In this document: piece by piece, positions 1 through 64,000 of the stretch
Numbering within the stretch: the stretch's first letter is position 1
Layout: the number at the start of each line of letters is the position of its first letter
Source of the DNA: Magallana gigas
Lineage: Eukaryota
Direction: 5' to 3'
Length of the DNA: 64,000 nucleotides
Assembly: GCF_963853765.1 (NCBI RefSeq)
Contig: NC_088853.1
Coordinates: 73,346,001-73,410,000, forward strand
Translations under genes and position numbers: made by a program
Notes under the pieces: generated by a model
Seen by the model: the letters and a program-made list of their open reading frames with translations, nothing else
Databases searched by the model: none
What the model was told of the DNA's origin: nothing

Positions 1-13415: not shown

Positions 13416-15536
13416 ACCAAAATATGTACTTTCATTTTCTCCCTTTCTTTCTCTAATTCCCTTTCCTGAGAAACATGTACTCTTGCTCTCTTTGTTTGTC
13501 TCACTNNNNNNNNNNNNNNNNNNNNNNNNNNNNNNNNNNNNNNNNNNNNNNNNNNNNNNNNNNNNNNNNNNNNNNNNNNNNNNNNNNNNNNNNNNNNNNN
13601 NNNNNNNNNNNNNNNNNNNNNNNNNNNNNNNNNNNNNNNNNNNNNNNNNNNNNNNNNNNNNNNNNNNNNNNNNNNNNNNNNNNNNNNNNNNNNNNNNNNN
13701 NNNNNNNNCTTGTCGTCCCTAGAACATAAGCCACATTTTCTATCCAAGTATTTACACAGAATTTACATTTCCATTATCATAAGAGTTCTGTCCGTCTCCT
13801 GTATTTATTGTTTACACTTGAACTATACAATTCTAACAGTGATATTTAATTGGGTTTTTTTCTCTAGCTTTCTCACAACCAGACGTCATTTAAAGGTAAG
13901 CTGAGTTATTAATCATTTTTTTTAATTAGATCATTAATTTTCATTTCCGCGTAAAGAATGTCTAAAAACTAAAAAAAAATGTTTTAAAAACAAGTTAAAT
14001 TAGTCTCAGGTGACGTAAAAGTCTAGGCAAAAAATCAAATTTTGTTATGTCGATCAGCGTAATAATGTTTCATAATTTATTGTTGTATTAAACGATGAAT
14101 TTTCATATTGTAGATAATAATTATTATAACGCAAAGCACATTCTGAGCACACGTAAACAATATATTATAAGTATTTGAATGAATTTGGTTTAAGAAGCAT
14201 TTTATTCAGAAATATACCCACAAGTATATTTAATTTAACATATTTTATTGAGTAATCAAATGGATTAGGCAACAGGCAAAGCCTATATAAACCCTCTCCA
14301 AAATACAAAGTCAAGAAATGGTGTTATAAAATAATATAGTATATAGTATGTAGTATAATTTACCAGTTTACAGAGTGATATATTATTGATATATTTGTAT
14401 ACAAGACAAACGATAATTGGATAATAAATAAAAAGCTTGACTTTTGTCATATGATGATAAATTAACTTGTATGTACAAGTATATAAATGAATATGGATTG
14501 AAAAAGGCAAACAATAGTCTACATTAGTTCAGTCGATCAGAATGAATTTATGAACAGCGTTCATGCAGCTTATATTGGCGCAAAGGTCTACCCTTCCATT
14601 GATAATTTGAAATTCTGAAGAATTCTAAAGAATATGTTTGGGGTTTTTTTTCAACAATTTTTGTTTTAATTGAACTATTTTTAACTCTACCTATCGTATA
14701 CCTTTAAGAAATAATGAGATACACAGTTGACAAAGTTCAACATGTTCAAGTTCAGTTCAAACCAAATATATCTGAACAAGTAAACAGAGTAGCCAAATAA
14801 AAAAAATCGTCGAACTCCATGCAGGAAAAAAGAAAGTTGTAAATATGGACGTTAAGAAAACACATTGTCTTTTACTAATTAACAATTTTTAATTGTCAAT
14901 GAGTCCATGACTAATTTGACAATCATTGACAATTAAAAATTGTTAATTAGTAAAAGACAATATTTATATAAAACTTGAATATATAGAATCAGATCAGGAA
15001 AGTATAATAAGTAAACAGACAGCAACGACAATTTATGAAATGAATACATAACTTTCTCAGAGATTTAGAATATCGATTTGACATGAGTTCAGAAATCTTT
15101 GAATAGTTCGGTCTGTTATATGTACAATCTCAATTAACAACTTACTCCATCGTCTGTAATTTATTTTCAGTCAACCATAGATCAACGAGTTATGTATCAC
15201 CCTGACTAATTGACTAAAGAGTTGTTCATCACCATACCGCTGTATTCCATACAATGACCTTGACATTAGAGAACGACTAAATCACCACTCAAGGACGTCA
15301 CCATGTCAAGTTCCCTTGGAAACTCACGCGATCACTTATCCCCGGACAATGCGCCTCCGTTACGTGGAGTACGTATCATCAAAATGTTTGAAAATTAATT
15401 TGAAATCTACAATGTCTATCAAGATGAATATATAAAATAATATATTACGACATTCTCTTCATCTTTATCACGCAATTTGTTGTGATGGCTATTTATTTTT
15501 AGCATTACAAAAATTTGTTTTTTCATTGCTTTGCAG

Positions 15537-16477
15537 AAAATCACGGGTTATCTGTCCGTGGCTGTATTTTCGGCCGTGATGGGGTCTGTACAGTTTGGAT
15601 ATAACACAGGGGTCATCAACGCGCCAGAAAAGGTCAAACCAGCACCCACATGTTGTATTATTTAGTAAAACACATTTTAAAATGGCCCTTAAAGTGTAGA
15701 TTTACGTTTGAACAATGTGAAAAGGGTGGAGGTCTTTACTTATTTTGGCCTCACATAGGCTTTGAAATGGAGAACCTTTTAGAAAATCAGGTATTTGTCT
15801 TTTATGTTCTATAATGAATTAAGATCATTGCAGCATATATTATACATATATTACATGGCTTCGAGGGCGACATACTAGAATATTTGCCCCGAGGTGACAG
15901 GAAAGCCCTGGAGTGTTATGTCGCCCGATGCCGAAGGCAGAGGGCGACATAACACTCCAGGGCTTTCCTGTCACCAAGGGACAAATATTCTGGTATTGTC
16001 GCCCGAGAAGACATATAATATATGTTATATAACATTTTCAAAACAAATCAAACTCGGGTTATCAACATATTTATTTAATTCACAAGGCAGAGGCAAATGT
16101 TTTTAAAAAACTCACGCTTGAGTTTATCACTTTCGTCGTATTTGCCGAATTGTTTTCATCAATTAAACTATCGAGTTCATTTGAATTTAGATGAACAAAC
16201 CGCAGACGTTGGCCTGACATGTTTAAAGTTCGCGGATCTGTTTACGTTTGCTTAGCAACTGGCTCGTTGAATTTCGAACCCGACGTAATTAATATGCAGA
16301 ACTCCTGCACGCGATGGTGATATTACAGTTTTGGGAGGGCAATATAACTATTTCCTGTGAAATATAACTGTTTCCGGGAGGGCAATATAACTGTTTCCGG
16401 TGTGATTCAGCAATTTTCAGGGCATAGTAATAAAATAATCTCATTTGTGACATAACGAGAAAACTTATTCAAAAATG

Positions 16478-16533
<56 letters not shown>

Positions 16534-19500
16534 GAAAACAAAATTATAAAATGAGAAGCCAATCTATTTTGAAGTCTTTTTTCTTCAATAAATTGAAAAA
16601 AAATGCTTCACACTATTTTGCATATATTTTTTCTATTAAACAAAAAAAAAACCTACATAATTAATTGTATTTTATCAATAAAACTTTATCGCTGATATTT
16701 TATTTGGATGATATTTTAGAAAATTAAGGATTTTATGAATGAGAGCCACACGTACCGTTACGACACACCCATCGACGAGAACACCCAGCTCAACCTTTAC
16801 TCACTGCTCGTCGCCATCTTTGCTGTGGGCGGAATGCTGGGAGGACTAATGGCCGGCTGGTGGGCTGACTTCTTCGGCAGGTGCGTGTTGCGAATTTAGC
16901 TATTTATTTATTCATTAATTTTTGGATTTATGTATTTGTGAAAATATTTATTTATTTGTGTTTGTTTTCCTTTCCTCTTCAGAAAGTTTGGTATGCTGTT
17001 GAACAACGCCTTTGCCTTCGCGGCGGGGGGTCTGTTTTTCTTCAGTAGAGAGGCCCACTCCTACGAGATGATCATAGTGGCCAGACTGCTGATAGGGTTC
17101 AACTGTGGTAAGTGATGTTATGGTATACAAATTTAAGGTACATAACCCCCTCCCCAATCTGTGGTGATTGCTCTTCTCTTATAGTGTACAGAGGTATTTA
17201 AGGTACATCACTCTTCTACTAACTGTGATGCATATTCTTCTCTTAAAGTGTTCAGAGTAAATTAAGGTACACGACCACCCCCCCCCCCCAAAAAAAAAAT
17301 GGGAGTAAGTGCCCTTATAGTGTACAAAGTGTATTACGCCGATTTTACGGTACATCACCATATTGCAGAGAGACTCACTGATACAAGATTATCATAGTAG
17401 CCAGGCTGCTGATAGGTTTAAACTGTGGTAAGTGGTCTTATATTGTACAAATTAAGGTACACCAACACCTCCTCCGTCTGTAGTGAGTGATCTTGTAATG
17501 AGTGTATTAAGGAATATCACTCAAGTAGATAGACTCACTCCTACTAGATGATCATAGTGGCCAAGCTGTTGATAGGATTCAACTTTGGTACATATAAGTT
17601 ATTTTATACCGCAAAAGTTAAGACACATCACCCCCCCCCCTTCCTAACACTGTGGTAAATTCTCTTGCAGTTTACAGTGTATTAATGTACACTACTCCAT
17701 ATATAGAGACTCAATGATAGTGCTAATACAGTGTGCAAAGTGAGTTAAAGTACATCACCTCCTCCCCAACCTGGGTTAAATGCCCTTAAAGTGAATAATG
17801 TCAATTAAGGTACATACGGGAAAATAGTATAAAATGAATATCTACCACTCCTCTTTCTTTAAGACTGTGGCGAGTGTGTTTATTGTGTACATCAACTCTC
17901 TTTCTTCAGTGAGTAGCGTACTATATGCAAAATGTACAAATGTACACCATCACTCATATCAACGTGTAAACAGGATTGATTTCAACGAATTTTACAATAA
18001 TGTTATTACGGATTTCATTCTGAATTAGTTAAATCAAAATGCTTCTATTTGCCATGTTCATGATGTTCTACCGTATGTATTTATGTCCATAACTTAAATA
18101 TAATCAAATAAATACTGTTTATCCGTGTTGAAATTAAATCCTAAATTACATATCTTATATGAAACGTTGAAATCATAGCAAAATGTAATTTACAAGTACA
18201 TCCTCAGAATATTTAACTATCATATATTTCTTTATTTTTTGCATATAAGAAACTATTTTTAAATCAAAAATTAATCGGGAGTTAAGGTTATTTTCCGTTG
18301 ACGTAATCATCCACGTATCCTACAGAACACATGTTGACATGTCAGCTGTGGCATGTTTCACCTTGGCATAAAAACAGGTGCACGGCCTTAACAAGATAGC
18401 TTCTTAACTTTAACCACTCTATAATCGAACCAAGTTCATTAATCCATTCACGTAATGCAACCGAACTTACGGTCCATGTACATTGCACATGTACTTAAAT
18501 CGCAAAGTACAACATTTTTTAAGTACTAATATAATTACATGTAACACTAAAATCAAAGACCTGTAACATACAATATCTATATGCAATTGATAGTTTTTCC
18601 ATCATTAGTTTTCATGCAGCAAAATTAGGTTTGTCTATAGAAGAAGAAATTAAGATGAATTATTTTCTGTAAAACGCTCATGTAAAGGACAATAATTCTC
18701 TCCATTTTAAGACCATATGTTATTCTATATCCTTAAAAAAGAAATATGATAACTTCATTGCTAGCAACAACCTATTTGTTCACAAGGCAGTGATGGGATT
18801 TACCATGTAATGCAACAACAAACACCAACATTTTCGTCATAGGTAGTTGAGAAATGTTCTTTTTTTGTTCAGAAAAAAAAACAGTTTGTTTAATGTCTGT
18901 TCGTGTGAAGGTCGCTTCATTATTTGTTTAAACATGCCGTACTTTGTGTCCACATAGGTCTGTACACGGGACTGACACCTCTCTACCTGACCGAGATAGC
19001 CACGGCGGATATCCGGGGCGCACTCGGAACCCTCCACCAGTTTGGAGTTACCATCGGAATCTTCCTGTCCCAGATTCTGGGATTTCCAGAAATATTTGGA
19101 AACGGAGAGTACTGGCACATTCTGTTAGGTGAAAATTTTGTAGCTCTTTTTTACTGTATATCCTTTATATTATTTTAACCTTTTTCTCGAGTTATTTCCT
19201 CTTTTTAGTTGGTAAATGTAAGTTAGTTAACAAACATCCATCATATGCAATTAGATATTATATAACCTTTTTTTCTTAAAAAAAAAGCTAGCTTTTAAAA
19301 CTAGCGGTAATTATGAAAAACAGAATCGTATTTTACAGATACGTTCATCGTAATATAAACGTATCTTTCTGACACAACAAGTAGCGCAACTTGTCTAATA
19401 AGATGGAAACGCGAAATAACGTTGGTTAATATCCACTAGACACAAATAAGACATTGGTAGTTTATTTACATTGTACGTGTTTAAGTGCATTTGGTGATAT

Positions 19501-22215
19501 TAAGACGCAGTGTGGCGCCTGGGAGAGATGCATTATGACACCTTAATGATATCATGTTACAATTTGACTTTATGTGATATCAAGACGCAATACGACGCCC
19601 TACACATGTGTATAGACGCTTATGTGAAATTCGACACATTTTGACGCACTGGTGATATGTTGACGGACTATCTCGCAATGGTTATTTTTGACGCACTACG
19701 ACGCCATGATAATATATATTGACCCAATATGACGCATAAGCGATACTTGACACATTACGGCGCCTTTGATGATATATTGACGCAATGTGACGCCCTCCTC
19801 TGTCTGTAGGTCTGTGCGTAGCACCATCAGCACTACAAGTCTTCACTATGCCATTTTGTCCGGAAAGTCCTCGGTATTTATTGCTTACGAAGGAGAAAGA
19901 AAATGACGCTATGAATGGTACGTATATATTTCCGGTCAGATTCTACATCAATGTGTTTGTGCATTGTGTTAGCTAAAGTCTCTACTGTTTTTTCATGTTT
20001 AAGAATGTATTTTCAGGTTTTCGCTATGAGTGAGATTTTCTAACTTTATTTTGATGTCATAATTAAACATATCACATTACTATTTCGTTAGCTCTGGTAA
20101 AACTCCGAGGGACCTCGGGTGTGGACGATGATCTTAATGAAATGAGACAAGAGCACCAGGCGATGCAATCCGAAAAGAAGGCATGCAAATCGATGATTTC
20201 TTTTTTCACTAAAAATCTATTGCCAGTTTCTCTCTTCTTTTTTTTTTTTACACTTTTACTCTTAAAATAGATTGGGATCTTGCACCTGCTGAAGAAGAAG
20301 TCACTGCGCATGCCCCTAGTCATCAGTATCGTCATGCATCTATCACAACAGCTGTCGGGAATCAATGCGGTAAGGACCCTTTCTTTTATTTCCTGTGCTT
20401 GCAAATGCATTCTGATACCCATTTTAAGCCAACACAAAATAACTTTTTGCTTGGTGTTGCGTCCTGCCCCATTGAAATACCCCCACCCCTTCCCCCTTCT
20501 CGCTGATACAAGTTTATAAGCAAAATAAAAAAAAAAACATTGTTGCATAGAGATTTTCATTTTTTACCAATTTTTGATAAGTTATGTTTCAATTTTAAAC
20601 AATTAGTAAAAAAAATTCCCCACTCCCTCATTCCTGGGTCTAGAAAGCTCCAGGGCAATTCCAAACAAAAAAAATTTAAAAGAATGTTTATCAAAACACC
20701 ATTTCCGCATGCGCATAATACCATGCGTCACAGTTCGTATCATATGTGAGCGAATAAAACCCTACTCATCATACTTGTTGCTTTTTCAGATATTCTATTA
20801 TTCATTCAAATTGTTCACCAGCGCTGGAATTTCCGATGATCTGGCTGCGCACGCAACAAGCGGAATTGGCGGCATTATGCTTGTGATGACGTTGATAACC
20901 ATTCCATTGATGGACAGGATCGGTAGGCGGACCCTACATCTGACGGGGTTGGCGGGAATGTTCGTCTTCAGTATCCTCATAACCATTACGCTCTCCTTTA
21001 CGGTAATTCAAGAGGGCTTACGATTGACTTGTTTTGTCTAATACAATTTGCTGATTTGTTTTCAATTTATTATTGTTTTGTTGACTTTAACTTAAGACAA
21101 GTTTAATCAACATAATTCCTGTTAACTAATTGATTTTGACTTTTAAGGTACTAGATTTTACTGTTTAACCTATGCTATTTAAATTGTTGTATTGCATATA
21201 TTATATATTTTTATTCTTTAGGACAAGGTTCGGTAATTTGTGTTGTAATAAGCTGTTATGTTGATCTATCTATTTTTATACAGGACACGGTTCCGTGGAT
21301 TGTGTCGTAATAAGTTGTTTTATTGATGTTATATTTATCAATTCTTCAATTCTTTAGGACAAGGTTCCGTGGTTTGATACCGCTAACGTGGTTGTCTCCC
21401 TTGTCTATGTGGTTTTTTTCGCCATGGGGCCAGGTATTTCAAAAAGAAAATCACCAATTCCTTTACTAAACTGTTCACAATTAGTATATAATATTTAGAT
21501 CAAAATCTTACCGAACTCATAAACGCTTAATCGTGATTAACTTTTTTCTTAACAGGATCTATACCATGGATGATAGTAGCGGAACTGTTCACGCAGGGAC
21601 CGCGGGTTTCCGCAATGAGTATATCGGTTCTGATTAACTGGGCGTGTAACTTTGCTGTTGGATATGTGTTCCCCATTATGCAGGTAACTCAAATACATCT
21701 GATTATATTCGCTCTTTGTAAGACTAGAAAAATTAATGTTATTTAATTTTCTGGTGAAAAATATGTAGTTTCCTGTGAGAAACGATTAGATGTGAAATTA
21801 AATTGCATGAAACACAACTTTCAGGACAAATTCTTGATGACAGGAAATGTCTTTCTTTAACATAACTTAAGATATCATACATATATGTATCAAGTCGTTA
21901 TCGCTAGCAAGGATCGTCCTTTTAAACAGATTTTTCAACTTTGAACATTTATTAGAGGTTAAAAAGGTTTTTTTTCTGTTTTTTTTCTAGAAAGAACTAA
22001 ATAACTTCTCCTTCCTGCCTTTTACGGCATTTCTCCTGTTCTTTTGGATCTTTATTTATGTATACCTACCAGAGACTAAAAATAGAACATTTGAGGATAT
22101 AGCCTCGTCTTGGAACAAATCTCAAAGCGAGGCGGGGAACCCCCAGGCTAAGTATATCCCAACGGAAGACACGGCTATTGTGGAATTTCAACAACAGCAG
22201 AGAAGCAATCGATGA
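15537..22215 (+). CDS. SLC2A1: class I facilitated glucose transporter (SLC2A1/Glut1-like), MFS sugar porter
   Basis: Exons 15537-15632, 16720-16880, 16983-17107, 18958-19128, 19810-19917, 20092-20180, 20271-20369, 20790-21002, 21358-21433, 21556-21683, 21991-22215 join in frame (1491 nt, 496 aa + stop). Motifs [72 protein letters not shown]; N-glycosylation NES in loop 1. Orthology to SLC2A1 specifically is not proven. Confidence 0.93.
15841..16478. mobile_element. non-autonomous DNA element with long terminal hairpin (copy 1, in GLUT intron)
   Basis: Arms GACAGGAAAGCCCTGGAGTGTTATGTCGCCC / GGGCGACATAACACTCCAGGGCTTTCCTGTC; both ends match the copy at 44654-45300. Confidence 0.8.
16485..16528. 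repeat. (TA)n microsatellite
   Basis: Pure TA run directly after the hairpin element. Confidence 0.95.
17108..17830 (+). repeat. degenerate intronic tandem repeats including two copies of the GLUT exon 16983-17107 3' end and donor
   Basis: Copies at about 17366-17433 and 17525-17590 of AGAGAGGCCCACTCCTACGAGATGATCATAGTGGCCAGACTGCTGATAGGGTTCAACTGTG|GTAAGT, interspersed with TTAAGGTACATCACC subrepeats. Confidence 0.8.
19490..19800. repeat. degenerate ~30-35 bp intronic tandem repeat
   Basis: Recurrent GATATATTGACGCAATACGACGCC-like units upstream of the 19810 acceptor. Confidence 0.6.
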
Positions 22216-22643
22216 CCAAAAGCAAAGCCATAGAGTTTTAATTTGCAAATTATGCATAAGTTATTATTTCAAAAATTTCAGAATCTTCAAGGTTGTTGAC
22301 AAGCTTTAGAAACAAATCTTGAACAAACATTACATGTCCTGTCCTCTTCATTTTCAAACAACTTAGTCATCGTATAATTCATGATTTCAATGGTATATTA
22401 AAGAAACCGTTCTATATGTATTATATGTGGTCGAGGTATAGTTCTATATATGTATATATATGTACTCCTAATATATTTTTGTATACTGTATACATTATAA
22501 AGTTAAAGGGAAAAAACTTTTTTTTTAAAGTTGTGTACTCGGAGTTTTGTTTTTACAAAGAGAATGATGTCTTATTTAACTTTTAGGTGAGACATCTGAA
22601 ATGCAATAATAATAATACATCTATAATTGTGTTTTTTGATTTG

Positions 22644-22660
22644 TTTATTGAAAAAATAAA
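22644..22660. terminator. back-to-back polyadenylation signals of the convergent GLUT (+) and antistasin-like B (-) genes
   Basis: TTTATT (22644-22649, AATAAA on -) and AATAAA (22655-22660, +) 5 nt apart. Usage is inferred. Confidence 0.5.
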
Positions 22661-23526
22661 TAGAAAACAATAAGTGTAAGAGACTTGTTATCATTATATA
22701 ACCAGCCACCAATCTTCTCCGGTTAGTTATTGTTCAAACATTATTATCCGATTCATACGCATTTCTGTCAACCTAAATCCTATATAATAGAAAAATGCCG
22801 ATGATATACGATTGCATGTAAATCATTTTGAGCTAATTAGACATCTGCTATATCCATGCACGCCGTTCGTATTCCCTCTTCCCTCTTCCCGGCTGTACAT
22901 ACACTCAGGAGAATGTAGACATACAATGTATCTGAAATAGAACGCTGTGTTTACACAGATGTGTGTCAAACGATGCGTGATTAACGAAGTTATGAAAAAT
23001 TGACCTTTTTAACGTCATTTCTTAAAACACAGGACAAGGTTGATAAAAATGTTATTTTTAATATTTACAGTACTTAATATATTTCTCAGCCATATCAATT
23101 ATTGATATATTTATGGACTTCCTGATCTAGAAAAAGGCCAGGAATGGGGTACGGACCTTTGTGAAAAATTCAAATTCATTAAATATTCACATAGTAGGTT
23201 TAATAAAATTAAGCCCGGGACACACTCCTTACCTTACCCCAAACAAAACAAAGTTATTCTTCGCGCTCGGCCCCGGAAAAGTTTGCTTGATCCGCGCATG
23301 GACTACCCTATCAGATCCCACCATGCATCTTTACAGGCCTAACAGGTATGACCCTCCGTGAAGAATTCAAATTTACATAATTTACATTGTAAAATCACAA
23401 ACATTAGACCTGGAATATCCCACCCGGTAAACAAAAGTATTCCTCGCCACCCCCCCCCCCCCTCCTTTAGAATATTTTTCTGGATCCGCGCACTTATTAA
23501 AAAATCCCACTCTTTCTTTAACTAAC

Positions 23527-26453
23527 CTAGCAGACGTCCGACCTGCAGACACAGTACGTGCAGTCTTTGTGGTCCACCAGGTACTCTCCCTTACAGCGTA
23601 AATCACAAACTTGTTTTGAAAGCTCGCAGTCGATTGGGTCGTGTGTTGTGACGTTAAACTTGCCGGAAGTAGCTGTGACTGGCGCAGCAGTAGAGGAAGT
23701 GGCCTGTTTCTGGACCGTGGTCGCTTTTTGGGTCACTGTAGTAGATGGAACTGTTGTCGCTAAAACAACATAAAGAAAAGTGTAAAAACATGATGATATG
23801 AAACAGTTTATGGATTGTTTTGCATTAGTACTTGTAGAAAGACATTAATGAAAACACGAAATCAAAGTTAAAGCCATTGTTTCTATTAACTAAATGTACA
23901 CGTGTGGTAATAGCCAATTCTATATACAAAAACGTTTCATGTTAAGTATTATCTCAAAATGTAATTTTCAAGCAATGCTCTTTATTTATTGTAACTGGAT
24001 GTATACAGTAAAGAAAAACAAGTCGAAACTACAGAAAGTGGGGTTCCTTCATTGTTATATTTGTAGGGTAATCCCCAACCCAAGTTTATTTAAGGCGTAA
24101 CGATCATTGATTCATATATTTAATCAAACCTTAGAATTAAGCTTTGAACAAAGTAGACTGGAGTGTTTTTAAAAAGGTCTTCTAATCAACGAAGTATACT
24201 TTTTTGGAAAAAGATCACTATTTTCAAATATAAGAAAGGTTGATTTAAGTTGTTCTTATTTGGTCAGTTGATTGCTAAAGTAAAGAATAGTAATGGCGAC
24301 GTACTTTGGTGAGAGTTGTCACACATGCAGAATTCACATCCGGTTCCGCCCTTGACGTAGTATTCACAGTTGAGGGGACAGCTCTGCTGGGAGGGGATGC
24401 ACGGATTCTGAATGTGATGGTGAGTCCCGTCAACCGATAGCAGGTGCGTGTCTACAAAGTGAAGCAATAGACGGTCCTAAGAGAAAAATGCAAGTGCCCG
24501 TTCAAATGGGCCATGACACGTATAATAATCCATCATAAAATACAACATACAATTATGTTACCGGCTTAATAGGTCTATTTTGATACAATGAAAAATGATA
24601 TTAAAAAAAAACCGTTTATATTCAATACTAAAAATGTTTGACGATGATTGGAAAACCAAACTTTGTAAACAAATAAAGAAAATGTAGGAAATCCTTAAAA
24701 TAGTTGATGGTATTTGGTGATATCTCTTGGTATCTACAGTTTTGGATTATCGCCTCTTCCTTTAAAGTAGCAGATATCATAGCCTGACCCATCCTTTATA
24801 TAACACTTTAATTATATCTGCTGATATCGGTTGATATTTGTTTCTGATACTAAACAGTGCCATTGCAGTGGCAGAAATCGCAGCCTTGTCCAATCTTTAT
24901 TTAACACCTTATTTATTTCTGCTGATATCTGTTCAGTTTCTGATTTTCACCTGTGCCTTTGAAGTGGCAAATATTGCAGCCTGGTCCAATCTATATATAA
25001 CACTTTCATTATATCTGCTGATATATGTTGATATCTACAGGATCTGATTCTCATCGGTTCCGTTACAGTGACAGATATCGCAGCCTGATCCGTTATTTAC
25101 GTCAAATTTTCTCATATACATGTATGATAATATCAGCAGTCACTGATTCTCCCCGGTGCCTTAACAGTGGCAGATATCTCAGCCTGATCCGTTATTTACT
25201 TCAAATTTTACTGATATACATGTATGATGATATCAACAGTTTCTGATTCTCACCAGTGCCTTAACATGGCAGATATCACAGCCTCGCCCGTTATTTACAT
25301 AAAGTTTTACTGATATCTGTTGATATCTACAGGATCTGATTCTCACCTGAACCTTTACAGTGACAGATATCACAGTCTGATCCAATCTATAATATAACAC
25401 TTTCATTATATCTGCTGATATATGATGATATCTACAGGATCTGATTCTCACCTGAGCCTTTACAGTGACAGATATCACAGCCTGAACCGTCCTTCTCGTA
25501 CCCGTTGGCACAGTTCAGTCGACAGAACATCAGGATGGGCTGACAGTGGGAGCTAAACGAGTCCAAGAAAAACCCCTCCGTCATCGCTAAAAATAGAATA
25601 CAGAAAACACTCCGTTACTGCTCAAAAATACAAAAAAACCTCCGTTACCGGTATAAATAAAATACACAAAATCCCCTCCGTAACTGCTGAAATATATAAA
25701 ATGATTTTTGTGTTGACCGGTTTACTGGTCTAAAAGCAAAATAGTCAGACAACTACCTTACAGTTAATAGAGATCCGTCTGACCTCGGTGGAACGGAAAT
25801 AGCCGAACATTTTCAGATAATGTAGATTCCTATTTAACCTAGTGAAATTAATATCAGCATAAAATCGCAAGAAACACCCTTTGCGGATTTTAAAACCTCT
25901 CCATTATTTTTTAGGAACTAATACCTATACGAAAAAAAGGGGAAAAGTTCCTCTTTCGTGATTTTATATTCTCGCAATTGGATGCAAAATAGCAGGATCG
26001 CGGAAGGATGGATGCTACGTATATTACAATGCTTGCAGTGAATGGTATAAGAAAGCAGTTATTGATTGGGATTTGGGTAAACTATGATTTGGTAGACTTT
26101 CAGGCTGTGATTCTCAAGGCTAAACGAATTCTAAGTTGTCCTTCAACTTATTCTATACAATAAAACAACATAAATTGCTCTAAAGTCATTGAATAATTGG
26201 ACAAAAATATCCTAAAAACGCCCTGGCTCCCACAAAAATCATACAATCATTAAAAAAGATTCCTACAAAGTGACTGTCATTTAGAATACCACATTTTAGT
26301 ATCTTGGAAATTTACAAACAATGAAATATTGACTTAATTAGTAATAACTCTATCATCATATCAAATACATTAAAATTAGGTTAAAACAAAAAAAAAAGAC
26401 ACTTTAGTATACCGACCAATCATTAAGCAGATTATCGCCCCGACACTCCTCAT
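23527..26453 (-). CDS. secreted antistasin-like protein B (3 modules, about 183 aa)
   Basis: Exons 26453-26417 (MRSVGAIICLMI), 25586-25452, 24451-24305, 23759-23527 in frame, all phase-1 introns; signal ...AMTEG|FFLD; modules C-x6-C-x3-C-x9/10-C-x2-C-x-C; Thr-rich linker. The 3' end is ambiguous. Confidence 0.85.
24755..25450 (-). repeat. about 100-bp intronic tandem array, about 7 copies of the 3' end and donor of gene B exon 2
   Basis: Repeated (minus) GGCTGTGATATCTGTCACTGTAAAGGxTCAG|GTGAGAATCAGATCCTGTAGATATC at about 25340, 25247, 25148, 25048, 24945, 24850, 24755. Confidence 0.88.
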
Positions 26454-27309
26454 GTTCCCTGGTTTTTCTTTATTGCCTGACTGTGGAGTACGACAAGGAA
26501 TCTTACTCTGTCCCGAGCTATTGTCTGTGTCCACGTATATATATGTATATATGTAGAGGTCTGCATCATGATCGCCAGATATTATAAAGATGATAATTCG
26601 ATAAGATGCAGGTGTATTCATCTAAACGGAAATAACAGTTTGATAGCTGGACACTGGTCAGTCATAACAGGTCGTGTAACAGACTGATATGGGTTCGAAG
26701 GTCAAGGTCGCATGCTTCACTCAAAATGCCGGAAGTAATATTTTGTTCAAAACCATCATATGAATTCTTAACACGCAGAAGTCTACTTAAGCTAATGACT
26801 TACCCGATTATTTACCCATTATATAGCATATTTTTCTTCTTTGCTTACTCTTTGTATATATTTCTCATTTGGCAAGAAATTCAAAAGAATTGTCATTTTA
26901 CAAAACATTGACATTATACGACATTTAAAGAGTGCTTTTCCGCAGATGTTCAATTCTCTATAGATACCACTGAACAAGATATTGTAAGCGTCATGTACCA
27001 TAAGTCACCATTGTTATGTTTATTAACAATCTACATGTTATGGCGTAAGTTGTTTTTGTAATTTGTCGAGGGTATAAATATCTTCGCCTATGATTTTATT
27101 CACCTGTATAAATGGTGAAAACATTTTATACTTGCGAACGCATACTAGTATCTGAAAAAGAGAGTTTACGTAAACATGAATAGTTCCTTTTTTTATAGAA
27201 CAAACGCTTATAAGAAACAACGATGAAACTATTTGTGAAAAAACTTTATTTGATTCATTTTAACACTTGACACCTAGTTTAAATACATAATAACATCCGA
27301 AAAACGCCG

Positions 27310-28416
27310 TCACGGTGTCGCGGGGAGCGTGAATTGACATGCGCAGTATTGACAGCCACGTGGTCCGCGCAGGTATCCATGGTAACAGAACACGTTACAG
27401 ACGTCCAGTCCTAGCACGCAGGGGTTCATCAGTTTAATGTCGGGCTCGTCCGCCTTCTCGATACCAGCTGTAATGTATGAAGTTTACGCATAAATAAATC
27501 ATTTTCTAACATCGGATGTAAACTACTCTTGGAAAGGGAAGGGGGGGGGGGGGTAAGTACAATTTACAAAAAATATATATTAATACGTAAAGGAAGAGCA
27601 TGCATTTCATAAACAGTATAGAATTATTGAGTATGCATAAACAAAGTGGTGTGAGCCTAAATCATAAATATATATACATATCACATGTCTATATCACCTA
27701 GCCTTAAACGTTAGATTTAATCATTTCCCATTATAAATCTCCGTAAGACATTTGTTTTGTTCCTGTGAACTTTAATGAGTGAAAAATGATAATTGTTCAA
27801 TGAAGATATCTTGGACAAATTCCCTTTTATCGATTCCAATTGATTTCTTTCACAGGTATGTGTATTTTTATTAAAAATCTTCAAAAAGTAATGGAAGCAA
27901 TAACTTGGGACAGACTATAGCTGGATGTTAAAAAAAAGGTTGTCGTTCTTGTCAAAATCAAAGTACTGAGAAGACTGAATACGTACACTAACCGGACTTG
28001 TAGACCTCGTCTTTGCACACACAGCGGCGGCAGTCGACCGTGTCCGCCAGGAAGCCGTGCTTACACTTGATCTGGCAGATCGTGAACGCAATGGCACACT
28101 CGTTGGCCATGTGACCGGAAGGAAACGAGGTGGTAGGTGGCGCTACATCACTTCCGGAAGGCTTTACTGTGTGAGAAGGAAAAAAAGAATTAAATTATTT
28201 CATACATATAAATAAATACTTATTATACACAACTTATAGTATGATGCAAACGGGTTGGAAATCAAAATATCAGAGTAATTTGTAGAGCAAATGAAAAAGG
28301 GTTAGATTATGAAACAAAGTCTATTTAAATATACATGCATGATGAGATTAGTTGATTAAATTGTGTGCAGAAATGCATTAATGTGTTTTAGTGTGGAGTA
28401 AAGGCCAAACACTAGT

Positions 28417-28507
<91 letters not shown>

Positions 28508-29172
28508 CTTTAATCGATATATGTAAAAAGCTTAGTAAAGCAATTAAAACTTTTATTTTGGCTTAAATTTCTGTATTCTCTGCATTTTTAATTGCTGGGG
28601 GCGGTTGCCGAATCAAAAAAAAATACCAGACAAGTATGTCATTAGATTTAAGAAAAAAATGTTCCATGCAAGTAAAACTGTGGAGATGCTACGTAATGAC
28701 CCTCTACAACAGCAAGAAGACATCGACAACAAGAACGTCAATAAGAACAACATCAACAAAAGCAAAAATGATATCAATCACAACAAAAACAACCACAACA
28801 ACAAAAACAGCATCAGCATCAACCAAAACGACAACAACATTAACAACAACAACATTAACAACACCATGCAGCAACAATCAGTGAAAACAACAACAATAAC
28901 AGAAGCATCAAGAATAACATCATGAACATCAACAACACCGACCTGTGGTGGTCTGTAATGGCGCGGTGGTTTTGGCGGCACACATGCAATACTGACATCC
29001 CCCGGGGCCCAGGATGAAACCGTTCTGACAGTTAGCGGTACACACGTGTTGTCCGTCCTGGCAGGGGTTCGGGAGATAGTAGGCTAGAGTTGTCGTTCCT
29101 GTTAACGGCGCCGTTGAGGGCGCTGTTCGAATCAAAGTTCCCTTTACAATAACTGATTGTCAAACTTAATAC

Positions 29173-29208
<36 letters not shown>

Positions 29209-29312
29209 CGACCCCCCCCCCCCCCTGGAAAATGAAAATTTATTAAATTTACATAGTAAAATTATCGCGAAAATATGCCTCGGAACCCCCCGGGCAAACA
29301 CAATTATCCTTC

Positions 29313-29346
<34 letters not shown>

Positions 29347-32086
29347 ATGATACATACAACTTTTGGTAAAATTCTTAATATAGTACTTTACAATATATGA
29401 TGTTGGAATTCGCGCTAGTCAATAATGACATTGGATCTTCTAAACTCGTCGAGATAATTTATGTCAATGGGTCAAGCAGATTATCTATAATTGTTCGTCC
29501 GTTGTCGTTTTCCGCTGCTGTTTCTTTTAAATCAATCGTTTTTGTGGAAGTTATTTATAATAAAAACTATATAAACAAGTCATTGGACTTTCGGCAAGAT
29601 GTAATGATCTATTTCTTGAATAAAAGAAAGTTAAATATGACGCTAGTAAAGTAAAATATGCACAGATTGCCGTAGTCTAAGCTCAAAGCCAGAAAATTGT
29701 ATTCCTTTCAAATGACCAGCAATGAAATAGACAGGCCAACGTCACATTGCTGTTTGTTACAACTGTCCAAAGTCTTGTTAAAATNNNNNNNNNNNNNNNN
29801 NNNNNNNNNNNNNNNNNNNNNNNNNNNNNNNNNNNNNNNNNNNNNNNNNNNNNNNNNNNNNNNNNNNNNNNNNNNNNNNNNNNNNNNNNNNNNNNNNNNN
29901 NNNNNNNNNNNNNNNNNNNNNNNNNNNNNNNNNNNNNNNNNNNNNNNNNNNNNNNNNNGGACAAGAGATTTAGTTAGACAGAAACATTGATGTTTGTTAC
30001 AACTGCCCAAAGTTTAATCTCCTGTTTAATCTCCTGTTTAATCTCCTGTTAAGCTGGTTCTAAGTAAGCCCTCACCTTTAGTGTAGACGAGCCCCGGGAT
30101 GAGGTTCCTACACAGACAGTACTGACACCCGTCCGGCCCCAGCAGGTAGCCCTCCCCACAAAACTTGTCACACACGGTCTGGTTCTGAATGCACGGGTTG
30201 GTCATGTGAACCTGGACCCCGTGGGTGGTAGGCGGAGGGGTTGTCGTTATGGGATCTAAAAGGCAACACGTCATTGTCTACAGACTATAACACAAAGTTG
30301 TGTAATCAAATTGATGCATTTTATTAATCCTTATACTTAAACTTTTTTTTGCCATCATATTTATAGAATTGCGTAATTTTTTGTGACTTTTTTTATTATT
30401 AATTCAATCAAAGTATAAATAACGTAAATAAACAATTCAGGTTATAATATTTATCATACATTTTTGTCAGTTAACCCTGCACAAATGGTGACTGCAGTTA
30501 TACTGTTAACAGTTTGTTTTATGGCGTATGTTTGCATTATCACAAACTGACCCGTAACGTTGCCTTGGTAACAAATACAGAATTGACATCCGCCACTCCC
30601 TGTGAGGTAACCTTCGGGGCAGTTCCTGGGACAGAACTGTTGTTGCGGTAAACACGGATGATGGTAACCGGAAGTAGATGCTGGGTAACCATGCGCACTT
30701 GCCTCAGATACAGCAGCGGAATCTTGTATAATATAAACATTTGATTTATTAATTGTATGTTTGAGGTAAATGGTTGCTTTCTTAACGAGATGTGATTACA
30801 ACATACGATTAAGAAATATATTCAGCAAAAGACAATTCCGCTATGGTTTCCACGTGTTAGAACCATTTAACAAGATCTTGGACTTTCAGTAGAGCGTAGC
30901 TATCTATTCCGTACGTCAAAAAATTAAAAATGTCGTGGTTCCGAGCGAAGTCTTAGTTCAAAAGCTAGACACATATCTTGTTGATTTCAAACAGCCGTGG
31001 TTGAATGGCCAGCAATGAAATATACAGACATACGTCACATTGCTGTTTGACACAAAGTCCAAACTTTTGTTAAAAATGGTTCTAATCGCTATCAACCTGT
31101 GGTTTGGACATACACATGTAGATGAATACAATCAGGCTAAATTGTATTCAAATTAAGACAAATCGTCTCAGGACTTTTTGTCCAATTTTTAAAATCAGGA
31201 ATAGAACTTAATGAGTGCGTTTTATTTTTATACGTTTTTTCACACTGATAACTTTTTAATGCCTCAGCAAAATCCTTTTACAATTAATTGGTAAATGTTA
31301 ACAGGAGGACGAACATGTACTATTATCTAACCAATGCTGTTTATGAATGAACTGTCATATATAGTATTACACAGGGACCACCTTACGGTGTATCCACAAT
31401 GCACTAAGACTTAACGTATAATCAGGCATCAAAATGAGGTCAGGGGTCACTGAGTAACAGTGTAAACCTATATCACGTGACTAGTCAAAAAGTGCCGTCT
31501 CAATAATAGATCAAAATATGAAAATTAAGATGATTGTCTTATAGTTTGTAGTTTTCATTCAAGATTTTATGGAATAAAAAGAATAAACGGATGTAATTTG
31601 GGTGACCTACAAAAGTTATTAGGCTGAATTGCACTTTAAACGTTAATAAAGACACAATTATTAAATAGTGTTTACTTTTTTTTATTTTATTCATTTAATT
31701 TTTTTACTTTAATTCTATTGTTTTTTGAATTTTTAAATGGTGCTTAATTGGAGTTGAAATAATTAACACCTATTAGAAGGGATCGCAATTTCTCAGATTA
31801 TTGCTAAAACTTCAAGTATAGCAATGAATATGAGAAGGCTTTTTAAATCAACCTTATTAATTAAAATCGTTGAGTTGTGATGTAAGAGTTACGGTTGATG
31901 ATGCCAACATTACTCACCAGACGACGCTGTGGCGCACTTGCAGATTGTACATCCGCTGCTGTCTTTGGCGTATCCGTTATGGCAATTCAACGAACAGAAC
32001 ATAGGATACAGGGAACACAACAGGAATCCCTCACAGACGGCTGGAATCAACAATAACAACGACACCAAACTAGCACTTCCCGCCAT
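27310..32086 (-). CDS. secreted antistasin-like protein A (6 modules, 353 aa)
   Basis: Exons 32086-31918 (MAGSASLVSLLLLIPAVCEG|FLLC...), 30722-30552, 30255-30076, 29152-28943, 28166-27993, 27467-27310 (TGA); 1062 nt in frame, all introns phase 1, one C-x6-C-x3-C-x10-C-x2-C-x-C module per exon; AATAAA at 27249-27244. The N-gap at 29785-29958 could hide sequence. Confidence 0.9.
28419..28500. repeat. (TA)n microsatellite
   Basis: Pure TA run in a gene A intron. Confidence 0.95.
28720..28940. repeat. imperfect (AAC)n trinucleotide repeat
   Basis: AAC/AAT/AGC-rich tract inside a gene A intron, right after the 28943 donor. Confidence 0.85.
29174..29349. mobile_element. MITE (176 bp), TIR CATGCGCGGATC, 5-bp TSD ATACA
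   Basis: Near-identical to 8274-8448; ATACA on both flanks; inserted about 22 nt upstream of a gene A acceptor (29152). A degenerate third copy is at about 23290-23492. Confidence 0.88.
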
Positions 32087-33028
32087 GGCGATATATATAG
32101 AAAGAAAGAGGCGGTGATTGTCTCACGGCCGTTTCTGCAAGTGGTTGACAGAGTGCAATGTTACAGAAACACTCTAACTTTTTCAAATGCTTAATCCAAA
32201 TTCTTGTTCCAATTGCAAAACTTTAATTGAATTCGAGGTTCGTCCAATATACATCAATTTCGGTTTCTCAGTAGTCGTTGTCCTATTGGCGATGTAGGTT
32301 TCATTGTGACGTCATTTTGGTAGTATTTTGGTTTATTTCCTACACTTTCTTTTGTATAAACCCCAACTCTATAGAAACTAATAGCTTGTTTTACTAATTG
32401 TAATACACACACACAGGAATCATTTTGAGTCACGGGGTTATTTTGCTGAATTACACAATGTATTTAGTAGAGTTTGTACTTGGGAGATACTAAGATAAGA
32501 AACCATTTAGTGCAAAGTCCCTTATCCCGGATCACCGCACTAAATGACTGTATCCAGTTCATTCATATATCCAGGACTTCTTAATTTGAGTGTGCATGTA
32601 CGAATAACAACTTAGTTACAAACTCTTTGTCAACTGAAAACACCAACTTAGCCGTATTCATGAGAATTTTTTAATTAAAAAAATTGGGTTTATTAGCTTT
32701 TTTCAAACGTTGTTTTATATTGTGGTTTATATCAAATTGATCGATTTTATAAAAAAAAAAAAAAAAAGTTCTTAAATAAATATATTGGAGTTGAAATTTT
32801 GATGATTTGTTTAGAACCTAAAAGTCGGTATTTGTAACCAAACATAGGTATAGTAAGTCTTAAAAAATCATATACACTATACCAAAACGTTTCTTTAATC
32901 ATAATCATACCTATCATTTGTCTGTTTTATCGAAAGAAATATCATTTACCCGGGGAGGTGGGAGTAGTATCGTTTCAAATTTTGTGTGTATTGTGTTGTA
33001 CAATACAGTGATATTGAAATTGTATTTG

Positions 33029-33420
33029 CAGTGGCGTCGGAAGCAAATTGAAAGGGGGGCTAGACTAATCTTCAGAAATCTTGACAAGCGAAAAAAAATC
33101 CCAAAATCATGAAAATCCTGATCCATGAAAGGGGTGGGGTGGGTGGGAGGGTAGTATACTTGTTACGAAAAAAAAAATCTTTCCTACCAAATCATGAAAT
33201 TTGTAATGCGTGGCGAGGGGGGGGGGGGGCTACTCTATAACTTTGACGCCAATTTTCAATACTACATTTAATATTTCAATCTTTTTTAGGGTAGATTAAG
33301 GAAGAATTATGTTTTCTGCGAAAACAAAATATGGGGGAGGGTGCTATGTGGCTAACTTTGCAAAAAAAAAAAAAGGCGGGGACTTAGCTCCTTCCTAGAC
33401 CCTGGGTTCCGACGCCTATG
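33029..33420. mobile_element. MITE with imperfect TIR CAGTGGCGTCGGAA / TTCCGACGCCTATG
   Basis: 12/14 TIR match; a right-end fragment of the same family is at about 53550-53665. No clear TSD. Confidence 0.65.
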
Positions 33421-34998
33421 ACCGAAACTTAGTGCATTCCTTTAACATATTAGGCATAATGAAATTGTGTGTAATATTCTTAAATGCGTGTTTTTTTCCT
33501 GTAAAACTAAAAATCAATATCTGCAATATAAGATTAAAATCTAGGTACTATTATAGCAATAAAAGAATAGTTTAATTTGCGCATAATTAAATCTGCCCTT
33601 TGACTTTCTTGGCTGCACATTATCTAATCTCTGTGCATATGCTCATGCATGCTGTGGTCTGAATAGCCAGCTCATAAATAAAAAATGGTGCCTCAACTCA
33701 TTGAACTATCGTTGGAATTGAACTTAAGCTTACCATTTTGGGAAATGAAATGCAGCAACGCCAATCCGACGAAAAACACGGAGGCTTTCCGCATGATTCA
33801 TGTGAGAAAGATCTAGTTCATTCATAAAATTATACGTCACTCTGACGCTGGCAGGTGTCCTTTTTTTTACTATCACGGGTCTTGTCTGATATCTCAAGTC
33901 TATGAATATAATCAACATGCATATATGAAGTCGTTGATGTAACCTTGTTATACCTCTCATGTTCACCTATACAGTGTTTGGTTTCAGTTTGATTTAGTTT
34001 TCACCTGGGGAAGGGTGCAATTTATTTTTTTCGTATTTGTTACTCGTTTGAACTACCATTTAATTATTTTTACAATGCCAAAAAGATGTGATACAACGAT
34101 TATTCTATAAATTAAAACCATTTTGTTAAAGTTTCATTGTACTAATCAGGTTATTTCATAAAACATGCATGTTATATGGAATCATTCAAATTAAGAGTCA
34201 TTTTTTATGGACCCCCCCCCCCCCCTCTCTTCTTTTTAAATATACAACGACTTCGCTCCTTGTTAAAAAATGGGATTAATTCAATACAGTTGAGTTATTT
34301 CCCTTTTAAAAACAATTGTCAACGGGCGAAAGAAAATAGGGACATAATCATTTACAAAAAAATAAAGAAGTAAAATAACAGACCGATTTCTGTTTCATTG
34401 ACTACAAATAGTCAAAAGGAAAGGTCATCCCAAAATAACTCACTGTTACAGAAATACTTCAGATAAAATTGTCCAAGATCGCTCTAGTTTATCGCCCACG
34501 GTGTTGTAACATCTGTTAAATATGAATACGTAATGGTTCAAGTATATTGCTGGCTTTGTCAACTTATAATTCGTGTGAATACTTTCGGTTAAAATATATT
34601 AAAATTTTTGAATTACTTCAAATGTATTTTGTACGTAAATCCGGTAGGCGATCAAATGTAATCGTTGCTTAATTAGTTTAATTACCGACATAGCTTACTT
34701 TAATATAGAATTGTCTGATTGCAAGTAGATACGTCTTGACACACAAACTTTGTTTTTCCTTTCTCCCAGAACACTGTTTTTGCAATCTTTGGACATACAA
34801 TATTTCCAAAGGCTAAAAATTGCCATGGGATAAAGAAACAAAGGATCTAACATTTGACATAGAATGCTGCACATTCATTACTTGTACCTTACTTTATTTC
34901 TTCACATTTGTAATGGATGACAGAAACAACCATCTCAAATATGTGAACATATACATCATGTCTAACTCATAGAACACAATGGCAGGGTTGGTATTTAT

Positions 34999-37900
34999 TC
35001 ACTGAATACATTCACACCGCGGACAGCCCCGGGAATCTACACGGTATCCGTTCATGCATTGCTTCATACAGTCAAAAATCCCCGGACAAACAAAACTTGC
35101 TACCCCGCCGGGAGAACTGGAACTGGCAAAAGGCACAGTAGTCAACGGAACCGGAGACGTAGATGAATCCGGAGGAGGAGCTGTAAACAAAATAGAATAT
35201 GTTGAATGACGCAATTACATGATTAAATCAATTGCATGTGTGACATTTTTTTCGAGGGGGGGGGGGGGGTATGTGACATTTTCATTCTTGCATAGATATC
35301 ATGATTTTATTACCTTGAGTAAATATATCGATGTCGGCGTTACACACACACAGAGGACATCCGGTCGCGTCTGTTTGATATCCGGTCCTACAGTCTAGTG
35401 TACAGAAAAAGTTTGCCAGACAGGCCTTCCCAAGGGGTGGGGCATCAGTCGTCGTAGAAACGCCGTTTACTGTTGTCGTGGAAGGCGTTGTTTGTGACGT
35501 CACTGTCACTGTTTGATTGACAGGTGCTGCAGTAGTGGTTGACGTAATGTTTTCTGTAACTCCTTTGAGTTTATCATAGTACGCCTTTAGATCTATTGGG
35601 AAATAGTTAGCAAGCAATGTTACTATATTCTTATACATGTATTTACAAAAAATGGGGGGGATGTCAGATACCTGACAATGAAGTTATAGAATTTCATATT
35701 AATAACTACCATTTCCACAGGCACATTTTGTGCATCCCTTTTCGTCGACAATTCGCTGGCACCAAGGAGGTGGGGCTGGACACGTATAAGGGGCGGGGTC
35801 ACAGTCCGTTTGATTGACATTCGGCGTTTTTTGATTGGTCAGTCCTGCAGAAGCTCCCATCATCGGATTCATTTGCCCCATGAATCCCCCCATAGGCGAC
35901 ATACCCCCAGAAAATCCCATCGGTCTCGACATTGGGGAGTTTCCGCTTCCGGACATGGGATTTCCTGAACCAAACATGGAGGCCATTGGATTCACTGGTC
36001 CCATTTGACCTATTCAATTTTTATAAGAGCAGGTTATAATTAGTATAAGAGGAACTACGTACAAAAGCGAAAATCAATTTATAAATTTTACAAAATTGCG
36101 TATCATATTAAGAAAATGTTAATAACCGTAATTAAAGTATGTTGATGTTAATTTTACTTGACCGGTGTAAGTATCAAGTAAAGTCAATATTTACAATAAG
36201 ACATTGGTTTTGAATTGTGTTAAAAAACACAAAGAAATTTAAATCTTATGTAGCTAATATTTATTATCTCATGACATGGTGTGGTAATTTCATTGGGAAA
36301 TACACATATCAACTGTTTTCAAACAAACTCACCGCTGTAGCTAGGAAATCCGGGAAAACCGAACCCGCCATTGTTACCATACATTGAAGTATCAAACGGA
36401 CTTAGTGCGCCTGCGCTGGCAGTTGCTCTAGAAGATCTGAAACTTCCTAAAATCAAATAAGGAAACGATTTTATCCATTTCCTCTTTTTTCTATCCCTTA
36501 ATATAAAAGCAGGGTCTAGTTGGAGTGCTTCTTATTTGAGTTGGATTTATGTATGATTCAGTGGCATGACTGTAAGATATTCCTCTATCTCAGGTATGCA
36601 TATTTTTTTTTTCAAGAATTGAGTCTCATCAACAATAAGTGATATACATGCTTTATATTATTACTCATTAGGTTCGTTACTGACTGTTTACAGAAATTTA
36701 CAGTCTGATATGTAAACAAACAAAAGATAATATATAACGATTAAATTCATAGCTTAATTCTCTAATTTTTTACCTTCCTCGTCAGTTGTTTACAAGTGCA
36801 AACCTCGATGCTATTGTAGGATCATAATATTACGTCACAGGTAATTAAAAGAGGGGTCACTCTAAATATTTTGGGGCTTAAAAATTAAAGGTATGGTTGA
36901 ACGTTTGTGTAAAAAATCAGCTAAAATAACGTTATGTCCGCCATGTTGCCGTTTAAATTTATGAGGCAATCACGTGACGCGATTCATCCAATGACGTCGA
37001 GACATTCTAGTCCGAGGCAAAACAAAAATATCTATAAACTAATTATGGCATTCGGAGAGCCCTTTAAAAAGGGTTAAGTTGTATATGTATATATACATAA
37101 TCATAAATGCGCTCCTTTGAATCGAACACTTATAAAGAGACGTATTTCTTTTAAAAATAAATTACTATATTTTAAATTATTGTTTTTTTTTTAGTTACTA
37201 AGTTGATAATTTAATGTTTTATCAGAAAATGATAAACCCGTTTACAAAAATACTTTTACCTACTGACTGGTAAATCTATTTATGTTGAAAATAAATTAAT
37301 GAAATAACTTGGCAATGCTAGTATTTTACGAGATAATATTTTTTCACGATCATTTGGCAATCGCTAAAAACATGGACATTTCGACCTTTCGAAATAAAAA
37401 AATTTTTATCGAAAAAATTCCGTAAATATGACTACACAAACAAAATGATTACATATTTCTGGATTATGTCCTGGGTTCTTAATTTGATAAAGACCACTTA
37501 AATTACTTTTTAGACACTCAAAACTATTAATCTACCATTTATGTGTATGCAAAATTTAACCTTCTTATAAGGTGAAAGTGAGAATAAAAAGTGATACAAT
37601 CCACTGGCCATTTATTTTCAAATAGCAGCAGTGTTATAATATAGATATAAGTAGATCCCAAGGTCAATGACCCCGGGGCAGTGACGGTGATTACCTAATA
37701 GACCACGTGACGGAATCTGTACGATTAACACCAATCCCCTAGGGACCGGCTGTACTAACTCACTCACGTAGAGAATAAGACGTGGCTCTAAGATAAGAGG
37801 TACCAGTTCAGGGAACCAGACCGTTCTCTCTAGCTGACAGTGTGTTCACTGGTCGACAACAATCTTTAAGTTAAAAAGATCTTCGTGTTCTTTGAAATAA

Positions 37901-38707
37901 TATCTCATTATGATTGGGTACATGTATTTTTTTTTTACTTTTTATCTGAATTCCTGTTTTTTTTTAAGTACTTGACAAATTTATACATGTTCATGTATGT
38001 GAAAAAAGGAGAGAGAAAACAATCATCTACATTTTTTAAAAAAAGTTCACAGTTCCATGCAATTGCCTTATAACATGTTGCCTTATAACTTGGACAACTA
38101 AACACGATCTCGTTGATAAACTCACTGTTACATTCACAAGTTCGGCAGCCATTCAAATCGGTGATGGTCGTACACCAAGGCGCAGGCAAGCATGATACTG
38201 AGTCAGATTTACATCGACTTCCATCTGACGCTTGTATCAATTTTTGGAAAAACATCTGTGCTGAAAAGTTGATTTGCTTATGAATTGAAATAATGTTAAT
38301 AACTTTTTTTTATTAAAATAATATTTAGTAAATTTTGAACATCCTTTTTTATTAGTGAATGCAGTAAAGACTATTTTCCCATACTGTGCACGTTTGAACA
38401 AAAACGATTTCAAAGCATTATTTAGAACATGTGTTACTCTGACATCTAGATAGATAAAACGCTACTGGCATTGTTGAGTGATTGTGCTGAACTGGCAATG
38501 TACTGACACCGTACTTAAAGTTAAGTAGCACTAGTACTGCACTTGTAAAGTGCTCAATCTGAATTCAGTGTAAACCATCAATCTGCATTGACGAGACCAT
38601 GCACTGAGTTTATAAGGTACCTACAATTAACATGCAAAATACTTACAATGAGCTTGATGTGTGAAATCGAAAATAAAAGATACGATACATATTAGCGTAA
38701 ATTTCAT
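34999..38707 (-). CDS. secreted antistasin-like protein C with Met/Gly/Pro-rich and Thr-rich regions (4 modules, 356 aa)
   Basis: Exons 38707-38647 (MKFTLICIVSFIFDFTHQAH, donor GTAAGT), 38260-38126, 36446-36333, 36009-35710, 35592-35314, 35180-34999 (TGA); 1071 nt in frame, all phase-1 introns. Confidence 0.85.
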
Positions 38708-39365
38708 TTTTATTCCACGTGCACGTCGAAATCTTCACCTGCCAAAAAATCCGAAAATTTGGATCATACATGGATTTGAATTTATCGATACACATTATTG
38801 AATGATAGACAAAAGCTATCAGTTAATTACATACCGTACTTCCGGTTAATCCCTCGACGAACTGGAATTTCAAGGCCATGCCTTTTGTTGATAGGTACCT
38901 GTATGAGTCGACATTGTCCAAAAGTCGAGCGCACCTGCTATTGACCACGATAGGATGTACTTAATGGTTTGGAGGGAGGGAGGGGGGGGGGGGTCAGCGA
39001 GGGTAATGACCATTGGTCATTGGAAGATAAGTACTTATAGTGTATTATGACTAGTAAGTAGGATAAGATGATCTAATTTTCGATATCGGCATGTTTATGC
39101 AAAGAACTGTTCCATCAACACCATCAACATTTGCAATTTTACAACACTAGGAAAGAGAGGGGGGGGGGGGGTACAATGCCAAAACCCATAAATGATCTAC
39201 TTGATTATTCCTATTATTTATTTATCTGTGAGAGACCGATACGATGTAACTGTAAAAGTTGGATGTGTAATTTAGTTTTGATCATACTGTTTCTTGTTAG
39301 AAAATTATTTTGAAACTTTCTTTATTCACGTTTACATCACAAAGACATGTATCATTCAGTTAATA

Positions 39366-39367
<2 letters not shown>

Positions 39368-39439
<72 letters not shown>

Positions 39440-39485
39440 GTTTCACACAATGAATAATCTCCGTGTCTTAAATAATTCACAAATC

Positions 39486-39566
<81 letters not shown>

Positions 39567-39612
39567 GTTTCACACAATGAATAATCTCCGTGTCTTAAAT
39601 AATTCACAAATC

Positions 39613-39695
<83 letters not shown>

Positions 39696-39725
39696 GTTTC
39701 ACACAATGAATAATCTCCGTGTCTT
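39368..39725. repeat. nested minisatellite: (TC)n block + 55-bp spacer, period about 128 bp, at least 3 units, runs into N-gap
   Basis: Spacer TTACGTTTCACACAATGAATAATCTCCGTGTCTTAAATAATTCACAAATCATACC repeated exactly between TC runs. Confidence 0.93.
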
Positions 39726-40635
39726 NNNNNNNNNNNNNNNNNNNNNNNNNNNNNNNNNNNNNNNNNNNNNNNNNNNNNNNNNNNNNNNNNNNNNNNNNNN
39801 NNNNNNNNNNNNNNNNNNNNNNNNNNNNNNNNNNNNNNNNNNNNNNNNNNNNNNNNNNNNNNNNNCTCTTCATCTAAAAAAAAAAACAGCATGTTGAGTT
39901 TAGATAAAAATATATTCATGCGTTACTAGTTTGTTGAATTCATTAAATTGATACTATAAAATTATCGAAAAGATTCTAGAATTGTTGATAGGTTTTAGGA
40001 ACTAAATTGATACAAATAAGTTATATGTTAAGTAGATGTACGAACTTAACATATTTGAGTTTATAAAATAATAATTGTAAATGCAATTTGAACATATTGC
40101 AATTCCATAAATTAAAAAAAAGTAAGATTAAGTTATTTGATAGATCCCTTATTCTTTTTACACATTATTTTGGCTAAAGCAGATCTTAATTGGTAGATAC
40201 CCCCACTCCAACCCCACACACGTAATATATATATTTTAGAAATTTCTATTTTAAATAATGATAATGGTATAATACATTCATACACTGAAAAAGTCAACGA
40301 GTTTTATTCTGTTTGTGGGTTTTTTTTTTCACATGTCATTTCATCGAATTCCAAACATTTGTAGCATGCTAATGCAAAGTCATATACAGCTTGTAAAAAA
40401 AAAAGTTAGAAAATAATGGATTGTCGTGAAAAAGCATTCTTTGAACTGGAACACACCTGTTGAATACTCCACTGCAGGTAAAGTCTGAATCTACGATTTA
40501 CCTTTTTGTTTTTAAACGAGAGCTTTCTGTGGCATTAGGACAGTGACGTCACAGAAACTTTTAAATGAAGATGGATGATAGAGACTGTAGACAAACCGAG
40601 ATCTGTATTTTAACTTCCCGAAAACGACATTCAAT

Positions 40636-42406
40636 ATGTGGACGTATTCATTTGGACAGAATGTTTTCCTACTCTTTGGTAAGATTTTTCACTCTTAATT
40701 TGAAAAATATCAGAATTAAAATATTATCTGAATACGGCAGCTTTCTGTACATGTATTTATATTACGTTAAATCTATCGAAATCACTTAATATTTATAATG
40801 ACAGAACGTGAAATGTTAAGAAGGTGTGTCATGTTTACTTGTTGTATTTTTTATTTACATGAATATATAAAACAAGTTACAACAACACTAAGCAACATAT
40901 ATCACTGACGCATTAGTATGTAAGGATAACTAAGAGATAAGGCCTATAAAAAAAGTTGTGTGTTTCGGGTAACCCGACCTAACCTACAAAAATGGCCCGA
41001 TCCTACCATTTTTAGATGTCTGATTTTATCCGATTGTGAATTTTATCTTATTTCCAATAAAAAATACGTTTTTAAATATGAAACAAACAAACTTTCTTAG
41101 GATTCATGCAAAAAAAATATGATAAAATAAAAAATAATTCCCTACCTACCTAACCTAATTTTTTCATCAGTGTTACCCTAAACACACAAATATTTTTTTA
41201 GGCCTAACTAAACTGTATCAATTTATAATAAGTTTGTTTTTATTATTTTTATAGACTTATTATTCATTTCATACTCCGTGGACTAACATTGACCAATGTA
41301 CATTTATAACGAGTAAAATCATTATTAAAAAATTAAAACTTTAATTTTGTTATGAACTTGATAAAACATTTATAATTTGATTTATAGTTCATGCGTAATT
41401 TTATATATCAATTGTTTACTTTTTAATCAAAAATACGCTTTTTTCAATCAAATTTTTTTTTTCCAAAGCTTTTTCCATTTATCACGTGACATCTCAGAAC
41501 ACGGAAACATCTCCTTCCGATCAGACATTTAATGGCGGATCTCGGAGGATCGCCAGCGGTACGGAACAAATTTCACCTCGCAGAGTTCCGATATGGGTCA
41601 GATCTAGGCAAATACCTAACCCAGCTAAACCAACCGTAACAACGAACACACGTGATCGAACACGTGATTTAGTGTGGAACCCGGCTAACGGTTTTGTGAG
41701 CTTTGCTCGACAAACCGGAAATAACCGTTTACAGTCAAACGCTCTGACGGGGGATACCTCAGACGGCGGGGCTATTGACCCGAGTCAGATTACAAACTTC
41801 AGAGTAAATTCGGGTTTTCAAAATTTTCCGGAAAATAATGGTGATACAAACAGTTTACGACAAACTGAATCTCAACGTAATTTTGAGGGTGATGGTAACA
41901 ACAGATTTAGCTGGAGAACTTCTAATGATAATAATTGGCCGAGCTGGAGAACTGTTCAAACCAATCAAGATCAAAATTCCCGTTTTGAAACAAACGCTGA
42001 AAGAATTAATCGCATAGAAGCGGAGAAGAGACGGATTAGAGAAGAGAATATCCGCAAAAAATACAGAAACAACGCCTTCCTTAACACTCGAGGGCTAGTG
42101 TCCGGCATCCGTCTCCCGACAAGATGGCAGAAAACATCACGTGACTCGAGTTTCTCTACCAATCGAAATCGTGAATTAACGTCTCCAGGAACTGATGCAT
42201 CCAATCAAAATAGAAGACTTGCGTTTTCTAGACGAGCTATTGAGCGTCCAGTAGTAAATTTGAATGATGAACAGACAACAGACATAGCTGACCGTCAAGC
42301 GGCACGTGATCAGTTGAGACAAGTATCTGTGTCAAGGTCATCGGGAGCTAACAGATATCTGAAGTCTCTATTGTATAACGTACTCAGAAGAGTCAACAGT
42401 AATTGA
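40636..42406 (+). CDS. secreted Cys-free Arg/Asn/Ser-rich low-complexity protein (326 aa), unknown function
   Basis: Exon 40636-40678 (MWTYSFGQNVFLLF, donor GTAAGA, phase 1) + exon 41469-42406 gives signal peptide MWTYSFGQNVFLLFAFSIYHVTS|QNT and includes the 306-aa ORF; AATAAA at 42583. Confidence 0.8.
40941..41204. mobile_element. PIF/Harbinger-type MITE in the intron of the R/N/S-rich gene
   Basis: TIR GGCCTA(T/A)AAAAA...TGTGTGTTT(C/A)GGGTAAC; TAA on both flanks (TWA TSD typical of Harbinger). Confidence 0.8.
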
Positions 42407-43164
42407 TTGTTCCCAATATCGATATTGAGCTATTGACGCTTATCTTTCGTATTTCTGGTTTCATTTTCTTTTATTCAACTAATTGCACTTCGTTTCTTGT
42501 TTCCTTGTAATCCATCAGTTTAATAGTAGTTGATTTTTTTTTGTCTGTAATTAAGAACATGTTGATACATAAATGCATATCAAATAAAAGAGTTACTAGA
42601 AATGATAACAAGTTTATCCGGTGGTACATTAAAAAATGAAACCGTGACAGCATCTTGCTTGTTTTGCTATTCCACAAAAAAATAAAAATGTGAGAATGAA
42701 TTAAAAAAAACTCATAAAGTAGTCAAACTCACAATATTATTCATTACCAGTGTACTTATATTTATATTAGTATGTGGCAGTGGACATTTTTCTCTTAAAA
42801 ACAATTCCAGGGGATGCGTGTTTTCGGAACTCTGTAACAAGAATAATTTATAAGTTCCCATTCAGCACAGTTGGTTTTAATCTACTCCTTATATGCCCTA
42901 TCACCAATTTCTGCAGAGAATAATCTGTCAGAACTTTTTACATTGTGTTTTTTTAATCCTACCATATTTCGACCATTTTTCGTAATTTCTCAGCTTTTCA
43001 GCTCTACAAGGGACAGTATTATGTGCATTTCGCCTCTTTGTAAGAAACTTTACTATAACTTATCCACCTAGCTACTTTTCATGTTGTTTTCCCTCCCGTT
43101 TGTAGCTTTCGTTTTCAATATGTAAGGTCAGCACAACAATTATGACCACATTACTTATCACAAA

Positions 43165-43800
43165 CATAAACAATAAAATACTAAATTTTATGATTCATGC
43201 GGAACATAGCAGAAAAAATACGGTATAACGGGTAATTTTTACTGCTGTGATTTTTTACGAATTTGCCATAAAATAGGGTAATTTGAATTTTTACGCGTAA
43301 TTTATTTACGAATTGGACATGTCCGTAAAAATTAAAATCATCTGTGGTAAAAGGGGGAAAATTTAATCGTGACTTTGTTACAGTTAACACACATATAAAT
43401 CAGAAAATCGTTTTTCTGTTAACGATTCCTTATATTTATGATTGTGTTTATACATTTATCTTTATTTCATAAGTGATATACACTTTACTTATTCCAATTT
43501 ATCTGGATATCATCATTGATGTACACCATGTGCTCGTCTCAGTTTGATTTACAGGGAAAAAAAGAAAGACAACTCCATTTCAAAAAAAAAATTCTCTCTC
43601 TCTTTCTTTCTATCCCAATTTAAAAAGACACCTAGCTACTAACGTGGCATTATACTTCTGTGAAAATTTACGGGTTTAATTTTTACGGATTTATAAAACT
43701 CGTAAAAATACCCGTTATAACGGGTATAAATACGGTATTCTGCAATGATCATTACCTTCATAACCCACATGAATCATCAAAGAAAGTATTTCATCGTTTA
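43165..43800. mobile_element. degenerate long inverted-repeat (foldback/MITE) element
   Basis: ATGATTCATG...TATAACGGGTA-TTTTTAC motifs recur in inverted orientation at about 43190-43260 and 43690-43780. Confidence 0.5.
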
Positions 43801-44353
43801 TATATTTACATCTGTCCTTCCACAAATAAATCAATTGATTGTACAAAGTAACTTTATTGTAATCAACTAAACTATTGTTAATGTATATTAGTACGTTACA
43901 TGTATTCAAAGCAGCCAAATCGCCTCCTATGGGAATTTGAGTCTGACATCATCATGATCATTAGTCTACTTTAGGTTTCGACTAATTGATAAAAGGTGCG
44001 TGTATATTTCACTAATTCAAGCAACACCTTTACTCATTCAAGTACAGATTTAAAAAAAAAAATCAAGCACAAAATTTTATATTTACATTCTACTGTGTTT
44101 TTCCATTAAATTCTGTGATCTTCAAATGCCTCTAAATGCAACAAGTAGTCAAAGGTCAAATTGACGAGTTTTATTATGACGTCACAAACGTTGAACGCTG
44201 TAAACTGCAACGTCACAAGCGAAAAATCAAAGTTCACGCTTGTGGCTGTTACTGTGGCTCTTCCATTAATATTAACTTACCCTTAGGAATTTTAAGGTAT
44301 GAATCACATTTGCAGACAAGGCAAGAAGTTAAAAAATGTAAATATAAGCATTA

Positions 44354-44485
44354 AATCATGATTCTTTGAAGTATACACTCTCATAACTGCAGCGGTGTGT
44401 GCATACAAATTTTCATAACGCTATGAAAATTTGTATGCACACACCGCTGCAGTTATGAGAGTGTATACTTAAAAAAATCATGATT
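44354..44485. repeat. near-perfect palindrome (49-bp perfect stem, 4-nt loop)
   Basis: 44369-44417 is the exact reverse complement of 44422-44470; loop ACGC; outer AATCATGATT arms extend it. Confidence 0.95.
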
Positions 44486-44653
44486 CAATGCTATAAAAAA
44501 GATTTATTTGGGTATCTTATCCGGAACTGTCGCTTGATGCCTATACAATGTAAATGGAGGTCTTCAATTACACACACCGGTAAAAAAATATGTAGATATC
44601 GAACCGATAAAAATAACAATCCTAAAAAAATCGGACATATATTACAGGTTTAT

Positions 44654-45300
44654 TATACATATATTACATGGCTTCGAGGGTGACATACCAGAATATTTGC
44701 CCCGAGGTGACAGGAAAGCCCTGGAGTCTTATGTCGCCCGATGCCGAAGGCAGAGGGCGTTGACGAAGGCAGAGGGCGACATAACACCCCAGGGCTTTCC
44801 TGTCACCGAGGGACAAATATTCTGGTAATGTCGCCCGAGAAGACGTGTAATATATGTTATATAACATTTTTTAGAATAAACATCTTTTTAAGAATATATT
44901 TACCTCTTTAACATATTTATTTTAATTATTTGTGCATCTTCATACCTTACAAATGTTCTCGTAAAATGTCGATCGATGCTTTCAAAAAAAAATATTATAA
45001 GATATAATTATTCAAATTTAACAATTAAAGTACGTTTCTCTAAACAGCAGACACTGTCATGACATTTTTTTTTCGAGGAACTGTTTACGTTTGCTTAGCT
45101 AAATTTCGAACCCGACGTAATTAATATGCAGAGGGTAATATAATAGTTTCGGAGGGCAATATAACCATTTCTCGGGAAAGATAACTTTTTCCGGGAGGGC
45201 AATATAACTATTTCCGGTGTGATTCAGCAATTTGCAGGACACAGCAATAAAATTATCTCATTTGTGACATAACGAGAAAAACATATTAAAAAATGTTATA
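44654..45300. mobile_element. non-autonomous DNA element with long terminal hairpin (copy 2)
   Basis: Both ends match 15841-16478; hairpin loop carries an extra GAAGGCAGAGGGCG duplication. Confidence 0.8.
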
Positions 45301-45310
45301 CAGGCTTTTA

Positions 45311-47061
45311 TTAACACACACTTAATGAGCTTGCAATGAAATCGTTTATAGTCTGAGAAGAAGAAGCACAGGTTCCTTGAACGTCTAACGGCAGAACAGA
45401 CCTCAGGGACTTCAATGAACAGTCACACTCAATGGGACTTCCAGTCACGTTTAGATACGAGATTTTGGCGAGACTTGAAAACGCTTCCGGTATTGTCCTT
45501 AGGTTGGTCCCTCCGAGTTCTACTCGGTTCAAGATATGAGCTTCTTTGAGGGCGGATTTTGAGACGTACTCTATCGGGTTATTGTTCAGGTCCAACAATT
45601 CTAAAAACCTCAGTCCGGCCATGTCACATTCTTCAATGGTTGATATATCATTGTGAGAGAGGTATAACTGCCTCAGGCCTGAGAGTTTTGTTATTTCACC
45701 GGGAATGCGCTTGAGTCGGTTTCCAGCCATGTAAAGCCTTTCCACCATTGTGCTATGGGGCAGCATGTCTGCATCAATGTAATGGATGTCATTGTCAATG
45801 AGCTGCAGTCGTTTAACGGACGGGAAAACGTCGAACACGTTCGGGAATGTGACCAGGTCGTTGTCACTTAAATCTACGAAAGAGACGTAGTTCATAGCGT
45901 ATCCGGAACACGGCACTAGAAGTTGTTTGGTTTGGTTCAGGTTTTTGTTCCCATTGAAATAAAATAACTGCATGTCCTTCATAAGACATATTGCATCCGG
46001 AACTTGTTCGAGTTTGGAGTTTGATATTGTAAGGGAAGTTAAGCTATCGACGCTTTTCAGAGCGTTACTATCGATGTTTTTAAACGGGATTTGATCTAAG
46101 GTGAGGTGAACTACTCTCGTCAAGTTCTGTAACTGGGTTGGCCAAGACCGAAATTTGCTTAAGCTGACGCTGAAGACGCTTAGTGAAGGACCAACAATTG
46201 ACAGCACGTCAATGTTTGTTAAGGGGTTGTTCTGTACATACAGGGACGACAACCCGCCTATTTTTTCCAAAGCGGATGGAATGGTTTGTAAATTGTTGTT
46301 GTTTAAGTAGATGTCAACGCTCACGTTCGTCGGAATTCCCTTGAAAGCGTCGACGTCGACGCTGTTAATTCGATTATTGTCCAATCGGATGAGAATGCGT
46401 CTAGATGACGCAGAAAATAGCGTCACGAATGCGTTTGCCGGGACGCTTGTGATGAAGTTAAAGTTTAGACCGATGTAATCGGCCTGTTTGTGATATGACG
46501 AAAAATCGGAAACTGCAGTCAGGTATCTGTAGCTGCAGTCGATACGGTTGATTGAACACGTGCATTTGTTGTCAAAGGAGCACGCGTCTCCCGCAATAAG
46601 AAATCCCTCCGCCAACTGTGAACAGGCAATAAGTAAAACAAGAGCTGTCTAAAAGAAAAAAAAATACGACCCAATTAGATTTTTTTCAGCACTATTCAAA
46701 TTCAAAATACTTGCCGCATGTCTTGTTAATAAAAAAAACCCAGATGAAACAGTAACAATTTATGCAAGAACATTAAACATGTTTAATTATTTAACAAACA
46801 CTTTGTCCTGTTACACGCATGGTTTCTCAGTTTTATGCTAAGGTAAATTTGAATGATTTCACAAATGAGCATTTTTTGACTGTTTTTGTTATTCTCAAAT
46901 GTCTTGTTGATCGCTCTTCTTTCTTTATATCACAAAACTCAGACAAAAGAACTTTAAATGATTAACCACGACAAAATAACTGATGGATCACTAAACGCAT
47001 TATATGTATTCATTTTACATACCTTAATGCATGGTGTCATCGTGAGTCTCGCAAAATCCAT
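45311..47061 (-). CDS. secreted leucine-rich-repeat protein (LRRNT-LRRs-short LRRCT, no TM/TIR; 458 aa)
   Basis: Exon 47061-47023 (MDFARLTMTPCIK, donor GTATGT) + exon 46648-45311; signal ...TALVLLIACSQLAEG|FLI; LRRNT C-x5-C-x-C-x6-C; repeated LxxLxLxxNxL; C-terminal PIECDC...C...C. Confidence 0.9.
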
Positions 47062-47479
47062 CGACACCTGATCCGTTACCTTTGAAATTCGGAATAAAAG
47101 TAAAAAGAGTAAAATAACAGTTTAATTTTAATTGATTTAAAGACAGAATAAAAAAAAGATACCGGTATATGTCAAAATATTTGTATTTAAAATATTATTA
47201 TGTTGTAGCTCTTACTTATAAAAATATTGATTTACCTCCTTCTTTTCAAGCTATTGGAAATATGAAAAAATATCACAAACTCTTGAAACAGGCATAGGTT
47301 TTAAAACATGGTCGGTGCACTACTATTCCGTTCTGTGTCGTAATCAGGTTATCTTATCACTGTCTGGGTCCCCTCGTCACTAAACTCCCTGTCATGATCT
47401 GTAGTTCAATGCGTTCCATTTTCACCACTATATGTCTTTAATATTGTACTTCCATGAGCGGTGTTTGCAATGCACTGTA

Positions 47480-47760
47480 TTAACCTCTAATGATAAAACG
47501 CCGCCTAATGATACAAATATCATTAAGCGTTGCAATTGCATCCCCTAATGCTATAAATTCTTGCATTAACAGTTGACAATATCACCCACTTAATGATAAA
47601 TCGCCGCCTAATGATACATTTTTATCATTAGGCGTCGCGAATGCAAAGCAGACCTAACGCTTCATGACACAAGCAAAAAGCTACAAGGTCAACCCCTAAT
47701 GATGCAAACATTTTTATCATTAAGCGTTGCAATTGCACTCTTAATGATATAATAATACTG
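47480..47760. repeat. degenerate ~100-bp repeat with self-complementary cores, upstream of the LRR gene
   Basis: Recurrent CGCCTAATGATA...TATCATTA(A/G)GCG and GCGTTGCAATTGCA motifs. Confidence 0.6.
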
Positions 47761-49705
47761 ATCTGCAATGGACGTGCGACTTGTTGTGAATGTCCTTAAT
47801 GTCTATTGGGGTTATAATAAAATATAAGTAAACGTTATAAACACCTATAAAACTCAATGAAAATCGTATTTTTTTTTTATCATTTATAGAACTCCTCCCC
47901 ACCTAATAAAAATGCACTATGATGGTACTGTACATGACTACATCTACGTGTATATGCGTCCTCTTTTGACCAAAACTTTAATCTTTAGTAAAGAGATATT
48001 GAACATAACATTCTTTTTTAAAAGACAATTGCAATGATACATGAATGTCATTAAATGCGTTAGTCTGATTGAAACATTAATATTGAAAAATATTTGCACA
48101 GTAATTCCTTAAAACAATAATCTAAATAGTAGAACATCTTTAAGTAGAGATAGGTTAAAGAAGTTTTTTTTTATTTATTTATTGGCGCACGATCACTTTA
48201 CAACACTTTGCGATCGGGATTCGCACGAGCTCTCTCATACATTGCACGATCAGGTCTCGCATTCGTTGCATGCGTTTTAGTGCACGCATCAAGTCTCCTC
48301 AAAATAGTGGACATGCACACTATTCAGACGCGACCGAATGTGATCCAGTAAATGAATTGAAATAAAACTGAGTAAAATGTTATATAAATACTAAACCAAA
48401 GCTTCAAGTTTTTATAAGAACTACTTATATGCAAGCGGAATGTGTGCGCACGTGGAAGCATTTGCCGGATGCCTCATATGGACACAACAGAGATCGGCCG
48501 AAGCCGATCACAAAAAAAAAACCCTTCACACTATGTACGTTGCACCATTGGTTTTCTTCATACTAGGCCTACACCGTTGAAATAATGTAGAGAAATTCCC
48601 TGAATGTCCAAAAAGTTGATAATTTAAAAGAATCGCAAGTTAAACAATTTCTTTCTCAGAAGGAGTATGATTTCACTTACCGGTACTGTTTACACTTTTA
48701 GGGGGTGCACCGGGTGCGCCCCTCCCATTGAATCGCGGCCACTGATACTTTCAATACTTTGAATCCTATATAGAATTTTCTGCATAACAAAACATCCCCA
48801 CCCCCCACAAAACAACCCCCCCCCCCCCAAAAAAAAAAACCCCAGAAAGAATGGATTTAAAAAAAATGCGCAGCGTTCAGTACTTTGATTTTTGCATGAC
48901 GTACACACTTTTTTTTAAAAATATGTTTTAATAAGTAGGAAGGTATAGAACTAAATAGAAACAAATGCAACTGAGACTTTATTCAATTACAGTGATTTGA
49001 TTCTAGAATATAATTCAAAATCATTAATTAAACATTGTTCGAAATTACACGAGCGGTTTTTAGGGTTTTCTGATGTTTGGCGTCATTAGCCATTATCGCA
49101 TTCTTTTTGGAGTCACGTGATTTAGCCAAATCGTCGCTGTTCCGTGTTCGTCTGTTCATCATGATCGTTGATTTAAGCCTAGAATGTTCATGTAAGTTTT
49201 TCTCTTTGTTTATATTGCATTTATATACTTATCATTATACCTCTGTTTCACTGATTGTCTCGTGATGTTTGGCCCAAAGAGCCATTTTTATGGAGTTTCC
49301 GGTAGGCCTAGAACACACAGTTGTATCTACAGAACAAAGCGGGTATTCCCGTATTTCCCAAATGACGGAGACGATTGTTATAACATTTGATAAATTACGC
49401 GAGAATCTACCGACATGACCCTTTATGTTTATCCAAATTTGTTTTACACAACAAATTATATTTAATTATATTACTTTCGGTTTAATCACTGCATAAAGAA
49501 CGATAACTCTTCCAACAGTTTCATTAGGAGCGCATTTCAATTACAGCGTATTCAAAAAATGTAGCAACTATAACAGGTCCAGTACAATCTCCAGATTTAG
49601 CTTTATAGCTTGCATAAGCTAAATAGCTTTATTAAGCTATTCAGAGTAGCTTCATTTAGCTATTTTGTCATACATTTTTCTTAAATTTGTAATTTTATCA
49701 GTATG

Positions 49706-50597
49706 CATACTTGCCAACCTCCAACATGTGAAAATCTGGTCATGACCAGATTTGGAGTAAAAAATCTGGTCATAGTGCGTAACGACATTCACGACATATT
49801 TACCATGCATTTCATAGGTATATACAATAGAAATATGTGTAAAAAACTTATGTGTAATGCTTTATTGCAAAGAAGCATTTTAACTAACAGTTGCTGATTT
49901 TGAATTTTGCAAAGTGATCTGACACAGAAAATGGTAGGTTGTGTTCAGCTAAAAAAAATGCAAAAAGAGTTTCTGCTACATTAACCTTGCTTTTGAACTC
50001 TGTAAATGATGGCATGAAAGTTGTAAGTGACTTGGAAGAGTTATGTGTATTAAAAAGCATCCTATACATGACTTAGCGTTTTTGAATGTTTAGTCAGATC
50101 ATTTTGGGCACAAAATCCAATATTCAAATGTGCTTTATATAGAACATAAAAGCCTCGTTTTGTATTCGATTACTTTGTTTTACTTATGGGAATTCATTTT
50201 CCCAGATATGTTGATAGGAACAAAAATATCGTTTTCTTTTTGTTGGTTTTGATTCCGCTGGCCCCGATGAAGACCTTTTCTTATTGGAAGCCATCACACT
50301 AAATGATTTAAACCTTCGCTTAGTCAAAACAACTCACGATAATAATTACACATAATGTGTCTGTTATAGCCATCGGCATTGTTTACGGGTTACGTAAATC
50401 CAAGCTCAGCTTGGGTTTATAACTGGAAGTCAAACGCGCAACGTAATTTACGAACCAAATCCGGAAATCGGGAGATTTTCGGGTTGTTCGACTAAAATCG
50501 GGTGAAAAGCATGACCCGCCGGGTCATAAAAAATAATCGGGTGAAGGGTTGAAAAATCGGGTGTGACCCGACGAAATCGGGTCAGTTGGCAAGTATG
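49706..50597 (-). mobile_element. hAT-family DNA transposon, internally deleted (892 bp)
   Basis: TIR CATACTTGCCAAC / GTTGGCAAGTATG; 8-bp TSD TCAGTATG at 49698-49705 and 50598-50605; transposase remnant AETLFAFFLAEHNLPFSVSDH (49884-50069, -). Confidence 0.92.
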
Positions 50598-50608
50598 TCA
50601 GTATGTAT

Positions 50609-51182
50609 TGTAGAAGGTCAGTGCCGTATAGGTTTTTATCAGTACTATGCGTTGTGTTTATTTTTGTTTTGTGACTGAATTTGACCTCTACATTAAGAAT
50701 TAAACTTTACTAAATTATGAATAAGGTATGAAAACGACTTTACTCTCACTATAGATAAACCAGATATAATAAACCAAACTCAAAGTAAATGAAAACCAAG
50801 ATTAACAACCCTTTATAAATTTATTATAACAAAATAGGAACACAAGGCAATAGCATAAACTTAAAATCCCCCAACCCTAAAACCTAACTTTAACAGGGAC
50901 CTTAATTAGACAGACGAGACGGAGACTCAGGAGAAAAGTAGCTAGCGAAACCAGCTCTCCCTCCCCCTCTCTGCTTCAGGAGAAAAGTAGCTAGCGAAAC
51001 CAGCCGTCTCCTTCGTCAAATAAGGACTTACATGGGTTTATATATGGGACAGAACAATAGACAAATGTCATTAAAGTTATTGGCTATCGTATAAAGTGGG
51101 CGTTACCAAAGTAATAGAATAGATCGCATCGGGATCGGAATACTAATAATAATAAATAGAAACAAAATCCCGATCTACCACA
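50609..51182 (-). mobile_element. LTR (3' LTR of a minus-strand retrotransposon)
   Basis: TG...CA ends; on the minus strand preceded by polypurine tract AAGGGGGGAGGAA (51183-51195); TATA-like at about 51046-51038 and AATAAA at about 50661-50656; internal 29-bp direct repeat. The left boundary is approximate. Confidence 0.7.
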
Positions 51183-52029
51183 TTCCTCCCCCCTTAAAGA
51201 CAAATGCTATGCGTTTGACTAAAATAAAGTAACAGATAAATAATAAAAGTAAGAAACCAAATTTCCCCCTAAATCATACATAATGCAAAATAAGCAAAAC
51301 ATAATCAGGTGAATATGTCACATTTCTAAGTTCACTTCACAGTACCAGTCTCCATGGTCCTCAGCAATCAATAATTGGAACACATTCCGAAATATAATAC
51401 TAAGCGAACAACACAACATTTACACACGATTAACACAATATTCACGAATATCGCTGATTCCAGAATGAACACAGTGGATATTGGTATAACATCGGATATT
51501 ATGAAGGCGAGTTCAATGTATCAGGTTCCAGTCCATTTCAAATCTCACATTGGTCAACCTCGTGTCTGGATAAACTGCAATAAAACTGGTTAATACGTGG
51601 TCTGAAAAATCAAAAGAATTTATTAATAAACATGTCATAAATATCATAACGGAATCCATATATCAAATCATCACACTGAACACGGAACCTCACAGTACAT
51701 AAAAGTATTATGTTTACACGGGTTATTAACATGCATACTATCCCAGTTTTGTCAACAAGATCGACAGAGGATAGTTACTGTTAGAAATGCTACACTGCTC
51801 TAACTTTCAACTGACATTGTTATATCAAAACACATTTAGCCAATTCCCTTCGGATGCTCGGGTCGGCAGTAACTGTACAATACTGGGTCGACGGGCTTGT
51901 ACATAGAAGTAGTACCCACGAACGACAACTGTAAGGGGATATCACCGCTCAGACAAGAATTAACTTTACCTAAAGTCAACAGGCACATCGGGTGCAATAG
52001 TAACTTCACCAAAACATGCATTTTCTTGG

Positions 52030-52580
52030 GTGCGTTAGGGTATCCTTGGAGTTTCCTTGGATATCCATCGGGTTCCCTGGGATTCCTAGAGGTGTATCTG
52101 GAATACCAATGAGTCCTCAGGGTTAATAAGAGTTTTAAATTTGTATTATTAGGGTATCCTTGAGGTTCTATGGAGTATCAAGTGTTATGATTCTGTATTA
52201 TTAGGGTATTCTTGGAGTTCCTTGGGATATCCCTGGGGTTCCCTGTGGTTCTTAGAGGTGTGTCTGGAATACCAGTGAGTCCCCAGGGGTACCAAGAGTT
52301 TAAAATTTGTATTATTAGCGTATCTTTGAGGTTCCATGGGGTTCTATGGTGTATCAGGAGTTATAAATCTGTATTATTAGGTTATCTTTGGGGTTCCTTG
52401 GGGTATAATTTGGGTACCATGGGTAAGGGGTGACCCTTGCACTCTAATGAGACCCCCTTGGGTATCAATAGTTATTCATTTCTGTTATTGGGGTATCCTT
52501 GGGGTATCCTTGGGGTTCCTTGGGGTTTCCTTGGGGTTCCTTGGGGTTTCCTTGGGGTTCCTTGGGGTTCCTTGGGGTTA
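52030..52580. repeat. GC-rich degenerate tandem repeats (about 163-bp dimer plus 10/11-bp CCTTGGGGT[T/A] array)
   Basis: TATTATTAGGGTATC subrepeats; the 21-bp period encodes the PKEPQGN repeats at the end of the gag ORF. Confidence 0.8.
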
Positions 52581-53514
52581 AAAGACGTGCCGCATTTTCT
52601 TCAAAACATTGAACTTTACCCGGCGTTTTACCAGTTTCTGTTTGGTTCTGCGACTCTACCTCTACCTCGAATGGTCGACTGTGTTCGGTAAGGTTTGAAC
52701 GGCCTGAAACTAATGACCCGACCATGGCATTAGTCCCTGAATGTTTTTCGAGAGTATGAGTTGTTTCTAACGAGCTTGAACTTTCAGAACAATGACCAAC
52801 CAGATGGCACGATTTACTGGTAATATTATGAGAAAAGTTTTGGCAATCAGACATGTTTGAATTCTGTAAAGAATCAACTTCATCAACATAATGCTCACAA
52901 AACGCTTTCTGAACTTCTTCCCTAATAAATGCTTTTAAATCATTAAAATTGGTGTCACTTGTGTGAACTGAAACACGCATTTGGTTTGCGACAAAAGTAC
53001 TTACGACACTCTCATATTCTATTGCCAGTCCTATCGCTTTCTCAATTGTGGAGGTATGTTTAAACTGAACATGCTTTTGCAAATCAATATCCCCTAAACC
53101 AAAGATAAACTGGTCAACAATATGAGGTTCTAAGTATTTATAGGGAATATGTGGATATGATTTTAAGGCTAACCTTTTCAAAGCATAACCAAAATCTTCG
53201 ACTGTTTCCCCATTTTGTCTACGTGCTGTTTTAAACTCAACTTGGTAAGCTTTCACATTTTCTCCAGGATTGAAATAGTTTTTACAAATTTCTTTTAAAA
53301 CATCATAATTGTCAGACTTTGTCAAAGGAATTTCGGATAACACATGTCTTGCAGATCCCCGTAAACTCATAATAAGCTGACTTGCACATTCTCTCTTACT
53401 CCACCCATTCCACTTAGCAACCTGTTCAAACTGAATGAAATATTCATGAATATCAAAACTACCATCAAATGTTGGCGACTTAATTTCTTTTCTATACTTT
53501 GAACGACGTGACAT
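52465..53514 (-). mobile_element. Ty3/Gypsy-type gag ORF (349 aa, intact frame)
   Basis: PTFDGS..IHEYFIQFEQVAKWNGWS..ASQLIMSLRGSA..YDVLK..F..RRQ.GETVEDF..ALKRLA..YP..IVDQFIFGL..QKHV: retrotransposon capsid signature. No protease/RT/integrase follows. Confidence 0.88.
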
Positions 53515-53695
53515 TTCAAACGTACATTAATGACGAATTATATTTCTTACGAAAAAAAGTCGGGAGGCTGAACCATCTATTCTGCTATATGACTAATGGT
53601 TAGGTCTAACTTTGCAAAAAAAAGTGGGGGGGCTAAGCCCCCCCCCCCCGGTTCTGACGCCTATGCAAGTGTTTGACTGTCAGTCAATATATCGG

Positions 53696-53790
53696 GTCTC
53701 AATAGCTCAGTGGTTAACACGCTGGCACGGTACGCCAGAGGCTATGGGTTCGAGTTCTGGTCGAGACTTGACTTTTTACCACCTGTAACA
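53696..53790 (+). mobile_element. tRNA-derived repeat ending in LTR-like ...CACCTGTAACA (SINE head or tRNA-containing LTR)
   Basis: 72-nt cloverleaf-like 53696-53767 with A box TAGCTCAGTGG, B box GGTTCGAG, stem CTGGC/GCCAG, but a broken D stem and no U33. Confidence 0.65.
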
Positions 53791-54329
53791 CAGAGTTGGC
53801 ATAATAGCCTATAAATTCATCAGACAGTGTGTCCTGTAAATTTTCGAGATTTGCATAACAGTAACCTTTGTAAAAAAATAATTTTGAAAAATTGAATATC
53901 AGGGGTACTGTGAATAATATTAGCTATAAACATTCTTCCACACCATGAGCACTGCCATATTGGCCGCCATTTTGTTTGACAAAGTTAACTCAATTGTGAA
54001 ACGGTTGCCGTTCATCGGTGACTGTGTTTAATACCATTTTAAAATGCCTCTGAACTTGAACATGTTGAAACTTTTCTCTTGTTTGATTGATAAATGGAAT
54101 AAACACACAAGCATCACAAACATACTTTTATATTACTCAAGTAAATTTTATTTTGTCACCTTTTATAGTAAAATAAAATTACCAGAAACTATGTCCTGTG
54201 GAGTTTAAATTTTACCTGACATACATAAAAACAACATTACTAGGGATCGCTGGCAACCCAGTGCATTTTGCCAACTCTGGTAAGAATTTACTTTATACTC
54301 TCTCTCTCTCTCTCTCTGAGCTATATTAA

Positions 54330-54648
54330 GGTACCTCACTACACTGAAACTTATACTTTTTAAGACACTACGTCACAAGATGGCGACTTAAATGTTTTGT
54401 TAAATTGTTTTTATCAATCGCTTGTGTTGACTATCGCCATAGCTCAGTGGTTCAAGTAGCGGGCTGTTGAACTGCAGATCATGAGTTAACTTTTACTGAA
54501 TTAAAATTTTGGAAATAAATGTTTTTATCCAAAATTGCAATTTTTTTCACATTTTTGAATTATATACTTCTTATCCACCATGATATCCATCATAATCAAG
54601 TAATTTTCTAATGATTTGAGAAACTATTAAATGGTATAGTGAGCCACC
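54330..54648. mobile_element. Kolobok-like non-autonomous element (TTAA TSD)
   Basis: TTAA|GGTACCTCACTACAC ... GTATAGTGAGCCACC|TTAA, 12/15 TIR match; internal degenerate tRNA-like segment at about 54435-54490. Confidence 0.7.
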
Positions 54649-54694
54649 TTAAACAGTCATTTTTGGGGGGGAAAAGGTAACGTTTATTCATTTG

Positions 54695-55230
54695 TAGCAT
54701 AGCTGCAGGTCAGACTATCTGTAGCTCCTGGTCTGAAAAATTCAGATGGATGACCTAGGATCTACAGTGCCACCCTTGGAAAAAATTGTATATTTACTGC
54801 GCAGAAAATCATGCATTAGTTTTAGACTAATTTACATTATTTATACGCAAATTCTGTGAAAACAATTAGTACCATTAAATTCTTCATGCAATTTACTACT
54901 GATATCGTCCCCCGCGCGCCTCCTTGGATAGTCTTTTAAACACAATCACCAGCCCTGTAAATTGAAGTAGTGCAGTTTGTTTGCATGTAAAAATGGCAAC
55001 TAGGGATCTCAATGTTTTAACATACTTTTGATTTTCCGAGGTTGGTAGTGTGTTTCGGAGAAAGTCTGTGGCGAGGAAAGTGACATATAAAAACGGTAAA
55101 TTAGTCCAAAACTAGTGCATGTTTATCTGCGCAATAAATATGCAATTTTTTCAATGAGTGGCACTGTAGCTCCAAGGTTGTTCATCCAATTTTTTTCAGA
55201 TCTGGAGCTTCAGACCTGCAGCTATTTGCA
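54695..55230. mobile_element. foldback/MITE with about 140-bp imperfect inverted arms
   Basis: ATAGCTGCAGGTC...CTACAGTGCCAC...CTGCGCAGA...CTAATTTA is mirrored at 55097-55230. Confidence 0.65.
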
Positions 55231-56033
55231 GCATTGAAAAAATATTGCCCCCAGATAAACACGATCAAAAAATTCAAAATACTGATACACAAGAAACAGG
55301 GACCTATTTCTTAACGTAAATAAGAGTATATGAGTATAGTCCACTAATGCATTTTTCATAGGCGGTAATGTTAACATGCTGGTTCATAGCTCCGGCCCTA
55401 ATTTTCGTTCACCAACGAGGGACCTCTTGAATGAAAGCTCGTCCAATTATCTCTCTAAGTACTGTTAAAATTTTGTGGTGTGAAGTCAGATTCGTTTTCC
55501 AGCAAAATGCGTCTGTATTGAAAAACTCTGAAAATGAAAGTTAAAGTAGGGAATTTCACAGTTTTGAAAAGGGTGTACATCAAACAATTCCAATTTTCTC
55601 CTTCAAATGATAATTCAATTTTGACACTTGCATTTAAAATTGCAGATCTTCTTTATCTGACATGTGTCAAGCATTCTGATATACACTCTGCAAGTATAGG
55701 AACTAATTTGCTTAAAGGCACTTCTTTGTTGTCCTACTGATTCAAAAAATAGTTAGAGGGATATACTCATATAGTAATTCAGAATAGAATAATCATTGTG
55801 TGTGTTATGTGACCCTGCGTAAAGTAAAAACAAAGAAAAATAACGAACGAAGATAAATATATAGAGAGCAACATGGAACATTTCACTTAGTTGAATTTCT
55901 TTCTCTCCCTCTTTTGATATCATAAAACCACGAAAAATATGTTTCAGGTGAGCTGACCTGCAATTTGGGCAACTCCTTCAGTTTGATTAATTAATGAGTG
56001 TAAATTTAGTTGAGCACTTATCATAATGAACAA

Positions 56034-56406
56034 TTTTTAACCGGGTTTTCCAACGGAAAAATCCGGTTAATAAAATGGTGAAAATGGCGGGCGGGTGGGC
56101 GGGCGGGCGGCTGCCAAAAGGGTACCCTCATTGTACGGATAACTCCTCCTACAGTTTTCAAGATAGGAAGTTGTTCTTTTGCAGATCAATTGTACATATA
56201 TCAGAGGTGTGCATATTGCTAGGATTTTGATTTCTGATAATTTATCGAAAAAATACCAGCTTTTGAACTTAGTCATTTTTTGGCAAAATGTTGCATATAC
56301 ATGTAGGGTACTCCATTTCACTGGATAAGGGTTGACATGGATTATGGATACAGTTTACATAAAAGAAAACTCGGTTTGCTGTCACATTGACAGCTTTTCA
56401 CTTGTT
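56034..56406 (+). mobile_element. Helentron/HINE-like non-autonomous element
   Basis: T-rich 5' end, short palindrome, (GGGC)n microsatellite, 3' hairpin GCTGTCACATTGACAGC followed by CTTGTT. Confidence 0.65.
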
Positions 56407-56448
56407 GACATATAAGTCAATGCATGTACAATATTTTTCAGAACACTA

Positions 56449-57775
56449 CTTTCACATCCACCGCTAAATAACGAAAGAAGCATAACGAAGATGAGTGAAA
56501 ATCTCCATCTCGAAAGTGTTTGATTCCTTGTTCAAGTGTTTGATTCCTTGTTTCGTTTCTCGGACTGTAATTGTTTACCTTCAAATATCTTATGCTGATC
56601 AAATACAGAGAGGCCCATTGTTCGTGATCAATGTATTTATAAAGTTTTTTCTGCTTCATTACAGTGTGACATGAAACTTATAGGAGTGACTGGGAATCAG
56701 AGACGACCGGGAATCGGAGACTTCACTGTATTAACTCATCTTCACTGTATTAGCTTGTCTTCAACATAGGGTTTTTATGTGGTATTGATTTTGCTCTACA
56801 TCAATCTCGTAAACTTATTAAAAAAGACACTTTGAACAATTTCAATTCAATTTCAATTTCTTTATCAACCAATTAAGGGCCCTCAAGGGGCAACATGAAG
56901 ACTGTACATACAACATCCAATGTACACATCACACATTCAATGAACATGTATATAACAGTATAATAGTTTGAGGTCTCTTTACAGGTTCCTTGTGTATCAA
57001 TAAAGAGTGGACTGATGGAGCAAAGAAAGAGTTTATGTGGTATAGTATTCTTGTAATATCACCATGTTTGTGTAGCTATATAGTATTCATGTAATATCAC
57101 TATGTTTGCTTATTGAACTATGAACAATTGTTGACATGTACGTGAATGCATGTGCAATATTTTACAGCTATTAAAAATCGACCATAACTTTTACATCAAC
57201 CGCTAAAAAGTGAAAGTAGTATGTCAAAGACGTGTGAAAATCTCCATCTCAAAAGTGCTTGATCATGTTGATTCCTAATTCGTTTCTTAGACTGTAAATG
57301 TTTACCTTCAAATATTTTTTTTGCTGATCATGATCAATGTATTTATAAAGTTTGTTCTGCTTCATTACAGTGTGACATGAAACTTATAGGAGTGACTGGG
57401 AATCAGAGACGACCGGGAATCGGAGACTTCACTGTATTAACTCATCTTCACTGTATTAGCTTGTCTTCAACATAGGGTTTTTATGTGGTATTGATTTTGC
57501 TCTACATCAATCTCGTAAACTTATTAAAAAAGACAATAGGTTTTGCAACTTGAACATATATTAAGGAAATAAGAGTATAATAGTTTGAGGTCTTTTTACA
57601 GGTTCCTTGTGTATCAATAAAGAGTGGACTGATGGAGCAAAGAAAGAGTTTATGTGGTATAGTATTCTTGTAATATCACTATGTTTGTGTAGCTATATAG
57701 TATTCATGTAAAATCACTATGTTTGTGTAGCTATATAGTATTCATGTAATATCACTATGTTTGTGTAGCTATACT
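56449..57775. repeat. two-unit tandem duplication (about 620-700 bp) with a 38-bp sub-array
   Basis: Near-identical blocks at offsets 706 and 617; TAGTATTCATGTAATATCACTATGTTTGTGTAGCTATA repeated at about 57040-57110 and 57660-57770. Confidence 0.9.
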
Positions 57776-58182
57776 TTGTATTTTTAGGTCACCTGAGTCA
57801 TTCAGGAGACCCATTGCTATCACAAGTTCGTTGTCGTGTGTCATTCATAGACATTATAGTATTCATCTTTTAAATGGGTATGAGGGCAGTAGTCATAGTG
57901 TTAGTCCTGGGGTAAGATCTGTTGCCACAAAGCCTAGGTCGAGGACTGCATCAATTTCTTACCAAGGAACTGACAATATAACTATTGCCCTCATCCCCAT
58001 TTGATGGAAGATCTGTAAACAAGAATAACATATCCTTGTGGTAATGTCAGGGCCGGGATATTGTCCAATTATCTGCCCCGGGGACAGTCAAACAATCAGC
58101 CAGGATAAGGGGGATAGCCAATCAAATGTCAGAAGCCAGAAGTTAACATAAATGACCTCATATATAATTTGGAAAGTTCTCA

Positions 58183-59681
58183 TTAAGGTCTTCTGTTTCC
58201 AACGGAAGACCTTATTGTTTTTCTTAGGTTTCTTTTTCCCTATTATTATTATTTTTTTTTTTTTCTTACCGATTTTGTGCACGCGATTTCTCGGAAACGG
58301 CTCAACCGATTTATGTCAAATCTTCAGTTCTGATAGGTATTGATCTGAACCTTGTTGGAATTTTTTTTTGTTGATGACGTCACTTCCTGTCTTGAGATAT
58401 CGTGGATTTATCAGTTTTTATAGGGGTATTTTGTACGGAGAACTCCTCTTTTACCATTTAAGATATGATGTTGAACTTTTCAGGGCTGATAGACAAAAGA
58501 TTGAAATAGTGTTTAATGGTCTTGAATCATCTTTATGTCAAAGAGCGCCGAAGCTCGCCGGAGCTTGAAAATTAAGATTAAAAAGGCGTCGTGATTTTTC
58601 TTGGTTTTCTTTGAATATCTCTTTTCTCGAAAACATTTTGTTAAAACAAGTTGAACAAAAAAACTTAATTAAATCAAGAGCTTTTATTTGAGATCAAGAA
58701 AAAGGGGCTGGCCCTTCTAATAAGGGGCTGAGGGGGCTCTAAAGTCTTTTAAAGATAACTTTTTACCGTGAAATATTTTGTGATGCGTTATAGAAGCAAT
58801 TATGTTTATTCTTAGGTCATTAACCTAGTCATGGCAATCATTTTCTCGTATGTTACGTAATTAGGGATTTTAAGAGGCCAGAACTTTGATGCTCAATATC
58901 TCAAAATGAAGAAACATTTGGATAAGCAATATTGAACAAAAGATGCTCAAAATATTGAGCTTAACAATAATCAACTATAATTTCCTTGTTATGCGGTCCC
59001 TAAAAGGAGTTACAGGGTCGGCCCCTAACAAGACCCTCTCAAGATATCTCGAGAACGTACAAAATTTGTAATTACTTGTTGAACAAAAAGTGTTTGAATT
59101 GACAAGAGCTTTCATTTGAAATCATGAAAAAGGGGCTGGCCCTTCTAATAAGGGGCTGAGGGGGCTCTGAAGTCTTTTAATGATAACTTTTTACTGTTAA
59201 ATATTTTGTGATACGTTATAGAAGTAATTATGTTCATTCTACTGTTATGTATATGTACATGGCAATCATTTACTCTTATGTTACGTAATTAGGGATTTGA
59301 AGGGGCCAGAAGTCAAAAGCTTTGATGCTCAATATCTCAAAATGAAGAAACATTTGGATAAGCAATATTTTACAAAAGATGCTCAACATATTGAGCTTAA
59401 CAATGTACAACCATATTTTGTTTTTATCTGGACCCTAAAAGGAGTTTTAGGACCGGATATCAAAACGATTTTTCCCAGATATCTCAAAAACGGTAACCAA
59501 TTTCTAAATACTTATTAATGGTACACAAAAATACCTTTTAACTAAAATGAATGAAAAGGAGCTGATCTCTCAAATAAGGGACACCAAAGGTATAGATAGT
59601 CTTTCACTCATATAGCCTGCCTCCTTTTCCGGATACGTTTCGTTGATGAAGGTCAAGAGTAAGGTTATTCCATATTCTAAA

Positions 59682-59714
<33 letters not shown>

Positions 59715-59730
59715 AAGATCGTGTCTAGTT
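58183..59730 (+). mobile_element. Helentron/HINE-like element carrying an internal about 428-bp tandem repeat
   Basis: TAAGGTCTTC...GGAAGACCTTA subterminal palindrome; GGAAGACCTC...CGTTGCTCGCAAC hairpin at 3' end; monomer marker GGGGCTGGCCCTTCTAATAAGGGGCTG at 58704 and 59132. Confidence 0.7.
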
Positions 59731-60006
59731 TTACATATATTTGATAATAAGGTTTGATTTGTTTTTTGATAACAGTTAAAGTCTGTTCTCTACCTTGGGT
59801 AAAGACAATACTGCATGTAATTCATAAATTATCAATTGTAAATAAGAGCTCACTACAGATAATACATTTCACAAAAAAGTTGCAATAGGATCAGACAAAA
59901 TGCAAATTTTGGGTAAGCCCTCTTTTCTAAAACAGACCTAAAATTAAGTCTTGGTGATGTTGGAGAAAGGACCAAAGAAAACAAGAGTACATGTTTAGCA
60001 GAAAAA

Positions 60007-60009
<3 letters not shown>

Positions 60010-60068
<59 letters not shown>
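60010..60068. repeat. (AG)n microsatellite
   Basis: Pure AG run; further AG/CT runs at 2160-2202, 13338-13411 and 60849-60905. Confidence 0.95.
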
Positions 60069-60072
<4 letters not shown>

Positions 60073-60845
60073 TGTTGTTTGTTAAGGTATCCGATCTATA
60101 TTGGGACCTAATTTTTCAAACCTTGAATATCCATCATGTATTTAATACTCTGTTATTAATTTGTAGCAATTTAGATTATAGAAAAAGATTTCCAAACATA
60201 TATTATTACATGTAACTCAGCAGTAATTCATTAATGAAGATTGCATTAAGGTCTATGGGGAAAAGCAAAAAAGTGAATCAAAATAAAAAAGTGAATACTA
60301 AAAATATCAATAAATGCTTTGGTGGAAAGGTGTATTTTATCATTAGGTATACAAACTATTGAAACTAAATTTTATACCGTATAGATTTTTTTTAGAATTA
60401 ATTTTTATAGATTAAAGCAAAGGGGGGCAACTCTGCGGGTAAAGGTAAAAAGTCATTCATTGGGACACATTCAACTCTTACATATTAATACTTAAGCTTG
60501 AACATTATGTCCAAGTATAATGAGTAATAAGCCTATACATAGCTGTTATGCATCTAGATTCATTGACTCTGGGGCTATTCCAGAGTGTCCTTTTGGTGCT
60601 AGAACCATTATGACGTCATGATTTTGAAAATTCTTTTTCCCGTATTTAACGGCTTTAAAGGAGTTATGTAGACAATTCAACAATTTCTTGACATTCTATG
60701 TTAAATCGTGGGAAAAGTAATTCCGATACCTATATTCAATTTGACATCATTTTAAATAGGAGGTCAAGAGCTTGTTTAATTCCGTTTTGGGGGAGACTGT
60801 GAGACAAACAGAGCAAGAGTTCATGTACATGTTACAATAAAAGGG

Positions 60846-60906
<61 letters not shown>

Positions 60907-61329
60907 AAAGTGAGAAAATGATGAAAAAAGTGAAAGAGAGAAAGAAAGAATTAAAGAAGAGCAAGAGCGCATATTTAGCAGTGATTACCAAGTAAATAAC
61001 TGTTAAACAGGGAAAGTTTGAGACAGAGAGAGGAAGAGAAAGAGAGAAAGTACATATGTCTCCATTAGAGATAAATAGACACAGAAAGCTGGCATACATA
61101 GGTGGGAAAGACTGGAAGAAAGAGCATGGGTATTTCCTTAGCAGAGAATGTCAAAAAATAGTAAATGTCTGAAAGAGAGAGAGAGAGAGATAAAGAACAG
61201 ATGAGAGAGAGAAAGAGAGAGAGATAAAGTACAGATATAAGGTATCACACCGGTAATCGGCCAATCAAAATGAAATTAGCCAATTGTAGTTCTATATATA
61301 CTTCAGAATTATTTTTTTCCTTGACTGCA

Positions 61330-61560
61330 TTTTTAGCTCAACTGAACGAAGGTTCAAGTGAGCTTTTCTGATCACCTGTTGTCCGTCGTCCATCCATCCG
61401 TCCGTCTGTCCGTCCCTCTGTCCGTCCCTCTGTAAACTTTTCACATTTTTGACTTCTTCTCTAGAACCACTGAGCCAAATTTAACCAAACTTGGTACAAA
61501 GCATCCTAATGGGACGGGGATTCTAAATTATTAAAATAAAGGGCACAACCCTTTTTAGAC
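61330..61560 (+). mobile_element. Helitron-N/HINE (CvA/Pearl-like) 5' fragment
   Basis: TTTTAGCTCAACTGAAC...TTCAAGTGAGCTTTTCTGATCAC head, (GTCC)n microsatellite, then GTAAACTTTTCACATTTT..ACTTCTTCTC..AACCACTGAGCCAAATTTAACCAAACTTGG monomer, typical of bivalve HINEs. Another head fragment is at about 57781. Confidence 0.75.
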
Positions 61561-64000
61561 GGTGGCTATTTATATCCACTGTCTATTGCTACGGTCCTGA
61601 CCGGAAGGGTATTTCTCACGGGGACCCTAGCGGATAACGAACGATAACTCTGTTAGGTACATGTATGCAGTGTTTTATCTACGTGTCGATTTCAGTATGA
61701 GAACTCATTTTAATCTTATCAGATATTTTAAGCATTATAGCTGCTAATTATTTTGTACATACATTTAAATAATGTATGAAATTAGGTTTTATTTTAAATG
61801 AGCCGTTACCCTATCTGCTTACGCGGTATTAATAATATTAATTAAGGCTCAAACTGCCAGTTTTGACGTTTAACTCTGTATCAGGACTGCATATAAACTA
61901 TATCACTGCGATAATTGGTCAAGAGATCTCACAATAATTGCTTCTTTTTTTTTATGATATAAATAATTGTCAGAAACACACTATTTAAACTGGTTTTCCA
62001 TTTCATATTTCAGCAATTATGCTTCATCGATAAATTCAGCCATTTTCAACGCATTAGTTTTAGTTGAGCAGTATATTTTTTGTTGTTGAAGCTTATTCCA
62101 AAGAATTCACAACAGATACTGACAATGAATATTACATAAATTACATTTTATTGAACTTCAACCGATCAATGGCACAGTTTCTTCTACAAGTGTGCATGTG
62201 TTTTCAAACACACAAAAACTTTAAATTTACGATACAAATGTGTTAAATTTTCGACTGACCTGTGATTTACAATGTACCTTATTTCGTACCTCACTCAGTC
62301 TGTAGAAACATACATTTTATTACAGGCACCTCAATATTCATCAGACAATATTTACTGCAGATGTTGACGCTTTACTTGCTGCTGACTTTCTCTCAAACAC
62401 GCTAATCGACGTCGGATTGTAAAATTCACGTGCAAATCGAGTCCCCATTTTAAATGTTTATAAACTACATTTTACGATGTTTCAAAGATTTTTAGTTCAG
62501 ATTTTTTTTTACATATGCTGTAAAACGTCTTGTGGATTTCACGGCGTGTCAGCTCGTCTATCTCTAATTTGCAGCAAATGCTAGCTTTTTTGTGAGAAAA
62601 AACATGCGATATTCCATATACATTTATGGTACATAATGAACGGTAATGTAAGAGAGCATCTTTTTTTTGGTTTGGGGGCATTTTTTCACTAACAGATAAC
62701 ATTATTTACATATGTACGTAAACATCGCCCCGTTTGTTCTCAAATGATTCTTAATTCGCGAGTACAACTCTATTATGGACTTTCTTCGACATTTGTTTCC
62801 AAGTGTTAGCATCATTTTGTCAACATGCATTTACAAATAGGCGGGCCTATATAAATGCGCCAGTTTGTTGCGACTCGCAATTGAAATACACACCGGTTAG
62901 AAAGTGTCATCACTTAACACAATGCTACATCGGCCGTAGCGTATACATTCATGCTATATTTGCGATAAATAATGAAACATGAAGGCAAAAAAATGTGCTT
63001 CATAGATGACTGTAGAATTCTGCTGAGCTACAGAAATATAGCTTTCCGAATATATTGCCGGGATTTGCGAACCCTAGATCTATTGTTTAGTACATGCAAA
63101 GAATAAAATCAAAGAAGATAGGCGAATAAGGCGTGTAAAATGCCCATATGAGGAATGATAAGATACGGCAAAATTAAAATATCATTAAATCTGATACTTT
63201 TTTAAAAAATAATTAAAAACAATGTATATTTAACGTAACATCGGATTGTAATCTTTAAATATTTTAAATATACTTGCAATATATTGATTTAAACTGGCGT
63301 ATGCGTGTCAAAACCTCCTAATCGTGTATTTTTATAACTTCAATTCATTTTCTTTCATAGAGTGGGTCTGAGCTCAATATTTTTTTTTTACAGTCTAAAT
63401 GTGGTTTAATGGAATTTAATAAACCGATTGGACTCAACAAAAATGTGGAGAGATGACCCACTACAGTTCAAAAATGTCATTTTGTAGCTCAACAATTGAA
63501 AGTTTTAGAAATATAATACAAGTCCGAAAATTCGTGGTCATAGTCTCATATAGCATTTAAACAACGCACTTTGTTGTAAATGAAATGGCTCACCATGGTT
63601 AGAGCACCAGCCATTAGGAAACTTTATAGAACTTGGGTTCGATACCACCAAAACTTAAAAATTTATTATGTTTTTCTTATCTTTTTGAAATATTTCAAAC
63701 TGAATATAGTTAGAAATTACCATTTTGTAAACTTGCATAATAACATATCAAATATATTTAATTGAAAAAATGCTAAATTTGAAATTGTATTTTACAACTA
63801 AACCAAAAGGGCAGTTGCGCCATCTTATCCCCCCATCTTCTTTATATACACAGCTGTACGGTCAGAAAAACGTGCGTTCAGCTTGAATTTTGTTTGTTTG
63901 GTGTTTTTAAAAACTTATTTTGTATAATTAATCAATATTTGTTGTAAGTTTACTAGAAAAGTTTAATGTAGCAAGTAATTTATGCGTGTTAAAGTGTACT

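What the first reader, a model, noticed from the sequence alone, without database searches (positions are those of the whole stretch)
23527..38707. Tandem cluster of three secreted multi-antistasin proteins (13 modules)
Three co-oriented genes encode 3, 6 and 4 six-Cys modules. B is collinear with the first three modules of A (MFC[S/R]LNC.NGY.KD.SGC; PC.P.QQ.CP.NC; Thr-rich then NPC/DC..VCD..C) (seen). Only the C-terminal 6-Cys half of the leech antistasin domain is used, spaced by mucin-like Thr/Pro and His-rich linkers. Antistasin-like modules are known from protease inhibitors and CRIM1-like/invertebrate matrix proteins (established). A lineage-specific scaffold family for shell, adhesive or mucus matrix is inferred.
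Basis: partly seen in the sequence, partly recalled or inferred. Interest (0 to 1): 0.7.

Follow-up and report, generated by a model that had tools for sequence, protein, structure and literature searches.

The report
Conserved oyster cluster of antistasin-like genes
Three neighbouring, expressed Pacific oyster genes encode secreted "beads-on-a-string" proteins built from 13 small disulphide knots related to leech antistasin protease inhibitors. The trio is real, conserved across bivalves and already auto-annotated, but its function is still untested.

Summary
On the minus strand of 23527-38707 lie three co-oriented genes, in the order C, A, B. All introns are GT-AG and phase 1, with one Cys module per exon. 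They carry 4, 6 and 3 six-Cys modules.

- **Assembly gap.** The gap at 29785-29958 lies inside intron 3 of gene A, between two copies of a repeat. RNA contigs from three studies join exon 3 directly to exon 4 across it.
- **Identity.** The genome is Magallana (Crassostrea) gigas. Gene A is the RefSeq "antistasin / CRIM1-like" gene. Gene C is LOC105336430.
- **Modules.** Eleven modules match Pfam Antistasin and the reactive-site subdomain of antistasin, guamerin, bdellastasin and hirustasin. Two modules of C are a divergent subtype with a Pro/Trp loop.
- **Correction.** B's third module is closest to A's fifth, not its third.
- **Conservation.** The same 13 modules in the same order occur in Saccostrea. 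Parts of the cluster occur in Pinctada and scallops, and orthologues occur in mussels, unionids and clams. Non-synonymous change is low.

Function is untested. My best guess (about 0.45) is multi-headed extracellular serine-protease binders. The main rival (about 0.35) is a structural matrix or mucus protein.

The scan also noted antistasin-like modular genes elsewhere in this genome. I did not verify those notes.

The parts
38647..38707 (-). Gene C exon 1: ATG at 38707, signal peptide, phase-1 donor
   Evidence: same N-terminus as RefSeq XP_011439038 (P0206)
38126..38260 (-). Gene C exon 2: divergent six-Cys module V1 (C-x6-C-LPAPW-C-x8-C-x2-C-x-C)
36333..36446 (-). Gene C exon 3: Gly/Phe/Pro/Ser-rich linker, no Cys
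   Evidence: spliced this way in Logan RNA protein P0203
35710..36009 (-). Gene C exon 4: Gly/Met/Pro-rich region with the conserved NPMA(S)MFG motif, then divergent module V2 (…PPPW-C-QR…)
   Evidence: single copy in the genome
35314..35592 (-). Gene C exon 5: short predicted helix, Thr-rich linker, canonical module (35342-35422)
   Evidence: (28.3 bits)
34999..35180 (-). Gene C exon 6: Pro/Ser-rich linker, canonical module (35008-35088), TGA stop overlapping AATAAA
   Evidence: (32.9 bits)
33734..33794 (-). Gene A alternative 5' coding exon (second signal peptide, MRKAS…), phase-1 donor, spliced to an internal acceptor at 32040
   Evidence: used in RefSeq isoforms P0179 and P0180 and conserved in C. 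virginica P0215
31918..32086 (-). Gene A exon 1: proximal ATG at 32086, signal peptide, module A1 (31934-32017)
   Evidence: (32.6 bits)
30552..30722 (-). Gene A exon 2: His-containing linker and module A2 (30571-30654)
30076..30255 (-). Gene A exon 3: Thr/Pro linker and module A3 (30110-30193)
29785..29958 (.). Assembly gap (N) inside intron 3 of gene A, between two 93%-identical copies of a repeat; skipped by the mRNA
   Evidence: (joint 29122->30076 in X1, X3, X8)
28943..29122 (-). Gene A exon 4: Thr-rich linker and module A4 (28980-29063)
27993..28166 (-). Gene A exon 5: module A5 (28015-28098). Read-through of its donor gives the short RefSeq isoform ending …KSG
27310..27467 (-). Gene A exon 6: module A6 (27337-27420), TGA stop ending at 27310; 3' UTR runs to about 27230 after AATAAA at 27250
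26417..26453 (-). Gene B exon 1: ATG at 26453, first half of the signal peptide, phase-1 donor
   Evidence: (joint 25586->26417, depth 570 in X1)
25452..25586 (-). Gene B exon 2: end of the signal peptide and module B1 (25462-25545; loop Arg-Leu-Asn)
   Evidence: (32.3 bits)
24305..24451 (-). Gene B exon 3: His-run linker (HHHIQNP) and module B2 (24321-24401)
   Evidence: (joint 24451->25452)
23527..23759 (-). Gene B exon 4: Thr-rich linker, module B3 (23545-23628), TAG stop at 23529-23527
   Evidence: (the loose end at 24305 matches this exon's start)

Best explanation
SHOWN. The stretch holds three adjacent, co-oriented, transcribed and spliced genes of the Pacific oyster. C is 356 aa (LOC105336430), A is 343 aa (RefSeq "antistasin / CRIM1-like", UniProt A0A8W8P4Y2) and B is 183 aa.

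Each gene encodes a hydrophobic N-terminus read by eye as a signal peptide, followed by 4, 6 or 3 six-Cys modules. There is one module per symmetric phase-1 exon. Linkers are rich in Thr/Ser/Pro, and in C also in Gly/Met. AF2, run on C only, models C's linkers as disordered.

Eleven modules are the reactive-site subdomain of antistasin-type (MEROPS I15) serine-protease inhibitors, without the N-terminal four-Cys subdomain. Two modules of C are a derived subtype in which the three-residue loop is replaced by a five- or six-residue Pro/Trp loop.

The trio is an old paralogous set. It is kept in the same order in other oysters, partly in pearl oysters and scallops, and is under purifying selection.

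INFERRED, most likely mechanism. These are secreted, probably O-glycosylated beads-on-a-string proteins. Each canonical bead presents the Cys2-P1-P1'-P2'-Cys3 loop as a substrate-like (standard-mechanism) ligand for an extracellular serine protease. That would make A and B multi-headed protease binders or inhibitors with mostly non-trypsin specificities. P1 is Ser, Pro, Asp, Thr, Gln and Asn in A; Arg, Pro and Asp in B; Thr and Met in C.

C would add a conserved Gly/Met-rich flexible segment and two non-inhibitory knots, which could anchor it in a secretion or matrix.
For: - **Gene models and expression:**
- **Species and database identity:**
- **Domain identity:** full-length A, C and B orthologues pass the Pfam Antistasin cut-off of 21.2 bits (58.2, 50.3 and 26-29 bits) and hit no other family. 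The module profile hits antistasin (E = 2e-4), guamerin (5.5e-4) and bdellastasin (9.2e-4), with the P1 residues Arg, Met and Lys of those inhibitors aligned to the residue after Cys2.
- **Fold:** the AF2 module model has pLDDT 75. Its seven best matches among 350,542 PDB chains are all antistasin-type inhibitors, at rmsd 0.8-1.2 Å.
- **Loop behaviour:** the loop is three residues long in all 11 canonical modules, and P1' is aliphatic (Leu, Ile, Val or Ala) in 8 of them. It is the least conserved segment between oysters and scallops (0.27 identity against 0.42-0.60 for the other segments), as in inhibitor families.
- **Constraint:** against Saccostrea, dN is 0.08-0.13 in modules and 0.21-0.32 in linkers, with dS saturated.
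- **Gene order:**
- **Precedent:** antistasin-family transcripts are reported as abundant protease inhibitors in a mussel digestive gland (PMC5549309).
Against: - No activity, tissue or proteome data exist for these genes.
- Only B1 (Arg) and C's last module (Met) have a P1 typical of known antistasin-type inhibitors. B1's Arg is His in Saccostrea and Ostrea.
- Two of C's modules lack the canonical loop. They align to the others only over their last 14 columns (hhalign probability 80%).
- Thr/Pro mucin-like linkers, His runs and a Gly/Met-rich segment also fit a structural matrix protein (PMC7591529). Multi-antistasin proteins have been reported in mussel byssus and limpet shell.
- Slow one-to-one orthology is unusual for fast-turnover digestive or immune inhibitor families.
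- Foldseek E-values are not significant for so small a model (0.9-5), and AF2 may have learned these folds.
Confidence: 0.45

Rival explanations
1. Structural scaffold. The proteins are building blocks of a secreted material such as mucus, shell or periostracum matrix, hinge ligament, cement or crystalline style. The knots serve as rigid, protease-resistant cross-linking or binding beads. The glycosylated and Gly/Met-rich linkers serve as spacers or elastic segments. No protease inhibition is involved.
For: - Linkers are 35-38% Thr+Ser+Pro.
- C has a 108-residue linker with 20 Gly and 13 Met, and a motif (…NPMA…) invariant from oysters to unionids.
- The His run before B2 is conserved in oysters and scallops.
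- P1 residues are mostly unlike those of known inhibitors.
- Two modules have no canonical loop.
- Met-rich regions are reported as common to insoluble shell and ligament proteins of Pinctada (PMC7591529).
- Perna viridis byssus-related ALP has 8 such repeats (PMC5435178).
- Lottia shell proteins carry antistasin-like domains (PMC3374290).
- All named homologues are bivalve.
Against: - No peptide or tissue evidence exists for these genes. C's motifs were not found in the held supplements of the Pinctada paper.
- Non-synonymous change is low and orthology is one-to-one with conserved order. This is unlike my expectation, from general knowledge, that shell-matrix genes evolve fast and are lineage-specific.
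- The inhibitor loop length is retained in all 11 canonical modules.
- Contig depths suggest A and B are not expressed in a fixed ratio. B exceeds A in X1, while A is 20-40 times B in X3 and X8 (a poor measure).
Confidence: 0.35
2. Extracellular ligand binders. The modules bind growth factors (as suggested by the automatic "CRIM1-like" name) or sulfated glycoconjugates, and so regulate signalling or adhesion rather than proteolysis.
For: - RefSeq names some A and B orthologues "cysteine-rich motor neuron 1 protein-like".
- A reference cited in PMC5435178 carries the title that antistasin binds sulfatide and resembles proteins that bind sulfated glycoconjugates. I did not read that paper.
- Deep one-to-one conservation fits a specific partner.
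Against: - Pfam finds only Antistasin. No IGFBP, VWC or transmembrane part of CRIM1 was detected.
- The name comes from automatic annotation.
- There is no evidence for any ligand.
Confidence: 0.1
3. Not functional. B is a truncated pseudogene copy of A, or the cluster is an assembly artefact around the gap.
For: - As first read, B's module exon lacks a signal peptide.
- A 99-bp minisatellite and a second tandem repeat flank that exon.
- An N gap sits inside gene A.
Against: - B has its own 5' exon, and the spliced product starts with a hydrophobic N-terminus that looks like a signal peptide. It is abundant in run X1 at depth about 570.
- B orthologues of 179-196 aa exist in Saccostrea, Ostrea and scallops, with a partial 158-aa model in Pinctada.
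- The gap is intronic and is skipped by mRNA in three studies.
- Full-length cDNA contigs encode the 343-aa A.
Confidence: 0.02

Closest known systems
Leech antistasin-type inhibitors (antistasin 1SKZ, hirustasin 1BX7/1HIA, bdellastasin 1C9P/1C9T, guamerin 3BG4; MEROPS I15, Pfam PF02822)
   Same: - Same six-Cys pattern.
- Sequence profile match at E = 2e-4 to 9e-4.
- Predicted fold within about 1 Å over 23-25 residues.
- Same three-residue Cys2-Cys3 loop that carries P1 in the inhibitors.
   Different: - The N-terminal four-Cys subdomain is absent.
- There are 3-6 modules per chain, joined by long glycosylatable linkers.
- P1 is mostly Ser, Pro, Asp, Thr, Gln or Asn, not Arg, Lys or Met.
- Activity is untested.
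Molluscan multi-antistasin proteins reported in the literature: Perna viridis antistasin-like protein (byssus-related, 8 repeats; PMC5435178), Lottia gigantea WAP+antistasin shell proteins (PMC3374290), Pinctada NSPI3/4 (Antistasin+Kunitz; PMC9290575)
   Same: Secreted molluscan proteins with tandem six-Cys antistasin-like repeats.
   Different: - Those are mixed with WAP or Kunitz domains, or are tightly packed repeats.
- Here Antistasin is the only domain type, with one module per exon and long linkers.
CRIM1 (the source of the automatic name "cysteine-rich motor neuron 1 protein-like")
   Same: Contains antistasin-like modules (from general knowledge; the name appears).
   Different: No IGFBP-like domain, VWC repeats or transmembrane segment was detected. 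Only PF02822 is found. The genes are not CRIM1 orthologues.
Met/Gly-rich molluscan matrix proteins (abductin, Pinctada LMP, NU-5, MRNP34, as discussed in PMC7591529)
   Same: The composition of C's 108-residue linker (Gly 20, Met 13, plus Phe, Pro and Ser) resembles these.
   Different: This is a compositional likeness only. No sequence match was tested or found. C's segment has a conserved motif rather than a long repeat array, and it is flanked by Cys knots.

Membership tests
Antistasin-like domain (Pfam PF02822 / MEROPS I15) | Six-Cys spacing C-x(4-9)-C-x3-C-x(9-10)-C-x2-C-x-C | tested here: met
   Met by 11 modules. Not met by C's two V-type modules, which have 5-6 residues between Cys2 and Cys3.
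Antistasin-like domain (Pfam PF02822 / MEROPS I15) | Pfam HMM score above the gathering cut-off of 21.2 bits | tested here: met
   - Whole proteins: A 58.2, C 50.3, B orthologues 26.3 and 29.4 bits.
- Single exons: A1 32.6, B1 32.3, C5 28.3, C6 32.9 bits are above the cut-off. A3, A4, A5, B2 and B3 score 11.7-19.3 bits, below it.
- V-type modules: only 2 of 21 give weak hits.
Antistasin-like domain (Pfam PF02822 / MEROPS I15) | Sequence homology to solved inhibitors, with the reactive-site loop aligned | tested here: met
   Profile against the PDB: antistasin 2e-4, guamerin 5.5e-4, bdellastasin 9.2e-4. P1 Arg, Met and Lys align to the residue after Cys2.
Antistasin-like domain (Pfam PF02822 / MEROPS I15) | Fold of the C-terminal subdomain (short turn plus beta-hairpin, three disulphides) | tested here: inconclusive
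   The AF2 module model has pLDDT 75. Its top seven Foldseek PDB matches are all antistasin-type inhibitors (rmsd 0.8-1.2 Å, TM 0.58-0.66), but E is 0.9-5. Disulphide pairing could not be read.
Leech-type full antistasin domain (10 Cys) | N-terminal four-Cys subdomain before the six-Cys part | tested here: not met
   In A, B and C the only Cys residues outside the modules are in the signal peptides, plus B's last residue.
Functional I15 inhibitor | Measured inhibition of a serine protease; a P1 residue suited to a target | not testable with these tools
   P1 was read from alignments: Arg only in B1, Met in C's last module, otherwise Ser, Pro, Asp, Thr, Gln or Asn.
CRIM1 | IGFBP-like domain, VWC repeats, transmembrane segment | tested here: not met
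   Only PF02822 is found in the full-length proteins.
Shell / ligament matrix protein | Identified by mass spectrometry in the material; expressed in the secreting epithelium | not testable with these tools
   The gene and protein identifiers I searched for gene A's M. gigas proteins, gene C and several A, B and C orthologues appear in no paper of the searchable library. No motif hit was found in the held supplements.

The most novel reading that the evidence does not exclude
Gene C could be a component of a bivalve-defining secreted structure such as the hinge ligament, periostracum or crystalline style, with A and B as co-located partners.

C has kept the same architecture from oysters to freshwater unionids: signal peptide, Pro/Trp-loop knot, Gly/Met/Phe-rich flexible segment with an invariant NPMA motif, second Pro/Trp-loop knot, short helix, mucin stalk, then two canonical knots. 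In this reading, derived antistasin knots that have lost the inhibitor loop act as cross-linking nodes for an abductin-like elastic segment.

That would be a new use of the antistasin fold, and a conserved three-gene material cassette.
Probability: 0.12. Interest if true: 0.65.

Novelty: new member of a known kind. Interest (0 to 1): 0.35.

Why it matters
If A and B are multi-headed inhibitors with unusual P1 residues, they would point to unstudied extracellular proteases in bivalve digestion, immunity or shell formation. That matters for oyster aquaculture and disease.

If the scaffold reading is right, gene C offers a conserved, testable candidate for a bivalve-wide secreted material.

Either way, the cluster is a clean example of exon-by-exon module duplication with symmetric phase-1 exons, kept in order across a deep split (oysters to scallops).

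Set against that, the genes are already in RefSeq and UniProt as antistasin-like, and secreted multi-antistasin proteins are known in molluscs. The surprise for a specialist is modest.

Tried and rejected
- **Complex prediction.** I submitted module B1 (P1 Arg) with Streptomyces griseus trypsin. The tool does not pair a eukaryotic chain with a microbial one, so nothing was folded. The job was counted and there is no verdict.
- **AF2 of full-length C.** With 13 orthologues the mean pLDDT was 43, with modules at 50-65 and linkers below 35. This was too poor for a fold search.
- **ESM Atlas look-up of C.** No usable hit.
- **Literature.** M. gigas identifiers for genes A and C (K1QK01, LOC105336430, three XP accessions) and six orthologue LOC numbers gave no paper. 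CGI_10021371, an "antistasin" in a larval shell-formation study, could not be linked to this locus. The phrase "cysteine-rich motor neuron 1" together with Crassostrea gave none. SRA run numbers of the cDNA contigs gave no relevant paper, so the tissue of origin is unknown.
- **Pinctada Met-rich protein paper.** C's motifs are absent from its held supplements.
- **Raw poly-A reads (X19).** They covered only repeats, not the exons, so there is no strand or end information.
- **Earlier scan note.** It describes Gly/Met-rich spacers with antistasin knots elsewhere on the chromosome.
- **dN/dS.** Synonymous sites against Saccostrea are saturated, so the ratios are only rough upper-bound style estimates.
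- **Pseudogene reading of B.** Rejected.
- **Hidden exon in the gap.** Not used by any contig seen. A rare isoform cannot be excluded.


Full report
**What is there**

All six-frame ORFs with Cys-rich translations in 23.5-38.7 kb lie on the minus strand. A regex scan of the whole 64-kb window in six frames finds 11 canonical six-Cys modules. All are minus-strand, between 23545 and 35422, and there are none elsewhere. Two more six-Cys units with a longer second loop lie at about 38.2 kb and 35.8 kb.

Reading the sequence gives three genes whose introns are all GT-AG and all phase 1.

- **Gene C:** 38707-34999, 6 exons, 356 aa.
- **Gene A:** 32086-27310, 6 exons, 343 aa, plus an alternative 5' exon at 33794-33734.
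- **Gene B:** 26453-27527 corrected as 26453-23527, 4 exons, 183 aa.

Each module sits in its own exon. The finding's end coordinates are exactly B's stop codon and C's ATG.

**The gap**

The N run at 29785-29958 lies in intron 3 of gene A. Its two flanks are 93%-identical copies of a 30-nt stretch of a repeat, which also occurs in intron 1.

RNA contigs from three runs of three studies join 30076 directly to 29122, with ends CT..AC, which is GT..AG on the minus strand. One 1333-nt contig runs through exons 6, 5, 4 and 3 and onwards. Exons 3 and 4 are both phase 1, so the reading frame does not depend on the gap.

No exon from the gap is used in the transcripts seen. I did not try to fill it.

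**Transcript support**

- Full-length cDNA contigs of 1.36-1.56 kb from several public runs encode the 343-aa protein A. They map to the window as exactly the six predicted exons, ending about 20 nt after the AATAAA at 27250.
- For B, contigs give the junctions 25452/24451 and 26417/25586. A loose end at 24305 matches the start of the last exon. The junction to 26417 reveals a short 5' exon. With the first residues of exon 2 it makes a plausible signal peptide. B is therefore complete and not a truncated copy.
- For C, exons 3-6 are joined as predicted in a Logan RNA-derived protein. The whole model equals RefSeq XP_011439038, apart from a few substitutions.
- Contig depths suggest that A and B are not expressed in a fixed ratio. 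B is about 570 against A at 250-400 in X1. A is 64-139 against B at about 3 in X3 and X8. Depth of contigs is a poor measure.

**Whose genes**

Runs that hold the stretch are labelled oyster. Protein A is 99.7% identical to UniProt A0A8W8P4Y2 of Magallana gigas. The window's chromosome length, 76,070,991 bases, equals that of the RefSeq record carrying these proteins.

RefSeq calls gene A "antistasin" or "cysteine-rich motor neuron 1 protein". It calls gene C "uncharacterized LOC105336430". UniProt calls them "Antistasin-like domain-containing protein". The genes are therefore already annotated automatically. I found no paper that studies them.

**What the modules are**

- Full-length A, C and B orthologues pass the Pfam Antistasin cut-off and match nothing else. 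Single exons score from 11.7 to 32.9 bits against a cut-off of 21.2.
- A profile of the 11 modules finds only antistasin-type inhibitors in the PDB. These are antistasin at residues 26-54 and 85-109, guamerin 26-57, bdellastasin 25-56 and hirustasin 21-52. This is the C-terminal subdomain that carries the reactive site.
- In those alignments the inhibitors' P1 residues (Arg, Met, Lys) fall on the residue just after the second Cys.
- An AF2 model of one module, built with 46 aligned modules, has pLDDT 75. Its seven best matches among 350,542 PDB chains are again these inhibitors, at rmsd about 1 Å. The E-values (0.9-5) are not significant for so small a model.
- Outside the modules there are no Cys residues, apart from those in the signal peptides and B's last residue. 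The N-terminal four-Cys subdomain of the leech proteins is therefore absent.

The two remaining modules, both in C, have Cys2-(x)PxPPW-Cys3 in place of the three-residue loop. They align to the canonical modules only over the last 14 columns (hhalign probability 80%). They get weak Pfam hits in 2 of 21 sequences and have no PDB match. I read them as a derived subtype that cannot present a canonical reactive loop.

**Relations between the genes**

A maximum-likelihood tree of 65 modules from oysters, scallops, a mussel and a unionid has only 34 columns, so many forks are unresolved. It still places each module with its orthologues.

- B1 groups with A1 of oysters.
- B3 groups with A5, with support 99/97.
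- B2 falls in the clade that holds A2, but its closest relatives there are A3/A4/A6 (90/95).

The RefSeq short isoform of A reads through the exon-5 donor and ends …KSG. B orthologues end …SDLG or …NDIG directly after their last module. This fits B3 being A5-like. "Collinear with the first three modules" is therefore only partly right.

**Conservation**

- In Saccostrea echinata, the same 13 modules lie in the same order and orientation: C of 359 aa, A of 355 aa, B of 188 aa. A sugar-transporter gene follows on the other strand, as in the window, where 20709-21041 matches Pfam Sugar_tr.
- In Pinctada imbricata, C's four modules are followed by A-type modules.
- In Argopecten irradians, A (406 aa, six modules) is followed by B (196 aa).
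- C orthologues with the same four-module plan occur in Ostrea, scallops, Mytilus and the unionids Sinanodonta and Potamilus.
- A-like proteins occur in Ruditapes, Mya, Mactra and Dreissena.
- Every named relative is a bivalve.

Against Saccostrea, synonymous sites are saturated. dN is 0.08-0.13 in modules and 0.21-0.32 in linkers.

Between oysters and scallops, the Cys2-Cys3 loop is the least conserved segment, at 0.27 identity against 0.42-0.60 elsewhere. P1 changes often, while P1' is usually Leu, Ile or Val.

**How it probably works**

The following points are shown or read directly from the sequences:

- The N-termini are hydrophobic and look like signal peptides. No predictor was available.
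- There are no other Pfam domains.
- The linkers are rich in Thr, Ser and Pro, and AF2 models C's linkers as disordered.

The function is inferred. I think the most likely activity of the 11 canonical beads is substrate-like binding of extracellular serine proteases. Three observations point that way:

- The fold and loop geometry of the inhibitor are kept.
- The loop is hypervariable on a conserved scaffold.
- Tandem inhibitor heads on flexible linkers are a common design.

The weak points are the P1 residues, which are mostly Ser, Pro, Asp, Thr, Gln and Asn, and the complete lack of data on tissue or activity.

It is supported by the mucin-like and Gly/Met-rich linkers, by the conserved His run before B2, and by C's two loop-less knots. 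Reports of antistasin-like repeats in mussel byssus-related and limpet shell proteins, and of Met-rich regions in insoluble Pinctada matrix proteins, also support it. Slow, one-to-one evolution fits neither a typical shell-matrix gene nor a typical fast-turnover inhibitor family. It does suggest a specific, conserved partner or structure.

**Verdict**

The finding is real and its description is largely accurate. The gap is harmless.

The genes are members of a known kind (secreted multi-antistasin proteins of molluscs) and are already auto-annotated. What appears to be new is the following:

- The conserved C-A-B arrangement.
- The B3-A5 relation.
- The Pro/Trp-loop module subtype.
- The conserved Gly/Met motif of C.

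Function remains open. I give about 0.45 to multi-headed protease binders and about 0.35 to a structural role.

Noticed in passing
window 24857-25490: A 99-bp minisatellite of about 5-6 copies (72-79% matches) in B's intron after exon 2. Its unit is a copy of the 3' end of that exon plus the GT donor (…GGCTGTGATATCTGTCACTGTAAAGG…gtgagaatcag). The intron therefore carries a row of decoy exon-end and donor copies.
   Followed up: partly
window 25566-25701: A 34/64-bp tandem repeat that overlaps the acceptor and first codons of B's exon 2 (…gtaacggagg(g)ttttt…). A minor RNA joint 25586->25757 (depth 3.6, run X8) uses a donor just upstream of (5' to) this repeat instead of the 26417 exon.
   Followed up: partly
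window 29169-29349 (A intron 3); similar sequence at about 23360-23500 downstream of B: A short element with inverted ends (CATGCGCGGATCC … GGATCCGCGCATG) and poly-G/C tracts. Two runs hold contigs that skip exactly 181 bases here (joint 29168->29350, non-splice ends AT..TG, with CAAAA between). This looks like a presence/absence polymorphism of a MITE-like insertion.
   Followed up: partly
window 33734-33794 and 32040: Gene A has two alternative signal-peptide starts. One is an upstream exon (MRKAS…, used by RefSeq models and conserved in C. virginica), spliced to an acceptor inside exon 1. The other is a proximal ATG at 32086 (MAGS…), used by all Logan cDNA contigs seen.
   Followed up: yes
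window 27990-27993: Read-through of the exon-5 donor of gene A (TCC G|gt tag) gives a five-module RefSeq isoform ending …KSG. The same short isoform is annotated in C. virginica and C. angulata.
   Followed up: partly
window 23530-23532: B ends …SDVC in this assembly, which leaves an unpaired C-terminal Cys. Saccostrea, Ostrea and Pinctada end …SDLG, and scallops end in IG (…NDIG, …ADIG, …AQIG). This may be a lineage-specific change or an allele. The conserved terminal Gly is unexplained.
   Followed up: no
window 27680-27900, 29080-29480, 29680-29880: Intronic stretches of gene A with very high summed contig depth in RNA runs (up to about 16,700) and many loose ends. They are copies of abundant, transcribed repeats, not exons.
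   Followed up: no
window 20709-21041 (+): An exon of a sugar transporter (Pfam Sugar_tr, E = 2e-14) on the opposite strand downstream of B. Saccostrea echinata has the same neighbour.
   Followed up: yes
window 45311-46615 (-): A 434-aa uninterrupted ORF encoding a leucine-rich-repeat protein (LRR_8, E = 5e-32).
   Followed up: partly
window 52465-53514 (-): A 349-aa ORF with a weak retrotransposon gag / PNMA match (E = 1e-3) and a Pro-Lys-Glu-Pro-Gln-Gly repeat at its end. It is probably part of a retroelement.
   Followed up: no
window 41486-42406 (+): A 306-aa ORF rich in Asn, Arg, Ser and Thr, with no Pfam match.
   Followed up: no
window 555-1663: A 79-bp satellite of 14 copies, with 94% matches.
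   Followed up: no
G000 C3:18,667,589-18,713,530: Eight further Pfam Antistasin matches above the cut-off lie within 46 kb on another chromosome. More lie at C1:27.81-27.83 Mb, C1:13.25 Mb, C1:70.37 Mb, C6:26.18 Mb and C6:28.81 Mb. The oyster therefore has several other antistasin-module loci.
   Followed up: no
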